The notes below the pieces were generated by a model. It did not search any database, had not been told where the DNA came from, and saw only the letters and a program-made list of their open reading frames with translations. A stretch of 64,000 nt of DNA from an uncultured Methanosarcinales archaeon (GTDB lineage Archaea; Nanobdellota; Nanobdellia; Woesearchaeales; ARS49): positions 518,424 through 582,423 of the forward strand of contig CAYGYR010000001.1 of NCBI GenBank assembly GCA_964354285.1, read 5' to 3'. How positions within the stretch are numbered: position 1 is the first letter of the stretch; every line of letters begins with the position of its first letter. Both the position numbers and the translations under genes were made by a program. Shown here piece after piece: positions 1 through 64,000 of the stretch.

Positions 1-1671
1 TGGGCACTGCAGAATGCCTTGAAATATGGTGGAAAAGCAAACATGGGTGCTGTGATAGGCAAGATACTGTCAGATCATCCTGAGCTAAAGGCAGAAATGA
101 AAGCAGTGAGCAAAGACCTGCAATTAATAATCACAGAAGTAAACAAGCTCGGAGTAAAAAAACAAGAAGAGGAATTAAAGAAAATAGCTCCTGAGCTTCT
201 TGAGGAAAAGCCAAAAGCAGAAAAGAAAGAGCTGAAAGACCTGCCTGATGCAATTGCTGGAAAATTTGTTGCAAGAATGGCACCATCACCATCAGGGCCG
301 CTGCATATTGGCCATGCTTACGGAGTTCTAATCAATTCAGAATACGCAAGAAAGTATCATGGAAAATTCATTTTAAGAATAGAAGACACTAATCCAGAAA
401 ACATCTACGAGCCAGCATACAAGCAGATTCCAGAAGATGCAAAATGGCTAACAAAAGACAACATAGGAGAGATTGCAGTGCAGTCAGACAGGCTCGGGCT
501 GTACTACGATGTTGTTGAAAAACTTGTTGGCCAGGGAAATGCATACATCTGCACATGCAACCCAGATATCTTCAGGGATTTGATGGTTGCAAAAAAAGCA
601 TGCCCGTGCAGAGATTTGCCAATAAAAGAGCACCAGAAAAGATGGGCAAAGATGTTTGGGGAATTCAAGCCAGGAGAGGCTGTTGTAAGAATAAAAACAG
701 ATGTCCAGCACCCAAACCCTGCAATGAGAGACTGGCCTGCAATGAGAATAAATGACCACACGCACCCAAGGCAGGGAACAAAACACAGGGTATGGCCTTT
801 AATGAATCTTTCAGTCGCAATCGACGACCACCTCATGGGTGTAACACATGTCATGAATGGAAAAGAGCATGCTGACAATGCAAAAAGGCAGAAATACATT
901 TTTGATTACATGGGCTGGACTAGGCCAACATACAAGAACTGGGGAAGAATCAATTTCATAGGCCTAGAGATAAGCAAGACCAAAACAAAACAAAAAATAG
1001 AATACGGAGAATATGACGGCTGGGATGACATAAGGCTGCCATTCCTTCCTGCAATGAGAAGAAGAGGATACCAGCCAGAAGCATTCATAAAATTCGCAGT
1101 TGACATGGGAGTCACGCTAAATGACAAAACCGTGACAGGAGAGGAGTTCTTCAAAAACCTGAACTCATGCAACAGGGAAGTTATAGAGCCGACATCAAAC
1201 AGGCACTTCTTTGTCAATGATCCTGTTGAGATAACAGTCGAGGGAGCTCCTGAACAGAAAGTTGAGCTGGACATACATCCTGACTATCCTAAGCGCGGCA
1301 AGAGAAAATTCAGCTGCACTGATAAGTTCTATGTGTGCAAAGAAGACATTGCCAAATTAAAAGACGGAAAACTATACCGCCTGATGGACTGCCTCAACTT
1401 CAAGAAAAAAGGAGACAAATACACTTTTGTAAGCAATGAATATGAGGATTACAAAGACAAAGGAGAGGCAATAATACACTGGCTTCCTGTCTCAAAAGAT
1501 TTAGTGAATGTTGAGGTTTTAATGGAAGACAAGACAACATTCAAAGGCCTTGGGGAATCAGGCATGGCAAAAATAAAAGCAGGAGACATTGTGCAATTGG
1601 AAAGAAGATTCTTTGCAAGGCTTGACTCAAAAGAAGGAAATTTGCTGAAGTTCTGGTTTACGCACAGGTAA
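1..1671 (+). CDS. gltX: Glutamyl-tRNA synthetase, archaeal/eukaryal class I type; N-terminal appended helical domain; ORF open at window start (5' partial)
   Basis: HIGH motif PSPSGPLHIGHAYG and a class I catalytic core; the reading frame continues upstream of nt 19 to the window edge. Confidence 0.85.
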   Translation, partial: WALQNALKYGGKANMGAVIGKILSDHPELKAEMKAVSKDLQLIITEVNKLGVKKQEEELKKIAPELLEEKPKAEKKELKDLPDAIAGKFVARMAPSPSGPLHIGHAYGVLINSEYARKYHGKFILRIEDTNPENIYEPAYKQIPEDAKWLTKDNIGEIAVQSDRLGLYYDVVEKLVGQGNAYICTCNPDIFRDLMVAKKACPCRDLPIKEHQKRWAKMFGEFKPGEAVVRIKTDVQHPNPAMRDWPAMRINDHTHPRQGTKHRVWPLMNLSVAIDDHLMGVTHVMNGKEHADNAKRQKYIFDYMGWTRPTYKNWGRINFIGLEISKTKTKQKIEYGEYDGWDDIRLPFLPAMRRRGYQPEAFIKFAVDMGVTLNDKTVTGEEFFKNLNSCNREVIEPTSNRHFFVNDPVEITVEGAPEQKVELDIHPDYPKRGKRKFSCTDKFYVCKEDIAKLKDGKLYRLMDCLNFKKKGDKYTFVSNEYEDYKDKGEAIIHWLPVSKDLVNVEVLMEDKTTFKGLGESGMAKIKAGDIVQLERRFFARLDSKEGNLLKFWFTHR

Positions 1672-1672
1672 A

Positions 1673-2008
1673 ATGGCATCTGCTTTTGCTTTAAAATTTA
1701 TTTTCTTTGGACTGCTTGCGCTTGCTGTCGCTCTTGAAGTTGTTGGAGACATATTTTTCAAGAAATGGTCCTTAGATAATAAGAATATTCTCTTGATACT
1801 TGGCTTAATCATTTATTTCATTGGAACAATCTTCTGGGCAGTCTCACTGAAATATGAGTTCTTGTCAAAAGCAATCTCTATATTCACAGTGCTTAACCTG
1901 ATCATTGTTGTATTAGCAGGAGTGATAATATTCAAAGAGGATTTATCTTGGATAAACAAAATAGGGATTGCGTTAGGAATATTGAGCGTAATACTGATAG
2001 AGATTTAA
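1673..2008 (+). CDS. Small 4-TM membrane protein, SMR/DMT-like
   Basis: 111 aa with four hydrophobic helices; starts 2 nt after the GluRS stop. Confidence 0.45.
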   Translation: MASAFALKFIFFGLLALAVALEVVGDIFFKKWSLDNKNILLILGLIIYFIGTIFWAVSLKYEFLSKAISIFTVLNLIIVVLAGVIIFKEDLSWINKIGIALGILSVILIEI

Positions 2009-2096
2009 TTAAAGATATTCGCTACACTGTCTGATATGGCAATCCATTTTCAAAAGAACAGGTATTTTTATAAATAACAACAATTTCTGATTTATT

Positions 2097-2948
2097 ATGG
2101 AAGCAACCAAACTTTATCAAAAGCTTGAGAAAGATTTCATCAACCCAGAGCTTAGTGATGACTGGGCAGAGCACATGGGCTCTGTTGCAGATTTCATTAG
2201 TGAAAACTACAAAAAAAGGTCAATGGGGATTGTCTGCGATTTCGCAACAGAAATAAACAAAGTCTACACAGCAGTATTTCCATCAAAAAAAGTCATGAAA
2301 AAAATTTTGGATGACGGAATCCAGGATGCAATGCTTTTTGTGCATCACCCTGCAATCTGGGACATAAGAAAAGCCCCTGCAGTTTTTCAACAGATGGACA
2401 GAAGTTTATTGCAGCAGTTTAAGGAAAAAAGAATCTCTATCTATAATCTGCATGTTCCTTTAGACAACTACGGCAAATACTCAACAAGCAACGCTCTTGC
2501 AAAAGCATTAGGAGTAAAGCCGCAAAAGCCTTTTGCGCCATATTTTGGCTCACTATGCGGCGTTTTTGGGAAGACAAATATTGCAAATGTTCAAGTCCTG
2601 AGAAAAAAGTTTGAGGAAGCAGTAGGGCACAAGGTCAGCTTATACGCGTATGGTGATGAAGAAATTAAAGACAGAACTATTGCAATCATTGCCGGCGGCG
2701 GAAATTCTATTGATGTGCTTGAAGCAATCGCAAAAGAAGGAGTAAATACCTTTGTCACAGGAATAACTGCAAAAAGCGACCATTCAAGAAAAGCGCATGA
2801 GTTTGCCGCAGTGCATAAAATCAATCTTCTGGGAGGAACCCATTACTCAACTGAAAGATTTGCCTGCATCGCAATGTGCGATTATTTTGCGAAAAAAGGC
2901 CTGCAATCTGAATTTATTGAAGACAAGCCAGTAATGGAAGATATGTGA
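2097..2948 (+). CDS. Nif3-family dinuclear metal centre protein
   Basis: Conserved His clusters (HHP, NLHVPLD, GGTHYSTE), typical length. Confidence 0.7.
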   Translation: MEATKLYQKLEKDFINPELSDDWAEHMGSVADFISENYKKRSMGIVCDFATEINKVYTAVFPSKKVMKKILDDGIQDAMLFVHHPAIWDIRKAPAVFQQMDRSLLQQFKEKRISIYNLHVPLDNYGKYSTSNALAKALGVKPQKPFAPYFGSLCGVFGKTNIANVQVLRKKFEEAVGHKVSLYAYGDEEIKDRTIAIIAGGGNSIDVLEAIAKEGVNTFVTGITAKSDHSRKAHEFAAVHKINLLGGTHYSTERFACIAMCDYFAKKGLQSEFIEDKPVMEDM

Positions 2949-3026
2949 ATTTTATTTTTTTCTGCCAAAAAATTTATAAACTCCTTCTGACAGAGTAAGG
3001 GAATATTGGGTTTTGAGGTGAAAAAT

Positions 3027-3188
3027 ATGCTTGTAGTCAAAGCAAAGATAAAAGAGATTGCCGGTGATTTTAATGTAGCTGGCGATTTTGCAGATGCCCT
3101 TAACAAGAAAACAGAGCAGCTGGTAAAAGATGCTCTTGACAGGGCAAAGGCAAACAACAGAAGAACAGTTATGGCAAAAGATATATGA
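3027..3188 (+). CDS. Small histone-fold-like DNA-binding protein (start at internal ATG after the GAGGTGA Shine-Dalgarno)
   Basis: Helix-loop-long helix pattern; the ending RRTVMAKDI resembles archaeal histone RKTIKAEDI; only about 53 aa, so alpha3 appears absent. Confidence 0.3.
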   Translation: MLVVKAKIKEIAGDFNVAGDFADALNKKTEQLVKDALDRAKANNRRTVMAKDI

Positions 3189-3189
3189 T

Positions 3190-3744
3190 TTATTTTTGAA
3201 GCCTTAATTTTTCTTTCAGTGTTTCTATTTTTTTCTGCACAGCAGAGAGCCTTGCTTTAGGGAATTTCTTGTTCTTCTTAGCTTCATTATATATTTTCTC
3301 AAGAGTCCTTATCTGCTGGGCAATATCACTCACTTCTTCCCTTTTCGTGCCAGCCTCTGACTTTATTTTTTGCTCAAGCTCCCGTATCCTTTTCTGCCTT
3401 GCATCACGCGTATCCATGTATCTTCCAAGCTTTTTCTCAAGAAGGTCTATTTTTTCTGCAATTGACTTGTGCTCGCTTTCCTCACTTATCTGCGCAGTGA
3501 GTATCCCTTTTTCCTTTCTGATAGTGTCTGCAATGTGCCTCTCAAGCTCCTCAACGTGCTTCTTGACAGACTCTGTGCTTATTTTCTTTAGCTGCGATAA
3601 TTTTATCTCAAGCTTTCTTCTTGCAAAATCTCTTTCCTCTATTTTTTTCTTTGATTTCCCGAGGTAATAAAGCAAACGCCTTGCTTTGCCTAGGTCTGTC
3701 TCTTTCTCTATATTGTCCTGAAATATGTCATCTTCAGAAATCAT
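3190..3744 (-). CDS. Charged coiled-coil protein
   Basis: K/E-rich heptad-like sequence; 4-nt overlap with the upstream gene. Confidence 0.4.
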   Translation of the reverse strand: MISEDDIFQDNIEKETDLGKARRLLYYLGKSKKKIEERDFARRKLEIKLSQLKKISTESVKKHVEELERHIADTIRKEKGILTAQISEESEHKSIAEKIDLLEKKLGRYMDTRDARQKRIRELEQKIKSEAGTKREEVSDIAQQIRTLEKIYNEAKKNKKFPKARLSAVQKKIETLKEKLRLQK

Positions 3745-4277
3745 ATTATCCCAAAGGTTCTTGGCCTTCTAGGCGGCGCAGGAGGAACACCTGGCATTGG
3801 ACCCATCTGCCTTGGAGGCATTGGCGGAAAAACTCCTGGCGCAGGCGCCCTTTGCATCGGCATTGGGAACTCTGGCTTCAGGTCAAATTCATCTGGAGCA
3901 AAGGACTCTTCTTTTTCAGGAGCTTTTCCTTTCATCCCTTTGACCATATCAGCAATAGCAACAATTCCCTCTGCAATGTCTGCATTCTGCTCAAGAATCT
4001 TGTCCATCTTGTCAGATACTGGCTTCATACGCTCCTTGAACGTGAGGCCCATCTCCTCTGATTTTATGGTGTGTGCTGCCTCATCAAAAATATTCAGCAG
4101 CCTGTCTATCTTCTTGTTCAGCTCTAATAAAGAAAGCCTTAATTTCTTTGTTGGGGTAATCTCAAAGTCCTTTAGCTTCTGCAGCTCGCTTTTTAACTCC
4201 TCAATCTCCTTATGAGGCAGAAGCTCATAATCCTCTTCCTCATTTGCCATAGAAATATCTTTAAGGTTCTCAACCAT
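3741..4277 (-). CDS. Coiled-coil protein with a Pro/Met-rich C-terminus
   Basis: ORF translationally coupled to 3190..3744. Confidence 0.4.
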   Translation of the reverse strand: MVENLKDISMANEEEDYELLPHKEIEELKSELQKLKDFEITPTKKLRLSLLELNKKIDRLLNIFDEAAHTIKSEEMGLTFKERMKPVSDKMDKILEQNADIAEGIVAIADMVKGMKGKAPEKEESFAPDEFDLKPEFPMPMQRAPAPGVFPPMPPRQMGPMPGVPPAPPRRPRTFGII

Positions 4278-4408
4278 AATGCATCACCACTTTTTTTGAT
4301 TTTTAAATGTATATCTATTACCATATACTATTTTGTTTATAAATATTTCGCTTGATATTTCTTAAAAAAGTATTTATAATACCTGTTGTTTCAAGCCATT
4401 GGTTGGAC

Positions 4409-4789
4409 ATGGGAAACATACATCATACGCAGACAAGAAATATAACCGCAATTGTTGATAAGTGCGGCGTGGCAAGAAAAGTAATCTATTCTAATTTTTC
4501 TTTGGTTACCCTTCTTCCTGGCAAACGCGAGAGGATGCACTTTCATGGCAAAATGGAAGAGCTTTATTTCTGCTTACTGGGCTATGGCAGGATTGCTTAT
4601 GTTGATGGTGAAAAGGAAATAAAAGGCCCCCGTGAATTTATAGCTGTCCCAAAAGGCATGATGCATATGATTGTAAATGACAGCCAGGCAAACCCTCTTG
4701 AGCTTATTGCCGTGAATAATCCTGTATATGATGCAGCAGATGTTTTATTCGAAGAAGACTTAAAATATATTGAAGAAGAAGGAAAATAA
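4409..4789 (+). CDS. Cupin-domain protein
   Basis: HFHGKMEE...H cupin metal motifs; internal start chosen. Confidence 0.5.
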   Translation: MGNIHHTQTRNITAIVDKCGVARKVIYSNFSLVTLLPGKRERMHFHGKMEELYFCLLGYGRIAYVDGEKEIKGPREFIAVPKGMMHMIVNDSQANPLELIAVNNPVYDAADVLFEEDLKYIEEEGK

Positions 4790-4795
4790 AAAAAT

Positions 4796-6427
4796 TTATT
4801 CCATTCCAGGATGTCTGCCAGGAGGCATGCCAGGCATTCCGCCTTCAGGCATCTTTCCGCCTGCAATAACATCATCAATCCTCAGAATCATCTGAGTGAC
4901 TTCTGCTGCAGATGTTATTGCCTGGGTCTTTATCTTCAATGGCTCAATGACTCCAGCTGCCCAGCTGTCAACAACTTTTCCTTTGAAAACATCAATGCCA
5001 GCCCATTTCTTTTTCTGGTCATGAGCTGCCTTCATCTCTGTAAGAACATCAATCGGGTCAAGCCCTGCATTTTCCGCAAGAGTCCTTGGGACGATCTCAA
5101 GGGCGTTTGCAAAGCCAAGCACTGCAAGCTGCTCCCTTCCAGAAAGGCTGTTTGCAAACTTTCTCAACTGCCTTGCAACCTCTATCTCAGGAGCGCCAGC
5201 CCCTGCAACCACTTTTCCAGTCCTCAAAGCAGCAGCAATATCACCAATAGCATCTGTCATCGCCCTTCTTGCCTCTGCAACAACATGCTCTGTCCCGCCT
5301 CTGACAATAATAGTTACTGCTTTCGGATTCTTGCAGCCAGTGATGTACATCATCTCTTCATCACCGATTTTTTTGCTCTCAACAAAACCAGCCCTTCCAA
5401 GGTCTTTCGCGCTTAAATCATCAAAGTGTGTCACAATCCTTGCAGCTGTCGCCCTTGCAATAGCTTCCATGTCTGATTTCTTCACTCTTCTGGCAGCCAT
5501 TATGCCTCTCTTTGCAAGGAAATGCTGAGCCATGTCATCAATCCCTTTCTGGCACAATACAACATTTGCCCCTGACGCAGTAATCTTCTCAACCATGTTA
5601 AGGAGCATCTTCTCTTCCTGCTCAAGGAATGCCTGCATCTGCATAGGATCTGTTATTGAGATTTTAGCATCAATCTCCGTGTCTTTTATCTCCACAGCAG
5701 AATCAATAAGAGCAATCTTCGCATCACTAACCAATTTTGGCATGCCAGAATGCACAACCTCTTTCTCAATGACTATCCCGTCAATTAATTCAGTGTCCTC
5801 AACAGACCCGCCGACTTTTTTCTCAAGCTTTATGTTTTCCTTGTCAAAGACAAATCCTTTATCACTTTTGTCAATGACTTTCTTGACTGCCTTCACAGCA
5901 ATATCACTCAATATTTCTTTTGCAGACTCAGCACCTTTTCCTGTGATCGCGGTCATTGCAATCTTTTTCAGTGTCGGGTCATCTTTCTCTGATATCGTCT
6001 CGCTGATTTCATTAAGAATCTCAATTGCCTTGCTTGCAGCCTGCCTGTATCCTTTTGCAATCACAGTCGGATGAACATTCTGGTCAAGCAATTCCTCTGC
6101 CTGCTTCAAAAGCTCTCCTGCAATTATCACTGCAGTTGTTGTTCCATCGCCTATCTCATCTTCTTGAGTCTTTGCGATCTCAACAATCATCCTTGCAGCA
6201 GGATGCTCAACATGCATCTCCTCAAGAATTGTCACGCCGTCATTTGTCACAGTGATGTCTCCCATGCTGTCAACAATCATCTTGTCCATGCCTTTTGGGC
6301 CAAGAGTTGTGCGCACAGTCTCTGCAACAAGCCTTCCAGCCATGATGTTGTTTCTCTGGGCACTCCTTCCGGTGTTCCTTTGAGTCCCTTCTGGTAATAT
6401 GAATATTGGTTGTATTTCCCTTGCCAT
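4796..6427 (-). CDS. ths: Thermosome subunit (group II chaperonin)
   Basis: [16 protein letters not shown], and a GGMPGM C-terminal tail. Confidence 0.95.
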
Positions 6428-6495
6428 AGATATCTAAACCCCCTGCTAATTCTATGAAAAAAATGAATGAGTGGATGTTTATAAACCTTGTGTAA

Positions 6496-6906
6496 TTACT
6501 TGTCTCTCTCCTGCTTAACAACTGCCTTATAGATGCAGAAATCAATTACATCAATCCTCTTGGTATCTGGATTGTAGGCAATGACTTCCCGCACGCCAGG
6601 CTTTTTAACTCTCTTCAGCCCGACATAATCCTGGTAGTTGATATCTATTGGCATGACTTTATCGCCTTTCCAATAAGCAACTTCTGTTGGGACAAGGTTT
6701 CCAGATTCAAGATCTGCAACAATATCATCAAGCGCAGCCTTACTGACTTTAGGCAGCCCCTTCATGTTTAGGACGTCCTTGTTATCAAAGTTTGCAGGCG
6801 TGCTGCTTTGCACTTTTATTCTGAAATTATATGCGCTGGTCTCCTTTGAAAGCGGGTCTGCCTGCTTATCCTCTTTTTCATATGCTTTAAATCTTCCACT
6901 CACCAT
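6496..6906 (-). CDS. Hypothetical protein
   Basis: ORF only. Confidence 0.35.
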   Translation of the reverse strand: MVSGRFKAYEKEDKQADPLSKETSAYNFRIKVQSSTPANFDNKDVLNMKGLPKVSKAALDDIVADLESGNLVPTEVAYWKGDKVMPIDINYQDYVGLKRVKKPGVREVIAYNPDTKRIDVIDFCIYKAVVKQERDK

Positions 6907-6988
6907 TATGTCTCCCCTCCGAATTCAAAATTAATGCATGGGAAATTAAAGTTTTATATAAATTTTACTAATTGCTTATTTTTTATAA

Positions 6989-7140
6989 CGCAGACTCGCT
7001 GGTGAGTCTGCGGGATACAACGAAAATCTTCGATTTTCGTGTACACAAAATTCCGCGGAATTTTGTTGTAACAAATTCAAGCCGCATCTTAAGCTCTGTA
7101 TTCCCAATCTACTGGGTGAGATTTTAAGGCTTGAATTTGT
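6989..7140. repeat. Array of four perfect palindromic hairpins: CGCAGACTC(gctggt)GAGTCTGCG; ACGAAAATC(ttc)GATTTTCGT; ACAAAATTCCG/CGGAATTTTGT; 13-bp inverted repeat ACAAATTCAAGCC...GGCTTGAATTTGT
   Basis: Read directly from the sequence: 6989-7012, 7020-7040, 7045-7066, 7071-7083/7128-7140. Confidence 0.7.
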
Positions 7141-7555
7141 TATAAAACCAGCAAGTCTCTTTTTCAAGCTTGCTTTTTTTCTGTGTAAGAACATAAATCC
7201 TGCCAACATCATTATTTAGGTCAATACCTGCTATGTATGCAAGCCTTGCTTCAAGGCCCTGTTTTTCTGCAGGAATCCTTATCACACTGCCCACATCAGA
7301 AGCAGTATACTTACATTGCGGAGTATGCATCTGCAAGGAATTTTTTGCATCTTGCCCTGCAGTATTTTTCAAAGCTTCAATAACTTTGCTCGCATCATAC
7401 TTTGGAAAGTCAGCATGCGCATATCTATCCTTTTTTGCAGAGCTTTTGCTGCCTGCTGAATAATCATTGTCATCTTCACGCTCATCTATGGCTGCCTGCG
7501 CCCAGATCTTGTCTGTGTCCCTTCTTTTCAGGACAGATATATCATCTTTTGTCAT
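7124..7555 (-). CDS. Hypothetical protein
   Basis: ORF only. Confidence 0.35.
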   Translation of the reverse strand: MTKDDISVLKRRDTDKIWAQAAIDEREDDNDYSAGSKSSAKKDRYAHADFPKYDASKVIEALKNTAGQDAKNSLQMHTPQCKYTASDVGSVIRIPAEKQGLEARLAYIAGIDLNNDVGRIYVLTQKKSKLEKETCWFYNKFKP

Positions 7556-7573
7556 TTTAGTTCACCCACCTGC

Positions 7574-7822
7574 TCAAAAATAAACATCTATGCTTTCATG
7601 GCTTGGAGCATCCTCTCCACGTGCACGCCCGCCCTTGAAAAAGTATGGCTCTTTGCTGTACATTTTTTTCAGATCAGAATCTTTTTTCATTAATTCTTTG
7701 AACTCCTCTGGGGTGCCGCCGCATGCATAGCACGCTTCAGCCATCACTGCGCAAATGCTTTCCTCAGTGGCGGTTCTTACTCCAATATGTTCATTATCTC
7801 CACTCATCTTGATTACCTCCAA
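7574..7822 (-). CDS. Small Cys-containing hypothetical protein
   Basis: ORF with a CAVMAEACYACGG motif. Confidence 0.3.
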   Translation of the reverse strand: MEVIKMSGDNEHIGVRTATEESICAVMAEACYACGGTPEEFKELMKKDSDLKKMYSKEPYFFKGGRARGEDAPSHESIDVYF

Positions 7823-7865
7823 AGCAAATAAATAGGAATTAAACGGCGGTTTATAAAGATTTTGA

Positions 7866-8069
7866 CCAAACTTTGGGAAAGTTTAACCAAACAAAGTTTG
7901 GTGAGACCCCAAAAACGCTTCGCGTTTTTGATGGTTTGATCAAAATGCGCTCCTCGTTCAGGCTCGAGAAGCATTTTATCGGCTGTTTTTCTTGCGAAAA
8001 ACAGAGGTTCTACTCTTCTGTCGGAAACTTGTAAAGTTTCCGAGCACCGTCAGAAAACGTTGTTTTCTG
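7866..8069. repeat. Array of six perfect short hairpins in a divergent intergenic region
   Basis: AAACTTTgggAAAGTTT 7868-7884; CCAAACaaaGTTTGG 7887-7901; AAAAACGCttcGCGTTTTT 7911-7929; CTGTTTTTCttgcGAAAAACAG 7983-8004; CGGAAACTTgtaAAGTTTCCG 8022-8042; CAGAAAACgttGTTTTCTG 8051-8069. Confidence 0.7.
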
Positions 8070-8159
8070 AGGTCTCGCCTTCACGATGTCGCGCAGACGT
8101 TGATTGTGGCTCATGAAGTCTTGCAAACATTTTTAAATCCAATATTGTTCTTGATTTTT

Positions 8160-11036
8160 ATGGATCTGGGGGAGAGAATTAATGAGCTTGAGCAGAAGCT
8201 CCATTCATTTATAAAAAATGATGAGCTAGAGAAAGCATCAGAACTCATTCTTGATAAAAAAGATGAAGCAGTCAAGCTCACTGAAAATTATGTTCCGGAA
8301 AGCGCCTTGAAAGCATTAAAAATAAAATTCGCGCTTCACTGGCCAGATGGGAGCGGCTCCTATGGTTCTCACGAAGATTATGATCAGCAGAATATAACAA
8401 GGAGAAAACTATTCGGTCTTGAACATGATTTGCTAAGCGTGCACAATCCCAGAAGGGCGGAAAAATTATTTGCAGAGGCAAAACCGAGACTTGAGAAAGT
8501 ATATGGGGCTGAGTTTGTGTGCAGAGAAGATGTTGCAATAATGAACGGCCTGTATCACAATAGAAAAAAGCTAGAAGAAAAGGCTGAGAACCTGCAGGAA
8601 CTGCTTTCGCGCATAAATCTCTTTAAAGATTTTTCAAAGAAATACCTGAATTTCGGCTGGGAAGAAATAACAGATATGTGGAGGCATGACAGGTTACGTG
8701 AAGATGTGACAGATTCTGCAATTGCGCTTGTTGGCTTAATGAAAGATGTCAAAGACCCATCGAGAATGATGTATCTTAAATCATCTCATGTTAAACATTG
8801 TGATGGCCCGTGGGAGCAAGAGGAATCAGGCATGCCTGACCTGCTTAATACGCACGGCCACGGAAGCATTCTTATCAGTGATTTCGATCACAGCAGTTGG
8901 TCTTCTTATCATGACCATGTTCTAGATTATCTAAGCGCAATCCTGATTGCAGGGAAAGCAGGAAACCTTGATTTCAGGAATGCATTAAATCTTGCATCTT
9001 TCAGTTGGGCACAAAGTGCAGGAATGAATATTGAGAAATACCGCTCTGCCTTTGTTTCAGTTGAGCGTGATCGTGTTCCAAAAAGAATCACAGAGATTGT
9101 TGATGAAACCTTAACAAGGCAGTATCATAACAGGCAGCCAGGGGATGACTGCTCAAGATTCATGAGGCATCTTGCAAATTTTTTTCTTGAAAGGTGGAAA
9201 GCAACTGCTGTTGATTACGACCTGCTTTTTGATTTCCATGTTCCAGAACATAGGGACCTGCAACAAATAGATTTCTTCTACCGCATCAGAGACGGGAAAG
9301 AGCCAGCATATGAAGACAAAAGAGCTTCTATAGGGAGGCTTCCAGATGTGCTCCGCCTGCTTGTCCAGGATGGTGTGCTAAAAGAAAGCGAGATAGACCC
9401 GCCATTAAGAAAAAAATACCTGCTGCCAGATGAAATGAGAGCAATACTCAGCTCTGGAAAACTTCTGACAGATGGAAAAGGAACAGCTGAGTCACTGAAC
9501 CTGCCGATGAAATACAAGCCAGCAGTGATTGCAACAAAAGCAAGCCCTATCAAGCTGATTCCTGAATTCACAGAGAAAAAACTTCCTGCCCTAAAGGATG
9601 ACCTGAGCGCCCTGGCAGGAGTGCTTGACCCGGATAGCTCTTATTATGTCCTTTTCAAAGGAAACCACACACTATTCCTTGCAAAAGAAGAGCACTGGCC
9701 TAATGGCGATCTTGTACTGCAGGACATACAAAGGATAACACTCCTTGAAGACAATGCAAATCCAGCAGACGGAGCTGTCATCAAGCTTCGAGGCCAGAGA
9801 TTCTATGTCAGAAAAGAAAAAAGCCTTGACGAGCAGCAAAAACTGCGAAACGCAATCTTCAGTTCAAAAACAGACCTTGTGCCTGTCAAATGCTATACCT
9901 TTATCACAAGCGCCACACCAGAAGAATTCAGGCAGAACTACTTCAAAGACTTCATGGCGCACGTCATGCTGAACAGGCCATGGCTTGATGCAGAAGCGAT
10001 AATTAAAGACCTGCACAGGATAGATGATATGCCTGCAACAGGCCTGAACGTGGGCATAGGCCCTACAGGACGCACAAGCTTTAGGACATTTGAGGTTGCA
10101 GGCAGATTCTCATTCCAGCTAAAGTACGATAGCATACTTGGCCTTGAAGAGGTCCTCTCGATCGCACTGCAATTGAAAAATTACATAGAGGGAGTCGGCC
10201 TGGGAATACACCAGGAGATAGGCCTTGACGAGTATGGCAGGGCACGGGTAAAAAGAAAACTAGAAGACAGGCTTTTCTACCGGGAAAATTTTGCAGCAAT
10301 TGCAGAATCACTCAACGGGCCAAAGCTTGCAGATGCGCTTGCAGCAGCCCTTGCGTACAAAGAACACGCCTTTTATAGGATTGGAGCATCATATACGCCG
10401 TGCGAGCACTGCGGCAAAAAATATGTTTCTGGCAACATTTACAGGCCTGACCTGCGGGAGCAGTGGTGTGAGGGCATACGAGGTGATGAGCTGCATGCGA
10501 TATCAAGGCATCCTGAAACATTTGAAGACGAGTTCAGTGCATTAAGAAAAATAAGGCGAATGCTCACAGACATAAAACCAGCAGAGCAGCCCATTATATT
10601 TTCACATCCAGGGCTGATGCCTGAATTTGACAGTTTTGCAAGAGCATATGATGATTCTGCTAAAGCAGACAGCGCCAGTTTTGATTTCTGTATGAACACA
10701 GGGGGAGGCCTTTCACATATAGAAGACGAAGACCTGGAGGACGATGTGGAATTAAAAAAATTATCTGCTGAAGAGTCAAATCTGCATTCTAAAATCGCAG
10801 AAAGCAATGATGTTTTAGAAACTGCAAGGGATTTGCTTCAAAAAAAATATGAGTCTTTACAAGGCATTGCTGCTTCTGAAGCAATGAAAGATGAAGATGT
10901 CTGGAAAAACTTGCGCTTCTGGGCAGATCAATTGTTCTTATTTGATATATACAGCTTAGCTGCACCAGAACTGACAGAATGCTTCGCAGAATCCTGGATA
11001 ATGAAAAATCCAGGCAAGCTAATGCGGGACCGTTAA
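8160..11036 (+). CDS. Large uncharacterised protein (959 aa) with His-rich segments and a C-terminal CxxC motif
   Basis: Long uninterrupted ORF; start moved to the first ATG after the hairpin array; no Walker A or other recognisable catalytic motif. Confidence 0.55.
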   Translation: MDLGERINELEQKLHSFIKNDELEKASELILDKKDEAVKLTENYVPESALKALKIKFALHWPDGSGSYGSHEDYDQQNITRRKLFGLEHDLLSVHNPRRAEKLFAEAKPRLEKVYGAEFVCREDVAIMNGLYHNRKKLEEKAENLQELLSRINLFKDFSKKYLNFGWEEITDMWRHDRLREDVTDSAIALVGLMKDVKDPSRMMYLKSSHVKHCDGPWEQEESGMPDLLNTHGHGSILISDFDHSSWSSYHDHVLDYLSAILIAGKAGNLDFRNALNLASFSWAQSAGMNIEKYRSAFVSVERDRVPKRITEIVDETLTRQYHNRQPGDDCSRFMRHLANFFLERWKATAVDYDLLFDFHVPEHRDLQQIDFFYRIRDGKEPAYEDKRASIGRLPDVLRLLVQDGVLKESEIDPPLRKKYLLPDEMRAILSSGKLLTDGKGTAESLNLPMKYKPAVIATKASPIKLIPEFTEKKLPALKDDLSALAGVLDPDSSYYVLFKGNHTLFLAKEEHWPNGDLVLQDIQRITLLEDNANPADGAVIKLRGQRFYVRKEKSLDEQQKLRNAIFSSKTDLVPVKCYTFITSATPEEFRQNYFKDFMAHVMLNRPWLDAEAIIKDLHRIDDMPATGLNVGIGPTGRTSFRTFEVAGRFSFQLKYDSILGLEEVLSIALQLKNYIEGVGLGIHQEIGLDEYGRARVKRKLEDRLFYRENFAAIAESLNGPKLADALAAALAYKEHAFYRIGASYTPCEHCGKKYVSGNIYRPDLREQWCEGIRGDELHAISRHPETFEDEFSALRKIRRMLTDIKPAEQPIIFSHPGLMPEFDSFARAYDDSAKADSASFDFCMNTGGGLSHIEDEDLEDDVELKKLSAEESNLHSKIAESNDVLETARDLLQKKYESLQGIAASEAMKDEDVWKNLRFWADQLFLFDIYSLAAPELTECFAESWIMKNPGKLMRDR

Positions 11037-11086
11037 GGGCCTTTTCTAGCAAAAAATTTAAATAAGCTAATCACAAGCTGTTCTTT

Positions 11087-11632
11087 ATGATAATCACAAT
11101 CTCAGGAGACCCTGGCTCTGGAAAGTCAACTGTTGCAAAAGCAATAGCTGAAAAGCTCAAGATAAAGCATCTTTCTGCAGGGGATTTCATGAGAGAGCTC
11201 GCAACAGAAAGAAAGATGACAATACTTGAACTCACGCAGAAAGCAGAGAAAGACCAGTCCATAGATAAAGAGATTGATGAGAGGACAAAAAAGCTTGCTG
11301 AGCAGGACAATTTCATCATGGATAGCAGGCTTGCATGGTATTTCATACCAAAGTCGCTTAAGATTTACCTGAAATGCAGCGCAGACGAGGCAGCAAAGAG
11401 AGTATTCACGCAGAAACGAGGCGGAATAGAGGCAGAAAATATCTCACTCGAGCAGACCAAAGCAAACATAATCAAAAGAGAACAAAGCGAGATTAAGAGA
11501 TACAAGAAATATTACTGCGTTGATTTTAAAAAAGAAGAAAACTATGATTTTGTGCTTGACACCACAAAACTCACGATACCAGAAGCAATCGATGAAGTCC
11601 TTGAATTCGTAGAATCCAAGCAAGTACAATAG
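11087..11632 (+). CDS. cmk: Cytidylate kinase, archaeal type
   Basis: N-terminal P-loop ISGDPGSGKST; archaeal CMK-like length and layout. Confidence 0.75.
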   Translation: MIITISGDPGSGKSTVAKAIAEKLKIKHLSAGDFMRELATERKMTILELTQKAEKDQSIDKEIDERTKKLAEQDNFIMDSRLAWYFIPKSLKIYLKCSADEAAKRVFTQKRGGIEAENISLEQTKANIIKREQSEIKRYKKYYCVDFKKEENYDFVLDTTKLTIPEAIDEVLEFVESKQVQ

Positions 11633-11667
11633 AAAGCTTTAAATTTCCCCAGTAAAATCTATTTCTT

Positions 11668-12384
11668 ATGCCAATAAAGAAGAAAGATTTCATAGAGCTT
11701 GAATACACAGGAAGGCTGAAAGACGGCAATGATGTATTTGACACAACAGACGAGAAGACAGCAAAAGACACAGGAATGCACAAACCGAACGCGCTCTACG
11801 GCCCTGTCGTGATATGCGTTGGGGAAAATCATGTTCTAAAAGGGCTTGATGCTGCCATTGAAAGCAAAGAGATTGGAAAACACAAGATAGAGCTTACTGC
11901 AGATAAGGCCTTTGGCAAGAAAGATGTAAAAATGATACAGATGATACCTCTTAAAAAATTCAGCGAGCATGAAGTAAGGCCATTCCCTGGGCTGCAGATA
12001 AACATAGACGAAGTCATGGGAACAGTAAAGACAGTATCAGGAGGAAGAGTGCTTGTTGATTTTAACCACCCGCTCTCAGGAAAAGATGTTGTCTATGAAA
12101 TCAAGATAAACAAGATAGTGGCTGACAAAAAAATACAAATTGATGCCCTGATGAAACTGTTGCTTGGCGTAAAGGACGCGGGAATAACTGTCCAGGGAGA
12201 TGATGCAAAAATCACATTAAAAGCAGAGCTTCCTAAACAATTTGCAGAAGAATTAGCAAAAAAAATAACAGAGCTAACGGGCATAAAGAAAATTGAGTTC
12301 GCAAAAGAAGAGAAGAAAGCAGAGACAAAAAAAGAGACAGAGAAACCCAAGGCAGAGAAGCCAAAACAAGAGCAAAAAGCTTAA
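11668..12384 (+). CDS. FKBP-type peptidyl-prolyl isomerase with insert and Lys-rich tail
   Basis: FKBP fold motifs (DVFDTT...VVICVGE...LKGLDAA) and a KE-rich C-terminus. Confidence 0.8.
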   Translation: MPIKKKDFIELEYTGRLKDGNDVFDTTDEKTAKDTGMHKPNALYGPVVICVGENHVLKGLDAAIESKEIGKHKIELTADKAFGKKDVKMIQMIPLKKFSEHEVRPFPGLQINIDEVMGTVKTVSGGRVLVDFNHPLSGKDVVYEIKINKIVADKKIQIDALMKLLLGVKDAGITVQGDDAKITLKAELPKQFAEELAKKITELTGIKKIEFAKEEKKAETKKETEKPKAEKPKQEQKA

Positions 12385-12419
12385 ATAGAAAGTAGACTAG
12401 TTTCTTATAAAAAGAGGAA

Positions 12420-14483
12420 TTGATGAATAAGACTGAAATACTTGCTCTAATTATTTTATTTCTGATAGCAAGCAGCGGCATGGTTTACATGATGTATTCT
12501 GAGGATATAGGCAAGGCCTGGTTCGGAGGAAAACGCATATCAATCTCAAAGCTTGATAAGCTTGTTGTTGCACCAGCATCTGTGCCAACTGCTGCTCCGG
12601 CACCACCGGCGCCCACACCAGTTCCTGCACCAACACTGCCATCTACAGAACCAAGATGCGCAGATGTTATTATCAATGGACCGCCAGAAGATAAAATCAA
12701 TGTCATCTTCATAGGCATAAATTACGCAGATAACTCTTTATTTGAGCAGCATGTTAACCTGGATATAGATTGGAACGGACAGAATTACGGCCTGTTCTCA
12801 GTCGAGCCATACAAAACATACAAAGAGCAATTCAACTTTTACAGAATAGACTATACTTCTAACACCTTTGACTGTTTAGGTAAGGATACACCAACAGCTT
12901 GTGGTGGAGTGCCTTATGAAAGCATTCGTGCTTTTGTCAAACAGATTTGCGGCGATAAATTATTGAAAGGTATAGAGACAGGAATGATTGCAGCAGACCC
13001 CTTTATAGAGGTTTTGATTAATGAACCAAATCAGGGTAATGCTGGTTGGAGTCCGATAGGACAAGGAGTCTCATTGATGTGGAGTTCAGGAGTTTCAGAA
13101 GAACCAGCATACAGGCAGGTATTCACTCATGAATTAGGCGGGCACGCCCTTGCAGGATTGCAAGACGAATATAGAGGAACACCCAAGGACATGCCTCAAA
13201 CATTCTGTTCGCATCAATACTGCCAGCAATTCCTTCAAGCAATAGGATATGGCGGAGACCGGCCTGAAGAACAGGCGTCCAACTGCGATAAAGCAGGATG
13301 CACCAAATGGGCAAACCTACTAGGCCAAGACGGGATAGACTGTGTTAACTTATGCGGCGGATATGAGGACTTATACCATCCTACAAAATGCCAGATAATA
13401 GTTGACCAAGATGGAAATCCTGTAAGAAAGACTGAAATAGGAAAAGATAATGCAAAATACCTGATGAAATGCAACATTATGGATAAACCCACAGGGGTAG
13501 TAACCGGCAGAAACAATCAAGGAGAAGAATGGAACGTAAACCCAAAAGAAATAGACAGTTACACGTACCAATATTTTGACCTAGTTGCGCAGACAGCTAT
13601 CAGAAAACAGATACAGCGACTAATTAAATATCCTCTTTGTAGTCAAAGCGAACCAGAATGTGAGAAGGCAGTAAGGCTTTTCAAATTAATACCTCCAGTA
13701 AAAACCCCTGGCGGGTATATTCAAGGTGTCTTTGACAAAGAGAAAAAGTTCACTTTGCATCAATTCGGAATTGTTTACGATGCCTTGACCAGTCTTCCAG
13801 CAGATTTGATGTCTGCATTAAAACTTCTTGTTTTCTCTCCTCACCCCACTTTAGGCAGTGGAGCGAACAGTATTCCGGAAACAGGAGAAGTATACTTAGG
13901 ATACAGGACAGACAAGTATTTACAAACAGACAAAGCTTTATTTTGCGTAGTTATTCATGAAATGGGGCATTTAATTGAAACGAATAAGAATGTCGAGAAA
14001 TCATTCAGAAGCATTTGTTATGATCGGATTGGAGAAACATGGCAAAGAAAGTCAGAATGTGAGATTTATTTGGATTTTGCGCCGCAATTAGTTGAAGATA
14101 ATTGGAATACTGAATTAAGAGCAAGATCTGCAGGAGGGGATGGCCGCGAGGATATTCCTAATGCATTCGAATATTATGTCTGTGCCGGAGATTTATTCAG
14201 GGCTGAAGCAAGAGCAAGGCCTAAAATGAAAGAGAAATATTTATTCTTAAAAGACAGATTGTTCAATGGGAAAGAGTATAAATGTGAGATTGACAGCTGC
14301 CTAACCTTAGTACCTCCGCCAACACCGTGCGGAAGCAACGGATGTGCAAGCTGCAAGAAAACAGGCGATCCCTGCATAACTGCCTGCAATGACTGCCCAG
14401 CAATCGCCGGCTGCGGTCCTGGCGGATGCAAACAATGGACATGCACAAATAATCAATGCATCATTGCCGGGCAAATAAAATAA
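12420..14483 (+). CDS. Secreted, membrane-anchored zinc-metallopeptidase-like protein with a Cys-rich C-terminal module
   Basis: N-terminal TM, Pro/Ala linker, HELGGHALAGLQDEY and HEMGH (HExxH) motifs, and a C-terminal CxxC-rich region. Confidence 0.55.
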   Translation: MMNKTEILALIILFLIASSGMVYMMYSEDIGKAWFGGKRISISKLDKLVVAPASVPTAAPAPPAPTPVPAPTLPSTEPRCADVIINGPPEDKINVIFIGINYADNSLFEQHVNLDIDWNGQNYGLFSVEPYKTYKEQFNFYRIDYTSNTFDCLGKDTPTACGGVPYESIRAFVKQICGDKLLKGIETGMIAADPFIEVLINEPNQGNAGWSPIGQGVSLMWSSGVSEEPAYRQVFTHELGGHALAGLQDEYRGTPKDMPQTFCSHQYCQQFLQAIGYGGDRPEEQASNCDKAGCTKWANLLGQDGIDCVNLCGGYEDLYHPTKCQIIVDQDGNPVRKTEIGKDNAKYLMKCNIMDKPTGVVTGRNNQGEEWNVNPKEIDSYTYQYFDLVAQTAIRKQIQRLIKYPLCSQSEPECEKAVRLFKLIPPVKTPGGYIQGVFDKEKKFTLHQFGIVYDALTSLPADLMSALKLLVFSPHPTLGSGANSIPETGEVYLGYRTDKYLQTDKALFCVVIHEMGHLIETNKNVEKSFRSICYDRIGETWQRKSECEIYLDFAPQLVEDNWNTELRARSAGGDGREDIPNAFEYYVCAGDLFRAEARARPKMKEKYLFLKDRLFNGKEYKCEIDSCLTLVPPPTPCGSNGCASCKKTGDPCITACNDCPAIAGCGPGGCKQWTCTNNQCIIAGQIK

Positions 14484-14550
14484 AAATCACTTAACTAATA
14501 GAAAGTATTAAATAATAAAAAATTCTGAGTTGTAAGAAAAGAGGAAATAT

Positions 14551-14895
14551 ATGAGAAAAATAATATTTACCTTCATTATTATTTCAATTCTCTTACTTCT
14601 AACTGGCTGCAGGACAAGCGGAAAAGCAATAGAGCGAGTAGCTGGAGGCCCTGAGATAGAGGCAGATACGTATCTTGAGCGGGCTGACGTGCAGCTGACC
14701 AACCTTGCCGATGCCCTGAATGAAGGAAAAGTTAAAGATGCGCGCTCTGCGCTAGATACTGTGGGAGCGTATCTTGTAAATGCTGATTCTGCAATAAGCA
14801 AAATACCTTATACATCCGTAGCAAGGGATGAGTTTAAGATAAGGTATGACTCTATCAAGCAGAGATATGATTACCTGCGGACGCAAATAAAGTAA
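14551..14895 (+). CDS. Small secreted lipoprotein-like protein
   Basis: Signal peptide with LLTGC. Confidence 0.4.
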   Translation: MRKIIFTFIIISILLLLTGCRTSGKAIERVAGGPEIEADTYLERADVQLTNLADALNEGKVKDARSALDTVGAYLVNADSAISKIPYTSVARDEFKIRYDSIKQRYDYLRTQIK

Positions 14896-14941
14896 CTATA
14901 AAAGTAATTATAAAAGTGATTATAACTGCAGCACAATAAAA

Positions 14942-14949
14942 TTTATATA
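14942..14949 (+). promoter_or_regulatory. TATA-box-like element upstream of ftsZ1
   Basis: TTTATATA about 45 nt upstream of the ATG, A-rich BRE-like sequence before it. Confidence 0.3.
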
Positions 14950-14993
14950 GTCTTCCTGTTATTTTTATTTTAAAAAAGGGCTAGGGGAGAAAA

Positions 14994-16118
14994 ATGGATT
15001 TTATAAAACCGATAAATTCTGCTGAGCAGCAACAGGCACAGCAACAGACTGTTAAGCCGCAAGTGACAAGAGCAAGCTGTGACGAGGAGCTTGAAGAGCT
15101 TCTTGCAAAGCAGAGAGCAAGCATAAAAGTTGTTGGATGCGGTGGCGGCGGAAACAACACAGTTGACAGGATGTCAGAGGTTGGCATCATTGGCGCTGAA
15201 ACAATTGCAATAAATACAGACGCTCAGGATCTTCTATACACAACAGCTGACAAAAAAATTCTCATAGGACGAGAGGTAACAAAAGGCCTGGGAGCAGGCT
15301 CTAACCCAAAAGTCGGAGAGGAAGCAGCGCGGGAAAATGAGCATGACATAAAAAAAGCCATAGAGGGCTCTGACATGGTCTTCATAACCTGCGGCCTTGG
15401 CGGCGGCACAGGAACAGGCAGCGCTCCTGTGGTTGCTGAAATAGCTAAAAAAATGGGCGCACTGACTGTCGCGATAGTCACAATGCCGTTTACGATGGAA
15501 GGAAACAGGCGATATGAAAATGCTGTAACAGGGCTTGAAAAACTTGAGCAGATGGTTGATACACTTATAGTCATTCCAAACGACAAGCTATTGGAGCTTG
15601 CCCCTGATTTGCCGCTGCAGACTGCATTCAAGGTAGCAGATGAAATCCTGACAAATGCAGTTAAAGGAATCGCAGAACTGGTCACGAAAGTCGGCTTGGT
15701 CAATCTTGACTTTGCAGACATAAGGGCGGTCATGGCAAACGGAGGAGTCGCATTGATTGGCGTCGGCGAAAGTGACTCTGAAAACAGGGCAGTAGAAGCT
15801 GTTGAAAAAGCACTGAACAATCCACTTCTTGACGTAGAGATAGCAGGAGCAACAGGAGCGCTGATTAATGTCGCAGGAAGCAAAGACTTGACACTATCAG
15901 AAGCAAGAAAAGTAGTAGAGGCAGTATCTGCCAAGCTATCAGAAGACGCAAAAATAATCTGGGGAGCACAGATATACGATGACCTTGATCATATTCTAAA
16001 AGTAATGCTGATAATAACCGGAGTGAAATCACCACAGATATTCGGCAAAGAGAAAAAAATGTCTGATGGCCAGAAAAAAGAAATTGAGAACGAACTAGGG
16101 ATAGAGTTCGTGGATTAA
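14994..16118 (+). CDS. ftsZ: Cell division GTPase FtsZ (paralog 1)
   Basis: [14 protein letters not shown] and GGGTGTG tubulin signature motifs. Confidence 0.95.
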
Positions 16119-16119
16119 A

Positions 16120-17130
16120 ATGGGGCTAAAAGCAATACCTGCGGGAGATGGAGTATATTCTTTTGTGAATGAAAATGTCAGTCCTCACACGCGCCACTAC
16201 GAACTTACCATCAAGCTAACACCAGAACAAGAAAAAAGCCTGGCAGCAGATCCACACGAAGACATTTACAGCATTAATTTTTTCCATCCAGAACAAGTCC
16301 TTTCTTACTTTTGCGATAAATGCAACGAGACAATCCAAGGAAACCCAGGCATGCAAGCTTACATCAGGCTAAGGCACGACTTGAAACGCCAGGTTGCTGA
16401 TATCCTCTACACATGCAAAAAATGTGATACTACCTTTTACATAGGCCTTGCAGAAAACCCGGCACCAATACCTGTAGAATTCATTGTCATGGATGAAACA
16501 GGAGACTACAAGAAACCAACGCCTGAATCAATTGAGGATCTGCTGGCAAAAGCAGAAAAACGCGCTACAGAAGCATTCCTTGATAAAGACAGCATTGAGA
16601 CATGCAGGCGGTGGGCTGAAAAAATAGGGTACAAGCTTGATGAAGAAAGAATCAAGAAGCTAGAACCAATCCAAAGAGAAGCATATCTAAGAAATTTTGA
16701 GAAAAACCTTCCAGATTTGGTTGAAGAAATAAGAAAAGACAGCTATGCCTTTATGTTAGGAACGTCTGCTAGTGATGAAGAATGCTCAATGTTTGAAGGA
16801 ACAGGATTAGCAGAGCAAGTAGACAAATTGCTTGAAAACCTTCCCCACATAAATCTTCCAGAAGACAAAAAACTGAGAGAAAAAATATTGAAAATACTAT
16901 TTCAGTACAGAAAAATGTACGATAATGCTATTACGCAAACAATTACTGAAAAGGCAGAAATGGAGAAAAAATTTAATGATGATATTCAATCATGCCAAAA
17001 TGTTTCAAGAAAAACAACGCACTTAATCACGCAATACTGCGAAAAGGCAGGCATTGACAAGGAAACCCTGGATAAGATTGCTGATGACTCAACAATTCCC
17101 TTCTCATTGGATGAAATAGAAGATTTTTAA
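16120..17130 (+). CDS. Uncharacterised zinc-ribbon protein translationally coupled to ftsZ1
   Basis: Starts 2 nt after the ftsZ stop; CDKC...CKKC motif; acidic C-terminus DEIEDF. Confidence 0.55.
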   Translation: MGLKAIPAGDGVYSFVNENVSPHTRHYELTIKLTPEQEKSLAADPHEDIYSINFFHPEQVLSYFCDKCNETIQGNPGMQAYIRLRHDLKRQVADILYTCKKCDTTFYIGLAENPAPIPVEFIVMDETGDYKKPTPESIEDLLAKAEKRATEAFLDKDSIETCRRWAEKIGYKLDEERIKKLEPIQREAYLRNFEKNLPDLVEEIRKDSYAFMLGTSASDEECSMFEGTGLAEQVDKLLENLPHINLPEDKKLREKILKILFQYRKMYDNAITQTITEKAEMEKKFNDDIQSCQNVSRKTTHLITQYCEKAGIDKETLDKIADDSTIPFSLDEIEDF

Positions 17131-17177
17131 TAGATTCAAAAAGCTTTTTATACTATTCATAACTTCTGAGATGTAAA

Positions 17178-17594
17178 ATGGACGAAGAAGAGCAAAAAGA
17201 AGAAATTCAGGAATCTTTTGAAGAGATAGAGCCAGAAACAGAGAAAACAGAAGCAAGAGAGGAAGCAGAAGAAGCTGCAGTCGAGCCGCAGCCAGAAGAG
17301 ACAGCTGAGATAGAAGCAGAAGAGTCCCCAACAGGAGGAGAGCTTCCCAAGCAATTTGAGCAGCAGCCGACACAGATGTTCATAGCAAAGAAAAGAGAGG
17401 ACACGAAAGAGATACAGCAATCAAAATTTGAACGCCTTAAAACTTATCTTATTGAATGCAAAAGAGTCCTCAAAGTCACAAAGAAGCCAGACAAGCTTGA
17501 GTTCAAGACAATAGTAAAGGTATCAGGAATAGGAATACTCGTTATCGGATTGATTGGATTCCTGATAAACATGGTTAAAGAACTGTTCTTCTGA
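17178..17594 (+). CDS. secE: Preprotein translocase SecE/Sec61-gamma with an acidic N-terminal extension
   Basis: Single C-terminal TM GIGILVIGLIGFLIN; position in the conserved ftsZ-secE-spt5-L11 cluster. Confidence 0.7.
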   Translation: MDEEEQKEEIQESFEEIEPETEKTEAREEAEEAAVEPQPEETAEIEAEESPTGGELPKQFEQQPTQMFIAKKREDTKEIQQSKFERLKTYLIECKRVLKVTKKPDKLEFKTIVKVSGIGILVIGLIGFLINMVKELFF

Positions 17595-17595
17595 T

Positions 17596-17618
17596 GCTTT
17601 GTAAAAGCAAAGCTTTTT
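17596..17618 (+). terminator. Hairpin plus T-run after secE
   Basis: GCTTTG(taaaag)CAAAGC followed by TTTTT, immediately after the secE stop. Confidence 0.4.
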
Positions 17619-17738
17619 AAATAATAGGTATCTACTTAGAGTAAAACATTCTAGGAAAGAAAAAAACGACCTAGAGTAAAATAAAAAAAAATCCGTGCCG
17701 GATTTTTAAACTTCAAAATCTTTTTGAAGTAAAATAAA

Positions 17739-18257
17739 ATGACAGAAGAAACACACACGTGCATCTACGCATTAAGAACAACTGCTAACAGAGAAGACCA
17801 GGTAATGGACTTCATAACCTCTAATATCAAAAAGAAAGGGCTAGAGGTATTTGCAGTCATAAGGCCGCACGGCATGAGAGGATACATATTCTTAGAAGCC
17901 CTGAACAAGGAGCATGCAGAGCAGGCGGCATTCAACGTGCCATACGCTCGAGGAGTGCTTCCGAAAGAGATCGAGTACAGGGAAATAGAGCACATGCTCG
18001 AGCAAGTCAAGAGAGATGTTGACATCAGAAAGAATGATATTGTCGAGATAATCGCAGGCCCGTTCAAGAGAGAGCAGGCAAAAATCACAAGAATAGACAA
18101 GGCAAAAGAAGAGGTTGTTGTCGAGCTCCTTGGGGCAGCAGTGCCAATACCAATCACAGTAAAGATGGACTCTGTCAAAGTAATTAGGAGAGAGACAGAA
18201 TCGTCAGAAGATTTAATATCTTCAACAGACGATGACGAAGAAGCGCAAACCTTATAA
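17739..18257 (+). CDS. spt5: Transcription elongation factor Spt5 (NusG)
   Basis: NGN domain plus KOW motif (GPFKREQAKITRID); acidic C-terminal tail. Confidence 0.85.
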   Translation: MTEETHTCIYALRTTANREDQVMDFITSNIKKKGLEVFAVIRPHGMRGYIFLEALNKEHAEQAAFNVPYARGVLPKEIEYREIEHMLEQVKRDVDIRKNDIVEIIAGPFKREQAKITRIDKAKEEVVVELLGAAVPIPITVKMDSVKVIRRETESSEDLISSTDDDEEAQTL

Positions 18258-18279
18258 ATCAACCATAATCTCACATTCA

Positions 18280-18334
18280 TTACAAATTCAAAATTGAATT
18301 TGTAATTCCAAAAATTTGTTAAAACAAATTTTTG
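18280..18334. promoter_or_regulatory. Two perfect 12-bp palindromes upstream of L11
   Basis: TTACAAATTCAA(aa)TTGAATTTGTAA 18280-18305; CAAAAATTTGTT(aa)AACAAATTTTTG 18309-18334. Confidence 0.6.
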
Positions 18335-18354
18335 TCATTAGGAGTTTTTTAAAA

Positions 18355-19152
18355 ATGCCAGAACAAATAGTTGAATGCTTGGTCGAAGGAGGAAAAGCAA
18401 CAGCAGCACCGCCATTAGGCCCAGCTCTAGGACCACTCGGAATCAACATAGGGCAGGTTGTTGCTGAGATAAACAAGAAAACAGTTGACTTCAAGGGAAT
18501 GCAGGTTCCCATCAAAGTTATTGTAAAATCAGACAAATCATTCACAGTCACAGTTGGAACACCGCCTGTCTCTGCACTCGTAAAGAAAGAGGCTGGCGTT
18601 GAGAAATTCTCTTCAAACCCATTAACTGAAAAAGTTGCTGACCTAAAGATTGAGCAAGTGATAAAGGTCGCAAAAATGAAATTTGACTCGCTTCTCGGAA
18701 AAGACATGTTCGCAAAAGTGAAAGAAATCCTTGGCTCATGCGATGGCATGGGCGTCCTTGTTGAAGGAAAACAGGCAAGAGAGATAATTGCTGATATCAA
18801 CAAAGGAGCATTTGCTGAAAAGATAAAGGCAATGAAGACAGAGCTCACTGCAGAGGACCTCAAGAAACTCGAGGAAGAGAAGATTAGGCTGCAGGAAGAC
18901 ATCACAAAGAAGAGAGCACTGTACGAATCACAGGCAAAATCAATCATTGCAGGAATGGAAGGGCAGCCAAGAGGAGTAATCAAGGCAAAACTCGTCGAGG
19001 CAAAGATACCGACTGCAATCATCGAAGAGCTGCTGCCAGCCGCAGAGGGCGCAGGAGGAGCAAAAGGCGCAAAACCAGGAGCTCCAGGAGCAGCACCTGC
19101 AGCAGGAGCAAAGCCAGCAGCAGGAGCAAAACCAGCAGCAGGAAAGAAATAA
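18355..19152 (+). CDS. rpl11: Ribosomal protein L11 with a ~110-aa C-terminal extension ending in Ala/Pro/Lys repeats
   Basis: EGGKATAAPPLGPALGPLGINI L11 signature; AGGAG Shine-Dalgarno before the internal ATG; tail KPAAGAKPAAGAKPAAGKK. Confidence 0.85.
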   Translation: MPEQIVECLVEGGKATAAPPLGPALGPLGINIGQVVAEINKKTVDFKGMQVPIKVIVKSDKSFTVTVGTPPVSALVKKEAGVEKFSSNPLTEKVADLKIEQVIKVAKMKFDSLLGKDMFAKVKEILGSCDGMGVLVEGKQAREIIADINKGAFAEKIKAMKTELTAEDLKKLEEEKIRLQEDITKKRALYESQAKSIIAGMEGQPRGVIKAKLVEAKIPTAIIEELLPAAEGAGGAKGAKPGAPGAAPAAGAKPAAGAKPAAGKK

Positions 19153-19250
19153 ATTATTTTCTTTATTTTCTTTTATCCTTTTTTAATAGAAAACGACAAC
19201 TATCATGTCTATATACTTTTGTCATTTTTTAATCAGTACATGCCACTATT

Positions 19251-19868
19251 TTGTCAATTACTTACAGCGTTTACTATAATTTCAAAAAGTATTTAAAGCC
19301 CAAATTCTACACAACACCGATGAGCTTAAAAACAGTGGTGATAGGCGCCCTTGGCCTAGGAATAATAATTACAGCGCTTGCTGTCGCCCTGAGCTTTTTT
19401 GTGGGAAACCCGGCAGATGTCCCAACACTTCTGCTGAATACTATTGATTTGAAGCAAAAGCTTGACGATCCTGTTGTAAGGGCAAAGGCAGTCACGAACA
19501 TCGATGATGCCGTAAGATCCCTGCGCAATGATGCAATATCAGAATCATGGCAGACAGTGCTATCCTGCCTTCAGCAAGGATGTGTTCCAGATGATTATTT
19601 CAACTTCATAGCTGTTGTCATACAGGAAAAGAAAGAAGAGGCAGTGAACAGCGACCTGATATTCAACATACTCATAGTGCAGAGATACTGGGGCGGAGAG
19701 AACATTGTTGAGTTCTCAAAAGCACTGGCTGCTGCAAATGATGAAGTCGAGCAGCTGCGCTCCAAGGCAGCATCTGACAAGTGGTCTGACATAGTTGAAT
19801 GCAATGGGGCATGCCCTGAAAAAGATGACTTGTTTTTTGAGATGATAAAAATAGTTTTGCAGTCCTAA
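19251..19868 (+). CDS. Membrane-anchored hypothetical protein
   Basis: ORF with one TM; start uncertain (alternative ATG at 19320). Confidence 0.35.
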   Translation: MSITYSVYYNFKKYLKPKFYTTPMSLKTVVIGALGLGIIITALAVALSFFVGNPADVPTLLLNTIDLKQKLDDPVVRAKAVTNIDDAVRSLRNDAISESWQTVLSCLQQGCVPDDYFNFIAVVIQEKKEEAVNSDLIFNILIVQRYWGGENIVEFSKALAAANDEVEQLRSKAASDKWSDIVECNGACPEKDDLFFEMIKIVLQS

Positions 19869-19869
19869 A

Positions 19870-20532
19870 ATGAGCATTATAGAAAAAATCGCGGAAACAA
19901 GGAGAAAATACATCAAGGAAGAATTTGCTATTTTAATTTTTCTTTTGATAATGGTCTCAGTATTTATTTCAAGGCCAGAGGTCATTGGCTATGCAAGCAC
20001 AAACATCCACAGCCAGCCATTGAACCTCATGATTACAGAGGGCAAAAGCTATTATCTTGAGTCCATTGTTCCAGTTCACTTGACATCAATGTCCCTTAGC
20101 GGAAAAATAACAGGCAGGGGAACAGTAACCGTTTACCTGGATAATGAAAGAGAGGCAAAAAACCTTGTTTTCACCAATGCCAAAAAAGCAAGCAGCAGGA
20201 TAAACCAGATAACAGGAAACATCCCGACAATAGGCGGATTTTACCAGTTCTCAAAAGGCATGTCAGGATCGAGTGTCACAGGGGACGCTCTTCCTGCAAA
20301 ACAAAGCCCACCAACACTAAAGATAACTGAGGGCGGATTGCTTTACGGCTTTGAGACACTGCCTCCAGGATACCTCACGCTTTCTGGGGTGTTCAATTAT
20401 GCCTGCGTTGACTCATGCATACTGCGGGAAGCTGATTTCACAGGAACAAGGTTCAGGCTTGACTTCTTCATACAGCCAGGAACACAGATAGAGCTAGACG
20501 AGCTGATATACACGACGTATGAAGTTAAGTGA
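19870..20532 (+). CDS. Membrane-anchored hypothetical protein
   Basis: ORF with an N-terminal TM. Confidence 0.35.
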   Translation: MSIIEKIAETRRKYIKEEFAILIFLLIMVSVFISRPEVIGYASTNIHSQPLNLMITEGKSYYLESIVPVHLTSMSLSGKITGRGTVTVYLDNEREAKNLVFTNAKKASSRINQITGNIPTIGGFYQFSKGMSGSSVTGDALPAKQSPPTLKITEGGLLYGFETLPPGYLTLSGVFNYACVDSCILREADFTGTRFRLDFFIQPGTQIELDELIYTTYEVK

Positions 20533-20569
20533 GCAAATGTTTTTAAACATCTAATCTTAATCTTTAATT

Positions 20570-22252
20570 ATGAATGAGAAAGAGCTATATGCAGAACTTA
20601 TTGATGCGCTAAAGCAGAGGAAGCTCTCAAAAGATGAGTTCTCAAAACTAAAGAACAAGCTGTGCAAGAAATACAGGATAATGCAGCCGCCGACTGACAT
20701 ACAGATACTTCTGCACTCAACCCCTGAAGATGCGCAAAAGATGAAGATTGTGACAAAGCCCATAAGGACAATATCCGGGGTTGCAGTCATCGCGATAATG
20801 AGCTATCCTTTTGCATGCAAGCACGGCAGATGCATGTACTGCCCTGGCGGGCCTGGAAGCCCTTTTGGTGATATCCCACAGAGCTACACAGGAAGAGAGC
20901 CTGCAACAATGAGGGCAATAAGAAACAAATACGATGCTTACCTGCAAGTTTTTAATCGACTCGAGCAATACATCGCTCTTGGGCATTTCCCAGACAAAAT
21001 AGAGCTTATAATAATGGGAGGGACATTCCCCAGCTTTGATTTAGAATACCAGCAGGAATTCATCACTCATGCCATAAAAGCAATGAATGATTTTGGAGCT
21101 GAATTTTTCCCAAAGGGAATTTTTGATTTCAAGAAATACAAAGACTTCTTTGAGATGCCAGGAGAGATGAAAGACGAAGCACGCGTGAAAAGAATACAGG
21201 AAAGAGTCTCGGCACTAAAAGGAAAATCAGAGCTTGAAAAAGAACAGAAGCGAAACGAGAAATCAAAGATACGATGCGTAGCAATGTGCCTTGAGACAAG
21301 GCCTGATTACTGCTTTGAAAAAGAAATCAACACAATGCTCCGCCTTGGAGCAACAAGAGTAGAGCTTGGAGCGCAGACAGTCTATGAAGAAGTCCTGAAG
21401 AAAATCAAAAGAGGGCACACAGTCAAAGACACAATAAAAGCAACACAGCTGTTGAAAGATTCTTTCCTTAAAGCAGGATATCACATGATGCCTGGCCTGC
21501 CTGGCTCAAGCAATGAACAAGATGTCATGATGTTCAAAGAGCTATTTAGCAATCCTGACTTCCAGCCAGATGCACTGAAGATTTATCCGTGCATGGTAAT
21601 AGAAGGGACAGAGCTATTTGATTTGTGGAAGAAAGGAAAATATTTGCCATTAACAACTGAAAAAGCAGCTGAGATGCTAGTTGAAATCAAAAAATTCATT
21701 CCAGAATACTGCAGGATAATGAGGGTGCAGAGAGACATACCAACAACAATGATCGCAGCAGGTGTTGACAGGACAAACCTGAGGCAGTATGCCGCTAAAA
21801 TCCTCAAAGAGAAGAACATAAAGTGCAGGTGCATAAGATGCAGGGAGCCAAAAGGAAGAGAGCTTGACTTCAATGCAGTAAAAATGAAAAGATTTGACTA
21901 CACCGCAAGCCATGGAAAAGAAATATTCCTTTCAGCAGTTGACGAGACAAATGACATACTGCTTGGCTTCTGCCGCTTGAGAATTCCATACAAGCCATTC
22001 AGGCCAGAGATAACAAAAGATTCAGCAGGAATAAGAGAGCTGCATGTCTATGGAACAGTTGTTCCTGTCGGAGAAAAAGGAGAGATACAGCACAAGGGAT
22101 TTGGCAAAAAGCTATTGCAAGAAGCAGAAAAAATAGCAAAAGAAGAATTCAAGTGCAAAAAGATGCTAGTTATTTCAGGGATAGGAGTAAGAGAATATTA
22201 CAAAAAATTCGGATACAAAAAAGATGGAGCTTATGTAAGCAAGAAGCTTTAA
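20570..22252 (+). CDS. elp3: Elongator Elp3 homolog (radical SAM plus GNAT tRNA-modifying enzyme)
   Basis: Radical-SAM Cys cluster CKHGRCMYCPGG; C-terminal GNAT HKGFGKKLL. Confidence 0.9.
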   Translation: MNEKELYAELIDALKQRKLSKDEFSKLKNKLCKKYRIMQPPTDIQILLHSTPEDAQKMKIVTKPIRTISGVAVIAIMSYPFACKHGRCMYCPGGPGSPFGDIPQSYTGREPATMRAIRNKYDAYLQVFNRLEQYIALGHFPDKIELIIMGGTFPSFDLEYQQEFITHAIKAMNDFGAEFFPKGIFDFKKYKDFFEMPGEMKDEARVKRIQERVSALKGKSELEKEQKRNEKSKIRCVAMCLETRPDYCFEKEINTMLRLGATRVELGAQTVYEEVLKKIKRGHTVKDTIKATQLLKDSFLKAGYHMMPGLPGSSNEQDVMMFKELFSNPDFQPDALKIYPCMVIEGTELFDLWKKGKYLPLTTEKAAEMLVEIKKFIPEYCRIMRVQRDIPTTMIAAGVDRTNLRQYAAKILKEKNIKCRCIRCREPKGRELDFNAVKMKRFDYTASHGKEIFLSAVDETNDILLGFCRLRIPYKPFRPEITKDSAGIRELHVYGTVVPVGEKGEIQHKGFGKKLLQEAEKIAKEEFKCKKMLVISGIGVREYYKKFGYKKDGAYVSKKL

Positions 22253-22277
22253 ATATTCACAAAAAACAAACAAAAAA

Positions 22278-23222
22278 ATGCCTAAACTAACACCAATTCC
22301 AGGAAACGAGACAATTGTATTCAAGCCAAAATTCATAGAGAGATATTCGGCTCTGACGAACTGGGAAGAATTCAGGAAATACTCATTATGCTTTCTCAGC
22401 AAATCCATAAGAATAAACACGCTAAAGAAAACAGTTGAGGAGATAAAACAACGGCTGAGCAAAAACTGGATACTTGAGCAGATACCCTGGTCTAAGGAAG
22501 GGTTCTGGATAGAGCATAAAAAAGGAAGATTAGATGTTGGAAACACTGTTGAGCACATGCTTGGCTATTATTATGTGCAAGAGGCTGCCTCAATGATACC
22601 GCCTTTAGTTCTCGAGCCAGGGCCAGGAGATGCTGTCCTTGACATGTGCGCTGCTCCAGGAAGCAAAAGCTCGCAGATGGCGCAATACATGCAGAACCAA
22701 GGAGTGCTTGTTACAAATGACGTATCAGGAGCCAGAATTGCTGCCTTAGGAATTAACCTGCAGAAGTGCGGGGTAAGCAATGCCCTTATAATCCAAACAA
22801 AAGGAGAAAAAATACAAGGAGAGTTTGACAAGATCCTGCTTGATGCGCCTTGCTCAGGGACAGGAACAATAAGGAAAAGCCTAAAGACAATAAACTGGTG
22901 GAATCCAGACATGATAAAGCACATCACGAACCAGCAGAAAAAGCTCATACTCCACGCATTTGACTTATTGAAATCAGGAGGAACCCTTGTTTACTCTACT
23001 TGTTCTTTAGAGCCAGAAGAAGATGAAGAAATAGTAAACTATCTTCTTACAAACAGGCAAGACGCAAAAGTTGCTGACATAAACCTAGATATCAAAAGAA
23101 GCCCTGCTGTTCTTGAGTTTGAAAAGGAAAAATACGATGAGAGCATAAGCAAATGCCTAAGAATCTGGCCCCAGGACAATGACACAGAAGGATTTTTTGT
23201 CGCCAAGATAACAAAAAAATAA
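22278..23222 (+). CDS. NOL1/NOP2/Sun-family RNA m5C methyltransferase
   Basis: DMCAAPGSKS SAM motif; catalytic DAPCSGTG and TCSL. Confidence 0.8.
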   Translation: MPKLTPIPGNETIVFKPKFIERYSALTNWEEFRKYSLCFLSKSIRINTLKKTVEEIKQRLSKNWILEQIPWSKEGFWIEHKKGRLDVGNTVEHMLGYYYVQEAASMIPPLVLEPGPGDAVLDMCAAPGSKSSQMAQYMQNQGVLVTNDVSGARIAALGINLQKCGVSNALIIQTKGEKIQGEFDKILLDAPCSGTGTIRKSLKTINWWNPDMIKHITNQQKKLILHAFDLLKSGGTLVYSTCSLEPEEDEEIVNYLLTNRQDAKVADINLDIKRSPAVLEFEKEKYDESISKCLRIWPQDNDTEGFFVAKITKK

Positions 23223-23233
23223 GAAATTCTATT

Positions 23234-23455
23234 TCAGCACGGAAGAACTCTTCCGCCATACTGCTGGCAAATCAGAGCCATATCTCTCTGGTAGCTGCTG
23301 TCTGGTATGCTGTAAGGAATTGCTGTGCGGCCATAGCAGCAATACATTGTATTTGGGGGCGCATGCGTGTATTGCATAACCTGCCCTGTGTACTCTATCA
23401 AAAACAAAGCAAGCACTGCTGCTATAACGAACATTATTAAAATTATCTTTTTCAT
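23234..23455 (-). CDS. Small secreted Cys-containing peptide
   Basis: Signal peptide; CCYG...C...GG motif; paralog of 23501..23740. Confidence 0.4.
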   Translation of the reverse strand: MKKIILIMFVIAAVLALFLIEYTGQVMQYTHAPPNTMYCCYGRTAIPYSIPDSSYQRDMALICQQYGGRVLPC

Positions 23456-23500
23456 TAAGTTTGCCTCACTAATTAAAAAAGTAAATTAAAAAAATAAAAT

Positions 23501-23740
23501 TTACCTTATAATCGGTGCTTTGCAGGCAATAATCTGTCCGCCTGACATATAGCAATTATCAACTTCTGACTGAGCTGGGCCGACTTTCACGCCGCTTGGA
23601 TAAACGCAGCATGTCAATGGCTGGTATCCAGCATAGCCTCCAGTTGGGTATCCTGGTGTCTGCTGTTGTGCTGTCTTGCAGCTAACTAAAAGCATAGCCA
23701 GAACTGCCAAAGAAAGCAGTATTAATATTGTGTTTTTCAT
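23501..23740 (-). CDS. Small secreted Cys-containing peptide (paralog)
   Basis: Signal peptide; CCVYP...C...GG...C. Confidence 0.4.
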   Translation of the reverse strand: MKNTILILLSLAVLAMLLVSCKTAQQQTPGYPTGGYAGYQPLTCCVYPSGVKVGPAQSEVDNCYMSGGQIIACKAPIIR

Positions 23741-23805
23741 ATCATCACCTTTTTTGATGTTTTTACTCTTTGAAAACGATTCCTTATTTAAACTTTTCTA
23801 GAATA

Positions 23806-24501
23806 TCAAATGTAAGTATGTACTTTTTCAGCCTCTATCCTGCCTATGCCCTGCCATTTCTTTTTCAGGAATCTCTTGAGTGATTCGCATTTTTCTTTTA
23901 TTGGCACCATAAACGCAGTTTTATAGGCTTCCTCGCACACGCGTATACCTGCTTCAAGCTCCTTGGGTGATTCTGCGACTAAAGCGCCAACGCATTTAGC
24001 TCTGTTTTCATCAATCGAAATACTGCTTGAATTCTCATAAATGAATGTGGGAGTTCCCTTTTGAGAAGATGCAAACGCGATATCATACCCGCTTAGCTCT
24101 ATTGTAGGAACCTCTTCTGTCTTCCTGCCCTGCTTTCCCTTGACCACAAATTTTTTGCTGACATCTCCTTTTAGCGCTGGAGTGAAGACATAATCAAATT
24201 TTTCATCACGCAAATACTCTTTTGCCTCATCTGTTGTTCCTGCGAACACAAACTCAAGCCTTTGGATATTGTTGTAGCTAGAATAAATTTTTTCAAGCAG
24301 GTCTGTTAAATCATCGCCAAATCCTGCAACAAGAATCCTTCTGAAATGTTTATCTACAAGCTCATCTTTTGCATTAGGGCCTATCTTAACAGGGTCCACT
24401 ACATTCTGGTTTCTTTGCTTATCTAAATAAGGATGGTCTTTTGGAGGGCCATCATTGCTCATGCAAGCTATCTTGTAGTCTAAACGGTCTTTGTCAGGCA
24501 T
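23806..24501 (-). CDS. Hypothetical protein
   Basis: ORF only. Confidence 0.35.
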   Translation of the reverse strand: MPDKDRLDYKIACMSNDGPPKDHPYLDKQRNQNVVDPVKIGPNAKDELVDKHFRRILVAGFGDDLTDLLEKIYSSYNNIQRLEFVFAGTTDEAKEYLRDEKFDYVFTPALKGDVSKKFVVKGKQGRKTEEVPTIELSGYDIAFASSQKGTPTFIYENSSSISIDENRAKCVGALVAESPKELEAGIRVCEEAYKTAFMVPIKEKCESLKRFLKKKWQGIGRIEAEKVHTYI

Positions 24502-24591
24502 TTTGCTTCACTCGCGAATGTATTATACTTGTATGGGTATGTTTTACAGCTTTATATATTCTATGGCATATTTTCTTTAAAAACCTTTGTT

Positions 24592-24620
24592 TTGACAAAT
24601 TTTAAACAAAATTGACAAAT
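24592..24620 (+). promoter_or_regulatory. Direct repeats TTGACAAAT spaced 20 bp apart upstream of a TATA-like box
   Basis: TTGACAAAT at 24592 and 24612; ACAAATT-type half-sites; TTTTAAATA at about -25 from the ATG at 24662. Confidence 0.4.
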
Positions 24621-24661
24621 CCACGAAAGTTTTAAATAGAACAAAAACATCATACTATATT

Positions 24662-25294
24662 ATGGATAAAACAAACATCAACCAGGAGATTTGGCACATC
24701 TTGCAGAGTGATTTAGCAATACAGAAAGACCTGCAAAGAAAACTTCTGAACACACGAGCACTGGCAAAATACATAATAACAAAATATCCGCTAAGGGCAT
24801 CACTTGATTCTGTAATATCCGCAATAAGAAGATTCCAGAGCCAGGAAAAATTTGCAGAAGAAGAAAAAGCCCTTCTCGGATGCTTCAAAGGGGCTGTTGT
24901 CTCGACAAAAAACAATGTGGTGTGCATAACATTGCAGATGAGGCCATCTGAGTTTTTTAAAAAATTCAGCGCACTGAACAACCCATCACTAAGGATAACC
25001 ACAGGAAGCAGGGAAGTCAAGGTGATAGTTGAACAGCCTTACCTGGCTGACATAAAGAAACTGTTTGAAAAAGAGCAGTTCAGGCAGATTCAAGAAAAAT
25101 TAAGCGAGATAAATGTAAAACTCAGCACAAACTCACTTGAGATAAAAGGAGTTCTTGCAAGAATAGCCAGCGAGATAGCGCTCGCAGACATAAACCTTTA
25201 TGAGATGCTTGTCTGCCCCCCAGAGTTCTTGATTTACATCAAAGAAAAAGACATTGTAAAAGCACATGAAGCAATATTGAAGCTGTGCGAGTAG
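24662..25294 (+). CDS. Hypothetical protein, possible wHTH regulator
   Basis: ORF; N-terminal helical region. Confidence 0.35.
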   Translation: MDKTNINQEIWHILQSDLAIQKDLQRKLLNTRALAKYIITKYPLRASLDSVISAIRRFQSQEKFAEEEKALLGCFKGAVVSTKNNVVCITLQMRPSEFFKKFSALNNPSLRITTGSREVKVIVEQPYLADIKKLFEKEQFRQIQEKLSEINVKLSTNSLEIKGVLARIASEIALADINLYEMLVCPPEFLIYIKEKDIVKAHEAILKLCE

Positions 25295-25320
25295 AACTGA
25301 AGGGAAAGCTGGAAAAAGGA

Positions 25321-25752
25321 TTACTGCCATATTTTCTTTCTGATTTCATAACATGTGATTGCAGTAGAATAAAAAAACAAGTCAGAACAAAGCTTTCCAA
25401 TTATTATTGCAACTTGAAAATTCAGTATTAGCTTAGGGAATACGTATAAACAGAGAGGCCCTATCAAAAGAATATCTAATACCTCTGCGGGACTAAATTC
25501 AAAAATAAGATTTCTTATGACTTTAAAGAATGACATAATCGTAATCTTATTTTTTCTGTGCTCTAAAACTAGCTCCCTTGTAGAGATATAAAGATAATAT
25601 GAGATAATTCCACCCCAAGAGCCAAGGTACGCAATAACAATATCATTTAATTCAAGAAATCTGCCTAAATTTGAAAATAGCAATACAAATACTGTCGCAA
25701 CCAAAAATGGAGGAAGGTATCTTTTCAACCATTCTTGTAATTTATGTTTCAT
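25321..25752 (-). CDS. Membrane protein
   Basis: Multiple TM helices. Confidence 0.4.
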   Translation of the reverse strand: MKHKLQEWLKRYLPPFLVATVFVLLFSNLGRFLELNDIVIAYLGSWGGIISYYLYISTRELVLEHRKNKITIMSFFKVIRNLIFEFSPAEVLDILLIGPLCLYVFPKLILNFQVAIIIGKLCSDLFFYSTAITCYEIRKKIWQ

Positions 25753-25811
25753 TTAAATTTATATTCTGCCTTGATTTATAATATTATTTATTTGAATGCA
25801 CTCATATGGCT

Positions 25812-26540
25812 TCATTCTTTTTCAATGATAGCAGCATACGTTGGTCCATCAGAACTGATAAATTTTCTAACTTTCCAGCCAGTGCCTTTGAGAATATCTT
25901 TTAATTCATCTTTTGAAACAAACAAATAATCAAACCAATCACCAACGCACTTCTTGAATCTCAATCTCATGCGAATTTGGCCAGGCATTCTTCCTCTTTT
26001 TCTATTGAACTTATGATACGAAAGGTGTACGGGATCCTTTGTTTTGGAGGGATCAAGATTTTCAGAAATTATCAAGGCATCAGGACTTGTTATTCTATGA
26101 AACACTTTCAATAATTTTTTGGCTTTATTATAACTGCCGAATAATCCGAAATTATTGCCAAACAGGATTATGGTATCAAAAGCACTTGCCTTGAATGTGC
26201 TAATTCTTTCAATAGGCAAAACTTTTGCATGTTTCACGCCTCGTTTTTTGCAAATTTTAATAGCCAAAGGAGAGTTATCTATTGCTATAACATCAAACCT
26301 CTTCTTTTGAAGGTAAAGTGAAACACGGCCGACTCCTGCGCCGACATCAAGAACCTTGCCTTTCGTCAGTTTTATTGCTTGTTTTTGAATTTTTGGCCAA
26401 TCTTTGAATTCTGCAAAATATGCAGGCGCGCCTGTAGACAAATCAATAAAACCATCATCCCTCTCAATGACTTCGTATGATTCTTTGCCTTTGAAGAATG
26501 CCCACATTTCTTGTCCGTAAGCATCTTTGTTTATGTCCAT
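25812..26540 (-). CDS. Class I SAM-dependent methyltransferase
   Basis: VLDVGAGVGRVS motif I. Confidence 0.7.
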   Translation of the reverse strand: MDINKDAYGQEMWAFFKGKESYEVIERDDGFIDLSTGAPAYFAEFKDWPKIQKQAIKLTKGKVLDVGAGVGRVSLYLQKKRFDVIAIDNSPLAIKICKKRGVKHAKVLPIERISTFKASAFDTIILFGNNFGLFGSYNKAKKLLKVFHRITSPDALIISENLDPSKTKDPVHLSYHKFNRKRGRMPGQIRMRLRFKKCVGDWFDYLFVSKDELKDILKGTGWKVRKFISSDGPTYAAIIEKE

Positions 26541-26688
26541 ATTGGTTTGGTTACGATTAGGATTTATATAAATGTATCTTGAGAGAAAGATTTTTATACG
26601 GTACTAATAATAACTTGCTGCATAAGAGACAGCACAGAACCTTTTGGTTCCGCTGGTCTCAATTTTTAGGAAAAATTGAGGTGAAATT

Positions 26689-27681
26689 ATGATTAGAGTC
26701 GCAATTAATGGATTTGGCCGAATAGGCCGACAAGTTCTCCAGGCAGGATTCAAGGAAAAAGGAATACAGTGGGTCGCTGTAAATGACCTCACTGATACAA
26801 AAACGTTAGCTCATCTTCTGAAGTATGATTCTGTTTACGGAAGGTTCCAAGGCAAAGTAAGCTCCACAGACAAATCACTCATCATTGATGGAAAAGAAAT
26901 TCTCGTATTTGCAGAGAAAGACCCGATGAACCTGCCATGGAAAAAACTAAAGATAGATGTAGTCGTGGAAAGCACAGGATTCTTCACAAAAAGAGAGGGA
27001 GCTGAGCTGCACCTGAAAGCAGGAGCAAAAAAAGTCCTTATCTCAGCACCTGCAAAAAACCCAGACATAACTGTCGTAAAAGGAGTTAATGAGCACCTGT
27101 ATGACAAAAAGAAACACAACATAATATCAAATGCATCATGCACAACAAACTGCGCAGCGCCAATGCTAAAAGCTCTAAATGATGCATTTGGCATAGACCA
27201 GGGATTCATGGTGACAGTCCATGCATACACTGCAACGCAGAAGCTTGTTGATGCGCCAGCAGATGATTTGCGAAGAGCAAGGGCAGCTGCAGTAAACATT
27301 GTCCCGACAACAACAGGAGCTGCAACAGCAGTAATAGATGTCATCCCAGAATTGAAAGGAAAAATAGATGGAATGGCAATACGCGTGCCAGTGATAGACG
27401 GCTCATTCGCACAATTCTCTGCAAGACTGAAAAAACCAGCGACTGTCGAGCAGATAAACAAGGCATTCAAAGAAGTATCACAGAAAAAAATGAAAGGAAT
27501 AATAGAATACACAGAAGAGCCATTAGTCAGCACAGACGTAATCAAAAACTCAAGCAGCTGCGTATTTGATTCGCTTGCAACAACCATGACCGGAGACAGG
27601 TTTGTCTCAATAGGCGGATGGTATGACAATGAATGGGGATATTCCTGCAGAATGGTTGACATAATCAAGATATTACTATAA
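26689..27681 (+). CDS. gap: Glyceraldehyde-3-phosphate dehydrogenase, type I (bacterial/eukaryotic type)
   Basis: INGFGRIGR Rossmann motif; active site SNASCTTNCAAP. Confidence 0.9.
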   Translation: MIRVAINGFGRIGRQVLQAGFKEKGIQWVAVNDLTDTKTLAHLLKYDSVYGRFQGKVSSTDKSLIIDGKEILVFAEKDPMNLPWKKLKIDVVVESTGFFTKREGAELHLKAGAKKVLISAPAKNPDITVVKGVNEHLYDKKKHNIISNASCTTNCAAPMLKALNDAFGIDQGFMVTVHAYTATQKLVDAPADDLRRARAAAVNIVPTTTGAATAVIDVIPELKGKIDGMAIRVPVIDGSFAQFSARLKKPATVEQINKAFKEVSQKKMKGIIEYTEEPLVSTDVIKNSSSCVFDSLATTMTGDRFVSIGGWYDNEWGYSCRMVDIIKILL

Positions 27682-27682
27682 A

Positions 27683-28861
27683 ATGCAGTTCAATACACTA
27701 AACGACATTGATTTCAACTCAAAAGTTGTTCTAGTAAGAGTTGACTTCAATGTTCCAATTGACAAGAAAGGAAACATTTCTGATGACAGAAGAATAAGAG
27801 AAGCACTGCCAACAATAAATTACCTAATCAAGCACAACGCAGTTGTTGTCCTGATGTCTCATCTCGGAAGGCCAGACGGCAAAGTGGTTGAAGAGCTGAG
27901 GATGGATAAGGTAGCAGAGAGATTATCAAAGCTCATGAAAAAACAGGTGATAAAGCTCGACGACTGCATAGGCGCAGATGTTGAAGATGATGTTAATGAG
28001 CTCCAGGCAGGAGAGGTCTGCCTGCTTGAAAACCTGAGGTTCCATCCAGAGGAAGAGGCAAATGACCCAGATTTTGCACAGGGCCTGGCAAGCTTCTCAG
28101 ATATTTATGTGAATGATGCTTTCGGAACAATGCACAGGGCTCACGCATCTGTATCAGGAGTTCCGCAATACCTGCCAAGCTGCGCTGGCTTTCTTGTGCA
28201 AAAAGAGTTGGAGATGCTCGATAAAGCAAGAAAACCAAAAAAACCATTCCTTGTTCTTTTATCAGGGGCAAAAGCAGATAAAATAGAACTGATAAAAGCA
28301 ATGATACCCAAAGCAGACAATCTTTTCCTGGGCGGAGTGCTCGGCAACATTGCATTGCAGGCAAAAGGAATACCTGTCGGAAAAAGCACAACAGACAAGG
28401 AAGCTGTAAAAATCGCAAAGCAGTTTATCAGCAGCAAAAAAATAATCCTGCCAGAAGATGCACTTGCTGCAAATAAAATAGATGAAAAAGCAAAAACAAA
28501 AATTGTTCCAATCGCTCAAATTCCAAAAAACTGGATAATTGTGGACATCGGGCCAAAAACAATAAAAAAACTCCAGGGGATAATCAAAAAATCAAAAACA
28601 ATATTCTGGGCAGGCCCACCAGGAATATTTGAGATAAAAAAATTCAGCAAAGGAACAAAAGCAGTTGCACGAGCCATGGCAAAATCAAAAGCAATAAAGA
28701 TAGTCGGCGGCGGCGACAGTGCAGATGCAATAGCAAAATTTAAATTAGAGAAGCGCTTTACTCACATAAGCACTGGCGGGGGAGCATCAATTGCATATGT
28801 TGAAGGCAAGGAACTGCCAGGAATAAAAGCCCTTATTGAAAGCAAGAGGAGGTTTGGATAA
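27683..28861 (+). CDS. pgk: Phosphoglycerate kinase
   Basis: RVDFNVP, SHLGRP and GGGDS motifs; 1-nt gap after gap. Confidence 0.9.
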   Translation: MQFNTLNDIDFNSKVVLVRVDFNVPIDKKGNISDDRRIREALPTINYLIKHNAVVVLMSHLGRPDGKVVEELRMDKVAERLSKLMKKQVIKLDDCIGADVEDDVNELQAGEVCLLENLRFHPEEEANDPDFAQGLASFSDIYVNDAFGTMHRAHASVSGVPQYLPSCAGFLVQKELEMLDKARKPKKPFLVLLSGAKADKIELIKAMIPKADNLFLGGVLGNIALQAKGIPVGKSTTDKEAVKIAKQFISSKKIILPEDALAANKIDEKAKTKIVPIAQIPKNWIIVDIGPKTIKKLQGIIKKSKTIFWAGPPGIFEIKKFSKGTKAVARAMAKSKAIKIVGGGDSADAIAKFKLEKRFTHISTGGGASIAYVEGKELPGIKALIESKRRFG

Positions 28862-28862
28862 G

Positions 28863-29378
28863 ATGGCTGATGACGCAGTAGCCTTTTTCAAGGCAGAGGA
28901 TGTCAAGAAAGCAGAAAGCGTCTTAAAGGGACTTGTTGGGCTCTTGAAGACAGTGCGGGGAAGAACTGGTTTTGGGCTTGACGCCACTAAAAGAACAACT
29001 GCTGTCAAGGTAGGTCCTGAGTTCAGGGCAAGCGCCGCCCACATTGCTGATGAAATCCACAAGACAATTCTTCTTTTTGTCCAGAAATTCGCTCTGCCAG
29101 ATACTGAAGAGAGTGTTATAAAAAGAGGCGGAATTCTAGTCATCACTGCTTTTAATGACTTGAATGACCTTGAAAATTATTACAAGGAAATCGCGAATAC
29201 AGGCAGACTGCCAAGCGCACCCTTTTGGAAGTTTTGGGGCAGGGATATCAGCAGGTTTAATGATGCAAAGCGCATAGATGCACCTTTCATAAAACTGATT
29301 GAGGATACTGAACAGGCAAGAACAGGAACAAGGCCCAGTGAAAACAAGCTAGCATTTATGCTTAAAAAAATATTTTAA
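28863..29378 (+). CDS. Hypothetical protein
   Basis: ORF; internal start chosen after the pgk stop. Confidence 0.3.
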   Translation: MADDAVAFFKAEDVKKAESVLKGLVGLLKTVRGRTGFGLDATKRTTAVKVGPEFRASAAHIADEIHKTILLFVQKFALPDTEESVIKRGGILVITAFNDLNDLENYYKEIANTGRLPSAPFWKFWGRDISRFNDAKRIDAPFIKLIEDTEQARTGTRPSENKLAFMLKKIF

Positions 29379-29896
29379 TTTACTTCTGCAAATCTTTCTA
29401 GTATGTAAGAAACGTTTTTCTTGAGTGCTTTTTGGTATACGGATGTTTGGTTAGGCAGGTATCCTATGAATTTCTTTGCCTCAATAGCCTCTCTTAAGCT
29501 CCCAATTGTTATTTCATTAAGACTTAATTTTTTCATGCTTGTATCCGGGCTTACTTCAATATCTGAATAAAAGCTCAGCCTCTCTGTTATGATAAATCCG
29601 ATTGTTGCCCTGCAAAGATACTGCAGAGGGGTTTCTGGCTTTTTAAAAAAACAGCCATCTTTCTTTCTGCGGAAGCTCTTCTTAAGAAAAGATACTGACT
29701 TATCAAGATACTTTCTGATGCGCTCAACATAGATGTCCAGCTCATCAACATCCTGCGCCATTGTCAGCCTTCTGTAAATAAGGCAGCCAATCCTGCTTCT
29801 GCCCTTGCCAAAAAGCTCTTCATGCCTCTGGCTATACTCAGGTGCAAGTGACATAACTCTTTCATCCAAGCAAAGCATTACAAATCCCCAGAACAT
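29375..29896 (-). CDS. Hypothetical protein
   Basis: ORF only. Confidence 0.3.
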   Translation of the reverse strand: MFWGFVMLCLDERVMSLAPEYSQRHEELFGKGRSRIGCLIYRRLTMAQDVDELDIYVERIRKYLDKSVSFLKKSFRRKKDGCFFKKPETPLQYLCRATIGFIITERLSFYSDIEVSPDTSMKKLSLNEITIGSLREAIEAKKFIGYLPNQTSVYQKALKKNVSYILERFAEVN

Positions 29897-29984
29897 GTAT
29901 GACTTAGATGTTTAAAAAGGTTGTGACCAAAAGGCATATTAGTAAAGGACATAAATAATACATACACTTGTGTCAGTTACTAAA

Positions 29985-30029
29985 TAGTAAACGACATATC
30001 CTAGTATGCTCTAATTATGTCGTTTACTA
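29985..30029. promoter_or_regulatory. Perfect 13-bp inverted repeat TAGTAAACGACAT(19 nt)ATGTCGTTTACTA, with a third direct copy TAGTAAAGGACAT at 29940
   Basis: Read directly from the sequence. Confidence 0.6.
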
Positions 30030-30073
30030 TACCACCGAAACATTTATATTTGTTAACTTGTTTAACAGAGGTT

Positions 30074-30334
30074 ATGGCAAAAAAAGAGGAAAGTCACATA
30101 CCTAAACTTATTTTCCAGTACTCTACACGGCATTTGCCAAAGAAAGACAAAGTAAGGTTCTATTATGCATTGAAAGGCCGTGATGGAAAATCTGGAATCG
30201 TGGTTTCACTGAAAATAGAGCAATTAGGCAGAACTGTTCTGCTTGTATCTGAAAAAGCTGAAAAAGAAGTCGAGGAATTCCTTAATTTTTGGAAATGCAA
30301 TTTCAAAAAAAGAAAGGTGCTAGTTGAAAAATGA
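30074..30334 (+). CDS. Small hypothetical protein
   Basis: ORF; start moved to the ATG after the AGAGG Shine-Dalgarno because the upstream codons lie in the inverted repeat. Confidence 0.3.
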   Translation: MAKKEESHIPKLIFQYSTRHLPKKDKVRFYYALKGRDGKSGIVVSLKIEQLGRTVLLVSEKAEKEVEEFLNFWKCNFKKRKVLVEK

Positions 30335-30744
30335 GCAATGAAATAATGCAAGATGTCGGAAAAATTCTGCTCTCTGGATTAATTATCTTAACTGTTTTGG
30401 GCCTTTTTAGGGATGCAGGAATAGCTGGCTTTAGTGTTGCAGACCTTCCTTTGCCAGAATATACTGGCCCAGAAAGATTCTTTGTGGAGAATAACAAGCT
30501 GCTTACACTTGACCTGAACTATTATTTTTCAGGTGATGAACTTGTTTATACAGCTGACATGCCCAAAGGACTGGATGTTGTGATAAGAAAAAACATCCTT
30601 TCAATAATTCCCACTGAGGCAGGAGAGCACGAGATTACAGTTTATGTCTCAAATACTCAGCAAATACTCAAACAGAAACTGCATATCAAAGTCACAGAAA
30701 AACTACAGCCTAATACTGGCGGCTGTGGATGTAAGCGCAGTTAA
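30331..30744 (+). CDS. Membrane-anchored hypothetical protein
   Basis: N-terminal TM; 4-nt overlap with the upstream gene. Confidence 0.35.
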   Translation: MSNEIMQDVGKILLSGLIILTVLGLFRDAGIAGFSVADLPLPEYTGPERFFVENNKLLTLDLNYYFSGDELVYTADMPKGLDVVIRKNILSIIPTEAGEHEITVYVSNTQQILKQKLHIKVTEKLQPNTGGCGCKRS

Positions 30745-32007
30745 AGCACCAGCAATATCTGCGCGCAATGCCTCAGTATCTATTTTCTCAAGCTCTTTCT
30801 GCAAGTCAGCAATCTTTCTTTCCGTTATTTTTTTTGCAGAATCATCTTTGTCTAGCTTTTCTTTTTTCTCCTTAACCAGTATTGTCACATTTGACGTTTC
30901 TATTGCCTTTGCAGTCTCGCCTTCCTCTTTTTTTAGCTGGCCGTATTCTGTGAGGAAGCTTCCAAGATACTCTTTTGTGAAAAGCTGAAGCACCTCAAGA
31001 GTCTTATCTTTTTTTCGGTCCTTTAAGTCAACCCTATTATTCCTTATCAATGCCTGCATGTCAGAAAATGCTTTTATAATCCCAAGATGCAGGTCCTGCA
31101 CCAATGCATCGAGCGGAGAATCAATGTATCTCTGCAGTATCTCCTTATGCTTGTATGTTATTTTCTCAAACTTTCTCATCGCAGCATCTATCGCAGAAAA
31201 AGAATTCATCATTCTTGCCCGCGCCTGCTCTATCTTTGCTTTTGTCTCCAATTGCATTTTCTCAAGCTCTCTCAGAGTTTTATCTTTCTTAAGCAGCGCA
31301 AGCTCGCCGGAAAGCGTTTCCATCTCTTTTTCCAATCCATCTTTTTCTTGTTTCAACAATTCTGCCTCTTCCAAAAGCTTTTTCTTCAGATTTACCTTGA
31401 ATTCGAGATCTTTTATCCTTGCTTTTGTGCTTTCTAAAGAATGAATTGACTTTGACATTATTTCCTGCTGCACGCTGTTCAGCTCTTTTTCAATCACAGC
31501 AATGTTAGAGCTTACCTGCCTTGACTCATCTGAAAAAAATTCCTGGAGTATCTGGTACGGCCTTGCAATGCCCTGCGCAAGATTCCTGAGCTCTTCCTGC
31601 ATTGCAGAATAGAAAGAGCCGTAATCCCGTATGTCACTTGGAAAATGAATGCTGTTAAGGAAAAAACCTATTCTTTTAATGTATGTCTCCCTGTTGCCCT
31701 GCATGAAATGCTTTGCCCTTTCAGGGATGCTTTGGTTTCTCAGCTGCGCCTGCTCAAGAATCTCGAGATTGTGCCTCGTCTCCTCTATCTCATGCGCCAC
31801 TGCTTGTTTTGCAGCAGCCAGCCTGCTATTCAGCTCTGCCACAACAGGCCCGGTTTTCTCATCAAGCCACTTCTCAAGCTGCTGAAGCTCAATCTCTTCC
31901 TTTGGCAGATCTGGCTCTTTCTTCCTGAACATAGATTTGAATATTTCCCACATGCTCCTGCTTAAAAGAGGAGAATTTATATAGTTTTGCCTCATAAAAG
32001 CAGCCAT
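30703..32007 (-). CDS. Long coiled-coil protein (about 434 aa)
   Basis: Heptad-rich; start set at MAAFMRQ because the longer ORF extension is antisense to Rpp21. Confidence 0.45.
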   Translation of the reverse strand: MAAFMRQNYINSPLLSRSMWEIFKSMFRKKEPDLPKEEIELQQLEKWLDEKTGPVVAELNSRLAAAKQAVAHEIEETRHNLEILEQAQLRNQSIPERAKHFMQGNRETYIKRIGFFLNSIHFPSDIRDYGSFYSAMQEELRNLAQGIARPYQILQEFFSDESRQVSSNIAVIEKELNSVQQEIMSKSIHSLESTKARIKDLEFKVNLKKKLLEEAELLKQEKDGLEKEMETLSGELALLKKDKTLRELEKMQLETKAKIEQARARMMNSFSAIDAAMRKFEKITYKHKEILQRYIDSPLDALVQDLHLGIIKAFSDMQALIRNNRVDLKDRKKDKTLEVLQLFTKEYLGSFLTEYGQLKKEEGETAKAIETSNVTILVKEKKEKLDKDDSAKKITERKIADLQKELEKIDTEALRADIAGALTALTSTAASIRL

Positions 32008-32332
32008 GGGCAAAAAAAAATTCTTTTCAAAAAAGCAGAAAGAAATGAAAGAAATTGCTGAAAAAAGAATCATATACCTGTTTGGGCAGGCAAAAGATAT
32101 TTTTAACAAAAGTCCAGAGCTTGCAAACAGGTACGCGTCTCTTGCAAAAAAAATCTCTATGAAATACAAGGTAAAAATCTCCAGAGAGCTGAAAAGGCGA
32201 TTCTGCAAGAACTGCTGCACGTATCTTGTTCCAGGAAGGACCTGCAGGGTGAGAACGCATAAGGGCAAAGTTGTTTATTACTGCTTTAACTGCAAAAAAT
32301 ACCTGAGATTTGTAATCCCTAAAAAAGTTTAA
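32006..32332 (+). CDS. rnp4: RNase P protein subunit Rpp21/Rpr2
   Basis: Basic N-terminus; CKNC...CFNC zinc ribbon typical of Rpr2. Confidence 0.7.
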   Translation: MGKKKFFSKKQKEMKEIAEKRIIYLFGQAKDIFNKSPELANRYASLAKKISMKYKVKISRELKRRFCKNCCTYLVPGRTCRVRTHKGKVVYYCFNCKKYLRFVIPKKV

Positions 32333-32358
32333 ATACCTAAAGAAAAATTAGTTTCAAA

Positions 32359-33006
32359 ATGGCAAAAAAAGAGTGTGCAAAGCGATATCCTGAAAGAGAT
32401 TTAGCCTTAATCATAGTTCTTGCTGCTGTGCTGTTCGCAACAATGTCTTTTACGAAGAATAATCCAACAAGCTTAGCAACGCTTCAGAGCGCCCCTGAAA
32501 ATGCTGCACTGCAGGCTCCAGAAGCAATAAGTGAAGCTGGAATATCTCTTTCATCTGCATTTTGCTCATCACTTCCTTTAATCGCATACGCGATATTGCT
32601 GATTTTGGTGATTGTGCTGCTTACCTATCTCTTGAGAAAACATTTTTTCAGCCATGCACTTGACGCCAGGTGGACTTATGCGCTTTATGTGATGCTTGGG
32701 CTGACCATATTTTTAACAGCTCTTGAATACATCTTGTGCGACCAGGCACTCTATTCAGCAGTGTTTGCTATTGCAGCCATAATTGTTGTATTCATACTTG
32801 ACGTGCTTCTTACAATGATACCAAAGCAAAAGCCTGCAGGAAGGATTGTGATAAAACCCACAGTCATAACCCTGCCCAAGCCAAAAAAAGAATCTATCTT
32901 TGATAGGCTAAGACTGCACGCGATAAAGCCAGCAGAGCCAGGAAGCAGAGAGATGGCAGAACTAAAGCAGGTTCTTAAAGACCTGAAGGAATTAAAGAAA
33001 AAATAA
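32359..33006 (+). CDS. Membrane protein
   Basis: Several TM helices. Confidence 0.4.
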   Translation: MAKKECAKRYPERDLALIIVLAAVLFATMSFTKNNPTSLATLQSAPENAALQAPEAISEAGISLSSAFCSSLPLIAYAILLILVIVLLTYLLRKHFFSHALDARWTYALYVMLGLTIFLTALEYILCDQALYSAVFAIAAIIVVFILDVLLTMIPKQKPAGRIVIKPTVITLPKPKKESIFDRLRLHAIKPAEPGSREMAELKQVLKDLKELKKK

Positions 33007-33058
33007 TTTTATAATTTTTGATTGTTTAAAAATTTGAAAATTTTTAAGCTCAAAAATT

Positions 33059-33367
33059 CTATAATTTTTGATTGTACTCTTTCTGTAATAATAATGTGTA
33101 TATGAACAGCGAGATTATAATCAGCTCAAAGAATCCATTAATGTGCATAGGAATGCTTATCATTCCTGCTGCCCTGAGCACTGTCAGCACTTCCTCAACT
33201 ATGAATACAAACAGGGCGATAAAAATTATTTTCCAAGGCTTCAGGTAAACCTTCTTGTTCTTTACAGGCGTGTTGAACAATTTGATGAAAAGATACACTG
33301 TTATGATTACAAGCACAAGATTATAGTAAGGGGCAGCCAAGCCAAGCGCAACTGTGAGCTCGCTCAT
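33059..33367 (-). CDS. Small 3-TM membrane protein
   Basis: About 100 aa; tandem paralog of 33368..33670. Confidence 0.4.
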   Translation of the reverse strand: MSELTVALGLAAPYYNLVLVIITVYLFIKLFNTPVKNKKVYLKPWKIIFIALFVFIVEEVLTVLRAAGMISIPMHINGFFELIIISLFIYTLLLQKEYNQKL

Positions 33368-33670
33368 TCAGTCCGCCCCCTTTGTTATGTTTATTTGAAT
33401 TATGAGCGCAGCTATCACAAACAAGAGTATGAAGAAGGGAATAATATGAGTCATGTGAGGCGTGCTGTAGATGCCGAATGATTTAAGGGCGCCAACAATC
33501 TCCTCACCCATGAAAATCACGAGGGCAACTATCATCCACTTCCATGCGCTAAGGATTTTTTGCTGCCTAGATGCCTCAATCATGCTGATGGCAATGATTC
33601 CTGCAATTATGGATAAGAATGCAGCTGCAAGCTCTGCAGTGCCTAAAATCCAGTCATATGTTGTAATCAC
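33368..33670 (-). CDS. Small 3-TM membrane protein (paralog)
   Basis: About 100 aa with the same topology; abuts 33059..33367. Confidence 0.4.
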   Translation of the reverse strand: MITTYDWILGTAELAAAFLSIIAGIIAISMIEASRQQKILSAWKWMIVALVIFMGEEIVGALKSFGIYSTPHMTHIIPFFILLFVIAALIIQINITKGAD

Positions 33671-33716
33671 CTGGGCAATTCACCTCTTTATAAGTTCTTT
33701 TTTGGCTTACTCATAT

Positions 33717-34166
33717 TTAAAACTTTTGATTTATAAAGAAGAGAATTAATGCAATAACAAGAAATGAAATCACGCAGATCGTAATCTCTTTTTTGTTTTT
33801 GAGAACCAGGCTTCCTGTCGGAAAGCTGTAAAGAAAAATTGAGGCAGAGACTGGCAGAAACATGCCTGTCAATGATGCCAGGAAAAAAACAAAAGCAAGG
33901 AAAGCATAAGTAATCGCGTGGCGCATCTTTTCATAATAATACAAATAAATGAAAATAATCAGCCCTCCTGCCCACATATAATGGATATTTGTCCTGTTGG
34001 CATACATCAAAAAAACAATTGCGAGCGTGAAAAGAATTTTCTGCAGCCAAACAAAATATTTTTTTCCTGGATTTAGTTCTTCTTTTGCAAAATATCCGAT
34101 AACAGCTCCGCAGATTAAGCCAAGGGCTGTGATTAAAGCAATCAAGGAATAATTCAGGATTTCCAT
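33717..34166 (-). CDS. Membrane protein
   Basis: Four or five TM helices; its start overlaps the end of the Dph2 remnant. Confidence 0.4.
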   Translation of the reverse strand: MEILNYSLIALITALGLICGAVIGYFAKEELNPGKKYFVWLQKILFTLAIVFLMYANRTNIHYMWAGGLIIFIYLYYYEKMRHAITYAFLAFVFFLASLTGMFLPVSASIFLYSFPTGSLVLKNKKEITICVISFLVIALILFFINQKF

Positions 34167-34408
34167 TCAGAATGCCCCCACTGGATCAATAAGTCAACAC
34201 CAAGGCCTTCAACTTGCTTTGGGATATCACACGCCCCAAAACAAGAGCCAAGCCAGATGATTACCTCTGCACCTGTTTTTGACTTCAGCTCATCTGCTAT
34301 GCTTTTTGCTTCTGGCTTCAGGCCATCTGGCAATTGGATACAGACCCTTCTGGCTTTTGCTTTCTTTATTTCCTCTGCTGCTCTTTCAAGCTCTAAATCG
34401 TATTCCAT
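34154..34408 (-). pseudogene. dph2: N-terminal remnant (84 aa) of diphthamide synthesis protein Dph2
   Basis: VCIQLPDGLK...IIWLGSCFGACD...LLIQWGHS matches the Dph2 N-terminus, but the ORF stops after 84 aa where about 330 are expected. Confidence 0.5.
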
Positions 34409-34469
34409 GATAGACGTGATGGCAAATACATTTAAAAAGTTATTGATTTCCGAGCATCAGCGAGGACTA

Positions 34470-34499
34470 ACTGTGCGAAGCACCTGACTGAGGATTTTA
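34470..34499 (-). repeat. Partial copy of the ~125-nt structured element family (5' module only)
   Basis: Minus strand AAAATCCTC...GGTGCTTCGCACAG matches the 5' ends of the elements at 48810 and 60789. Confidence 0.35.
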
Positions 34500-34602
34500 C
34501 TTGACTTTTGCGCTATACTGAAAATATGAAACGCAAAAGTTTAGTTTTAGAAAACTATTTAAATCATCTGTCACAACTAAACCACAAGGCGATTAAATAC
34601 TT

Positions 34603-34688
34603 GCCCCCGTAGCTTAACGGTGGAGCGACTGACTGTTATCCATTGGAGAGAAATCAGTAGGTCACCAGTTCGAATCTGGTCGGGGGCG
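34603..34688 (+). tRNA. tRNA-Asn (GTT) with an anticodon-loop intron of about 14 nt
   Basis: Acceptor GCCCCCG/CGGGGGC; T-arm ACCAG-TTCGAAT-CTGGT; anticodon stem ACTGA/TCAGT enclosing CTGTTAT plus the intron. Confidence 0.75.
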
Positions 34689-34693
34689 TATTT

Positions 34694-36277
34694 TCAGTTC
34701 GCTCTTGCGAGCGAGAATTCTTCCTTCATCTTGTTTATCAAGTCTGCCCTGGCATACTGTGCAGCATTCTTTGTTGCATTGTAGAATGCGGTCTCATTTG
34801 ACCTTCCGTGGCACTTGATTACGCAAGTATTAAGGCCCAGCAAAGGAGCACCACCATACGACGATGAATCAAATGTTGCCTTGAGATCGTAGAACATGTC
34901 TTTAAGCAGGTATCCGCCAATTTTTCTTTTATTTTTTCTCACAAAAGAAGGGTCATGGTATATTCCCTTCTTTACAAACTGGAACAATTTATTGACCAGG
35001 GCCTCGCCTTCTTTGAGAATTATATTTCCAATAAAGCCATTTGTGACAAATATGTCAGCATATCCCCCAAAGAGAGCCTCAACTGACTGATTTTTTCTTG
35101 AATCTGGATTAAAAGATTTTTTTAATTCATCAAACAGCCCATTCAGCAACGCCTTGCCTAGCTTTCTCTTTGCATATTGTATTATCCCATTTGAATCCTG
35201 CACGCCTTTTTCAACATGCTGAATTAATTTATCAACAAGTGTTTCCTTCATGCTGAGAATCATTCTTGCACTAAAGCTGTCTGTGATGTAAATATCTGCA
35301 TGCCCGTTAAATAGAGGGTATGGCTCTGCATTTTTCTTGAAGTTTTTTCCAAACTCTGCCTCAAATAACTTATATGCCTCAAGCTCTAGAGCCCTGCCTT
35401 TATTTGACTCCTCACCTATATTGACAAGAGCTATTGTGGGCTCTTTGATTCCTTTGGTTCTCTGCACCTGCTCAATCGCTTTTTTTGCAAGCTCAACCAG
35501 ATATCGTGGGGTGCAGACCGCATCTGCTTTTGGCTTTACAAAATATGCTTTGCCAGTATCATATGCAGGATCTTTTTCTGTGCCCGCACTTCTTATCCAA
35601 GGAATTGAAACTAAATTAAACTCAGCTTCAGCAGCATCCTGCATTTTGCCTGAGCTGCCTATAACCCCAAGATAATTCTGTAGAAAATGCCTTACAAGCT
35701 CCTTGTTTGCTTCTGCCTCTAAATCCATGTACTCCACTTTTTCATCCACATCAACCAGCGCAATTGTAGGCTCACTGACGCCAAGAACATGCTGGACATA
35801 AAGCCTTGCCATGATTGCAAAATCACGCAGATTCTGCGGGGTATAACTCATATTTGCGCCAGCATCAAGCAGATATGAAAATCCAGTAGCGTACTTACCA
35901 TTTACCATTTTAACCCAGGGAAGCGGAATTATGATTGGCGGATTCTCAAACTCTTCTGTGCACATGCCTATCCCCTTCTTGACAGAAGCCATAACAAGCT
36001 TTGTGTTGTTTGCAGTGACTATTGCATCTATTTCCTGCTTATTGCTTAACTCAGTAAGAACCCTCAGTGCTGCGCCTTTGCTTTTTTTGGTGGTGTTTGC
36101 CGCAATTAATCTTTCTAGAGAATGCTTGGCGCAGAATTCTTTAATTTCAGCAGCATCTCCAGGAATGACGATTTCAATGCATTTGTCTTCCTCGAGAGCT
36201 CTCTTTGCACCATAGAGCGCGGGATGTCCTTCAACCTCACTTGTCGGATCAAGCCCTATTCTAACATAATTTGTCAT
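34694..36277 (-). CDS. plsX: PlsX-like phosphate acyltransferase family protein with an internally duplicated C-terminal module
   Basis: TANNTKLVMA (GNTG-like), AGANM; the EPTIALV(D/N)...EE and ADI(Y/F)(I/V)T(D/N)(S/G)F motifs each occur twice; ends in YGGAPLLGL. Confidence 0.55.
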   Translation of the reverse strand: MTNYVRIGLDPTSEVEGHPALYGAKRALEEDKCIEIVIPGDAAEIKEFCAKHSLERLIAANTTKKSKGAALRVLTELSNKQEIDAIVTANNTKLVMASVKKGIGMCTEEFENPPIIIPLPWVKMVNGKYATGFSYLLDAGANMSYTPQNLRDFAIMARLYVQHVLGVSEPTIALVDVDEKVEYMDLEAEANKELVRHFLQNYLGVIGSSGKMQDAAEAEFNLVSIPWIRSAGTEKDPAYDTGKAYFVKPKADAVCTPRYLVELAKKAIEQVQRTKGIKEPTIALVNIGEESNKGRALELEAYKLFEAEFGKNFKKNAEPYPLFNGHADIYITDSFSARMILSMKETLVDKLIQHVEKGVQDSNGIIQYAKRKLGKALLNGLFDELKKSFNPDSRKNQSVEALFGGYADIFVTNGFIGNIILKEGEALVNKLFQFVKKGIYHDPSFVRKNKRKIGGYLLKDMFYDLKATFDSSSYGGAPLLGLNTCVIKCHGRSNETAFYNATKNAAQYARADLINKMKEEFSLARAN

Positions 36278-36348
36278 ATACCTTTTTGATTTATTTTATT
36301 TCGTTTTTAAAGCTTTCGTCTAAATAAGCTGTTTTTCTGTAAAAAAAA

Positions 36349-36422
36349 TGGGCCTGCCGTGATTCGAACACGGGACCTCACGATTATCAGTCGTGCGCTC
36401 CACCAGACTAAGCTACAAGCCC
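36349..36422 (-). tRNA. tRNA-Ile (GAT)
   Basis: Minus-strand cloverleaf: acceptor GGGCTTG/CAGGCCC, anticodon stem CACGA/TCGTG with loop CTGATAA, T-arm CCGTG-TTCGAAT-CACGG. Confidence 0.85.
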
Positions 36423-36537
36423 GTTGAATAGTTGTAGAGCATGGTTTGTTTTTAAAAGTTATGCTTTTTTGCAATAAAATATACTCACTGGCCAACCACC
36501 CACAATCTATTTAAAGCGATATTCACTAATTCTCTGC

Positions 36538-38043
36538 ATGCAGAGCATCAAAGTCGAAGAGAAATCAGGAGAGCCTGTCATAAACCTGGCTCTAGACACG
36601 ATATCCAAGAAGAAACAGGCTCTTGTCTTCGTAAATGCAAAGCGCTCTGCTGAGAAGTGCGCAGAGGATATAAGCAAGAAAATAAAAGAAACAAGCCAGG
36701 AATTAACAGAACTCTCTGAAAAAGCACTCGGCGCGCTAAGCAGGCCGACAAAACAGTGCGAAAGGCTTGCAAAATGCCTTGCAAAAGGAATAGCTTTCCA
36801 CCATGCAGGACTGCATTCAAAACAAAAAGACCTGATTGAAGAAAATTTCAGAAAAGGAAAAGTAAAGATAATCTGCTGCACCCCAACACTTGCTGCAGGA
36901 GTTGATTTGCCCGCATTCCGCTCAATCATCCGCGATGTGAAAAGATACACGAGCATGGGAATGCAGCACATCCCTGTCTTGGAATACCTGCAGATGGCAG
37001 GAAGAGCAGGAAGGCCTTCATTTGACGCTTATGGTGAAGCAATACTTATTGCAGGCACTGATGCTGAAAAAAAAGCAATATACGAAAAATTCGTGCTTGG
37101 AGAGCCAGAAGAAGTTTATTCAAAGCTCGCAGTAGAGCCTGTCTTAAGAACATACTTATTGTCCCTTATTTCAACAAAAGTGATACAATCACAGGAGGAG
37201 ATATACACTTTCTTTGGAAAAACATTCTGGGCCCACCAGTTCAAGGACACGGCAAAGTTGAGAAAGAAAATAGACCAGATGCTGAAACTGCTCGAGGAAT
37301 GGGAGTTCATACAGCCGTTAAGCGGAAGCTACAATGCAACACTGTTCGGCAAGAGAGTTGCAGAGCTTTACATTGACCCTTTAACTGCGCATCATTTCAT
37401 CCATTGCCTGCAGATGGCAAAAGACACGAAAATAATGCCGATGTCCTTGCTTGTACTGGTTTCTAACACTCTTGAGATGACTCCGCAGCTGAGAGTCAAG
37501 ACCAAAGAATATGACGAAATACAAGAGCACATTGCAAAACACGAAAGTCACATGATTGACAAGGAGCCCAGCATGTTTGAGCCAGAATACGAGGATTACA
37601 TAAATGCATTCAAGACAGCCATGATGTTTGATGAGTGGATAAACGAGAAAGATGAGGAGCAGCTTCTTGAGCAGTATGACATAAGGCCAGGAGAGACCAG
37701 GGCAAAGCTTGAGAAGGCAGAGTGGCTTCTTTATGCATTGTCTGAAGTTGCAAGAATCAACCAGCAGCAATTCATCCTTAAAGACATTGCAAAACTAAGA
37801 TTCAGGCTAAAGCACGGCGCAAAAGAAGAATTAATACCCTTGCTAAGATTGAAAAACATAGGCAGGATAAGAGCAAGAAAAATGTTCAGGGCAGGTGTAA
37901 AGGATTTAGGTGATGTGAAGAAAACACCCCATGAACAGCTTTCAGTAATTCTTGGAAGCAAAAAAATAGCACTTGATATCAAAGAGCAGGTCGGGGAGAA
38001 GATAGTGGAAGAAAAAGATGGAACCCTGGAAAAGTTCAGTTGA
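36538..38043 (+). CDS. Hel308/Ski2-like helicase, C-terminal portion only (RecA2, winged helix, ratchet, HhH); N-terminal motor domain absent
   Basis: Begins at ALVFVNAKRSAE (start of RecA domain 2); HHAGL and TPTLAAGVDLPA motifs; no Walker A or DEAH box; only 115 nt upstream before tRNA-Ile. Confidence 0.6.
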   Translation: MQSIKVEEKSGEPVINLALDTISKKKQALVFVNAKRSAEKCAEDISKKIKETSQELTELSEKALGALSRPTKQCERLAKCLAKGIAFHHAGLHSKQKDLIEENFRKGKVKIICCTPTLAAGVDLPAFRSIIRDVKRYTSMGMQHIPVLEYLQMAGRAGRPSFDAYGEAILIAGTDAEKKAIYEKFVLGEPEEVYSKLAVEPVLRTYLLSLISTKVIQSQEEIYTFFGKTFWAHQFKDTAKLRKKIDQMLKLLEEWEFIQPLSGSYNATLFGKRVAELYIDPLTAHHFIHCLQMAKDTKIMPMSLLVLVSNTLEMTPQLRVKTKEYDEIQEHIAKHESHMIDKEPSMFEPEYEDYINAFKTAMMFDEWINEKDEEQLLEQYDIRPGETRAKLEKAEWLLYALSEVARINQQQFILKDIAKLRFRLKHGAKEELIPLLRLKNIGRIRARKMFRAGVKDLGDVKKTPHEQLSVILGSKKIALDIKEQVGEKIVEEKDGTLEKFS

Positions 38044-38489
38044 GGCATATTATGGAGCATATCGCAATACTTTCAAAAAAAAGAAAAATTCTTGATAAAA
38101 TCATTTCAGGAGAGAAAACAATAGAATCAAGATGGTATAAATTCAAAAAAGCCCCTTTTGAAGCAATCTTTGCAGGCGAAACTGTTTATTTCAAAGAATC
38201 AGGAGAGATGATATCTGCAAAAGCAAAAGTCAAAAAAACATTGTTCTTCAAAGACCTCAATCTTGAAAAGATAAAAGAAATACTGACAGCACACGGAAAA
38301 GATATTTGCATGAATATATCTCAGGCTGAAACAATCAAGGATAAAAAATTCTGTACATTAATTTTCCTTGAAGATGTTAAAAAAATAGAGCCTTTTGCAA
38401 TCAATAAGAAAGGATTTGGCGTGATGGCTGCATGGATATCCATTGATGATGTTGGCAAAATAAAGAAAATGCCAAATGCTGACAGGTGA
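38040..38489 (+). CDS. ASCH-domain protein
   Basis: ILSKKRKILDKIISGEKTIESR ASCH signature; 4-nt overlap with the helicase ORF. Confidence 0.55.
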   Translation: MRHIMEHIAILSKKRKILDKIISGEKTIESRWYKFKKAPFEAIFAGETVYFKESGEMISAKAKVKKTLFFKDLNLEKIKEILTAHGKDICMNISQAETIKDKKFCTLIFLEDVKKIEPFAINKKGFGVMAAWISIDDVGKIKKMPNADR

Positions 38490-39126
38490 ACAATTGATAC
38501 AAAGAATGACAGAAGACAACTCAGTGACTCTTTTTAATGAGAAATACCAGGAATATTACCACTCGATTCATGGCGCACTGGAAGAGGCATTTGAGAAATA
38601 CATAAAGCCCTGCAGGATTGCTGAGATTGCAAAAACCGGAAAAATCAGGATTCTTGATGTTTGCTTTGGCCTCGGCTATACATCTGCAGCTGCAATTGAG
38701 GCAGCTCTTGAAAGCAATCCTGAATGCGAGATTGAGATTGTAGGATTGGAGATTGATGCTGGCATATTTGATGAAATGAAAAAAGTAAGTCCTTCATTAA
38801 AATATTATGATGTGATACGCGGAGATAAAAAAAATCCCAAAATAAACCTAAAAATTCTAGTTGCTGACGCAAGAGTTAGTATAAAAGAGCTAACAGAGAA
38901 ATTTGATGCAGTTTTCCTGATTCCATTCAGCATTGCAGTCTGCCCAGAGCTCTGGACTGTTGAGTTTCTTTCAGACATTAAAAAAGCCATGAAGCCAGAA
39001 GCAATTCTTGCCACGTATTCCTGCGCAAAGCTTGTACGGAATAATCTTAAATCAGCAGGATTCATTATCAAGGACGGGCCAGCAGTGGGAAGAAGAGGGC
39101 CGTCTACAATCGCAACTCTTAAATAA
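38476..39126 (+). CDS. SAM-dependent methyltransferase, MnmC-like (DUF752-type)
   Basis: YHSIHGALEE and LDVCFGLGY motifs. Confidence 0.45.
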   Translation: MLTGEQLIQRMTEDNSVTLFNEKYQEYYHSIHGALEEAFEKYIKPCRIAEIAKTGKIRILDVCFGLGYTSAAAIEAALESNPECEIEIVGLEIDAGIFDEMKKVSPSLKYYDVIRGDKKNPKINLKILVADARVSIKELTEKFDAVFLIPFSIAVCPELWTVEFLSDIKKAMKPEAILATYSCAKLVRNNLKSAGFIIKDGPAVGRRGPSTIATLK

Positions 39127-39147
39127 TCTGCTCTTTTTTCTTTTGCC

Positions 39148-39798
39148 ATGAACAAATACGACCTGCACGTCCACACGTATCATTCTTCTTGTTCTAGAAT
39201 CAAGCCTGAGAAATTATTGAAAATTGCAAAGAAAAAAGGCCTGAATGGAATTGCGGTAACAGACCACAACACAATAAAAGGCGGGCTGGAGGCAAAGAAG
39301 CTCAACAAAGACAAGAATTTTGAGGTGATTGTCGGTGCTGAGATAAAGACACCTCAAGGAGAGATTCTCGGATACTATCTGAACAAAGAAATAAAATCAA
39401 GAACTCCTGCAGAAGTCATTGATGAAATCCACTCACAAGGTGGGCTTGCATTTATTGCTCACCCATTCACATGGGGAATCATAAGACAAGCAATGCAGGC
39501 AGACTGGAAGGAAATCAAAAAAGCTGATGGTTTTGAGACATTTAATGCAAGAATGACTTTCAAATGGGAAAATGAGCTTGCACAGCAGTTCGCGCAAAAG
39601 AAAAGATTAGCGCAGACCGGAGGATCTGACGCTCATTTTTGCTATGAGATTGGAAGGGCATTCACTGCTTTTGATGGAGATTTCAGGACAGCTGTTAAAA
39701 AGAAGAAGACCTTTGCCAGTGGAAGGATAGCCCCAATTCCTTTTGGCAGGGCACTGAGCTTGTTAAGGAAATTTACAGTTAAATTTATAAAACAGTAA
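39148..39798 (+). CDS. PHP-domain metal-dependent phosphoesterase
   Basis: YDLHVHTYHSSCS and AVTDHNT PHP motifs. Confidence 0.7.
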   Translation: MNKYDLHVHTYHSSCSRIKPEKLLKIAKKKGLNGIAVTDHNTIKGGLEAKKLNKDKNFEVIVGAEIKTPQGEILGYYLNKEIKSRTPAEVIDEIHSQGGLAFIAHPFTWGIIRQAMQADWKEIKKADGFETFNARMTFKWENELAQQFAQKKRLAQTGGSDAHFCYEIGRAFTAFDGDFRTAVKKKKTFASGRIAPIPFGRALSLLRKFTVKFIKQ

Positions 39799-39819
39799 GT
39801 TATTTTCTATAAAATAGAG

Positions 39820-40278
39820 GTGATTTTCATGGAAAAACTAGAAGCACTTTTGCTTATTGTTGTTTTAGTTGCAGCAGTCGTTGGATTATACTATATCTAT
39901 TCAGGAACAGGAGAAGCTGTCAGAACACTGCCTGGCTGCAAAGGCGGCTACACTATGAAGCTGCTTGCCACAGGCACACGCCCGATAATCTCAGACAAAT
40001 ATCATTTCCGTGGTGCATCGGGAACGATTGAGCTTGCAGGCATGCTGAATAATAGAGCAAAACTCCGCGTAGATGGTGTTGACACGCCTTATCTTGGATT
40101 CCGCGAGGTCTGGGTTGGCGACAAAATCGGCGTAAAGATGAGCGAGGTCACAAGAGATTCTGCTTCGTTCTGCCTTGCATCAAACACAGCAGAGTGCACA
40201 GATTATGTCTGGAATTATGACACCAAGAGAAGGGAATGCGGCAGGTGGACCAGCCAAGTAGAGTCATTGTTCAGCTAA
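39820..40278 (+). CDS. Secreted or membrane-anchored hypothetical protein
   Basis: N-terminal TM; scattered Cys. Confidence 0.35.
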   Translation: MIFMEKLEALLLIVVLVAAVVGLYYIYSGTGEAVRTLPGCKGGYTMKLLATGTRPIISDKYHFRGASGTIELAGMLNNRAKLRVDGVDTPYLGFREVWVGDKIGVKMSEVTRDSASFCLASNTAECTDYVWNYDTKRRECGRWTSQVESLFS

Positions 40279-40367
40279 ATTTTTTATTTTTCTTCTTTCT
40301 TTTATTTTTAAATTTAATTTTCGAAGAGATAGTTTTTTAAAGGCAGGTTATGTTATTAGACACAAAA

Positions 40368-40460
40368 GCCCCTGTAGTATAGCTTGGATAGTACGCGAGG
40401 TTGCGGACAGCGTGTAAATGCAAAAACCTTGAAACTGGGGTTCAAATCCCCGCAGGGGCG
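40368..40460 (+). tRNA. tRNA-Arg (GCG) with an anticodon-loop intron of about 19 nt
   Basis: Acceptor GCCCCTG/CAGGGGC; anticodon stem CGAGG/CCTTG around TTGCGG plus intron; T-loop TTCAAAT. Confidence 0.7.
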
Positions 40461-40521
40461 TGTTTTAAAATCCTTAAACTGTGTCACAATATTTAAAAAT
40501 AAGTTCTTACGAAGCAAGCTC

Positions 40522-41799
40522 ATGCAGGAATACTATCTGTCCCGAAATGCCAACAGCGAGGAATCAATAAAACTTTTTCTTAGAGATATTGGCAAACAAG
40601 AGATTCTCAAAAAAGAAGAAGAATTCGCATTGGCAGAGCAGATGGCGTACTACAAGAAAGAGATAATCCTAAACTTGTGCAGGCTTCCTGACTACAAAAA
40701 CTGCCTTGAAGACAGGTTAAAAGAATACAATGCTTATTGCGGGCAGATTGGAAAAAAAGAGCAGATTGAGAAGATACTCAATGACAAAACAAAAGGTGTT
40801 GAAACACGCCTCAAGTCTTGCATGGAACAAGTTGACAGAATAAACGCACGCTTAGCCTATCTTGCAAAAAATAGCAGCAGCGTTGGTGTGAGAAAGATAA
40901 CTAGCCAATTAAGAATCCATAAGCATAATCTGATAAATGATCTTGATTTTCCTCGCGACTTCATCTACAGGCTTATATTTGACCTGAAAGAAGCAAATCT
41001 TGGCAGGAGGTATGATGCAATAACAGAGAGAGTATACAAGCTCAATGAGTGTTATAATTCTGCTTTTGAGCTGTTTTCCAACTCAAATCTTAGGCTTGTT
41101 GTGAGTATTGCGAAAAAATATAGGTTCAGGGGATTTACTTTCGGAGACCTTATCAACGAGGGATGCTTTGGCCTGATAAGAGCCATAAACAAGTATGATT
41201 ACAAAAGGGGATATAAGTTCTCCACATACGCAACTTGGTGGATAAGGCAGGCAATACTTCGCGCTCTGGCTGACAAGGCAAATCTCAGAAGGATTCCAAT
41301 CCACATACTTGAGAAAAGAAACCTCATCAGTAAAGCAAGAGCTTGCCTCAGGGAAAAATCAGATGAAACACCCACTGTTGATCAGCTGGCAGAAGAAGCG
41401 AATATGTCTATTGCGGAAGCAGAGAACATTGAGAATGTATTTTCACGCAAGACAATCTCTCTTGATAAGCCTGCTAAAGATGACGATGATGATTACGGCA
41501 GCATGGTTGACTTTATGGTTGATGATAAATCTGCAAATCCTCCAAAGGAAGCAATAAGAAATGATATGAAGATAACAGTGCATAAAGTTCTCAATAATGC
41601 ACTTGACAGCAGGGAGCAAGAGATAATAAAACTAAGATACGGCATACCTGACGGCGCAAAATACACCCTTGAGGAAGTAGGCAGGATTTTCAGGGTCTCA
41701 AAGGAAAGAATCAGGCAGATAGAAGCAAAAGCAATGAGCAAACTGCAGCATCCTAGAAGCCCAAAGCTAAAAGCTTTTCTTGAGAAAGTAGGCAGATGA
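40522..41799 (+). CDS. Bacterial-type sigma-70 family RNA polymerase sigma factor (regions 1.2, 2, 3 and 4 present)
   Basis: [11 protein letters not shown] (region 1.2); [13 protein letters not shown]...[37 protein letters not shown] (region 2); [26 protein letters not shown] (region 4 HTH). The larger ORF start overlaps the tRNA, so the start is set at M47. Confidence 0.8.
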
Positions 41800-41879
41800 A
41801 AGACTGGGACCAGGCAATAACTTTATAAGCTACTAACTATATACTCTATCATATATTATGAACAAGGAGTGATGATACT

Positions 41880-42887
41880 ATGAAAAAAACAATACTGTTT
41901 TTAGCTATTTTCTTTATGTTCTTGACTGCGTGTGTTGTACAGCAACAGCAGCCAGCCAAAGAAACTGAAGAACAGATTACAACTGAAGGCGAGACTGCTC
42001 CTGAAGAGGAGATAGACGTTGAGGCAGTCCAACAGGATGAAAATGTAGTTGAGATTATTGAAGAAGAGCCGCAGGAAGAGCTGTCTGCAGAAAGAAAATA
42101 TTTTCTTGAGTTTGTAAACAAAGCGCCAACAGCATATGTCTTCAAGCAAGACCCTGGGGGAGCAAGATACGTGACTGTGTCTGGAAACAAAAGAAGCATA
42201 GGAGAATATAGGACTGATTATGATAACATATACTGGGGCACAGATACAAAAGAAGTGCTGCTTTACACAAGAGAGATTCCAGAATCCTGGTGGTGTCAGA
42301 GGAAAAACCTGACCTGCGGCATAAATCAGAGTCTAGGCGCAGGAAAATACCTGCCTGCATTCTTTAAGTTCATAGTATCAGGAGACAAGGAACAAGACGA
42401 GAGCCTCGTTCCAGATGAGTTGCAGAAATGGTTCTGGGTGTTCACTGCGGCACATGGGTCAAAGATTGTCAAGACAGACTGGTTTGGAGAGGTATACACC
42501 TTTGGCCCGATTGATTGGCTGATGGCATATAAAGATGCAGAGCCAGTAAAAATTGACCACAAAAAAATAACCGTGAAAGTACTAGGAAAAGAAGTGACTG
42601 TTGACACATCTATCTATTTCCAGGACGATGATGGGAAGACAGTGATTTTCAGAATGGACCCAAAACTCAATGTTCCTATGGTTGTCGAGAAGCTCAACAG
42701 CAATGGAACACAGGTTGAGTATTACAAGTATTTGCTTGAAACTCAATACCGAAGAAACACTTTTGAAAGTGTGCCTATACAAGATGTAGTCACGCCACCT
42801 TCAAACCACATCATAGTGACTGTAAGCGACATGAATGCATATGATGAGTATAAGGAAGGTTCAAGAGAAAATGCAGAGCGTTATTGA
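41880..42887 (+). CDS. Lipoprotein with a bacterial-style lipobox (LTAC) and acidic linker
   Basis: Signal peptide MKKTILFLAIFFMFLTAC followed by a D/E-rich region. Confidence 0.45.
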   Translation: MKKTILFLAIFFMFLTACVVQQQQPAKETEEQITTEGETAPEEEIDVEAVQQDENVVEIIEEEPQEELSAERKYFLEFVNKAPTAYVFKQDPGGARYVTVSGNKRSIGEYRTDYDNIYWGTDTKEVLLYTREIPESWWCQRKNLTCGINQSLGAGKYLPAFFKFIVSGDKEQDESLVPDELQKWFWVFTAAHGSKIVKTDWFGEVYTFGPIDWLMAYKDAEPVKIDHKKITVKVLGKEVTVDTSIYFQDDDGKTVIFRMDPKLNVPMVVEKLNSNGTQVEYYKYLLETQYRRNTFESVPIQDVVTPPSNHIIVTVSDMNAYDEYKEGSRENAERY

Positions 42888-42908
42888 TTTCTTTTAAATT
42901 TTTATTTT

Positions 42909-44678
42909 TTATTTCCCTCTTCCCCTCTGCTTCTCATAAAGAACTTTAACTTCTTCTGTTGTGCTTATCTCATCAGGGCTTCTGTCTTCCCTTAATCTTA
43001 CAAATCTTGGGAATCTTAATGCAAATCCTGAGCCATATGTCTGGCTTGCCTGAATCTCCTCATAATTAACTTCTATGATTACTGTTGGCTTGACTCTTAT
43101 TTCCTTGCCTTCTTCCTTGATAATGAACGGCTTAAGCATCTCTGTAAGCTGGTTAAAGCTGACACCTTCCTCATCTTTCTCTTTTATTCCTGTTCCAACC
43201 CTTCCGATTTCAACAAGCTCTCCTGTCTCTGGGTTCCTTACTGCAATTATGAAACTGCTTAACCACGCGCTTCTCTTTCCCTCACCCCACTCTGCACCAA
43301 CAATAGCAACATCAAGTGTCTCCATAACAGGCTTTAGCTTAACTCCGTAGCCGACTCTTGAGCCTGGCTTGTAAATTCCCTGAAGATTCTTAACCATCGC
43401 CCCCTCATTGCCTGCAGCAAGGGATTTCTTGTAAAACGCTTCTGCTGCGCTGTCATCTTCTGTGATCAACTGCACAGCTGGCTTTATCTTCAGGTCAGCA
43501 GGATTTGCAATGATTCTCTCAACAATCTTCCTTCTTTCAGAAAAAGGCTTCTTCAAAAGGCACTCGCCATCATAATAAACAACATCAAATATGTTAAGCT
43601 CGACAGGAAATTTCTTTGACATCTCTGCAATATCATACTTTCTTTTTATTCTTTGAGAGATATTCTGGAATGCAGTGTATTTTTTTGTATTTGTGTCATA
43701 GCCAACTGCCTCGCAGTCAATAATGAAAGAATCGCCTTTGACATGCCCCTGAACAAAAGAAACAACATCAGGGAACTGCTTTGTGACCTCATCAAGGCGC
43801 CTTGTGAAAAGCCAAATCTTGTCCTTATTCTTGTGAATCTGAAGCCTGAACCCGTCATACTTGTACTCAAAAGCAGCAGGCCTACCGACTGCCTCAAAAG
43901 CCTCTTTCATATCCTTTACTTTCTGGTAGAGCATCACTTTTATCGGCTTTCCTGGCTCAATGCTAATGCTGCCAAGGCCCTGAAGCCCATTTTCTTTTGC
44001 AGCTTTAGCAACAACTGCAAAATCATTAGCGACATCATACGCTTCCTGGACAGCTCCAATATACTGGTTGTATTTTTCCCTGTCTTCAACCACAAAATCA
44101 TTTTCTTTGCTTTCATACTTGAAGCCAAGCTCCTGGCTGAAAAACGCCCAGGCTATTGCATCCCTGACAGTGCCCTCACCAAGGCCAACCCTCAAATCCT
44201 CAAGAACAGTCCTGATGATATACTTGGCCTCAATCGGCTTTGCGCTCGTGATCAATTCTGCAATCAGCTTTACTTTTTTGTCAACTGTTCCAGCACCCTC
44301 CATTGATGCCTGCTTCTGTATGTTCTCAAAAACCTTGTCTGTTGTAAGCTCCTGAGCGAAAAGTGTTGCCTGGCTTTTCTTTGACATTATGTTTTCTGCA
44401 CAAAGGCCAAGGTCTCCTGTCTTTTTCCATTCCTTTTCTATCTCTGCCAGGTCAATTCCAGAAGCTGTATTGATCGCCTTAAGCAACAAGCGCGATGCCA
44501 TCCCTATTTTTCTTTCATCCCACTGGGGAAAAACAAGCCCTCTGACAAGAAGGATTATCCTGTCAAGCTCTTTCACAGGAATCTTTTTCAAAAACTCTGA
44601 CATGCAATATGTTTTCTCAAGCCTTTTAGAAGTTCTTTCAAGCTGCTCGTAAACCCCCACTAACTCAAGATATTTCAT
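42909..44678 (-). CDS. lig: ATP-dependent DNA ligase
   Basis: Active-site KYDGFR motif and an OB domain; archaeal/eukaryal-type length. Confidence 0.9.
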   Translation of the reverse strand: MKYLELVGVYEQLERTSKRLEKTYCMSEFLKKIPVKELDRIILLVRGLVFPQWDERKIGMASRLLLKAINTASGIDLAEIEKEWKKTGDLGLCAENIMSKKSQATLFAQELTTDKVFENIQKQASMEGAGTVDKKVKLIAELITSAKPIEAKYIIRTVLEDLRVGLGEGTVRDAIAWAFFSQELGFKYESKENDFVVEDREKYNQYIGAVQEAYDVANDFAVVAKAAKENGLQGLGSISIEPGKPIKVMLYQKVKDMKEAFEAVGRPAAFEYKYDGFRLQIHKNKDKIWLFTRRLDEVTKQFPDVVSFVQGHVKGDSFIIDCEAVGYDTNTKKYTAFQNISQRIKRKYDIAEMSKKFPVELNIFDVVYYDGECLLKKPFSERRKIVERIIANPADLKIKPAVQLITEDDSAAEAFYKKSLAAGNEGAMVKNLQGIYKPGSRVGYGVKLKPVMETLDVAIVGAEWGEGKRSAWLSSFIIAVRNPETGELVEIGRVGTGIKEKDEEGVSFNQLTEMLKPFIIKEEGKEIRVKPTVIIEVNYEEIQASQTYGSGFALRFPRFVRLREDRSPDEISTTEEVKVLYEKQRGRGK

Positions 44679-44747
44679 CGAAAAGAATATATAGAAGGAG
44701 TGTTTAAAAAACTTACGTTAAGTGTTAATTAAAAAGAGCGTGATACT

Positions 44748-45392
44748 TTGGATACACTAGACTGCATCGCAACCAGAAGATCTGTAAGAAAATACAAGGA
44801 CATTTCTATTGAATTTGAGAAGATAGGCAAAATACTTGATGCAGGAAGGCTTGCGCCAAGCGCTGGAAACCTGCAGGACTGGAAATTCATTCTTGTCACA
44901 GAGGAAGAAGCGAGGAAAAAGATTGCAGAGGCCTGCCTGAAGCAGTACTGGATGCAGGATGCTCCTGTGCATATCATTGTGGTCAGCCACCCTAAAAGAG
45001 TGGCCAGGTTCTATGGAGAGAAAGGGGAAAAAATCTATACGCAGCATAATGCAGCTGCAGCCATGCAGAACATGCTTCTTGCCGCAAATGACCAGGGCCT
45101 TGGGTGCTGCTGGGTCGGCGCCTTTGAAGAAGGAATGTTAAGGCAGGCCCTGGCGATACCAGACAGCGCAATGCCGCAGGCAGTCCTGACCTTCGGCTAT
45201 TCAGACGAGAAAGCAAAAAGGCCCCCAAAATATACCATCGAGGACGTGGCTTTTATCGAGGCATACGGCAATAAAGTCAAGGACATTGCAGCATACAGGG
45301 GATATTACTTAGAGCACGTGCAGAGGGCAATCAGGAAAGGAAAAGAGATGGTAAGAAAGATCCTCGACAAAAAGAGTTTAGAGAAGCGATAA
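44748..45392 (+). CDS. Nitroreductase-family protein
   Basis: RRSVRKY...PSAGNLQ motifs. Confidence 0.7.
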   Translation: MDTLDCIATRRSVRKYKDISIEFEKIGKILDAGRLAPSAGNLQDWKFILVTEEEARKKIAEACLKQYWMQDAPVHIIVVSHPKRVARFYGEKGEKIYTQHNAAAAMQNMLLAANDQGLGCCWVGAFEEGMLRQALAIPDSAMPQAVLTFGYSDEKAKRPPKYTIEDVAFIEAYGNKVKDIAAYRGYYLEHVQRAIRKGKEMVRKILDKKSLEKR

Positions 45393-45674
45393 TTATATCC
45401 TTTAACATATATTTTTAATCACGAAAATATTTATATATAAGAATTGTTTTATAAAAGAAAAATTAATTTTTAAACAAGTGTTTGGCGACACAAGTTTAAA
45501 ATCGTGTGTTTGTATTTGGCGTATCTTAGTATTGGCGTTCTAAGATAGTTAGATGAACGAATGTGCTTTCTTGAAAGACTTGTTGGCGCAAATCCTCAAA
45601 AACCCGTTCTAAGAAGTTCAAAGTATGAACTTAGATATAAACATTTCGTTATTGAAATGTATATATCATAAAAT

Positions 45675-45723
45675 ACAGAATTGCTTGCAATTCTGTGAGA
45701 TCACAAATTTTGAGTAATTTGTG
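45675..45723. promoter_or_regulatory. Two palindromes upstream of ftsZ2
   Basis: ACAGAATTGC(tt)GCAATTCTGT 45675-45696; CACAAATT(ttgagt)AATTTGTG 45702-45723; TTGGCG triple repeat further upstream. Confidence 0.55.
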
Positions 45724-45764
45724 ATACATCTAAAAAAAAGGGGAACCAAAAGGGGGGATGCCAA

Positions 45765-46838
45765 ATGGATATACTGGTAGAAAATGCAAAAGAAACAAGC
45801 CAGAGCCAAGACTTTTCTGACCTAAAAGTTGGCCAGGCAAATATAAAGGTAATAGGCAGTGGTGGAGCAGGAAATAATATGGTAACCTGGCTCTATAAAA
45901 GAGGAATAAAAGGAGCTGAAATAATTGCGTGCAACACAGACAAGCAACACCTTCAGATATCTGAGGCAGACAAAAAATTTATAATCGGAAGAGAGCTAAC
46001 TAGAGGGCTCGGCTGCGGTGGCTTTCCAAAGAAAGGAGCTGAGGCTGCACAGGAGAGCATGAGTGAATTAAAAGATGCTCTGAAAAATGCTGACATGGTC
46101 TTTGTCTGCGCAGGAATGGGCGGAGGCACAGGAACAGGCTCTGCACCAGTCATTGCACAAATCGCAAAAGACATGGGAGCAATAGTGATAGGAACAGTAA
46201 CCATGCCATTCAACATTGAAAGGGCAAGGGTAGAGAAAGCAGAATTCGGCCTTGAGCAACTAAGAAAATATTCTGATACTGTAATAGTAATTGACAACAA
46301 CAGGCTAGTCGCAATCGCAGGAAACCTGCCAATACAGCAGGCATTTGCAGTCGCGAACGAGCTTGTCGCAACAATGATAAGAGGAATCGTCGAAACAATA
46401 GCACTGCCAAGCCTTGTCAACCTAGACTTTGCAGACGTCAAAGCAATAATGACAAACGGCGGAGTAGCTGCAATAGGCGTCGGAAGCTCTGACACAAACA
46501 ACAGAGTTGAGGAAGCAACAAAGGGAGCACTTGAGAACCCACTGCTTGACATCAACTATGAGGGAGCAACAGGAGCGCTGCTTCACATCTGGGGCGGCCC
46601 GGATATGACGCTTGAAGAGATTAACAGAGTAGGAGAGCTTGTCACAGCAAACATGGATGAGGATGCAAACGTCATCTGGGGAGCAAGAGTCACAGATGAC
46701 ATGAAAGGAAAGCTCATGGTGATGACAATCATCACAGGAGTGAACTCGCAATGGATAATGGGCAAGACAACTGCTCAAACCAAAGCAGCTGCTAAGGCAG
46801 AGATTGAAGACGCTTTAGGAATCGAAATCCTAAATTGA
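45765..46838 (+). CDS. ftsZ: Cell division GTPase FtsZ (paralog 2)
   Basis: GSGGAGNN, GLGCGG and GGGTGTG motifs; C-terminal EIEDALGIEILN peptide parallels the ftsZ1 C-terminus. Confidence 0.9.
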   Translation: MDILVENAKETSQSQDFSDLKVGQANIKVIGSGGAGNNMVTWLYKRGIKGAEIIACNTDKQHLQISEADKKFIIGRELTRGLGCGGFPKKGAEAAQESMSELKDALKNADMVFVCAGMGGGTGTGSAPVIAQIAKDMGAIVIGTVTMPFNIERARVEKAEFGLEQLRKYSDTVIVIDNNRLVAIAGNLPIQQAFAVANELVATMIRGIVETIALPSLVNLDFADVKAIMTNGGVAAIGVGSSDTNNRVEEATKGALENPLLDINYEGATGALLHIWGGPDMTLEEINRVGELVTANMDEDANVIWGARVTDDMKGKLMVMTIITGVNSQWIMGKTTAQTKAAAKAEIEDALGIEILN

Positions 46839-46953
46839 ATAACACTCACCCCCTTTGGTCTTTGGTGAACGGGCTAGGCGACTGGCTCGTGTGTGTTTTT
46901 CTTTGCCTTCATTATACCACCCCCAATCGAAATGAAGGCAAAAAAAACTTTTG

Positions 46954-46990
46954 CCCTCTCGCACACAGAGAGGGTTTTTTTCTTTTTTTT
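46954..46990 (+). terminator. Hairpin plus T-run terminator after ftsZ2
   Basis: CCCTCTC(gcacaca)GAGAGGG followed by TTTTTTTCTTTTTTTT. Confidence 0.55.
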
Positions 46991-47008
46991 AAGTAAGAAT
47001 ATAAAAAA

Positions 47009-47446
47009 ATGATAGAACCAACATCATATACGGACATCATAATCAGGCTTTTAGTAAGCTTAGCTTTAGGTGCAATTCTTGGTTTTGAAAGAGAGACAAA
47101 AGCGACAGCTGCGGGCCTAAGGACACACACACTTGTCGCCCTTGGCGCAACAATGTTCACTCTCGCATCAATATTCTTCGGCGGGCCAAATGTTGATATG
47201 TCAAGGATTGCCGGGCAGATAGTTGTTGGCATCGGCTTCATAGGCGCAGGAGTCATATACAAGTCAAAAGAGCATGTCTTTGGACTGTCAACAGCAGCAA
47301 GCTTATGGGTCGCTGCAGGACTAGGATTGCTTGCAGGGATTGGAGAATTTTTTGTCGGGACTGTCGCGCTTGTGTTGGCAATCATTGTTCTTGTCGGCGG
47401 GATTTACATAGAAAACAAAATGCTTCATAAGAAGAAGCCTAGCTAA
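47009..47446 (+). CDS. MgtC/SapB-family membrane protein
   Basis: LGAILGFERE signature and TM helices. Confidence 0.7.
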   Translation: MIEPTSYTDIIIRLLVSLALGAILGFERETKATAAGLRTHTLVALGATMFTLASIFFGGPNVDMSRIAGQIVVGIGFIGAGVIYKSKEHVFGLSTAASLWVAAGLGLLAGIGEFFVGTVALVLAIIVLVGGIYIENKMLHKKKPS

Positions 47447-47485
47447 GTTTTATAAATTAAGCAGATATATTCTTCATTATGCAAA

Positions 47486-47998
47486 GTGATTATCGGTGGC
47501 AATGATAGCAAACGACTTTCTTTAGATGCAACCATAGAAAAATTTGATGCCTGTTATAACTGTAAAGGTAATTGCTGCAAAACAAAACAAGTGGTTATTC
47601 CTCTCTCGGATTATGAATTTGAAGCAATCCCAAAAAAGTTGACTGCTATTTTTGAAGGATTTCCAATAATGCAAAGGACAGACAATGGTTGCAATGCACT
47701 GACAGAAAAAGGATGCTCGATATTTGATATAAGACCTTTTTATTGCAGAATGTATCCTATAAAAATAGTCCCTGTAGGCAAGTCAGATCTATGGGATTCT
47801 TACCATATCGATGGATTTGCGTTTGTATTAAATCATTGTGGCGGGAGAGAGATAGATTTTGCAACTAATATAGAGAAAATACTGAAAGAGTTAGAAAAAG
47901 ATAAAGTTTATTTCAATAGGCTTTATGAGGTAACAAGAAAGTATGAAGAATTAGTAATTTATTTTGATGATTATGCTGCATATACATTGATTGAGTAA
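47486..47998 (+). CDS. YkgJ-family (UPF0153) Cys-cluster protein
   Basis: CYNCKGNCCK motif and CRMYP. Confidence 0.5.
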   Translation: MIIGGNDSKRLSLDATIEKFDACYNCKGNCCKTKQVVIPLSDYEFEAIPKKLTAIFEGFPIMQRTDNGCNALTEKGCSIFDIRPFYCRMYPIKIVPVGKSDLWDSYHIDGFAFVLNHCGGREIDFATNIEKILKELEKDKVYFNRLYEVTRKYEELVIYFDDYAAYTLIE

Positions 47999-48030
47999 CC
48001 TTTTTAAACCTAACTTGCCTTTAGGAGAAT

Positions 48031-48789
48031 ATGTTATATTTTATCGGCCTAGGATTGAATGATGAGAAAGACATCTCAGTCAGAGGGCTTGAGATAGCCA
48101 GGAAAGCAGATGTTGTTTATTTGGAAAACTATACTGCTGTTCTTAATTGTCATCTTAATTACCTGGAGAAGCTCTATGGCAAAAAACCAATACTTGCAGA
48201 CAGGGAGATGGTTGAGAAAAATCCAGAGCAGACAATCCTGAAAGATGCAAAAGACAAAGAGGTTGCATTCCTTGTTGTAGGAGACCCATTTGCAGCAACA
48301 ACACACATTGACCTTCTGATGAGAGCAGAGAAGATGAAGATAGAGACAAGGGTAGTGCATAATGCATCTGTGATGTCTGCAGTAGGGGTCACAGGGCTTC
48401 AGGTGTATAAGTTCGGCAAGACAACCAGTGTTCCTTTCCCTGAAAAAGGATTTGAGCCAGAGACGCCTTACGATGTGATTAAAGAAAATCAGAAAATAGG
48501 GCTTCATACATTGATACTTCTTGACTTAAGGCCGAAAGAGAGTAAATTCATGACAATAAATGATGCAATAAGCTACCTTCTTAAGATTGATTTAAGAAGA
48601 GGAGAGAGAGTATTTACAGGACAGACACTTTGTGTCGGATGTGCTAAGATTGGATCTTTAGATCAGAGGATAAAAGCAGGAAAAGCAAGCGAACTTCTGA
48701 AGTTTGATTTCGGTCCAGGGATGCAGTGCCTTATAGTTCCAGGCAAGATGCATTTTGTGGAGGAAGAAGCGGTTAGAAGATTTATGTGA
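48031..48789 (+). CDS. dph5: Diphthine synthase (Dph5)
   Basis: MLYFIGLGL...ADVVYLENYT tetrapyrrole-methylase-like N-terminus characteristic of Dph5. Confidence 0.85.
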   Translation: MLYFIGLGLNDEKDISVRGLEIARKADVVYLENYTAVLNCHLNYLEKLYGKKPILADREMVEKNPEQTILKDAKDKEVAFLVVGDPFAATTHIDLLMRAEKMKIETRVVHNASVMSAVGVTGLQVYKFGKTTSVPFPEKGFEPETPYDVIKENQKIGLHTLILLDLRPKESKFMTINDAISYLLKIDLRRGERVFTGQTLCVGCAKIGSLDQRIKAGKASELLKFDFGPGMQCLIVPGKMHFVEEEAVRRFM

Positions 48790-48809
48790 GTTCTGTTTTT
48801 TGTTTTTGT

Positions 48810-48936
48810 TAAATCCTTATTTGGGTGCTTCGCACAGAGACAATTGCATATTTGAGTATTTAAATCGGCAAAATATACTCGCGAAGCAGCTTTGCTGCTG
48901 AGTCTCACTGTCCGAAGGACCTCAGCAAGGATTTAC
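48810..48936 (+). repeat. ~127-nt structured element (copy B) with three hairpins and 9-bp terminal inverted repeats; candidate ncRNA or MITE-like repeat
   Basis: TAAATCCTT...AAGGATTTA ends; hairpins GTGCttcGCAC, AGCAGCtttGCTGCT, GTCCgaaGGAC; conserved GACAATTGCATAT block shared with the copy at 60789. Confidence 0.5.
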
Positions 48937-48966
48937 AAAAAAGTTTATATACTCCCTTACTAATAA

Positions 48967-49338
48967 TTGAGCTTTATGGCACTCAGCAAGAAGCACAAAT
49001 TTGTTCTTTATGCGCTTTACCAGTATCTTACTGAAGCAAATAAATTATTTACCCATCAGTCTCTTGAGATGTCTGTATCAAAGAGTGTCTTTATCGGAGC
49101 GCTGAAGAAGACAAAGATAGCTGACAAAAGCGAAAGGGCACTCTACAGGAACCTCGAGATTCTTGAAAAGAAGAAGCTGCTGACGTATGAGAACAAATTC
49201 CTGAAGCCGACTGAGAAAGGACTGAAACTGTTTGAGGCAATGAATCAGGAAATATTTCCATTCATACATGCGGTTGATGTAATAAAGAAAGATGCGCTGT
49301 CGATGAGCAAGAAAGCGCAGACTTATTTCAAGCAATAA
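48967..49338 (+). CDS. Hypothetical protein
   Basis: ORF only. Confidence 0.35.
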   Translation: MSFMALSKKHKFVLYALYQYLTEANKLFTHQSLEMSVSKSVFIGALKKTKIADKSERALYRNLEILEKKKLLTYENKFLKPTEKGLKLFEAMNQEIFPFIHAVDVIKKDALSMSKKAQTYFKQ

Positions 49339-49413
49339 TTATAGTAAACTTTAAAAGCCCTGGTTCTTAACTTTGTAATATGCTTGGCTATTGATTGCAA
49401 GCAGTTGATTAAC

Positions 49414-49486
49414 AGCCCCGTCGTCTAGTGGTTAAGGATAGCGGACTTTGGATCCGTTGACAGCGGTTCGAATCCGCTCGGGGCTA
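49414..49486 (+). tRNA. tRNA-Gln (TTG)
   Basis: Acceptor AGCCCCG/CGGGGCT, anticodon loop CTTTGGA, T-arm AGCGG-TTCGAAT-CCGCT. Confidence 0.8.
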
Positions 49487-49574
49487 TACTATTATTTTCT
49501 TAATAGCAATTTTAGTGGAATGAAACCGGCCTTTAGAATGTTTTATAAGTTTAAAGTCTTTATTTTAAAGAAAT

Positions 49575-50129
49575 ATGCAATTAGGAAAAACATTATGTGT
49601 AACCAATAGAAAAGATTGGCGTTCATGGCTTGCTAAAAATCATAATAAAGAAAAAGAAATTTGGCTAATTTATTATAGAAAATCATCTGGCAAGCCAAGG
49701 ATACCATACAATGATGCTGTTGAAGAAGCACTCTGTTATGGATGGATAGACAGCATTATCAAGTCTATTGATGAGGAAAAATTCGCCCAAAGATTTACGC
49801 CGCGAAGACCAAAAAGCGTGCTTTCAGAGCTGAATAAGGAACGTATCCATAGACTGATTGCAGATAAGAGTATGACTTCTAAAGGCCTTAATGCAGTCAG
49901 CCATGCATTCGATAAAAACCAGAAATTTACAATTGCCCCCTATATTTTGAAAAATCTTCAACAAGACCAGGAAGTTTGGAAAAACTTCCAGAACTTTCCT
50001 CATTCATACAAACGCATTCGTATCGGTTGGATAGCATCAGCTAGAACTCGCCCGAAACTTTTTAGTCAGAGATTAAAATATTTTCTAAAGATGACTGCAA
50101 AGAATAAAAAATATGGGATGATGCAGTAA
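49575..50129 (+). CDS. YdeI/OmpD-associated family protein (DUF1801-like)
   Basis: WRSWLAKNH...CYGWIDS...FTPRRPKS family pattern. Confidence 0.55.
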   Translation: MQLGKTLCVTNRKDWRSWLAKNHNKEKEIWLIYYRKSSGKPRIPYNDAVEEALCYGWIDSIIKSIDEEKFAQRFTPRRPKSVLSELNKERIHRLIADKSMTSKGLNAVSHAFDKNQKFTIAPYILKNLQQDQEVWKNFQNFPHSYKRIRIGWIASARTRPKLFSQRLKYFLKMTAKNKKYGMMQ

Positions 50130-50486
50130 TAAACTGACAGCAGTTATTTATTGAATTCTCTAAATATTGATTCCAGACTTATAATTCCCTCAGGTAAAGA
50201 AGGAACTCTCCTAGAGAAGGATTAGTTCCCCAAAAAGGGTCTCTGATTTTGCAGAGGTTTGGGCAGGGCTAATCTTTTTTTAAACCGCATCTTATCCAAG
50301 ATAATCTGCAGTATTTACGCCAGACTTCTAATATCTTTTCGAACAGATTTTACGAAATCTTTATAAAGGTTTATAGGCTATCGCATATAGCTTAAATTAG
50401 GAAAATACAAATATACGACTATAAATAATTTGGTTGATCAAATAAATTATGTTTGTTTTCTTCCGGATATTTAGAGATGAATTAAT

Positions 50487-51020
50487 ATGGCAAAATTATC
50501 ATTAAAAGGATATGAATTTGAAGATGTTATTGTTAAAGACTCTTTTAACAGAAGAGAGTTAGCCTTTGCAAATAACATAATACGCACTTTAAAACAGATT
50601 GGTGTTGATGAAGATCAAATAGAGGTTAGTCATGAAAATCTGCCCTTGACAAAAAAACCAGCTCGTGTTTCATGGTATCACAAAGAAAGGCACCATTATT
50701 ATAGTTATTCAGGAAAAAGATTTGTAGACAACCTGTTTGTAGTTAATAAAATTATTAGCTTAAGCGTACTTGATGTCATTGAAGCCAGAAAAAGCTATGA
50801 AGATTTTTCTCTAGATTTTTTAGAAGAAACAAATATAGAGGATAAAAGGAAAGAGGCCAGAGAATATTTTGGTCTTAAAGAGAATTTTACGATGGCGGAT
50901 GTTAATAATGCATATAAGCAGCTAGCCAAGGATTTACATCCAGACATGCCTAATGGGGATGGAGAGAAGTTTAAGAAATTAAATGAAGCCCACAAAATTC
51001 TTAAGAGAGAACTAACTTAA
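50487..51020 (+). CDS. J-domain protein with an uncharacterised N-terminal domain
   Basis: C-terminal J domain with YKQLAKDLHPDM (HPD motif). Confidence 0.6.
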   Translation: MAKLSLKGYEFEDVIVKDSFNRRELAFANNIIRTLKQIGVDEDQIEVSHENLPLTKKPARVSWYHKERHHYYSYSGKRFVDNLFVVNKIISLSVLDVIEARKSYEDFSLDFLEETNIEDKRKEAREYFGLKENFTMADVNNAYKQLAKDLHPDMPNGDGEKFKKLNEAHKILKRELT

Positions 51021-51074
51021 TTTTAATTATAAAAAACAACAAAGTTTATTAATTAAGTTATCTTTTTTTTAAAA

Positions 51075-51647
51075 ATGGATTTTAAAAACAATTGCAGGAA
51101 GTGCCCAAAAAACACGCATTGCTGCATTTTTAAAAACTCAGGATTTGTTTTTGTAGGCATCAAAGACGCAAGAACAATCAAGAAGCAAACTAAAAAAGAA
51201 TACTGCTTCTTTTTGGATTATTCACCAATTTCAAAAAAAATTGTTAATTGCTTAAAACACGATGATCCTGCTCTTGAAGGAAGATTAAGATATTCCCAAT
51301 TAGATAAAAATAACCGCATTCTCAGATTGAAAACCAAAAAAGACAGCAGATGCCTTTTCTTAAATAAGCATAACTTGTGTGATATCTATGGCATTAGGCC
51401 GAATATATGCAGAATATTCCCTTTTTGGGCAGTGAAGCTGATTAATGGCAAAATTAAGATTATACCTCACGATGTTCAATCTAAGTGCAAAATTATAACA
51501 GCATTAATTAAAAAACAAAGAGATAATATTGATGAAATTTTAAGTAGAAAAGAAAAAATCGAAATCAAGAAAACAGTTAGAAAGATTAAAGATGAGAATG
51601 TCTTCTATAAGAACAATATTCTGAAATTTATAAAAGATATAACCTGA
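51075..51647 (+). CDS. YkgJ-family Cys-cluster protein (paralog of 47486..47998)
   Basis: CRKCPKNTHCC and CRIFPF motifs. Confidence 0.45.
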   Translation: MDFKNNCRKCPKNTHCCIFKNSGFVFVGIKDARTIKKQTKKEYCFFLDYSPISKKIVNCLKHDDPALEGRLRYSQLDKNNRILRLKTKKDSRCLFLNKHNLCDIYGIRPNICRIFPFWAVKLINGKIKIIPHDVQSKCKIITALIKKQRDNIDEILSRKEKIEIKKTVRKIKDENVFYKNNILKFIKDIT

Positions 51648-51670
51648 CATAATGATGTTTCAAACCACAT

Positions 51671-53593
51671 TTACAAAATATCAACTAATTTTATGCACAT
51701 CTTTATCGCATCGCTGCAGTTGTCCATCTTTTTTGAAAGCTTATGGTCATTTGTTGCTTTTTTTACCTGCGAAACCTTGTCTAAAAGAGTCCTGTAAAAT
51801 CTCAATAAATCGCCTTCTGGCAATTGCGTGTTCTCAATCACCTTAAAGATATCCTCGCCATGAAAACAAGGATCGATTAATGCAGTCATTTTAATGATAT
51901 TATCAAAACGCTTTTCAGCCTTGAGATAATCATTTCCATTCAGTTTTGATTTTAATTTTTCTATTGATTTATCAGGATATACCTGTTTGAACTCCTCTTC
52001 TTCCCTGGATTCAAAACATATGCATGCTATCAGCAGCAGCAAATGGTATTCATCAAGATCCTCATAGAATTTGCCAAAGAATATCTCACCCATTAAAAAT
52101 TCATCACAATATATTTTTGATGCAAAAATCCCTTTTTCAGTGAGGCAATCATCTTTTAAATATCCTAGTTTAGTCAGCTTTTTCTTCAAATTATCAAAGG
52201 CATTATGGCTTTTCATATTCCTTCTCTTATCAAAGTTCTTGCCGTATCTCTGGTAAGAATCAAAGCTTTCGCATAATATCTCCGCAATTTCAGGAACAGT
52301 GTGCCTTTGGATCATATTTAATACTGTGTTAGGGGAAATCTTGAACTGCGAGTTTATCGGTTCAGTGTCTTTTGCGATCATCTTTTTAATCTTGTTATAC
52401 TCAAAATCATTCCTGTTTATCATAGGTATAACATATCCTATCTTGTCAATCCCCCTGCGCCCTGCGCGCCCCGCAATCTGGAAAAACTCTTTCGATGAAA
52501 TATATCTGAAATTAAATCCATCAAATTTCCGTAAAGTCTCAAAACAAACAGTCTTTGCAGGCATGTTAATCCCCACAGCAAATGTTTCAGTGGTATACAA
52601 AACTTTAATCAGGCCAAGAGAGAATAATTCCTCGACAATGTCTTTTAAAATCGGGATAAGGCCTGCATGATGAAATCCTATGCCCTTTGACAGTGTTTTT
52701 TTAAGGAGCATTGTTGATTTGAGAGTATTTATTTCCGGGGGCGATTCACTCAGCCTTTCTCTTACCATCTTGATTATTTCCAAATTAGTCTCAAATACGC
52801 CGCAAGTATAAAGCTCATCAGCCATCTTCTCGCATTTTGATCTTGAGAAACTGAAAAACAAGCATGGCAGTTTGTCATAAATATCCTTGATAAGCTCAAT
52901 ATGTGAAGCAGTTTTGATTCTTTTATGCCAATGCCTTGATTTTCCCATAACACTGTCATAATCAGGTATCTCTGCAATGTCTTTAATTTCATTAAGCGAG
53001 GATATGCCTAGCTCAAAATCATAAAAATTTGTTTTTAATGGCACGGGCCGTTCAGCATGCTCGATTACTTGAACCTTGTGATTTTTTATAACACTGATCC
53101 AGTCAGCAAATTCTCTTGCGTTGGGGATAGTTGCAGAAAGGCACAAAAATCTGGTGCTTGACTTTGAAAATATTATAGATTCTTCCCAAACATACCCTCT
53201 TTCAATATCACTAATAAAATGAATCTCATCAAAAATCACGTAAGAGATGTTCTTTATTATGTCATCATCTGACATAAGCATATTTCTATAAATCTCAGTA
53301 GTCATTATAAGAATAGTTGCACCAGGATTTTTCACAGTATCTCCTGTCAATAATCCTATATTCTCTTCACCGTAATCCTTGCAAAAATCTTTGTATTTTT
53401 GGTTTGAAAGCGCCTTGATTGGCGCAGTGTAGATAACTTTTATGCCCTTTTTGATATCGCGGCTGATAATATAATCAGCAATCAAGGTTTTTCCAGAACC
53501 TGTCGGAGCGCTCACTATCACAGAATAGTTTTTTTCAATTGCAATAATGGCTTCTTCCTGAAACTTGTCAAGCTGCAATCCCTTAAAAATCAT
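51671..53593 (-). CDS. Ski2-like DExH-box helicase
   Basis: Walker A APTGSGKT, DEIH box, HHAGL motif. Confidence 0.85.
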   Translation of the reverse strand: MIFKGLQLDKFQEEAIIAIEKNYSVIVSAPTGSGKTLIADYIISRDIKKGIKVIYTAPIKALSNQKYKDFCKDYGEENIGLLTGDTVKNPGATILIMTTEIYRNMLMSDDDIIKNISYVIFDEIHFISDIERGYVWEESIIFSKSSTRFLCLSATIPNAREFADWISVIKNHKVQVIEHAERPVPLKTNFYDFELGISSLNEIKDIAEIPDYDSVMGKSRHWHKRIKTASHIELIKDIYDKLPCLFFSFSRSKCEKMADELYTCGVFETNLEIIKMVRERLSESPPEINTLKSTMLLKKTLSKGIGFHHAGLIPILKDIVEELFSLGLIKVLYTTETFAVGINMPAKTVCFETLRKFDGFNFRYISSKEFFQIAGRAGRRGIDKIGYVIPMINRNDFEYNKIKKMIAKDTEPINSQFKISPNTVLNMIQRHTVPEIAEILCESFDSYQRYGKNFDKRRNMKSHNAFDNLKKKLTKLGYLKDDCLTEKGIFASKIYCDEFLMGEIFFGKFYEDLDEYHLLLLIACICFESREEEEFKQVYPDKSIEKLKSKLNGNDYLKAEKRFDNIIKMTALIDPCFHGEDIFKVIENTQLPEGDLLRFYRTLLDKVSQVKKATNDHKLSKKMDNCSDAIKMCIKLVDIL

Positions 53594-53688
53594 TTTAGAT
53601 TAAGAAAATGTACACCTATTTAAAGCTATCAAACAGATTTTCAGATCTGATGATTGCATAACAATTCTAGTTTTTTTAAGAATGAATA

Positions 53689-54918
53689 TTATCTTCTAAA
53701 ACTAGGCCTACGCCTGAATTTAGATTTAAAATCTCTGCGAAAAGGCCTTTGCTGTTTTGGTGCGGGCTTAGCAGCTGCGCCGACAGCATTTTTTGCATAT
53801 TCTGAATGGTATGCATGCTGCATAACCTCAATCTTTTGCCTAATCAGCTTTTCAATATCGCGAAGAAAATCTCTTTCATCTGCTGCGCAAAAAGAATACG
53901 CTGTGCCTTCTGCCCCTGCTCGTGCAGTCCTGCCTATCCTATGGACATAGCTTTCAGGCAGATTAGGAAGCTCAAAATTTATAACATGAGAAATACAGTC
54001 TATATCAATCCCGCGCGCAGCAATGTCTGTAGCAACCAACACTTGTATTTTTCCTGATTTGAAATCAGAAAGCGCCTGTGTTCGCGCATTTTGTGATTTA
54101 TTGCCATGAATTGCATCCACTTGGATGTTATTCTTGTGTAGATATAATGCAACTTTATTTGCACGATGCTTTGTGCGGGTAAACACTAAAACGCGGGTAA
54201 GATGCTCTTGCCTAAGAAGGTCCAATAACAGCTGTTCCTTAGCAGAAGAATCCACAAAAAAAACACATTGTTTTACACTTTCAACAAGGGTTGCTTGTGC
54301 TGCAGCCTCAACATGAACTGGATTTCTAAGAAGTGTTCCGGCAAGATCGCATATCTGAGGAGACATTGTTGCTGAGAAAAAAAGCGACTGGCGCTTTTGC
54401 GGCAATCTGGATATTATTTTTTTGATATCATTGATAAATCCCATATCAAGCATCCTATCAGCTTCATCTAAAACAAAAAATTCAATGTCTTTCAAGCTGA
54501 TTCGGCCTTGATTCATTAAATCAAGCAATCTGCCTGGTGTTGCGATAACAATATCAACACCCTTAGCCAGAGCATTAACCTGTGATCCTTGGCCAACACC
54601 CCCAAAAATGACAGTATGCTTAAATTTAAGAAACTCACCGTATGCAGAAAAACTTTCACCAATCTGTGCTGCAAGCTCCCTAGTTGGCGCAAGGACTAGT
54701 ACACGGATAGTTCGAGGATATTTTTCAGTCATCCTTTGAAGGATAGGCAATACAAATGCAGCAGTTTTGCCTGTTCCTGTTTGAGCTATGCCTATTAAAT
54801 CTCTCCCTTTCAAGAGATCAGGAATAGCTTTTGACTGTATTGGTGTCGGCTCAACATACCCCTGTTTGGCAATTGCCCTTTCAAGAGGCTCTATCAGATT
54901 TAGATTTTTAAATGACAT
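53689..54918 (-). CDS. DEAD-box ATP-dependent RNA helicase (RhlE-like) with a basic C-terminal tail
   Basis: Q-motif, [15 protein letters not shown] and HRIGRTAR motifs. Confidence 0.9.
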
Positions 54919-55010
54919 TTTAGTTTTTTATAAATTAATAAGCATGCTTTATGCTTTTAAAGGTATGGTTTATTAAGGTATGCAATTAAATTATTCAGTA
55001 TTCACATATA

Positions 55011-55034
55011 CAGCCCTGTGGTGTAGCAGCCAAG
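55011..55034 (+). other. Orphan duplicate of the tRNA-Gln(CTG) 5' segment
   Basis: AGCCCTGTGGTGTAGCAGCCAAGC versus the tRNA 5' end AGCCCTGTAGTGTAGTGGCCAA (20 of 22 identical); intron-like TATTCAG lies just upstream. Confidence 0.5.
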
Positions 55035-55073
55035 CAATAAATATTTATACCTTTTCTTCTATCCAATTCACTT

Positions 55074-55979
55074 GTGAGAGTCCAATTTAAATCATCAAAA
55101 CAAAGAGAAGTAATTCTGAATTTTAAACAGAATACTGATTTAACTTGGCAAGAACTTGCGGATTATTTGCATGTCAGAAAATCAGCATTATTAACCTGGT
55201 ATCATGAAAAAACTTTGTTGCCGTATGCAATATACATAATATTAGATAAAAAAGGACTGTTCAAAGAGCACATTCTAGAACTTAAAAATGATTGTTGGGG
55301 CCAAAGCAAAGGAGGAATTGCATCAACAGGAACAACAAAAGAAATATCCTTGCCAAGGCCTTGTACAGATTTAGCTGAATTAATCGGCATTGTATTAGGT
55401 GATGGTAATATCCATGAATACATTCAGACTAAAAAAATTAGGACATATATGCTAAGAATAGCGGGAGATTCGAGAAAAGACAGAAATTATCTTGTGACTT
55501 ATGTTGCTCCGCTCTGCGAATGCTTGTTTTCAATCCAGCCAAAATTTTTATATCAAAAACAGAGCAATGAGCTTTTTGTTATATTACACAGCAAGAAAAT
55601 CATTGAGTTCTTTAAAAAAATGGGCTTAACGCCAGGTAACAAAATCAAGAATCGATTAAATATTCCTGGCTGGGTACTCGAAGATGAGACATATCTTCGA
55701 GCATGTTTGCGTGGTTTAATAGATACAGACGGATCTATTTTCAGAATGTCAAATAGAGATCCGCAATTATTGAGAATTAATTTTAGAAATGTAAATAGCT
55801 CTTTGCTTGAAACTGTTTATAAGTCTTTTATTACGTTAGGATTTAAACCGGCACTTGCAAATAATGTAGTTTACTTATCTAGGAAGCAAGATATAGTAAA
55901 CTTTTTAAAAGGCATAGGTTTTTCTAATAGTAAGCATAGGTTAAGGCTTAAGAAGTTCAAAGGCAGCCCTGTAGTGTAG
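55074..55979 (+). CDS. Free-standing double-motif LAGLIDADG homing endonuclease with an N-terminal HTH-like region
   Basis: LIGIVLGDGNI and LRGLIDTDGSIF motifs; the last 15 nt overlap the tRNA-Gln 5' end. Confidence 0.8.
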   Translation: MRVQFKSSKQREVILNFKQNTDLTWQELADYLHVRKSALLTWYHEKTLLPYAIYIILDKKGLFKEHILELKNDCWGQSKGGIASTGTTKEISLPRPCTDLAELIGIVLGDGNIHEYIQTKKIRTYMLRIAGDSRKDRNYLVTYVAPLCECLFSIQPKFLYQKQSNELFVILHSKKIIEFFKKMGLTPGNKIKNRLNIPGWVLEDETYLRACLRGLIDTDGSIFRMSNRDPQLLRINFRNVNSSLLETVYKSFITLGFKPALANNVVYLSRKQDIVNFLKGIGFSNSKHRLRLKKFKGSPVV

Positions 55980-56072
55980 TGGCCAAATTTTTATTCAGCG
56001 TATGCTGAATAGAAAGGCTAGGCATGATTGGCTCTGGACCAATCGACGGCGGTTCGAATCCGCCCGGGGCTA
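55965..56072 (+). tRNA. tRNA-Gln (CTG) with a non-canonical intron of about 35 nt in the D-loop region
   Basis: Acceptor AGCCCTG/CGGGGCT, anticodon stem ATTGG/CCAAT with loop CTCTGGA, T-arm GGCGG-TTCGAAT-CCGCC; extra segment ATTTTTATTCAGCGTATGCTGAATAGAAAGGCT after GTGTAGTGGCCAA. Confidence 0.6.
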
Positions 56073-56134
56073 TTATTTATTCTGTATCAAAAGATGAGCA
56101 ACTTGGTAGAGATGTCCTGACAGGGATATTCTGA

Positions 56135-56629
56135 TTATCTTATGTCTGAGTGCTCAAGAAATTTAATGATTTTTTTAAATTTGTCTTCTAAAAATCTCAC
56201 ATCTGCTTTCTTTATCCTTTTTTTGTTGTATTTTAGAAAAAATCTTAGAACACCTGGTTCAATCCAGCACAATTTATCTGCTGTTTTTATTATTTTGCCT
56301 TCAACTGTTTTTGGTTTTTTGGAAGAACCATGATTTAATATACAATCTTCCAGCTTAGAATCAACTCTAAATCCGCTCTTTTTCAAAATATTAACACTAT
56401 GAAATGCATGATCTTCAGAAGAGATAGTTCTTCCTATATCATGCAAATTAGCTGCAATCACTAATGTTTTTCTGTCAACCTTTCTTTTTTCAGCTAGAAT
56501 AAGCGCAGTTTCTCTTACTTGTTTCATATGCGCAAGAAAGATCTCCTTGTCCTTAGCAGATTTAACCTTGCCAAATAACTGCTTAGCAAATTGTTCAGAA
56601 CTTTTAATAGTTAAAGTTAATTTTTTCAT
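56135..56629 (-). CDS. HD-domain phosphohydrolase
   Basis: H...HD...H...H...D pattern (ANLHDIGR). Confidence 0.6.
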   Translation of the reverse strand: MKKLTLTIKSSEQFAKQLFGKVKSAKDKEIFLAHMKQVRETALILAEKRKVDRKTLVIAANLHDIGRTISSEDHAFHSVNILKKSGFRVDSKLEDCILNHGSSKKPKTVEGKIIKTADKLCWIEPGVLRFFLKYNKKRIKKADVRFLEDKFKKIIKFLEHSDIR

Positions 56630-56755
56630 AATATTAAATAACTTAACTCAATATTTAAACATTTCCAAAGTTTCTCATCAAATGATACAAAAATCATAGA
56701 TATCTGTGAGGGGCTATCGATTCTTTTCTTCCAGCCCTAAATTCAACTCTTAGAA

Positions 56756-56962
56756 TCATCCCAAAAGCTCCTTATATCCTTCCAGGTTTTTTAGTCCATA
56801 TGCGCTGATTATTTTTTCCCTGCCTTTTGGCTCTTTTAGAAGTCTTTCAATAAATTTCTGTGATTTGGCAAATTGCGCATTAATGAATTCTGTGTGAATC
56901 TTTTTCCATTTATCAGGGTTTTCTTTCATAAATCTTATCCAGCGGTCAATTTCTTCGCTCAT
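56756..56962 (-). CDS. Small helical hypothetical protein, coupled to the upstream nucleotidyltransferase-like gene
   Basis: 68-aa ORF with a 4-nt overlap. Confidence 0.3.
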   Translation of the reverse strand: MSEEIDRWIRFMKENPDKWKKIHTEFINAQFAKSQKFIERLLKEPKGREKIISAYGLKNLEGYKELLG

Positions 56963-57516
56963 GATAATCTTAGCCTTCTTATCATTTTTTTAATATGATT
57001 GATGTTATCTTCACTGATTTGCTCGGCATATATCTTTCTTAAATGCTCTGCATCTTTTAAATCCTTCTCTGATTTCAATAGTTCTTCCTTAAATGCTATA
57101 TTCATGTCTATGCTGCTGAACCAGACATCAAGGCCGGTCAAAGGCAGCTTCGTTCTTGTCCTGATTTGAAACTCATCCAGATCATCTTTTACAAACTTGA
57201 TTTCCATCTCTGGCAAAGGCTGGTTTCTTAGCGTGTAGCGCACTGCTATTTTATCTTTTAAGTAATCGAATATCTCTTCTTCTGAATCAGACTGCATGCA
57301 CGTAAATCCTCCTTTTATTAAGTCCTGGTGCAGCCTCTTGAATCTTTCAAAATCGAGTTTTTCAATAATCATATCAATGTCTTCTGTTGCCCTGCTTCTT
57401 CCAGAGCTTATTGCAACAAATCCTGAAACAATTATGTACTTGCAGTGCTTATCTATTATAGAACAAAACTTAATACAAAAATCATCCAATATATTTTTAT
57501 CATCTATTGCGCGCAT
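56959..57516 (-). CDS. Minimal nucleotidyltransferase-fold protein (putative)
   Basis: GFVAISSGRSRATEDIDMII resembles the GS...D.D motif of pol-beta-type nucleotidyltransferases. Confidence 0.4.
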   Translation of the reverse strand: MRAIDDKNILDDFCIKFCSIIDKHCKYIIVSGFVAISSGRSRATEDIDMIIEKLDFERFKRLHQDLIKGGFTCMQSDSEEEIFDYLKDKIAVRYTLRNQPLPEMEIKFVKDDLDEFQIRTRTKLPLTGLDVWFSSIDMNIAFKEELLKSEKDLKDAEHLRKIYAEQISEDNINHIKKMIRRLRLS

Positions 57517-57569
57517 AATTCTTATTAAAGAATTTGCTCTTATAAACTTTTCTAATGAACTTGATTAAA

Positions 57570-57959
57570 TCAGAAATTAATCTTAACAATCGCTTCTGAG
57601 CAATATGGGCAGCTGCCTGGCTTTTTCCTGATTACACTGTATTTGAAAGAATACTTGCAGTGAGGGCAGGTGTATTTTACATACTCTGAATCAATCTTCT
57701 CAACAGCAGCGGCAGGTGTCTGCTTTGTTTTTGCCTTAACAGCCCTTTCAAGATAGTCATCTTCCTTGTCCCACCCAGCTGGCTTTGGAACAGATATTTC
57801 CTGCGTTGGCTCTTCCTTATGGACAAAACATTTGTTTTTGTCTTTTATGCATGCAGGGCAGACCATTGTCTTAAATGAGTGGTCTAGCACAAACTCCTCT
57901 GAGTTTGCCATTCTCCCGCAATTCTTGCATTTGACCTTTATTGCTGATGAATCAAACAT
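57570..57959 (-). CDS. Double zinc-ribbon protein
   Basis: CKNC...CPAC and CPHC...CPYC pairs. Confidence 0.4.
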   Translation of the reverse strand: MFDSSAIKVKCKNCGRMANSEEFVLDHSFKTMVCPACIKDKNKCFVHKEEPTQEISVPKPAGWDKEDDYLERAVKAKTKQTPAAAVEKIDSEYVKYTCPHCKYSFKYSVIRKKPGSCPYCSEAIVKINF

Positions 57960-57983
57960 ATTAGCATTGTTAACTCAACTGAT

Positions 57984-58772
57984 TTAAATATTTTTCTGAA
58001 TACCTATTTTTTTCTCAAGAAATTGCCTTTCTGCATGCATAAATTCCCCTTCTTTTATTTCAAGATCTTTTAATTGAAGATTGCCAATCGCAACTCTTTC
58101 TAGCTGCAAAACCTTGTTTCCAGCTGCCTGGAAGATTCTTCTTGCCTCTCTTTTTTTACCTTCAAATAACGTGAGTGTAAGATTTTTATCAGAGCCATTG
58201 TCCATAGTTATCCTGCATCCTTTTGTCTTGTACTTTGTTATCTTGCCGTTCTCCTCAAGCTCGATTATGATTCCTTTCTCAATTTTTGCAATCGCTTCTT
58301 TATCAAGAGGCTTTTCCAAAACCGCATGATATATCTTTGAAACATCATACTTTGGGTTTGTCATCTTTGTGCAGAATTTGCCATCATTTGTTATCATGAT
58401 CAATCCAGATGTATCCTCGTCAAGCCTTCCGACACTGAAAAGGGTCTTTTTTGTTTTTTCATCAAGATTTTTGTCTTTTTCAATTATATCAAACATGCTT
58501 TTCTTTCCAAGCTTTTTGTCCATCGCAGTCAAGCGGGAAGAAAGATATCCTTCTGGCTTGTTAAGCAAGAGATAGACAAATCCCTCTACTTCTTTTATTG
58601 GCTGCCCTTTCCAGTAAACTATCCTTTTTCCTGATCTGAATTGGAAGAAAGGGTTGATTACAGGCCTGTCATCTATCTTTATCTCTCCATTTCTTATTGC
58701 CCGAATTAGGTCTACTTTGCTTGCAAACAATCCTGTTTTGCTGAGAAACTGGTGAAGGTAGACTTTTTTCAT
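57984..58772 (-). CDS. Pseudouridine synthase, RsuA/RluB family, with an S4 domain
   Basis: GRLDEDTSGLIMITNDG catalytic motif. Confidence 0.8.
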   Translation of the reverse strand: MKKVYLHQFLSKTGLFASKVDLIRAIRNGEIKIDDRPVINPFFQFRSGKRIVYWKGQPIKEVEGFVYLLLNKPEGYLSSRLTAMDKKLGKKSMFDIIEKDKNLDEKTKKTLFSVGRLDEDTSGLIMITNDGKFCTKMTNPKYDVSKIYHAVLEKPLDKEAIAKIEKGIIIELEENGKITKYKTKGCRITMDNGSDKNLTLTLFEGKKREARRIFQAAGNKVLQLERVAIGNLQLKDLEIKEGEFMHAERQFLEKKIGIQKNI

Positions 58773-58862
58773 TAATCCTGCTTTATGAGTTTCTTTATTT
58801 AAAGTTTTGCCTGTTGTTCTATTTCATACAGCTCTTCTTTAAATAGCTGAAAACCCATTATT

Positions 58863-59348
58863 GTGCACATGACCACTCTAGATGACATTATCATAAAACC
58901 AGCAAACGGCCATGTTTTCGGCAAGAAACAAGGAAGCTTGTTCTGGCCGACAACTTACAAATACAATAGTTCTGACGGCTTGAAGCTAAGGTCAAAGAAA
59001 GAATGCTCCTGGCACAGCCTGCTGTCAAGGGAAGGAATACGGCATACATACGAGCCAAACATTCCTGGAACAAGATACAGGCCTGACTTTGGCGTAGCCA
59101 ATAATTTCCTGCTCGAGATATGCGGAATGGTTGATTTCCCGCAGCACAAAAAAGAAGATACTGCTAAAAAAGCTGAATATAAATCAGACATGGATGCTAA
59201 AAGAAAAGAGTTCATGAAGCTCGGATACAATATTCTTGAGGTTTATTCAAAAGAAGTCCTGCTTAATGGGTATATCCTGAGAAATATAACAGATACCTCT
59301 TTTGTCCTTGCTGTTGTAAAGAAATACAATCCTGGATGCAGGAGTTAG
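58863..59348 (+). CDS. Hypothetical protein, possible PD-(D/E)xK-like fold
   Basis: YRPDF...LLEICGM pattern; weak. Confidence 0.3.
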   Translation: MHMTTLDDIIIKPANGHVFGKKQGSLFWPTTYKYNSSDGLKLRSKKECSWHSLLSREGIRHTYEPNIPGTRYRPDFGVANNFLLEICGMVDFPQHKKEDTAKKAEYKSDMDAKRKEFMKLGYNILEVYSKEVLLNGYILRNITDTSFVLAVVKKYNPGCRS

Positions 59349-59413
59349 AAAATACTTAGTGTGCATCACGATACTGTTCTGGTTAGAAAGCTTTATAAAT
59401 TAATAATGCCTGT

Positions 59414-60166
59414 ATGCCTTCTGGTGGGAGTAAATTGAAGCAAATACTAACTGCATTACTGGTTGCATTGATTTTTATTAGTGGATGTTCTGAAAATACA
59501 CTTGTTGCAAAACCTGTTTCAGAGCTGAATACTGTCACAGAGATAGAAGTTGAGGCAAATGTGACAGATGCAGACGTAGATCCTTGCGCAAAAGTTACCT
59601 GTGATACAAACAGCAAATGCAGCGAGGGCAGCTGTGTTTGCAGTGATGGCTACAAAAAATGCGATGGCAAATGCATTTCAAACAATGCCTGCTGCAAGGA
59701 TGCTGACTGCGGAACAAATAAGATATGCAAGGACAATGTGTGCACTGACACTAACTGCGGATATAGCCAGCTCTATGATCCCCAAAAGAAAACCTGCGTG
59801 TGCAGCGCTGAATCAAAATACTGTGCAATCCAGAAGAAATGCATATCAAAGAAAAGCTGCTGCCAGCATGCAGATTGTGACACGTCTGGAGGATGCACCC
59901 AAACACAATTCTTGGTAAGAGTATGCATGAAAGATGACAAAACAATGTGCAGGGCAATTGCAGAAAAAAAGAAAGATTCTTTTGATATCGGCGGCTTCAA
60001 GTATTATGTTGAGTTCAAGAGTGTGCTTCAAAATGGAAAAATTGATTTGCTTGTCAATGAGAAAGAATTTGTTCTCGCGATTAATGAGATGCAGCCGCTT
60101 GACAGCAGCGTGAAAATGTATGTCGAGAAGTTTGAGACAATCGGCGGCTATTGCAAAGAAGAGTAA
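59414..60166 (+). CDS. Secreted lipoprotein-like protein with Cys-rich repeats
   Basis: LISGCSE lipobox; repeated C-x-DADC-x-T modules. Confidence 0.5.
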   Translation: MPSGGSKLKQILTALLVALIFISGCSENTLVAKPVSELNTVTEIEVEANVTDADVDPCAKVTCDTNSKCSEGSCVCSDGYKKCDGKCISNNACCKDADCGTNKICKDNVCTDTNCGYSQLYDPQKKTCVCSAESKYCAIQKKCISKKSCCQHADCDTSGGCTQTQFLVRVCMKDDKTMCRAIAEKKKDSFDIGGFKYYVEFKSVLQNGKIDLLVNEKEFVLAINEMQPLDSSVKMYVEKFETIGGYCKEE

Positions 60167-60289
60167 ATAAGTAATAAACACAAGCTTTTTAAATAAGCAC
60201 AGAATAATTCTACCTATTCAAGAGATGAGCCGGTATATAGCTTGCTCATGCTGGAGAGTTTATTCTCCAAATTAAATGTAACATAGAGG

Positions 60290-60754
60290 GTGAGTCTTAT
60301 GGCTAGAATGCATTCAAGAAGGAAAGGAAAATCAGGAAGCAAGAAACCAATAAAGAAATCAAAGCCAACATGGATAAGATACAAGGCAAAGGAGATAGAG
60401 CTTTTGGCTTCAAAGCTTGCCAAAGAGAACAAAACACCATCTCAGATAGGTATTGTGCTCAGAGACGTTTATGGTATTCCTGACATCAAGCTTATTGCAG
60501 GAAGGACCCTGACAGAAATCCTGAAGGAAAAAGGCCTGCTTAAAGAGCTTCCACAGGACGTGATTGACTTGATGAAACACTCAGTTGCGCTTAAGAAGCA
60601 CATGGGCGCAAACAAGAAAGACATGACAGCAAAACACGGCCTTATGCTCAATGAAAGCAAGATAAAAAGGCTGATAAAGTATTACAAGAGAACCGGAAGA
60701 ATTGCAGTTGAATGGAAATACGACCAATCCAAGCTGAAAATGTATACTGAGTAA
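60290..60754 (+). CDS. rps15: Ribosomal protein S15 (S13e)
   Basis: MARMHSRRKGKSGSKKP N-terminus typical of archaeal S15. Confidence 0.85.
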   Translation: MSLMARMHSRRKGKSGSKKPIKKSKPTWIRYKAKEIELLASKLAKENKTPSQIGIVLRDVYGIPDIKLIAGRTLTEILKEKGLLKELPQDVIDLMKHSVALKKHMGANKKDMTAKHGLMLNESKIKRLIKYYKRTGRIAVEWKYDQSKLKMYTE

Positions 60755-60788
60755 ATTTTTATTTTTTTATTTAATTTCTTTCCTTTTC

Positions 60789-60913
60789 TAAATCCTCCTT
60801 TGGGTGCCAGAGGCACAGTGACAATTGCATATACTTTTCTTAATCAGCACAATATATTTGCGAGCAGCAAAACTGCTCGCCTCTCTGTCCGTAGGACCTC
60901 AACAAGGACTTAA
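60789..60913 (+). repeat. ~125-nt structured element (copy C), same family as 48810..48936
   Basis: Shared TAAATCCT...GGGTGC...GCACAG.GACAATTGCATAT...CTGTCCG.AGGACCTCA.CAAGGA; stems differ with compensatory changes (GTGCCagaGGCAC; GCGAGCAGcaaaaCTGCTCGC; GTCCgtaGGAC). Confidence 0.5.
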
Positions 60914-60950
60914 AGAAGAATAATCAATAAAAGTTAGAAAAAAAATAAAT

Positions 60951-61220
60951 TTAAAGCAATCCCCTGACGTCGTCTATTCTTATGGCAACATCCTGGCCTT
61001 TCTTTGTGAGTGCCAAGAGCTTCAATCTTCCCTGCTTGTCGAAATTTATCAGGCCTTCGCGTTCCATCTGCTGAAGTATCTTTACAACATGAGAATACGT
61101 GCAGTCAATGTGTTTTGCAAGAGAAGACGCATAAATTTCAGATTTTGCATTTTTCATCTCGACCAGCATCATTGCCGGTTTCTCCCGAAAAAAGACCTTG
61201 AAGATTTCTTTGTTTTTCAC
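60951..61220 (-). CDS. Winged-helix transcription regulator
   Basis: SSLAKHIDCTYSHVVKILQQMEREGLI HTH. Confidence 0.5.
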   Translation of the reverse strand: MKNKEIFKVFFREKPAMMLVEMKNAKSEIYASSLAKHIDCTYSHVVKILQQMEREGLINFDKQGRLKLLALTKKGQDVAIRIDDVRGLL

Positions 61221-61418
61221 TTAGTTTCCCCCTCTCATGCGGTTATATTCTATAATGGATATATTATAGGATATATTTAAACCTTTCGTTTGAATGCATT
61301 TTCCAAACGGATAAAACCAGACCTCTTTTGTAATATCTGTTGTTAGTAAGAGTTTGTATTTAAATGTTTCGAAAAAATCAATTTTAAAAAAAATAAATCA
61401 TTACCTGTTCAAATAAAA

Positions 61419-61688
61419 TCACTTTGCAGCCATTCGTATGTATCCACTTCTTTTCAGCGCTTCCCACATTTTTTGAGCAGCAGGATTTGTTGCCAATATT
61501 GATTTTTCTGTATCTGCATCTGCGATTAAGATAAGTATTTCTGCTTCTGCAAACTCGATTATGGCTGAGACAGGCAAATATCCAGCAATTGCATGATCGC
61601 CAGCATTAAACTCTACAGGCCAGCCTTTTGCTGAAGGATCTCTTGCGCTATGAACACTTATCACAAAGATATTATCTAACCTACCCAT
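61419..61688 (-). CDS. Hypothetical protein
   Basis: ORF only. Confidence 0.3.
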   Translation of the reverse strand: MGRLDNIFVISVHSARDPSAKGWPVEFNAGDHAIAGYLPVSAIIEFAEAEILILIADADTEKSILATNPAAQKMWEALKRSGYIRMAAK

Positions 61689-61816
61689 CTTATGCCTCCA
61701 CGGACAAGCCGTGATTTGTGTAACTTTGTTTGTACTTATAAACTTTTCTTTTCAGTCGGAAACTTTGCGGGGAATCTATGCAAAGACATTTAAATGCTGG
61801 CTGTTTCTAGGAATTC

Positions 61817-63679
61817 ATGAATTTAGGCGAAATATATTTTCCGCATGATAAAATACGGCCAATACAAGACAAGCTGATAGAGCAAGTTGCCAGTGCATTG
61901 AAAAACAAAACACACCTGATAGCTCATGCTCCAACTGGCTTGGGCAAGACTGCAGCTGTCCTGTCTCCGGCACTCGCGCATGCATTAAAGAAAGACGGCT
62001 TTACTGTATTTTTTCTAACATCAAGGCACACGCAGCACAAGATAGTGATTGACACCCTTCTAGAGATAAAGAAAAAATATTCCCTAAATTTCAGCGCAAC
62101 ATCAATCATCGGAAAGAAATGGATGTGCCTTGTTCCAGGGACAGCAACGATGAGGACAGGTGATTTCTCAGAATTCTGCAAGGCACTGAGGGAGGATGGA
62201 AAGTGCGAGTTCTTTGAGAACACAAAACAGAAGAATATGAACTTCCAGAAAACACTTGAGCTGGTAGAGAAAAACTCCCCACAGACAACAGAAGAGATAA
62301 TTGAGCTCTGCGGCAATGAAAAAATCTGCCCATACGAGCTCTCGCTTAAGCTCTCTGCAAAATCAAAAGTGATTGTGTGCGATTATTACTATCTTCTTAA
62401 CCCGCACATAAGAAAAATATTCCTCACAAAAACAGGAAAAACACTTGAGAACTCTATCGTAATAATTGATGAAGGCCACAACCTGCCGTCAAGAATAAGG
62501 GAGCTGCTGACATCAAAAATATCCAATATGCTCATAAAAAAAGCAATCAATGAAGCAAAAAAATTCGGCTTTAGCGACGTAACAACGCTCCTCTCAGAGA
62601 TAGAGGGAATACTTCTCAGGCTGGCTAAGGACATCAAGGCAGGCGAAGGAAACGAGATGCTTGTGCCAAAAGAAAGATTTCTTGACGCGCTCAAAAAAGT
62701 AAATGACTATGATGAACTGCTTGCAAAGCTCGAATTTGCAGGAGACAAGATACTTGAGGAGCAGAAGAAAAGCGCAGTGGGCTCTGTTGCTGCATTCATA
62801 GAGAACTGGCCATTTGGCGATGTCGGCTACTGCAGGTTTGTGAGGAAAAATGGTGATTTCATCATGCTGACGCAAAGGTGCCTAGACCCATCGCTCGCAG
62901 CAAAAGAATTGATTGACAGCTCATACTCGACAATAATAATGTCAGGAACATTGTCTCCAGCAGCAATGTATGCAGACCTTCTCGGCTTCCCAGCAGAAAA
63001 AACAGCAAAAATAGAGCTGCCATCGTCATTTCCCCAGCAAAACAAGCTCGCACTCATTGTCCCCAAGACAACAACAAAATTCACATCAAGAAGCCCAGAA
63101 CAATTCAAGGCAATAGGGGAGATCTGCGCACAAGTCGTTAATACAATCCCAGGAAACTGCGCAATATTCTTCCCTAGCTATTATCTGCGCGATGAGATAA
63201 ACAAATACTTTGAAACACTGTGCGAGAAAACAACATTCCTTGAGCAGCCATCACTGACAAAACAAGAAAAACAAGATTTGATTGACAAGTTCAGGAAATA
63301 CAAGCAGGCAGTCCTTCTTGGGGTTGCAGCAGGAAGCTTTGGCGAGGGAATTGATTTGCCAGGAGTGCTTGACTGCGTAATAATAGTCGGGCTGCCGCTT
63401 GACAAGCCAGACCTTGAGACAAAAGAATTGATTGAATATTATGAAAAGAAATTCAAGAAAGGATGGGATTACGGCTACATAATGCCTGCTTTAACCAAAA
63501 CAATGCAGAATGCAGGAAGATGCATAAGAAGCGAAACAGACAGAGGAGTAATAGTATTCTTAGACCAGAGATACACCTGGCCAAATTACTTCAAAGTATT
63601 CCCTGCTGACTGGAAGATAAGAATAACACTTGATTATTTGAATGAGATAAAAAGATTTTTTGAGAAGGGGAAGAGTTAG
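61817..63679 (+). CDS. xpd: XPD/Rad3-family 5'-3' DNA helicase with an FeS-cluster domain
   Basis: AHAPTGLGKT, four-Cys cluster (CLVPG...C...C...C), DEGHNL box. Confidence 0.9.
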   Translation: MNLGEIYFPHDKIRPIQDKLIEQVASALKNKTHLIAHAPTGLGKTAAVLSPALAHALKKDGFTVFFLTSRHTQHKIVIDTLLEIKKKYSLNFSATSIIGKKWMCLVPGTATMRTGDFSEFCKALREDGKCEFFENTKQKNMNFQKTLELVEKNSPQTTEEIIELCGNEKICPYELSLKLSAKSKVIVCDYYYLLNPHIRKIFLTKTGKTLENSIVIIDEGHNLPSRIRELLTSKISNMLIKKAINEAKKFGFSDVTTLLSEIEGILLRLAKDIKAGEGNEMLVPKERFLDALKKVNDYDELLAKLEFAGDKILEEQKKSAVGSVAAFIENWPFGDVGYCRFVRKNGDFIMLTQRCLDPSLAAKELIDSSYSTIIMSGTLSPAAMYADLLGFPAEKTAKIELPSSFPQQNKLALIVPKTTTKFTSRSPEQFKAIGEICAQVVNTIPGNCAIFFPSYYLRDEINKYFETLCEKTTFLEQPSLTKQEKQDLIDKFRKYKQAVLLGVAAGSFGEGIDLPGVLDCVIIVGLPLDKPDLETKELIEYYEKKFKKGWDYGYIMPALTKTMQNAGRCIRSETDRGVIVFLDQRYTWPNYFKVFPADWKIRITLDYLNEIKRFFEKGKS

Positions 63680-63701
63680 TAAGTGCGGGAAGTTGTTTAT
63701 T

Positions 63702-63914
63702 TCAAATTTTCTTGTGGAATTTTTCTTTTACAATCTTTTTGTATTCATCCTCAGAAACAATGAAGAAATCTTTTCCAGTATATTTGCAATCCAGGCAGTC
63801 CCATCCAAAAAGACCGGTTTGTTCTATCGGATCCCCAAAAGGGATTAGTGTGGATGCTTTAATATGTGTGCTTCCACATTTTGGGCAAAATTGAACATCT
63901 TTTTTCTTAACCAT
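63702..63914 (-). CDS. Zinc-ribbon protein
   Basis: CPKC...CLDC. Confidence 0.4.
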   Translation of the reverse strand: MVKKKDVQFCPKCGSTHIKASTLIPFGDPIEQTGLFGWDCLDCKYTGKDFFIVSEDEYKKIVKEKFHKKI

Positions 63915-64000
63915 ACTTAAATTACAAGATATACTAAATATAAAAAGCTATTGTTGATTTGAGATTGGCAATTGAATATAACATACCTCATTGATGTTAG

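Follow-up and report, generated by a model that had tools for sequence, protein, structure and literature searches.

Hairpin arrays in the intergenic DNA of a woesearchaeotal archaeon are probably accumulations of small palindrome-bearing insertion modules

The locus and its two hairpin arrays

The sequence studied here is a 64-kb window (the whole stretch of DNA analysed, to which the coordinates refer) of a Woesearchaeota (DPANN) chromosome. Its most conspicuous intergenic DNA lies upstream of a 958-aa gene (8160..11036, plus strand), which belongs to a rare, unannotated protein family and is missing in two relatives (L007, L008). On that upstream side are minus-strand genes for proteins of 136 aa (ATG 6906, ribosome-binding sequence GGAGGGG, TATA-like box at 6953..6963 on the minus strand), 143 aa and 77 aa (ATG 7807, ribosome-binding sequence GGAGGT, TATA-like box at 7850..7857 on the minus strand). 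The first of these boxes occurs in all relatives and the second is kept in L001, L006 and L010, while a third, on the plus strand at 8130..8138, lies 26 nt before the ATG of the large gene and is kept in L001. The boxes at 7850..7857 and 8130..8138 are inferred to be promoters and, as the latter is 3' of every hairpin and so near the ATG, a leaderless transcript is suggested for the large gene. The start of this gene had been predicted at the ATG at 8160 rather than at an upstream TTG, and we agree: the window and L001 do not share their reading frames ahead of 8160, and a 41%-identical homologue in L002 begins at about the same position. Annotation should set the start at 8160.

Ten perfect-stem inverted repeats with stems of 7–13 bp fall into two clusters, at 6989-7140 and 7865-8070. 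The first array contains hairpins at 6989-7012 (9-bp stem, 6-nt loop), 7020-7040 (9 bp, 3 nt), 7045-7066 (11 bp, no loop) and 7071-7140 (13 bp, 44 nt). The second contains hairpins at 7865-7902 (11 bp, 16 nt, or alternatively two 7-bp hairpins, each with a 3-nt loop), 7910-7930 (9 bp, 3 nt), 7983-8004 (9 bp, 4 nt), 8021-8043 (10 bp, 3 nt) and 8050-8070 (9 bp, 3 nt), as well as the inverted repeat AAAATGC...GCATTTT at 7942-7977 (7 bp, 22 nt). All ten had been recognized, at these places, in the original prediction, which gave their loops as 2–6 nt; in three of the ten the loops are 16–44 nt. The A-run cores described as common to the hairpins are real, and A-rich 5' arms outnumber T-rich ones (11 of 14 hairpins in the window and 59 of 90 at other loci). 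All stems are purely Watson–Crick with no G-U pair, and several have T-runs of just 3–4. Within the 64 kb, one arm (ACAAATTCAA) is found in two hairpins and most other arms once.

Hairpins of this kind are far more frequent here than in shuffled sequence. With perfect stems of ≥8 bp and loops of ≤8 nt as the criterion, the two flagged regions hold three and four hairpins, against dinucleotide-shuffle means of 0.05 and 0.12, and RNA folding gives z = -9.1 for 6980-7145 (minus strand) and z = -4.8 for 7858-8125. Sixteen of the 18 perfect stems of at least 9 bp in the window are intergenic, although intergenic DNA makes up only ~10% of the sequence, and seven of these 16 fall within the two flagged regions. 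The claim made for the two clusters holds, in that no other intergenic region of the window is as dense. A similar density in most intergenic regions would make it a general property, and this is not what the window holds, because only seven of its 37 intergenic regions of at least 60 nt carry such hairpins (two further regions, 55980-56134 and 60755-60950, have one 8-bp stem apiece).

Over 1.27 Mb, hairpin density is 0.46 per kb in intergenic and 0.033 per kb in coding DNA, a 14-fold difference. Convergent, divergent and tandem spacers hold 10, 12 and 43 hairpins against expectations of 12.2, 15.0 and 37.8 (chi-square P = 0.43), and those in tandem spacers are placed uniformly between stop and start (mean relative position 0.50). 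This distribution looks like that of tolerated insertions.

Three lineage-specific blocks

L001, whose large protein is 84% identical, aligns continuously across the region apart from gaps of 157, 64 and 133 bp, and these three gaps hold nearly all of the hairpins. It retains the genes and the three TATA-like boxes but not the three blocks. Comparison of orthologous intergenic regions, the check suggested with the original prediction, thus finds the block sites empty in relatives, and the blocks are lineage-specific insertions (these blocks, their parts and the modules described below are given without strand).

Block 1 (6985..7140, ~156 bp) is a composite insertion with four hairpins. It extends over the final codons of the 143-aa gene and is situated upstream of the 136-aa gene's promoter. 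Its site is empty in L001, L006, L007, L008, L009 and L010, and the 143-aa protein, which ends in ...WFYKK* without the block, ends in ...WFYNKFKP* with it. To its left is TATAA (6980..6984, plus strand) and to its right the same pentamer (7141..7145, plus strand), where the empty sites of relatives read TTTTGTA(A/G)AACC; the pair may be either a target duplication or a target with a matching element end. Within the block, a conserved terminal module (6989..7017) consists of the hairpin CGCAGACTC-gctggt-GAGTCTGCG followed by GGATA. Between GGATA and the last hairpin is a nested piece of ~52 nt (7018..7070) with two hairpins of its own, ACGAAAATC-ttc-GATTTTCGT at 7020-7040 and ACAAAATTCCG/CGGAATTTTGT at 7045-7066. 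The last hairpin (7071..7140, ACAAATTCAAGCC...GGCTTGAATTTGT) has a 13-bp stem and a 44-nt loop that itself folds, and the core of its arm is found again in L006 (GCAAATTCGA) and at 18279-18306 of the window.

Block 2 (7878..7942, ~64 bp) creates the hairpins at 7865-7902 and 7910-7930 and a palindrome at 7936-7945; it is missing in L001 and present as an identical copy in L006. The repeat at 7942..7977 encloses mostly ancestral sequence, the inner part being shared with L001, and its outer AAA is supplied by block 2. Block 3 (7988..8120, ~133 bp), also missing in L001, brings the hairpins at 7983-8004, 8021-8043 and 8050-8070 and an imperfect stem at ~8074-8098. L010 has a compensated variant of the hairpin at 8021-8043 that shares its GCAC tail, and L036 has a related hairpin. 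Together, blocks 2 and 3 have widened the spacing of the divergent promoters from ~82 to ~281 bp.

One module at three genomic sites

Homologues of the terminal module of block 1 occur at different genomic sites in two other genomes, L006 (CACAGACTCG-tcg-CGAGTCTGTG GGATA) and L010 (the same arms with a 54-nt loop, then GGATA). The family layout is (T)ATAA, CRCAGACTC hairpin, GGATA, variable hairpins and (T)ATAA. In order, the window copy reads TATAA, CGCAGACTC..GAGTCTGCG, GGATA, ..., TATAA; that of L006, which is of the same species, TATAA, CACAGACTCG..CGAGTCTGTG, GGATA, GCAAATTCGA.., TATAA; and that of L010, AATAA, CACAGACTCG..54 nt..CGAGTCTGTG, GGATA, ..., ATAAG. The L006 copy is a two-hairpin element from which the ~52-nt nested piece is missing; it sits within the TATA-like box of the 136-aa gene, 30 bp from the block 1 site, in opposite orientation, at a position that is empty in the window. 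The L010 copy lies ~3.8 kb away, directly after a stop codon, where the window and L011 are empty. This CRCAGACTC-GGATA family is thus found in three related genomes at three different sites and in both orientations, each site being empty in other genomes, and it has moved to at least three sites among them.

Related modules in the window and in other Woesearchaeota

The modules are spread beyond the flagged arrays. Hairpins of the same class occur at five other window sites, singly or in adjacent groups of two or three; these modules too are lineage-specific, with direct repeats of 6–15 nt at their flanks. A two-hairpin module at 17687..17730, upstream of an Spt5-like gene, is flanked by a 12-nt direct repeat (AGTAAAATAAAA) and is missing in relatives. 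Another, at 18279..18334, separates a conserved TATA box from the ATG of an L11-like gene, where seven relatives have the box ~25 nt from the ATG and no hairpins. A single hairpin (26658..26680) precedes, by 9 nt, a gene for a protein starting MIRVAINGFG... (GAPDH-like on reading), and three adjacent hairpins (45634..45725) lie upstream of a Pfam-confirmed FtsZ gene. Finally, a two-hairpin module at 33024..33071 stands between convergent genes and is flanked by a 15-nt direct repeat (ATAATTTTTGATTGT); at this 33-kb site L173 and L174 are empty, L172 has a different insert and L175 a homologous module, a pattern that requires repeated precise loss or repeated gain. Four of the eight extra intergenic blocks of at least 15 bp that distinguish the window from relatives are hairpin blocks (404 of 616 nt), and none of the coding-region indels in the same comparison carries a hairpin.

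Hairpin arrays are also present in other Woesearchaeota, and some of their units are shared with the window at non-homologous positions. Hairpin 2 of block 1 is identical over 19 nt, loop included, to L133 581-599; the hairpin-3 type of the same block recurs with its flanks in L133 and L117; GYAC-ACAAAATT..AATTTTGT-TGTR is found in the window, L133 and L117; and TCGGAAAY..TTTCCGA-GCAY is found in the window and L036. A GTRTCC/GGAYAC linker joins paired hairpins in five lineages. Overall, 8-mers from window arms lie inside perfect hairpins of other lineages at a rate of 0.90%, against 0.22% for shuffled 8-mers. Most hairpins are nevertheless unique in sequence, and only some fall into recognizable families. 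Where homologous hairpins can be compared, at least six stem changes are fully compensated and none is uncompensated.

Small insertion modules as the source of the arrays

We consider it probable that the arrays have accumulated from small insertion modules, non-coding and palindrome-bearing, in the intergenic DNA of this woesearchaeotal genome. Among the options raised in the original prediction, that of a mobile-element remnant therefore survives in substance, on presence and absence between relatives, matching short flank repeats, and one module at different sites and in different orientations in related genomes. The hairpin clusters are recent selfish or neutral insertions, not a control region of the neighbouring gene: L001 has the large gene without hairpins, and the upstream region of L002 shows no obvious ones on reading, so that a link between hairpins and large gene was rejected.

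The basic unit would be two adjacent perfect hairpins of ~50 bp in total, inserting into AT-rich spacer DNA and also into one another. Block 1 would then be (T)ATAA, CRCAGACTC hairpin, GGATA, ..., ACAAATTCAAGCC hairpin, (T)ATAA, with the ~52-nt two-hairpin piece nested in its linker and a loop filled by a further 44 nt, and blocks 2 and 3 would be insertions of the same class between two divergent promoters. Such modules would depend on an enzyme supplied in trans that recognizes the shape of the hairpin together with a short motif at the junction, as Y1/HUH transposases do with the ends of IS200/IS605 elements, PATEs and REPs, and the form mobilized would probably be folded single-stranded DNA. 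Mobilization by hairpin shape would explain why stems are always perfect and change only by compensation. Effects on the host would probably be incidental, namely an altered C-terminus of the 143-aa protein, wider promoter spacing and hairpins in some untranslated regions.

The enzyme itself did not emerge from the sequences searched: there are no transposase domains among 38 larger window ORFs and no matches to the IS200-type HUH...Y motif (H-u-H...Y..NQ) in six reading frames of 1.28 Mb. The flanking repeats vary from 4–5 nt up to 15 nt, which does not fit a single transposase of fixed stagger and is unlike IS200/IS605, where target duplication is expected to be absent. No universal flanking tag is enriched after correction for multiple testing: among 1024 5-mers the lowest raw P is 2e-4, and TRTCC is seen beside stems eight times against ~6 expected.

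Comparison with known palindromic elements

Among known elements, the modules most resemble terminal-only PATEs and REP/BIME repeats, matching each only in part. PATEs are palindrome-associated transposable elements; their 52-bp terminal-only forms in haloarchaea derive from IS200/IS605-type transposons, have two near-terminal palindromes and are apparently mobilized, and other small repeats insert into palindromes (PMC3119063). The modules described here similarly have an archaeal host, are too short for a protein (53–190 bp) and have ~50 bp in all, a short AT-rich junction sequence and strain-specific insertions. They also have palindromes at both termini (block 1 and the L006 and L010 elements start and end with a perfect hairpin) and no terminal inverted repeats (CACAGACTCG matches the reverse complement of GCAAATTCGA at one of 10 positions), and they nest in palindromes, here as loop fillings of 44–75 nt. 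On the other hand, a module pairs two dissimilar hairpins, and several modules have direct repeats of 6–15 nt, whereas PATEs cause no target duplication. IS608-type left ends have a guide segment, for which there is no room here because the conserved hairpin abuts (T)ATAA. The (T)ATAA on both sides of all three copies fits a 5-bp duplication as well as a target with a matching 3' end, and the 12-nt and 15-nt direct repeats of other modules do not suit targeting without duplication. Neither an IS200/IS605 transposase nor a full-length parent element was found in the window and the 1.28 Mb.

REP, BIME and REPIN sequences are bacterial extragenic repeats mobilized by RAYT transposases (PMC3733652, PMC3116915). 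They resemble the modules in being extragenic palindromes of 20–40 bp, present as singles, dimers and arrays and variable between strains, in their compensated stem changes, and in the short motif beside some palindromes (GGAYA here, GTAG in REPs). RAYTs and tagged REPs have been reported only from bacteria, archaea being known only with typical IS200-type TnpA (PMC6006769). In contrast to REPs, our modules have an archaeal host, are much more diverse in sequence than a REP family, are not preferentially downstream of genes, and carry the GTAG/CGTC tag beside none of the 10 flagged hairpins; a RAYT was found neither among window ORFs nor by motif search of 1.28 Mb.

MITEs such as the Correia elements of Neisseria are small non-autonomous intergenic insertions with short AT-rich target repeats that fold into hairpins and can alter neighbouring transcripts; by definition, their ends are inverted repeats that match those of a parent transposon. 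Our modules are likewise small, non-autonomous, hairpin-folding and intergenic, but their ends are not mutual inverted repeats (one of 10 positions matches). Several other sources did not fit. A viral origin or vector was sought with the signature CAGACTC..GAGTCTGNGGGATA, which gave one chance match within a high-GC phage gene, and with other patterns, two giving no match and a looser one 15, about the random expectation. Integron attC sites, Helitron/IS91 ends and casposon-type duplications differ in stem length, terminal motifs or repeat lengths.

A more specific proposal, which we hold only tentatively, is that Woesearchaeota carry undescribed ultra-small (~50 bp) two-hairpin mobile modules as an archaeal counterpart of bacterial REP/BIME. 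The putative enzyme would then recognize shape and GGAYA / GTRTCC beside (T)ATAA rather than a fixed sequence, arrays would be built by modules nesting into one another, and stems would stay perfect if one arm were copied or repaired from the other in a single-stranded intermediate. Since no IS200-type transposase was detected in the window or the 1.28 Mb, the mobilizing enzyme could be of a new kind.

Alternative explanations

Hairpins could instead be made on the spot by replication or repair errors, with no mobile element: in template switching, fold-back or strand-switch synthesis copies a neighbouring sequence as its reverse complement, so that perfect stems arise in one step and are later repaired by the same process. 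This process is documented to create and maintain perfect hairpins with multi-base compensatory changes (PMC8794818), and our stems resemble its products in being perfect and in having every difference compensated. Block 2 holds an 11-nt exact inverted copy of its own left flank (P = 0.002), an indication that at least this block was made by local templated synthesis. The 33-kb module holds a 9-nt one (P = 0.07), and there one arm and both direct repeats co-vary by lineage; direct repeats of variable length suit slippage more than a transposase. However, template switching copies local sequence, and nine of 11 polarized inserts have no flank copy, inverted or direct, beyond chance; with only block 2 significant, a flank-templated origin was rejected as the general rule. 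Some modules are, moreover, common to unrelated sites and genomes: three genomes each carry the CRCAGACTC-GGATA module at an unrelated site, between the same short flanks, and distant lineages have identical or nearly identical hairpins, flanks included, at positions that are not homologous. Hairpins within an array are also no more alike than those of different arrays (permutation P = 0.78), which likewise led us to reject an origin as diverged tandem copies. We thus regard local synthesis as an unlikely source of the arrays as a whole.

Less likely still is that the hairpins are selected RNA elements, whether bidirectional terminators, protective 3'-end stems or structured 5' leaders. The very low folding energies (z = -9.1 and -4.8) and compensated stem changes would suit such a role, as would the excess of A-rich 5' and T-rich 3' arms (11:3 in the window, 59:31 elsewhere), which gives an RNA of either strand a U-run on the 3' side of the stem. 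Some placements are suggestive too, with block 1 at the 3' end of a two-gene unit, the 33-kb module exactly between abutting convergent genes, and modules preceding housekeeping genes read as those for L11, Spt5 and GAPDH and the Pfam-confirmed FtsZ gene. Against this, close relatives have the same genes and promoter boxes without hairpins, and blocks 2 and 3 lie between divergent promoters, where transcripts do not end. Across 1.27 Mb, convergent spacers are not enriched, divergent spacers are not depleted and there is no stop–start bias; with no enrichment at gene 3' ends, and a consensus terminator scan that misses the flagged hairpins, a terminator function was rejected. T-runs are only 3–4 in several stems, and pure Watson–Crick stems without G-U pairs are more typical of DNA-level palindromes. 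Rfam covariance models find only tRNAs above gathering thresholds in the window, and a permissive search of 6850-8250 gives a best match of E = 0.14, far below the gathering score. The structured 5' leader or attenuator that had been offered as an option fares no better, as the box at 8130-8138 is downstream of all hairpins and the L001 gene is hairpin-free.

That the hairpins are operator palindromes repressing divergent promoters, as also once proposed, is suggested by their position between two divergent promoter-like boxes but is hardly credible, given that no two palindromes have the same sequence, that their loops and spacing vary irregularly in length, that both promoters and the same genes persist in L001 with none of the palindromes, and that hairpins of the same kind occur at gene 3' ends and between convergent genes.

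Consequences for DPANN genomes

In annotation, dense hairpin clusters of this kind should not be taken for riboswitches, attenuators or operators. Little mobile DNA is known from the tiny genomes of DPANN archaea, where palindromic modules of 50 bp gained and lost within species would be a main source of intergenic change, altering promoter spacing, putting structure into untranslated regions and, in one case, rewriting a protein C-terminus. Should the mobilizing activity turn out to be something other than an IS200-type transposase, a new mode of hairpin-DNA movement would be indicated. The modules are also a natural system in which to ask if selection or a copying mechanism keeps stems perfect. 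Lastly, such modules may be one reason why assemblies of these genomes break where they occur: three independent assemblies break at 7991-8012, within block 3.

Hairpin arrays in the intergenic regions

The two regions that lie upstream of the 958-aa gene (8160..11036, plus strand), at 6989-7140 and 7865-8070, hold hairpins in numbers far above chance. All ten inverted repeats of the original prediction are present, although not all are of the short-loop kind described there: in seven, perfect stems of 9-11 bp close loops of 0-6 nt, and in the other three, perfect stems of 7-13 bp close loops of 16-44 nt. Short-loop hairpins number three and four in the two regions (shuffle means 0.05 and 0.12), and folding z-scores are -9.1 and -4.8. 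The stems contain no G-T pair. The window has 18 perfect stems of 9 bp or more, of which 16 are intergenic, seven of these within the two arrays, and hairpins of the same kind occur at five further intergenic sites (17.7, 18.3, 26.7, 33.0 and 45.7 kb), either singly or in adjoining groups of two or three.

A syntenic contig, L001, which carries the closest relative of the 958-aa protein (84% identical), aligns with the window at ~86% identity across the region with only three gaps: block 1 (6984-7140, 157 bp), block 2 (7878-7942, 64 bp) and block 3 (7988-8120, 133 bp). Together these gaps contain nearly all of the hairpin DNA, while the flanking genes are kept in L001, as are all three TATA-like boxes (6953-6963, 7850-7857 and 8130-8138). 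The spacing between the two divergent boxes is 82 bp in L001 and 281 bp in the window. Three independent assemblies of the same or a near-identical strain (L004, L005 and L006; two Logan, one MEGAHIT) have a terminus within 7991-8012, in the block 3 hairpin CTGTTTTTC-ttgc-GAAAAACAG, which suggests that the population is heterogeneous there.

One module family at three sites

Six more contigs came from homologs of the neighbouring 143-aa protein, whose last codons overlap block 1, and block 1 is absent from its window site in all six; the protein ends in ...WFYKK* without the block and in ...WFYNKFKP* in the window. L006 is from the same species, its 143-aa homolog being 100% identical except at the C-terminus, and has a 53-bp element of two hairpins 30 bp from the block 1 site, in opposite orientation and inside the TATA box. 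This element reads TATAA, CACAGACTCG-tcg-CGAGTCTGTG, GGATA, GCAAATTCGA-gaaggt-TCGAATTTGC, TATAA, and block 1 reads TATAA, CGCAGACTC-gctggt-GAGTCTGCG, GGATA, CA, two more hairpins, ACAAATTCAAGCC..GGCTTGAATTTGT, TATAA. A further copy, on the related contig L010, lies ~3.8 kb away, immediately past a stop codon (AATAA, CACAGACTCG..54 nt..CGAGTCTGTG, GGATA, AAAAAAGTGCA..75 nt..TGCACTTTTTT, ATAAG), at a site that is empty in both the window and the relative L011. Thus one module family has been inserted at three sites in three related genomes, with empty-site comparators for each, a pattern that we read as the signature of a mobile element and that bears out one of the options originally proposed. 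Relative to the L006 element, block 1 has additional DNA both in its linker (a two-hairpin piece of ~52 nt) and in a loop (44 nt), so that the array looks like modules nested within modules.

Half of the extra intergenic blocks of at least 15 bp in the window (four of eight) are hairpin blocks, and the repeats at module flanks are 4 to 15 nt long. In seven relatives the L11-like gene is preceded by a conserved TATA box ~25 nt ahead of its ATG; in the window species a 56-bp two-hairpin block separates the two. The hairpin pair upstream of Spt5 has a 12-nt direct repeat at its flanks and is missing in relatives. The 33-kb pair separates convergent genes, and its flanking 15-nt direct repeat leaves the C-terminus of one gene intact. 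The 92% and 86% relatives have an empty site here and the 99% relative has a different insert; in the 81% relative there is a homologous module with co-varying repeats of its own. Judging from relatives, the gene after this pair is on the minus strand (~33059-33370) and encodes a 102-aa membrane-like protein ending ...EYNQKL*, rather than the plus-strand ORFs of the longest-ORF list. Separately, the Spt5 5' untranslated region (17651-17678) has a stem, attCTAGG...CCTAGag, that is attCTAGC...GCTAGgg in comparison contig L094, a compensated change; it may be a conserved leader structure that has nothing to do with the inserted hairpins.

Occurrence across Woesearchaeota

In a survey of 1.2 Mb from about 160 other Woesearchaeota loci, the hairpin class was patchy, with none in 102 of the 171 sequences made up of the window and 170 loci, and a density of 0.095 per kb in the other loci versus 0.27 per kb in the window. 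Some lineages have their own arrays, including five hairpins in a row in L117, clusters in L036 and L026, and at least eight within ~500 bp upstream of Spt5 in L133 (520-800), a distant Woesearchaeota contig. The L133 array includes a ACAAAATTC hairpin resembling window 7045-7066, and the second hairpin of block 1 (7021-7039) has an exact 19-nt match in L133, loop included. Like this match, other modules are shared at non-homologous positions: GYAC-ACAAAATT..AATTTTGT-TGTR is common to the window, L133 and L117, TCGGAAAY..TTTCCGA-GCAY to the window and L036, and hairpin pairs joined by the linker GTRTCC/GGAYAC occur in five lineages. Moreover, 8-mers from window arms fall inside perfect hairpins of other lineages four times as often as shuffled 8-mers. 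We found no description in the literature of modules of this type in DPANN archaea.

Mechanism and relation to known elements

Comparison of homologous hairpins shows at least six compensated stem changes and no uncompensated ones which, together with the lack of G-T pairs, indicates that pairing is either required or regenerated. Local template switching can have this effect (PMC8794818). It is supported for block 2, which contains an 11-nt inverted copy of its own flank (P = 0.002). However, 9 of 11 inserts lack such support, and template switching cannot explain modules common to different sites and genomes. We therefore favour mobilisation in trans, in which folded single-stranded modules would be moved as are IS200/IS605 ends, PATEs (palindrome-associated transposable elements) and REPs; template switching may contribute to array growth and to the upkeep of perfect stems. 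No transposase was found among the 38 window ORFs scanned, nor any match to an IS200-type motif in the window plus comparison DNA.

The nearest known match is the haloarchaeal terminal-only PATE, a strain-specific 52-bp element with two near-terminal palindromes and no terminal inverted repeats, and PATE palindromes also host other, nested repeats (PMC3119063). Bacterial REP/BIME repeats come next. Membership of either group is not established: PATEs follow a rule of no target duplication, whereas the window modules carry long direct repeats; REPs have GTAG and CGTC tags that the window hairpins lack, and RAYT/REP systems are reported from bacteria only (PMC3733652, PMC6006769). Also counting against membership, the hairpin directly adjoins the target sequence and the modules have no known partner transposase.

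Regulatory alternatives

Of the three options originally considered (operator, leader and mobile element), only the last stands. Over 1.27 Mb, hairpin density is 14 times higher in intergenic than in coding DNA, and intergenic hairpins track the available bp in convergent, divergent and tandem spacers (P = 0.43), with no stop-side or start-side preference. This distribution argues against a general role as terminators or leaders and fits tolerated insertions; there were no Rfam matches. As for a structured leader of the large gene, the TATA-like box at 8130-8138 is downstream of every hairpin and 26 nt ahead of the ATG at 8160, the reading frames upstream of 8160 disagree between the window and L001, and in a 41%-identical homolog the start falls at roughly this point. 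The start is thus at 8160, as originally proposed, the hairpins are not its leader, and the transcript is probably leaderless. An operator array fails because the palindromes all differ and both promoters are retained in L001, which has none of the palindromes.

Just after this ATG, a one-base difference in a G-run (window 8166-8170, L001 1066-1069) throws the L001 gene out of frame with the matching ATG, and its frame is open only from an upstream ATG equivalent to window 7944. Possible causes are an assembly error, a genuine frameshift or use of an alternative start.

The 958-aa gene and its chromosomal setting

The large gene is not strictly the orphan it was taken for. Only three relatives of its protein were found in a 5.8-billion-protein index, but a profile search of 1.84 billion representatives returned 65, most near full length and ~40 at E-values of 1e-30 or better, making this a rare, unannotated family. 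The protein had no Pfam, PADLOC or PDB sequence match. AlphaFold gives a confident model (pLDDT 84.3) that combines a long helical N-terminal part with mixed alpha/beta domains, and Foldseek found no match to it in the PDB. C748, C751, H779 and H784 are invariant. The gene is accessory, as it is absent from comparison contigs L007 and L008, in which cytidylate kinase directly follows the upstream gene. Nothing points to a functional tie between it and the hairpins.

The window is a segment of archaeal chromosome (GC ~41%), with a thermosome gene, FKBP26 and intron-containing tRNAs, and by thermosome sequence its closest genomes are Candidatus Woesearchaeota MAGs (DPANN group). Gene content has changed around the thermosome locus: relative to L011 (thermosome 92% identical), the window has an extra 1.3 kb (1672-2960), including a NIF3-family gene, and an extra 427 bp (4353-4789) covering a cupin-like ORF. 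The M64-peptidase-like gene (12420-14483) encodes 687 aa versus 345 aa in L001 (5338-6375), with ~1 kb of additional coding DNA in four blocks (~12606, 12748, 13002 and 13616). A bacterial-type sigma-70 family gene (40384-41799, plus strand, likely start ~40522) has a tRNA-Arg on one side and archaeal genes on the other; it matches Pfam Sigma70 regions 1.2, 2, 3 and 4 and the RpoD C-terminal domain model (E = 1e-79), and its likeness to the MZA anti-phage sigma factor MzaA scores 303 bits, well under that model's cut-off of 800. Finally, GC is lowered to 31-36% at 50000-58000, a stretch with DnaJ-domain, CxxCxxCC, Ski2-like helicase and DEAD-box helicase genes.

Follow-up and report, generated by a model that had tools for sequence, protein, structure and literature searches.

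The locus and its PlsX-family gene

The window, which is the whole 64,000-nt stretch of DNA analysed here, contains a gene for a 527-aa PlsX-family protein (referred to as Q) situated between two tRNA genes. The ORF, ARAGORN and Rfam results agreed that this is the sole gene between the two tRNAs, as the sequence-only reading had stated, and no other supported ORF was present between tRNA-Asn and tRNA-Ile. The features of the locus are as follows (window coordinates).

34694..36277, (-), complete coding sequence of Q, a divergent PlsX-family protein of 527 aa (stop codon at 34694-34696)
36349..36422, (-), tRNA-Ile(GAT) (ARAGORN; Rfam, 67.4 bits)
34602..34689, (+), tRNA-Asn(GTT), 88 nt, intron-containing (ARAGORN; Rfam, 59.7 bits)
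36303..36316, (-), AAAGCTTTAAAAAC, BRE/TATA-like box (sequence reading and alignment with the related locus L004)

The tRNA-Ile gene is located on the same strand as plsX, 71 nt upstream, with a T8 run after the tRNA, and the tRNA-Asn gene converges on plsX, lying 4 nt from its stop codon. The position of tRNA-Ile was kept in all five related loci; in the locus L003, the DNA alignment showed that it is also present with an intron of approximately 77 nt, and ARAGORN detected tRNA-Asn likewise downstream of plsX. The BRE/TATA-like box, located approximately 27-35 nt upstream of the ATG of plsX and kept in L004, is a putative promoter of its own for plsX. Logan ERR3804374 and ENA ERZ27248148, which are independent assemblies, both contain the identical 527-aa protein.

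The profile PF02504 (FA_synthesis) matched Q with 174.2 bits (gathering cut-off, 29.1 bits; E 4.7e-51), in three stretches because of the duplications within the protein. PlsX chains in the PDB also gave two or three matching stretches in which the same PlsX positions were reused. The best Foldseek matches were 6a1k, 1u7n and 1vi1, and Q has the PlsX fold, an alpha/beta/alpha core with a protruding helical hairpin. A Pta-like identity was also considered and dropped, as PF01515 (PTA_PTB) gave no match to Q at E <= 1 and the Pta/Ptb structures scored below every PlsX chain; for Pta/Ptb and the PTA domain of MaeB, both structural and sequence scores were clearly lower than those to PlsX. The assignment to PlsX rather than to a phosphotransacetylase-like family thus stands. 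Pta is also without the long alpha9-alpha10 hairpin stem.

Q scored 212.3 bits against TIGR00182, the NCBIfam equivalog model for PlsX, which is under the curated cut-off of 243.4 bits. The scores were 189.2 bits for the composite core of Q without inserts (described below), and 201.1, 186.6 and 169.7 bits for its relatives P0002, P0003 and P0004, respectively; the whole archaeal clade fell at about 170-212 bits, all below the cut-off, while bacterial PlsX controls reached 368-390 bits. Nevertheless, Q retains every one of the 16 columns that are invariant in an alignment of 119 sequences (DAGAN, EE.xKG, GN.E, GFxGN..K..E, GGAPLLG and HG), and these core motifs, the last two in the form YGGAPLLG and HG.S, are as in the bacterial acyl-ACP:phosphate transacylase PlsX (B. 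subtilis 6A1K/1VI1 and E. faecalis 1U7N; PF02504, TIGR00182). Q differs from the bacterial enzyme in near-invariant N-terminal motifs, with DAMGGD replaced by DPTSEVEG, RRKKxSS by KKSKGAA, SAGNTGA by TANNTKL, and ERPA by ENPP. Similar replacements occur in every archaeal clade member, and M12, G13, D14, S70, G90, G93 and R112, near-invariant in Bacteria, are missing clade-wide (alignments A1 and A3). Compared with bacterial PlsX, Q further lacks approximately 15 aa of the N-domain, has an archaeal-specific beta-hairpin extension following IPW and a hairpin tip approximately 6 aa longer, occurs in an archaeal host, and is not encoded in a gene cluster of the rpmF-plsX-fab-acpP type.

These results show that Q belongs to a clade of PlsX (FA_synthesis) proteins that is very small, divergent and associated with Woesearchaeota. 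The clade comprises six clusters and is separated from bacterial PlsX by a gap from 461 to 214 bits; all relatives outside it were bacterial PlsX. It has one species representative in GTDB, and a scan of genome and metagenome contigs with the clade profile recovered the known Woesearchaeota contig and bacterial PlsX only. P0004 is MBN1644806.1, annotated as "hypothetical protein, Candidatus Woesearchaeota archaeon". P0002, P0122 and P0004 have the same divergent motifs as Q (DPTSEVEG and TANNT/TATDT), reside in the same tRNA-Ile-plsX-Dph locus and share 53-83% core identity with Q. The sequence-only reading had regarded PlsX as unexpected in an archaeon, and the literature bears this out: in the "lipid divide" survey of Coleman et al. 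2019, PlsX was one of two bacterial phospholipid enzymes without an archaeal homologue, and was explicitly not found in Archaea (PMC6431249).

Two internal duplications and their history

Q is longer than bacterial PlsX (527 versus approximately 330 aa) because two central segments, repeats X and Y, are tandemly duplicated. The resulting architecture is as follows.

35942..36277, (-), single-copy N-terminal domain, aa 1-112 (alignments A1 and A3)
35657..35941, (-), repeat X copy 1 (X1), aa 113-207 (segment BLASTP, alignments and AF2)
35339..35620, (-), repeat X copy 2 (X2), aa 220-313 (segment BLASTP, alignments and AF2)
35114..35341, (-), repeat Y copy 1 (Y1), aa 313-388 (segment BLASTP, alignments and AF2)
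34859..35113, (-), repeat Y copy 2 (Y2), aa 389-473 (segment BLASTP, alignments and AF2)
34697..34858, (-), single-copy C-terminal segment, aa 474-527 (alignments A1 and A3)
35450..35767, (-), insert 1 relative to canonical PlsX, aa 171-276, X1 tail and X2 head (MAFFT A1)
35045..35284, (-), insert 2 relative to canonical PlsX, aa 332-411, Y1 tail and Y2 head (MAFFT A1)

The whole-protein self-BLASTP of Q gave the diagonal only, and the repeats emerged in the segment-versus-segment comparison. The X copies (aa 131-203 and 241-313) were 37% identical with E 1e-9, and the Y copies (aa 309-393 and 389-473) were 39% identical with E 4e-19, with offsets of approximately 110 and 80 aa, respectively, and repeat X extends over approximately aa 117-205 and 224-313; at these E values the repeated motifs are not an alignment artefact. 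The sequence comparisons showed that X and Y arose by two independent tandem duplications, both in frame, of neighbouring central segments. The duplicated C-terminal module of the earlier reading therefore held as to duplication but not as to a single module, since the repeats are two and central, and the C-terminal segment, which has YGGAPLLG and CHGRSN with the invariant H490, is single-copy. In the codon-level comparison the repeat copies differed at most synonymous positions and are therefore not an assembly artefact, which was also ruled out by their identity of merely 37-39% and by the presence of the protein in independent assemblies. Recent gene conversion at EPTIALV and ADIYxT was ruled out as well, as third codon positions differ throughout. 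A few residues that look lineage-specific and fit a later duplication or gene conversion, V/Q in YVQH and RHFL in the X1 tail, are shared between the copies or with P0002.

Each invariant motif is retained in one copy only. The functional X1 head retains LLDAGAN, and the X1 tail (EPTIALVDVDEK...) is without GEE.xKG; the X2 head is degenerate (DAGAN to KPKAD), and the X2 tail retains EPTIALVNIGEESNKG, including the invariant K293 and G294. Likewise, the Y1 head retains GN.E (E318) and the ADIYITD strand, and the Y1 tail is a degenerate helical hairpin (GFxGN to SFSAR, K422 to S), while Y2 has a degenerate head and a tail bearing GFIGN..K..E and the alpha9-alpha10-type hairpin with the tip KKGIYHDPSFVRKNKRK. 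Across the clade, this tip is conserved, in contrast to the spare one. In the spare halves (X1 tail, X2 head, Y1 tail and Y2 head) every invariant residue has been lost.

The AF2 model of Q had a pLDDT of 87.7 and a pTM of 0.86, and that of P0003 (91.9 and 0.90) showed the same extra elements; within the inserts of Q, the AF2 alignment held one homologue only. X1 was modelled with strands 115-125 and 128-138 and helix 147-163, and X2 with strands 220-230 and 239-249 and helix 257-275 (pLDDT 83-95); Y1 was modelled with helices 334-360 and 365-389 (pLDDT 87-94), and Y2 with helices 414-440 and 445-469. The models thus predict that the degenerate halves form an additional helical hairpin as well as an additional beta-hairpin with a helix. 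Unlike bacterial PlsX, Q therefore has a second domain-2-like element and a second hairpin, the latter devoid of motifs. Repeat X is the beta-hairpin/alpha/beta "domain 2" element, and repeat Y a strand plus the alpha9-alpha10-type helical hairpin, which in bacterial PlsX forms the dimer stem with the membrane-binding tip; the active-site cavities of the bacterial enzyme lie at the dimer interface (PMC6702220, PMC10146087).

Both inserts are present in P0003 and absent from the closest relatives of Q, P0002 and P0122; P0002, P0122 and P0004, which has neither insert as well, are 340-346 aa long. The inserts of Q and P0003 are 32-37% identical (z 11.3 for insert 1 and 12.9 for insert 2) in spite of saturated 4-fold sites, which points to constraint on them. 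At the DNA level, BLASTN with L004 skipped the window regions 35453-35753 and 35066-35279. The sequences point to the following course of events. The ancestor of Q and P0003 gained the two adjacent in-frame tandem duplications, doubling the central module. The copies then decayed complementarily, so that the invariant PlsX residues survive as a single composite set, to which the X1 head contributes DAGAN, the X2 tail EE.xKG, the Y1 head GN.E and the Y2 tail GFxGN..K..E. The spare halves lost the invariants but stayed foldable and recognisably conserved between the Q and P0003 lineages. Finally, the P0002/P0122 lineage would have deleted exactly both degenerate inserts, returning to a canonical protein of approximately 340 aa. 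In-register deletion, as a single loss in this sister lineage, is the most likely origin of the short forms; P0002 and P0122 are 87% identical with seven shared synapomorphies, compared with four and three for the alternative pairings. As this lineage lives without the inserts, they are dispensable.

The alternative is that X and Y were duplicated separately in the Q and P0003 lineages, with P0002 and P0122 keeping the ancestral state. This scenario needs as many events as gain followed by loss (4 versus 4), and Q is 81-83% identical to the unduplicated P0002 and P0122 but only 48% identical to P0003 (53% in the core). Some lineage-specific residues are common to the two copies of Q or to Q and P0002, namely the V/Q of YVQHV versus QVQRT, the "IA" of EPTIALV and the RHFL of the X1 tail. 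At the X/Y boundary, P0122 and P0005 have low-complexity inserts of an unrelated kind, and the region therefore tolerates insertions. Against such convergence, the duplication boundaries are identical in Q and P0003, both beginning at IPW. Same-position copies paired across species with NJ bootstraps of 96-97%, values that long-branch attraction could inflate, and within-protein pairing received <=1%; the quartet-informative sites alone were weak (5 : 3 : 2). In the spare halves, 10 of 50 doubly derived positions were identical between Q and P0003, including DA>KP, G>A, K>S, F>H and K>E. States specific to Q, P0002 and P0122 were found at none of nine positions in the spare halves of Q, and P0003-specific states at 2 of 25 in those of P0003. 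The synonymous divergence between the copies was at the same level as that between Q and P0003 and greater than that between Q and P0002 (codon identity at conserved residues, 27/63 between copies versus 172/272 for Q and P0002; Fisher p 0.004). Separate duplications are accordingly considered unlikely. P0121, a cluster mate, differs by three residues only, too few for dN/dS on the inserts.

Possible function and pathway context

From its sequence, Q is most likely a putative acyl-thioester/acyl-phosphate transacylase acting at the membrane surface. Acyl-ACP is an improbable acyl donor, given that the Gly-rich motifs of the N-terminus have been lost and that the 64-kb window showed no ACP gene; acyl-CoA is the obvious candidate as putative donor. 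The degenerate halves might serve as a built-in pseudo-partner, in which the second hairpin and the second domain-2-like element pack on the catalytic one. Such a pseudo-partner would modify or replace the homodimer interface, the site of the active-site cavities of PlsX. Taking the preferred explanation as a whole, we hold with moderate confidence that Q is a resident divergent PlsX-family gene product with ancient shared duplications, complementary decay, loss in the sister lineage, a pseudo-partner and a transacylase function.

Q might instead be a canonical PlsX whose partners PlsY and PlsC are encoded elsewhere in the genome, so that bacterial-type acyl phospholipids would be made or remodelled, for example from host-derived fatty acids, in line with the role considered conceivable in the sequence-only reading. 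The fold and most catalytic-core motifs are kept, and the conserved basic and aromatic hairpin tip (KKGIY..PSF..K.KRK) is suited to putative interfacial binding. Some DPANN bins are reported to contain homologues of PlsC and PlsY (PMC6431249), and some Woesearchaeota to contain bacterial fatty-acid-synthesis genes (PMC8204110). The position of the clade under the TIGR00182 cut-off and the loss of DAMGGD, SAGNTGA and R112, however, argue against a canonical role. No match to PlsY, PlsC, ACP, Fab or FakAB was found among the 67 ORFs of the window, and a regex scan of the window for PlsY, PlsC and ACP motifs, which is a weak test, was empty; the flanks of the related loci L003-L007 also contained no PlsX pathway partners. 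Bacterial plsX usually sits beside fab and acpP genes. The extreme rarity of the clade, moreover, makes it a poor fit to a core membrane pathway, and a canonical PlsX is improbable here.

A bolder version of the preferred explanation is that Q is a pseudo-dimeric, ACP-independent acyl-phosphate transacylase that lets a lipid-auxotrophic DPANN archaeon activate or re-esterify fatty acids of a bacterial host. The normally homodimeric PlsX would then have become a single chain with an intramolecular four-helix stem, and with one live and one dead active-site half. We regard this as quite improbable; if true, it would mean a bacterial-type acyl-lipid step at work in an archaeon.

Residence of the gene and its significance

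The gene order of a helicase C-terminal half, tRNA-Ile, plsX, tRNA-Asn, an 84-aa Dph piece and a 149-aa membrane protein recurs in L003 and in the Woesearchaeota loci L005 and L006, and the helicase and Dph neighbours in L003 are 75% and 82% identical to those in the window. The GC and GC3 of plsX (0.417 and 0.392) are native when compared with the other window genes (0.421+/-0.023 and 0.408+/-0.039), and no integrase is present. The locus had been proposed to be a rearrangement or acquisition hotspot with truncated Hel308 and Dph2 genes as remnants. Neither part of this proposal survived, given the conserved synteny and native composition, and since related loci contain the same helicase half and Dph piece in conserved form, these are gene forms under purifying selection, not decaying remnants. 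A recently acquired tRNA island was rejected on the native composition, the conserved locus and neighbours and the lack of an integrase. The conserved locus and native base composition imply that any transfer from Bacteria was ancient.

The gene could also be a decaying or neutral relic of such an old transfer, with the inserts as tolerated junk. Indeed, plsX evolves 2-3 times faster than its neighbours (core identity of 53% versus 75-82%), its N-terminal motifs are gone, the sister lineage dispenses with the inserts, and indel content is variable across the clade members. On the other hand, the ORFs have stayed intact in six lineages despite saturated synonymous sites, the 16 invariant columns are kept, the inserts have remained similar between lineages (z 11-13) with confidently predicted AF2 folds, and the upstream TATA-like box is conserved, so that a relic appears very improbable. 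A bacterial contaminant or mis-binned sequence, to which the exclusively bacterial relatives beyond the clade might point, is effectively refuted by the 585-kb contig with archaeal genes on both sides (thermosome, Spt5, Elp3, archaeal Hel308 domain 4, ATP-dependent DNA ligase and intron-containing tRNAs), the recurrence of this neighbourhood in four or more independent assemblies, one of them an NCBI Woesearchaeota MAG, and the native composition of plsX.

It was thus confirmed that a divergent and very rare PlsX relative, whose central part was doubled long ago, is encoded by a small archaeon of DPANN type (Woesearchaeota-like). The gene has persisted for a long time in a small lineage with a Woesearchaeota MAG as its one named member. 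How DPANN archaea lacking lipid biosynthesis obtain or remodel their membranes is an open question, for which Q is a concrete candidate to test. Q also offers a clean natural case of tandem duplications in a folded enzyme with complementary motif loss, in which the spare halves were kept in two lineages and a third lineage removed exactly these halves. As the clade is extremely rare, its general significance is limited.

Woesearchaeota are described as having bacterial-type systems, including sigma-70 factors, the MEP pathway and some fatty-acid-synthesis genes (Castelle et al. 2021, PMC8204110), and Q resembles these systems as a gene of bacterial origin maintained in DPANN genomes; PlsX is unmentioned in the text and the available supplements of that study. 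A sigma-70 gene is located 4 kb from plsX in the same window.

The PlsX-family gene and its archaeal clade

ORF calls, ARAGORN and Rfam supported the gene of the 527-aa protein (hereafter Q; its gene, plsX) as the only one between two tRNA genes, in agreement with the sequence-only reading.

34602-34689, plus strand: tRNA-Asn(GTT), predicted by ARAGORN and confirmed by Rfam
34694..36277, minus strand: plsX, ORF of 527 aa encoding Q
36349-36422, minus strand: tRNA-Ile(GAT), predicted by ARAGORN and confirmed by Rfam

The single Pfam family detected in Q was FA_synthesis/PlsX (PF02504, E 4.7e-51), with the match split over three stretches. The three solved PDB PlsX sequences each matched Q in two or three stretches, and the reuse of the same PlsX positions was a signature of internal duplication. 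Along with the segment-versus-segment comparison of Q, these matches confirmed the assignment of Q as an internally duplicated PlsX-family protein. Its occurrence in Archaea was as unexpected as had been supposed: Coleman et al. 2019 (PMC6431249) found no PlsX there. Castelle et al. 2021 (PMC8204110) noted that Woesearchaeota have sigma-70 factors and some fatty-acid genes of bacterial type, with no mention of PlsX.

An exhaustive HMMER search of 1.84 billion cluster representatives detected five clade members at E < 1e-80, beyond which the values rose abruptly to about 1e-33, those of bacterial PlsX. Among 5.8 billion clusters at 90% identity, searched with a profile, six belonged to the clade, and at the clade boundary the score fell from 461 bits to 214. 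Such a gene was present in only one of 185,579 GTDB species representatives, the Woesearchaeota MAG JAFGHW01. All clade members differed from bacterial PlsX in the replacement of DAMGGD by DPTSEVEG and of SAGNTGA by TANNT or TATDT, the absence of R112, a deletion of approximately 15 aa, a beta-hairpin extension specific to the archaeal sequences, and an elongated hairpin tip (KKGIY..PSF..K.KRK). They scored 170-212 bits against the NCBIfam PlsX equivalog model (cut-off, 243.4; bacterial controls, 368-390), indicating that Q is a PlsX-family member without reaching the level of a PlsX equivalog. Within this known enzyme family Q represents a new architecture, and the archaeal clade to which it belongs is very rare. 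The evolutionary history of its duplications is informative.

Two other clade members, P0005 and P0122, carried unrelated inserts of approximately 25-40 aa exactly at the boundary of the repeats X and Y described below, before F.GNAEP, indicating a surface tolerant of insertions. P0005 (related locus L007, 258-1670) had an additional 16-aa insert within the beta-hairpin. Its annotated start passes through a tRNA-Ile gene, and the real start is probably MSEYLRIGLDP.

Two internal repeats and a composite core

The comparison of Q segments detected two distinct repeats, X (aa 131-203 and 241-313; 37% identity, E 1e-9, offset of about 110 aa) and Y (aa 309-393 and 389-473; 39% identity, E 4e-19, offset of 80 aa), in the layout N-domain, X1, X2, Y1, Y2, C-terminus. 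The duplication noticed from the sequence was therefore real, but it was not that of a single C-terminal module. The motifs on which that claim was based corresponded to the best-conserved stretches, EPTIALV in X and ADI[YF][IV]T[DN] in Y. At the DNA level, most third codon positions differed between the copies, EPTIALV included, indicating old repeats conserved at the protein level. These differences excluded both an assembly artefact and recent gene conversion between the copies. A protein identical to Q was present in two further independent assemblies.

In alignments of Q with 28 (A1) and 118 (A3) other PlsX-family sequences, mostly bacterial, canonical PlsX aligned to aa 1-170, 277-331 and 412-527, leaving two inserts composed of halves (head or tail) of the repeat copies.

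aa 171-276 of Q: insert 1, X1 tail and X2 head
aa 332-411 of Q: insert 2, Y1 tail and Y2 head

All 16 invariant columns were located in the composite core made up of the segments aligned to canonical PlsX, and none in the inserts. The invariant residues included D138 and G140 (LLDAGAN), K293 and G294 (EE.xKG), E318 (GN.E), G414, G417, N418 and K422 (GFxGN..K), GAPLLG, and H490. In the spare halves, those that make up the inserts, the invariant motifs were lost, with DAGAN changed to KPKAD, GEEsNKG to DEKVEYM, GFIGN..K to SFSAR..S, and GN.E to KNQS. AlphaFold2 predicted the whole chain confidently (pLDDT 87.7, pTM 0.86), low scores being limited to aa ~185-215. The model contained an additional beta-hairpin and helix (220-249, 257-275) mirroring 115-138 and 147-163, and an additional helical hairpin (334-360, 365-389) mirroring 414-440 and 445-469.

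Bacterial PlsX is a mushroom-shaped homodimer whose alpha9-alpha10 hairpins build a four-helix stem that binds the membrane by its tip, and the cavities at the dimer interface are the suspected active sites (PMC6702220, PMC10146087). The elements doubled in Q are precisely this hairpin and the adjoining domain-2 element. As our best inference, the degenerate copy may serve as a built-in structural partner at the PlsX dimer interface. The retained core argues for a putative acyl-thioester/acyl-phosphate transacylation. An acyl-ACP substrate is made less likely by the missing N-terminal Gly-rich motifs and by the lack of an ACP gene in the window. None of the 67 window ORFs of at least 90 aa matched PlsY, PlsC, ACP, Fab, FakAB or Ack/Buk. 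Woesearchaeota commonly have Pta-AckA.

History of the duplications

The clade member P0003 (481 aa; 48% identity to Q, 53% in the core) carried both duplications with the same boundaries, and AlphaFold2 predicted the same extra elements in it (pLDDT 91.9). The two closest relatives of Q, P0002 (340 aa, 81% core identity) and the fragment P0122 (83% identity), lacked both inserts. Several tests favour duplications that would be older than the split of Q and P0003, the inserts having been lost afterwards on the P0002/P0122 branch. In neighbor-joining trees, copies at the same position paired across species with bootstraps of 96-97%, which long-branch attraction could inflate, against at most 1% for pairs within a protein. 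Both spare halves were unlike every functional archaeal sequence at 50 positions, and at 10 of these they shared the residue. The spare halves of Q had 0 of 9 states specific to Q/P0002/P0122, and those of P0003 had only 2 of 25 P0003-specific ones. Codon identity at identical residues was 27/63 between copies, similar to that of Q and P0003 (46%) and below that of Q and P0002 (172/272, 63%; Fisher p 0.004). Independent origins of the duplications are unlikely in view of this pairing, the shared residues and the codon identities, although, besides the caveat on the bootstraps, the quartet-informative sites were weak by themselves (5:3:2) and a few residues may reflect a subsequent exchange between the copies.

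Under the older origin, the deletions took exactly the degenerate halves, joining HVLG to IKEP and YVTD to GF. A single loss per insert is enough, given that P0122 is apparently the sister of P0002. The inserts of Q and P0003 aligned at z 11-13 despite saturation of 4-fold sites between the two genomes, indicating that the inserts are constrained.

Neighbourhood of plsX and other window genes

The locus had been regarded as a rearrangement or acquisition hotspot flanked by truncated genes. This was contradicted by the recurrence of the neighbourhood in related genomes and by the GC and GC3 of plsX, equal to those of other window genes. The related locus L003 had the window order of PHP, methyltransferase, helicase C-half (499 aa), tRNA-Ile, plsX, tRNA-Asn, 84-aa Dph piece and ~146-aa membrane protein, and the Woesearchaeota loci L005 and L006 shared it from tRNA-Ile onwards.

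36538-38043, plus strand: Hel308-type helicase C-terminal half, 501 aa (Helicase_C, HTH_61, archaeal domain 4)
L003 7869-9368: its counterpart, 75% identical
34154-34408, minus strand: Dph piece, 84-aa ORF with a match limited to positions 1-56 of the Diphthamide_syn (Dph2) model
33059-33367, 33368-33670 and 33717-34166, minus strand: small multi-pass membrane proteins of 102, 100 and 149 aa

Neither flanking gene behaved as a truncated remnant, since the helicase and the Dph piece were conserved between the window and L003 (75% and 82% identity), and both read as conserved split or short genes. Such genes are common in DPANN. The helicase half, 94% identical in amino acids and 90% in DNA to that of L004, looks like a conserved split gene; its N-terminal half was not located within the window. 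The Dph piece, an 82-aa ORF in L005/L006, represents a mini-gene or split gene that has been conserved. The sole rearrangement seen at the locus was a 1.1-kb insertion in L004 (1193-2310) between helicase and tRNA-Ile, carrying a 342-aa NAD-dependent epimerase/dehydratase gene. L006 (1-2034) had a longer helicase ORF with an intein containing a LAGLIDADG domain.

The Dph ORF overlaps that of the 149-aa membrane protein by 13 nt, and the 102- and 100-aa ORFs, similar in size, abut. None of the three membrane proteins had a Pfam match. ORFs of 103, 103 and 143 aa occupied the corresponding position downstream of plsX in L005/L006, and a 146-aa ORF followed the Dph piece in L003.

plsX may have a promoter of its own, as suggested by a BRE/TATA-like box, kept in L004, that lies approximately 30 nt upstream of its ATG, and by the T8 run that follows tRNA-Ile. 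The L003 tRNA-Ile(GAT) (~9836-10000, upstream of plsX) was missed by ARAGORN and visible only in the DNA alignment, with an intron of ~77 nt that directly follows the anticodon-loop sequence. The over-length tRNA-Asn (88 nt) and tRNA-Arg (93 nt) of the window also suggest introns.

The window was otherwise typically archaeal, encoding thermosome, Spt5, Elp3, ATP-dependent DNA ligase and two FtsZ proteins.

14994-16118 and 45765-46838, plus strand: FtsZ paralogues, each with Tubulin and FtsZ_C domains
40522-41799, plus strand: sigma-70 protein, 425 aa, full bacterial architecture (regions 1.2, 2, 3, 4)
55449-55979, plus strand: free-standing LAGLIDADG_3 homing-endonuclease-like ORF, 176 aa

The sigma-70 gene, of a kind described as prevalent in Woesearchaeota (PMC8204110), lies just beyond tRNA-Arg(GCG) (40368-40460). 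Two DEAD-box helicase genes (53689-54918 and 51671-53593) lie ~0.5-3.8 kb from the LAGLIDADG_3 ORF.

What the first reader, a model, noticed from the sequence alone, without database searches (positions are those of the whole stretch)
36538..38043. Hel308-like helicase lacking its N-terminal motor domain, followed by overlapping ASCH, methyltransferase and PHP genes
The ORF begins exactly at the start of RecA domain 2 and retains the winged-helix, ratchet and HhH parts. Walker A and DEAH motifs are absent, and only 115 nt separate it from tRNA-Ile. It is either a recent truncation (the 501 intact codons argue against an old pseudogene) or a split gene whose N-terminal half is encoded elsewhere. 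The three downstream genes overlap it or each other by 4-14 nt (ASCH, MnmC-like methyltransferase, then PHP), suggesting one RNA-processing or repair operon.
Basis: seen in the sequence. Interest (0 to 1): 0.5.

Follow-up and report, generated by a model that had tools for sequence, protein, structure and literature searches.

The report
C-terminal half of split Hel308 helicase
This gene is the conserved C-terminal subunit of a DNA-repair helicase (Hel308/Hjm) that Woesearchaeota archaea encode as two separate genes, so it is neither broken nor recently truncated; split genes are well known in these tiny archaea, but I found no paper describing this one.

Summary
The ORF at 36538-38043 is real. 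It encodes 501 aa covering Hel308 RecA2 (motifs IV, IVa, V, VI), the winged helix, the ratchet domain and the HhH domain. It has no Walker A or DExH motif and lies 115 nt from a divergent tRNA-Ile.

It is not a recent truncation. The 120 closest protein clusters (58-88% identity, those named being Woesearchaeota or Nanoarchaeota) are all 459-533 aa and lack a DEAD domain. dN/dS against a 77% orthologue is about 0.07. A TATA-like box sits about 28 nt upstream of the ATG in 34 of 43 distinct orthologous loci.

The missing part exists as a separate family of about 220-aa RecA1 proteins in the same phylum. Together the two families cover full-length Hel308, with the junction about 20 residues inside domain 2. 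Both halves occur in the same genome in three relatives, usually far apart. The N-half is not in this 64-kb window, and this organism's own genome could not be searched.

The "one operon" idea is only partly supported: helC-methyltransferase-PHP order is limited to a small subclade, the ASCH gene is a local insertion, and PHP does not overlap its neighbour.

Verdict: a new member of the known DPANN split-gene phenomenon, of moderate interest.

The parts
36349..36422 (-). tRNA-Ile (GAT), divergent from the helicase gene
   Evidence: ARAGORN. The same divergent tRNA-Ile/helC junction is present in L004, L088 and L089.
36510..36515 (+). TATA-like box TTTAAA, 28 nt upstream of the ATG; inferred promoter of a leaderless mRNA
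   Evidence: Sequence. 34 of 43 distinct orthologous upstream regions have a TATA-like hexamer starting at -31 to -26, and the AT fraction is 0.84-0.95 at -29 to -24. Function is inferred, not measured.
36538..38043 (+). Hel308/Hjm C-terminal subunit gene (501 aa): RecA2, winged helix, ratchet and HhH domains
   Evidence: (Hjm 2zj2, E=1.6e-100), and 58/61 (AF2 model; top structural matches Hjm/Hel308, TM 0.67-0.75).
36538..37098 (+). RecA2 domain lacking its first ~20 residues; carries motifs IV (res 29), IVa FHHAGL (87), V TPTLAAG (115) and VI QMAGRAGR (152)
37033..37314 (+). Winged-helix domain (PF20470, residues 166-259)
37441..37818 (+). Ratchet domain (PF21280, residues 302-427, E=1.8e-32)
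37825..38007 (+). C-terminal helix-hairpin-helix domain (about residues 430-490)
   Evidence: HhH-like motif at residue 438. PF14520 is recorded on many homologues. The alignment to Hjm runs to residue 686. The AF2 model shows helices at 430-484.
38052..38489 (+). ASCH-like gene (145 aa), a lineage-specific insertion between helC and the methyltransferase
   Evidence: Pfam ASCH is sub-threshold. The family has ASCH-annotated members. The gene is absent from this position in L001 and L087.
38476..39126 (+). MnmC2-like SAM methyltransferase (216 aa), overlapping the ASCH gene by 14 nt
   Evidence: PF05430, E=2.1e-26. NCBIfam tRNA_MNMC2 scores 100.6 bits, below the 136 cut-off. It overlaps helC directly in L001 and L087.
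39148..39798 (+). PHP-domain metallohydrolase (216 aa), 21 nt after the methyltransferase stop
   Evidence: PF02811 and PF13263. NCBIfam CehA/McbA scores 84.1 bits, above the cut-off of 80. A TTAAATAA box lies at -29 and a T-run lies in the 21-nt gap.

Best explanation
The ORF is the C-terminal subunit of a Hel308/Hjm DNA helicase whose gene underwent fission in the Woesearchaeota lineage (GTDB Nanoarchaeia). One gene, located elsewhere in the genome, encodes about 220 aa: RecA1 with motifs I-III plus the first beta-hairpin of RecA2, ending in ...WRPVxLxKGIYxxGxIEF. The gene in this window encodes the rest: RecA2 motifs IV-VI, winged helix, ratchet and HhH. Each gene is an independent transcription unit; this one has a TATA-like box 28 nt upstream of its ATG, which implies a leaderless mRNA.

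Inferred mechanism: the two polypeptides assemble after translation into a heterodimer. This rebuilds the ATP site at the RecA1/RecA2 cleft and the ring around single-stranded DNA, giving an ordinary Hel308-type 3'-5' helicase for replication-fork and recombination repair. The N-half's C-terminal hairpin probably completes the RecA2 sheet of the C-half by strand complementation.

Shown here: the domain content, the conservation, the complementary N-half family, co-occurrence in the same genome in relatives, and the promoter motif. Inferred: physical assembly, helicase activity, and the presence of the N-half in this particular genome.
For: (1) Conserved short form. The 120 best clusters are 459-533 aa at 58-88% identity and none has PF00270. 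In 52 metagenome loci the match starts at query residues 1-17 wherever the 5' end is present, and an in-frame stop lies upstream in every locus listed.

(2) Purifying selection. pN is 0.144 against pS 0.707, giving dN/dS about 0.07 versus L001. Motifs IV, IVa, V and VI are invariant across 36 sequences.

(3) Full-length relatives. Proteins of 700-730 aa at 40-50% identity align query residues 3-12 to their residues 228-240.

(4) Complementary family. A profile built from those N-termini finds many 219-228-aa DEAD-only proteins; those that carry a name are Woesearchaeota or Nanoarchaeota. At least 586 loci in species-representative genomes encode a relative. All 80 inspected are stand-alone, and the 79 complete ORFs have a modal length of 220-222 aa with a conserved C-terminus.

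(5) The two families cover Hel308 between them. The N-half aligns to Hjm 8-216 and the C-half aligns from Hjm 229, which projects to about 213 for residue 1. The domain 1/2 boundary is at 197/198.

(6) Same-genome pairs.
- CAZGZA010000017.1 carries both halves 1.67 kb apart.
- WJKI01 has them on contigs 54 and 13.
- GCA_030651135.1 has them on JAUSCS010000006.1 and JAUSCS010000013.1.

(7) Own promoter. A TATA-like hexamer lies at -31 to -26 in 34 of 43 upstream regions.

(8) Structure. The AF2 model (pLDDT 80) matches Hjm/Hel308 best. The isolated C-half is poorly predicted in the motif V-VI strands (residues 118-165, pLDDT 31-46), and the N-half model ends in a lower-confidence hairpin at residues 211-220. 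Both fit strand complementation.
Against: The N-half was not found in the 64-kb window. No experiment or complex prediction shows that the halves bind each other. The low pLDDT could simply reflect a shallow alignment of 36 sequences. The halves are unlinked in nearly all genomes, so co-regulation is not evident. The window also encodes an intact Ski2-like helicase (51671-53593), so some functions could be covered by a paralogue.
Confidence: 0.85

Rival explanations
1. Recent truncation or pseudogene: the N-terminal motor domain was lost by a deletion or rearrangement at the tRNA, and the remnant is decaying.
For: The ORF lacks RecA1 and directly abuts a tRNA gene.
Against: The same short form is conserved at 58-88% identity in at least 120 protein clusters. 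dN/dS is about 0.07. Catalytic motifs are invariant. A promoter-like box is conserved. The tRNA-Ile junction is conserved in distant relatives.
Confidence: 0.02
2. Autonomous C-half: the protein has become an ATP-independent DNA-binding, annealing or scaffold factor that works without any RecA1 partner, and the 220-aa DEAD protein serves other functions.
For: The halves are genomically unlinked, each with its own conserved neighbourhood. A strand-annealing function that depends on motif IVa has been reported for Hel308 (abstract of PMC10484726, listed).
Against: Motifs V and VI, including the arginine-finger region QMAGRAGR, are invariant; they only make sense next to a RecA1 ATP site. The N-half keeps the first RecA2 hairpin, which has no role in an isolated RecA1. 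The two families together account for the full Hel308 sequence and co-occur in three genomes.
Confidence: 0.08
3. The halves are joined after expression, either by a split intein (protein trans-splicing, as in the split DNA polymerase of N. equitans; recalled from memory, not checked here) or by RNA trans-splicing.
For: Intein-bearing Hel308 relatives exist: proteins of 1000-1250 aa whose matches break at query positions 119/120 and 152/153. Nanoarchaeota trans-splice tRNA halves (PMC3655853).
Against: N-halves end, and C-halves start, directly in Hel308-homologous sequence, with no room for the N- and C-terminal segments of a split intein. There is no significant complementarity between the N-half 3' flank and the C-half 5' flank in two same-genome pairs (z=+0.78 and -1.0).
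Confidence: 0.02
4. Assembly error, frameshift, or an unrecognised upstream exon at the tRNA junction.
For: None beyond the unusual architecture.
Against: An independent Logan assembly of another run gives the identical gene and upstream sequence (L003). The junction with tRNA-Ile is present in L004, L088 and L089. tblastn and phmmer find no N-half-like coding sequence anywhere in the window except two intact, different helicases.
Confidence: 0.01

Closest known systems
Archaeal Hel308/Hjm helicase (P. furiosus Hjm 2ZJ2; A. fulgidus Hel308 2P6R; S. solfataricus Hel308 2VA8)
   Same: Best sequence and structural match (E=1.6e-100; Foldseek TM 0.67-0.75). Same RecA2 motifs IV, IVa, V and VI, and the same winged-helix, ratchet and HhH domains in the same order.
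   Different: The characterised enzymes are single polypeptides of about 700-720 aa. Here domain 1 and the first ~20 residues of domain 2 are absent from the protein, and in relatives they are supplied by a separate gene of about 220 aa.
Split protein-coding genes of Nanoarchaeota (N. equitans and Nst1: reverse gyrase, large helicase-related protein Lhr, RNA polymerase B, and others; PMC3655853)
   Same: The same phenomenon in the same superphylum: a normally single gene encoded as two unlinked ORFs that must assemble after translation. An SF2 helicase (Lhr) is among the known cases.
   Different: A different protein (Hel308, not Lhr) and a different lineage (mesophilic Woesearchaeota). The split is conserved across at least 80 inspected species-level genomes rather than one or two genomes. 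I found no paper describing it.
Split Dph2 of Woesearchaeota, Pacearchaeota and others (Narrowe et al. 2018, as cited in PMC6349945)
   Same: A second, already reported gene fission in the same lineage. An 84-aa Dph2 N-fragment lies 2 kb upstream in this very window (34154-34408).
   Different: Unrelated protein and function.

Membership tests
Hel308/Hjm (Ski2-like SF2 DNA helicase) | RecA1 domain with motifs Q, I (Walker A), Ia, Ib, II (DExH) and III in the same polypeptide | tested here: not met
   No DEAD domain and no Walker A or DExH motif. NCBIfam Hel308 profiles are matched only from position 222 onward, so scores fall below the cut-offs. These motifs are present in the separate N-half family of relatives.
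Hel308/Hjm (Ski2-like SF2 DNA helicase) | RecA2 domain with motifs IV, IVa ([F/Y]HHAGL), V and VI | tested here: met
   PF00271. Motifs lie at residues 29, 87, 115 and 152 and are invariant in 36 homologues.
Hel308/Hjm (Ski2-like SF2 DNA helicase) | Winged-helix domain 3, ratchet domain 4 and HhH domain 5 after the motor | tested here: met
   PF20470 and PF21280. The alignment to Hjm runs to residue 686. The AF2 model aligns over 442-492 columns with Hjm/Hel308 structures.
Hel308/Hjm (Ski2-like SF2 DNA helicase) | DNA-dependent ATPase and 3'-5' unwinding of forked DNA | not testable with these tools
   Needs biochemistry with both subunits.
DPANN/Nanoarchaeota-type split protein gene | Two separate ORFs, each with its own start and stop, that together cover the full-length homologue without loss | tested here: met
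   The N-half aligns to Hjm 8-216 and the C-half from Hjm 229, projecting to about 213 for residue 1. N-half ORFs are mostly 220-222 aa. C-half ORFs have upstream in-frame stops.
DPANN/Nanoarchaeota-type split protein gene | Both fragments encoded in the same genome | tested here: inconclusive
   Met in three relatives: CAZGZA01, WJKI01 and GCA_030651135.1.
DPANN/Nanoarchaeota-type split protein gene | Fragments maintained by selection rather than decaying | tested here: met
   dN/dS about 0.07; invariant catalytic motifs.
DPANN/Nanoarchaeota-type split protein gene | Post-translational assembly into an active enzyme | not testable with these tools
There are only indirect hints from single-chain AF2 models.
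Split-intein trans-spliced protein | N-intein at the end of the N-fragment, C-intein at the start of the C-fragment, and a nucleophile at +1 | tested here: not met
   The fragment ends are Hel308-homologous right up to their termini, with no extra sequence.
Conserved helC-ASCH-MnmC2-PHP operon | Gene order conserved across the family that carries the helicase | tested here: not met
   helC-MT30-PHP is found only in the window/L003, L001/L002 and L087, with MT30 alone near helC in L127. It was not found in the other ~50 loci, some of which are too short to show downstream genes. ASCH is adjacent only in this organism.

The most novel reading that the evidence does not exclude
Woesearchaeota may run Hel308 as an obligate two-subunit SF2 helicase. 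The motor would be cut inside RecA2 and re-formed by beta-hairpin complementation. Because the two genes sit in different, separately conserved neighbourhoods, helicase activity could be controlled by subunit supply or assembly, or the C-half could have a partner-independent role. That would make it a natural, phylum-wide 'split helicase' system useful for studying how RecA1 and RecA2 communicate.
Probability: 0.2. Interest if true: 0.6.

Novelty: new member of a known kind. Interest (0 to 1): 0.4.

Why it matters
It turns an apparent defect into an annotation rule. In Woesearchaeota, Hel308 should be scored as present when a DEAD-only protein of about 220 aa and a 'helicase-related protein' of about 500 aa are both found. 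Genome-completeness and repair-pathway inferences for DPANN archaea that count these as fragments or as absent would be wrong.

It also adds a widely conserved, undescribed case to the list of DPANN gene fissions. Finally, it offers a natural experiment: an SF2 helicase whose two RecA lobes are separate polypeptides, with the cut just after the first hairpin of RecA2.

Tried and rejected
(1) I looked for the N-half inside the window with a Walker A/DExH motif scan, phmmer using a Ski2 N-domain and tblastn using a true N-half. Only two intact, different helicases were found (51671-53593 and 53689-54918).

(2) I tried to reach this organism's own contig. The look-up of encoding contigs returns only a 10-kb Logan contig.

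There were no matches.

(4) I guessed that the 222-aa gene at the start of L086 might be the N-half. It is not.

(5) I looked for an N-half within 10 kb of 52 metagenomic C-halves and found none.

(6) I tested RNA complementarity as a sign of trans-splicing. It was not significant.

(7) I looked up P0273, a 389-aa protein with DEAD and part of Helicase_C, hoping to see the ancestral locus. It comes from an unrelated context and was uninformative.

(8) I compared the neighbours of N- and C-halves to infer the ancestral locus. In L140 the L44e-enolase cluster lies beside the N-half, and in L001 it lies 5.5 kb from the C-half. This is suggestive but not conclusive.

(9) Literature searches for a described split Hel308 found none.

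Full report
**Observation**

The window is from a DPANN archaeon. It carries an ATP-dependent DNA ligase, and the nearest homologues of its genes that carry a name are Woesearchaeota or Nanoarchaeota. ORF 36538-38043 (+) encodes 501 aa. An in-frame TAA lies 20 codons upstream and no alternative start lies between it and the ATG.

Pfam finds Helicase_C at residues 72-160, a winged helix (HTH_61) at 166-259 and the archaeal helicase domain 4 at 302-427 (E=1.8e-32). It finds no DEAD/RecA1 domain. NCBIfam Hel308 profiles are matched only over positions 222-710 of 739. There is no Walker A or DExH motif. Motifs IV, IVa (FHHAGL), V (TPTLAAG), VI (QMAGRAGR) and an HhH-like motif are present.

tRNA-Ile(GAT) lies on the opposite strand at 36349-36422, exactly 115 nt upstream. 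The core observation is therefore correct. Two details need adjusting.

First, residue 17 aligns with P. furiosus Hjm residue 229, and Hjm domain 2 begins at residue 198 (PMC2636818). The ORF therefore starts about 15-20 residues inside RecA2, not at its first residue.

Second, only the ASCH/methyltransferase junction clearly overlaps, by 14 nt. The helC/ASCH overlap depends on a TTG start at 38040. The likelier start is ATG 38052, which has GAGG upstream and gives 145 aa like the homologues. PHP starts 21 nt after the methyltransferase stop.

**Not a truncation**

The 120 best protein clusters, at 58-88% identity, are all 459-533 aa, and none carries PF00270. Those that carry a name are Woesearchaeota or Nanoarchaeota.

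In 52 metagenomic loci the match begins at query residues 1-17 wherever the 5' end is present. In every locus examined an in-frame stop lies shortly upstream.

Against the 77% orthologue L001, pN is 0.144 and pS is 0.707, giving dN/dS about 0.07 with dS near saturation. Motifs IV, IVa, V and VI are invariant in an alignment of 36 family members.

A TATA-like hexamer starts 26-31 nt upstream of the ATG in 34 of 43 distinct upstream regions, and the AT fraction is 0.84-0.95 at positions -29 to -24. In the window it is TTTAAA at 36510-36515. By established knowledge of archaeal promoters, where the TATA box lies about 26 nt upstream of the transcription start, this implies a leaderless mRNA that starts at or near this ATG. 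That step is inference.

The divergent tRNA-Ile/helC junction recurs in L004, L088 and L089. An independent Logan assembly reproduces the gene and its upstream sequence exactly (L003). Assembly error is therefore excluded.

**The missing half**

An exhaustive HMMER search shows that full-length Hel308 proteins of 700-730 aa (40-50% identity) align query residues 3-12 to their residues 228-240.

A profile of the first ~230 residues of four of these retrieves, as most of its best hits, 219-228-aa proteins with DEAD-type helicase domains only, 58-65% identical to the full-length N-termini. Those that carry a name are Woesearchaeota or Nanoarchaeota. They carry motif I (TPTASGKT), DEIH and SAT.

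In species-representative genomes at least 586 loci encode such a relative. All of the best 80 are stand-alone ORFs. The 79 complete ORFs have a modal length of 220-222 aa and end in ...WRPVKLHKGIYLDGEIEF[YE].

This N-half aligns to Hjm 8-216. The C-half aligns from Hjm 229, which projects to about 213 for its first residue. Together the two families cover full-length Hel308. The cut lies just after the first beta-hairpin of domain 2. There is no spare sequence that could be a split intein.

**Same genome**

Three relatives carry both halves.

1. CAZGZA010000017.1 (L073) has the N-half at 3001-3681 and the C-half from 5347, on the same strand. Two opposite-strand genes lie between them.
2. Assembly WJKI01 has the N-half on contig 54 (L045) and the C-half on contig 13 (L087).
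3. GCA_030651135.1 has the N-half on JAUSCS010000006.1 and the C-half on JAUSCS010000013.1.

Otherwise the halves are unlinked. None of the 52 metagenomic C-half loci has an N-half within the available flanks of up to 10 kb. The N-half has its own conserved neighbourhood: SRP54, often followed by prefoldin and sometimes PRPP synthase, lies convergently downstream, with SRP54 within 3 kb in 44 of 80 loci; enolase and a His-phosphatase gene lie upstream in a minority.

The window itself contains no N-half. The organism's 585-kb contig could not be retrieved. For this genome the presence of the partner is therefore inferred, not shown.

**Mechanism**

The ATP site of SF2 helicases lies between RecA1 (motifs I and II) and RecA2 (motif VI). 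This is established knowledge, and Hjm shows the same cleft arrangement. Invariant motifs V and VI in a protein without RecA1 make sense only if a RecA1 subunit docks onto it.

I infer a heterodimer that rebuilds a normal Hel308. Because the cut lies after the first RecA2 hairpin, the N-half probably donates those strands to the RecA2 sheet of the C-half.

Two observations are consistent with this, though neither proves it. The AF2 model of the isolated C-half (pLDDT 80, pTM 0.78) is confident everywhere except residues 118-165 and 188-197, which include the motif V-VI strands. The N-half model ends in a lower-confidence hairpin at residues 211-220, after a confident RecA1 core.

Foldseek places Hjm/Hel308 structures at the top of the matches, with TM 0.67-0.75. 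RNA-level joining is unsupported: duplex energies between the N-half 3' flanks and the C-half 5' flanks are no better than shuffled controls.

**Downstream genes**

The methyltransferase is MnmC2-like (PF05430; NCBIfam tRNA_MNMC2 at 100.6 bits, below the 136 cut-off). The PHP protein reaches the CehA/McbA metallohydrolase cut-off.

The order helC-methyltransferase-PHP-unknown-sigma70 is shared with L001 (77% identity) and L087 (62%). In both of those the methyltransferase overlaps helC by 44-56 nt. The arrangement was not found in roughly 50 other C-half loci, some of which are too short to show downstream genes.

The ASCH-like gene belongs to a family widespread in the phylum. It sits at this position only in this organism's lineage. 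PHP has a TTAAATAA box at -29, and a T-run lies in the 21-nt gap before it.

Co-transcription of helC, ASCH and the methyltransferase is plausible. A conserved functional operon is not supported. A looser neighbourhood of Dph2 fragment, helC and DNA ligase within a few kb, with tRNA-Ile beside helC in three of the loci, is seen in more distant relatives: L004 and L088-L090.

**Comparison and novelty**

Split protein genes are a recognised trait of Nanoarchaeota. The known cases include an SF2 helicase, Lhr (PMC3655853). Split Dph2 is reported for Woesearchaeota (PMC6349945), and an 84-aa Dph2 fragment lies in this window.

Three full-text searches and targeted reading found no description of a split Hel308. 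The comparative Ski2-family study PMC10946056 contains none of the search terms in that sense.

I therefore class this as a new member of a known kind. It is solid and widely conserved, and it is useful both for annotation and as a natural split-helicase model, but it is not a surprise in principle.

Noticed in passing
window 34154-34408 (-): An 84-aa ORF matches only the first 56 positions of the 302-position Dph2 (Diphthamide_syn) profile. Fragments of the same size occur in L001 and L004, with hits in L088-L091 and L107. This is a second split gene in the window; split Dph2 is already reported for Woesearchaeota (PMC6349945, citing Narrowe 2018).
   Followed up: partly
window 40384-41799 (+) (likely start ATG 40522): A bacterial-type sigma-70 factor (regions 1.2, 2, 3 and 4) is encoded in an archaeal genome and is conserved downstream of the helC block in L001 and L087. 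Sigma-70 genes in Woesearchaeota have already been noted in PMC8204110. The TTG-start ORF overlaps tRNA-Arg at 40368-40460.
   Followed up: partly
window 34694-36277 (-): A PlsX-like protein of 527 aa shows three FA_synthesis stretches, an apparent internal duplication. The orthologous gene in L001 is 336 aa.
   Followed up: no
window 34602-34689 and 40368-40460: tRNA-Asn (88 nt) and tRNA-Arg (93 nt) are longer than usual and probably contain introns.
   Followed up: no
window 51671-53593 (-) and 53689-54918 (-): An intact 640-aa Ski2-like helicase (Walker A and DEIH; matches Hel308 profiles only up to about position 500, so it lacks the Hel308 ratchet region) lies next to a 409-aa DEAD-box helicase. 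Neither is the missing half (31% identity to a true N-half).
   Followed up: partly
window 50000-58000: GC content drops to 0.31-0.36, against 0.40-0.43 elsewhere. The stretch includes an ORF at 55074-55979 with a LAGLIDADG-like motif (LRGLIDTDGSI). It may be an island or mobile region.
   Followed up: no
L073 3001-6675 (CAZGZA010000017.1): This is the only locus found where the two Hel308 halves are close: same strand, 1.67 kb apart, separated by two opposite-strand ORFs of 141 and 391 aa that were not run through domain searches (the longer looks like a membrane protein). It could represent an early 'insertion' stage of the fission.
   Followed up: partly
L140 (JAUSCS010000006.1) and L006-L085: The N-half gene has its own conserved neighbourhood: SRP54, often followed by prefoldin and sometimes PRPP synthase, lies convergently downstream (SRP54 within 3 kb in 44 of 80 loci), and enolase and a His-phosphatase gene lie upstream in a minority. 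In L001 the L44e-S27e-eIF2alpha-Nop10-PAC2-enolase cluster instead lies 5.5 kb upstream of the C-half.
   Followed up: partly
relatives (e.g. P0122, P0140, P0158): Many Hel308 relatives are 1000-1250 aa, with the match broken at query positions 119/120 or 152/153 (around motifs V and VI). These are probably inteins. Some split C-halves of 550-620 aa carry an insertion near residue 260.
   Followed up: no
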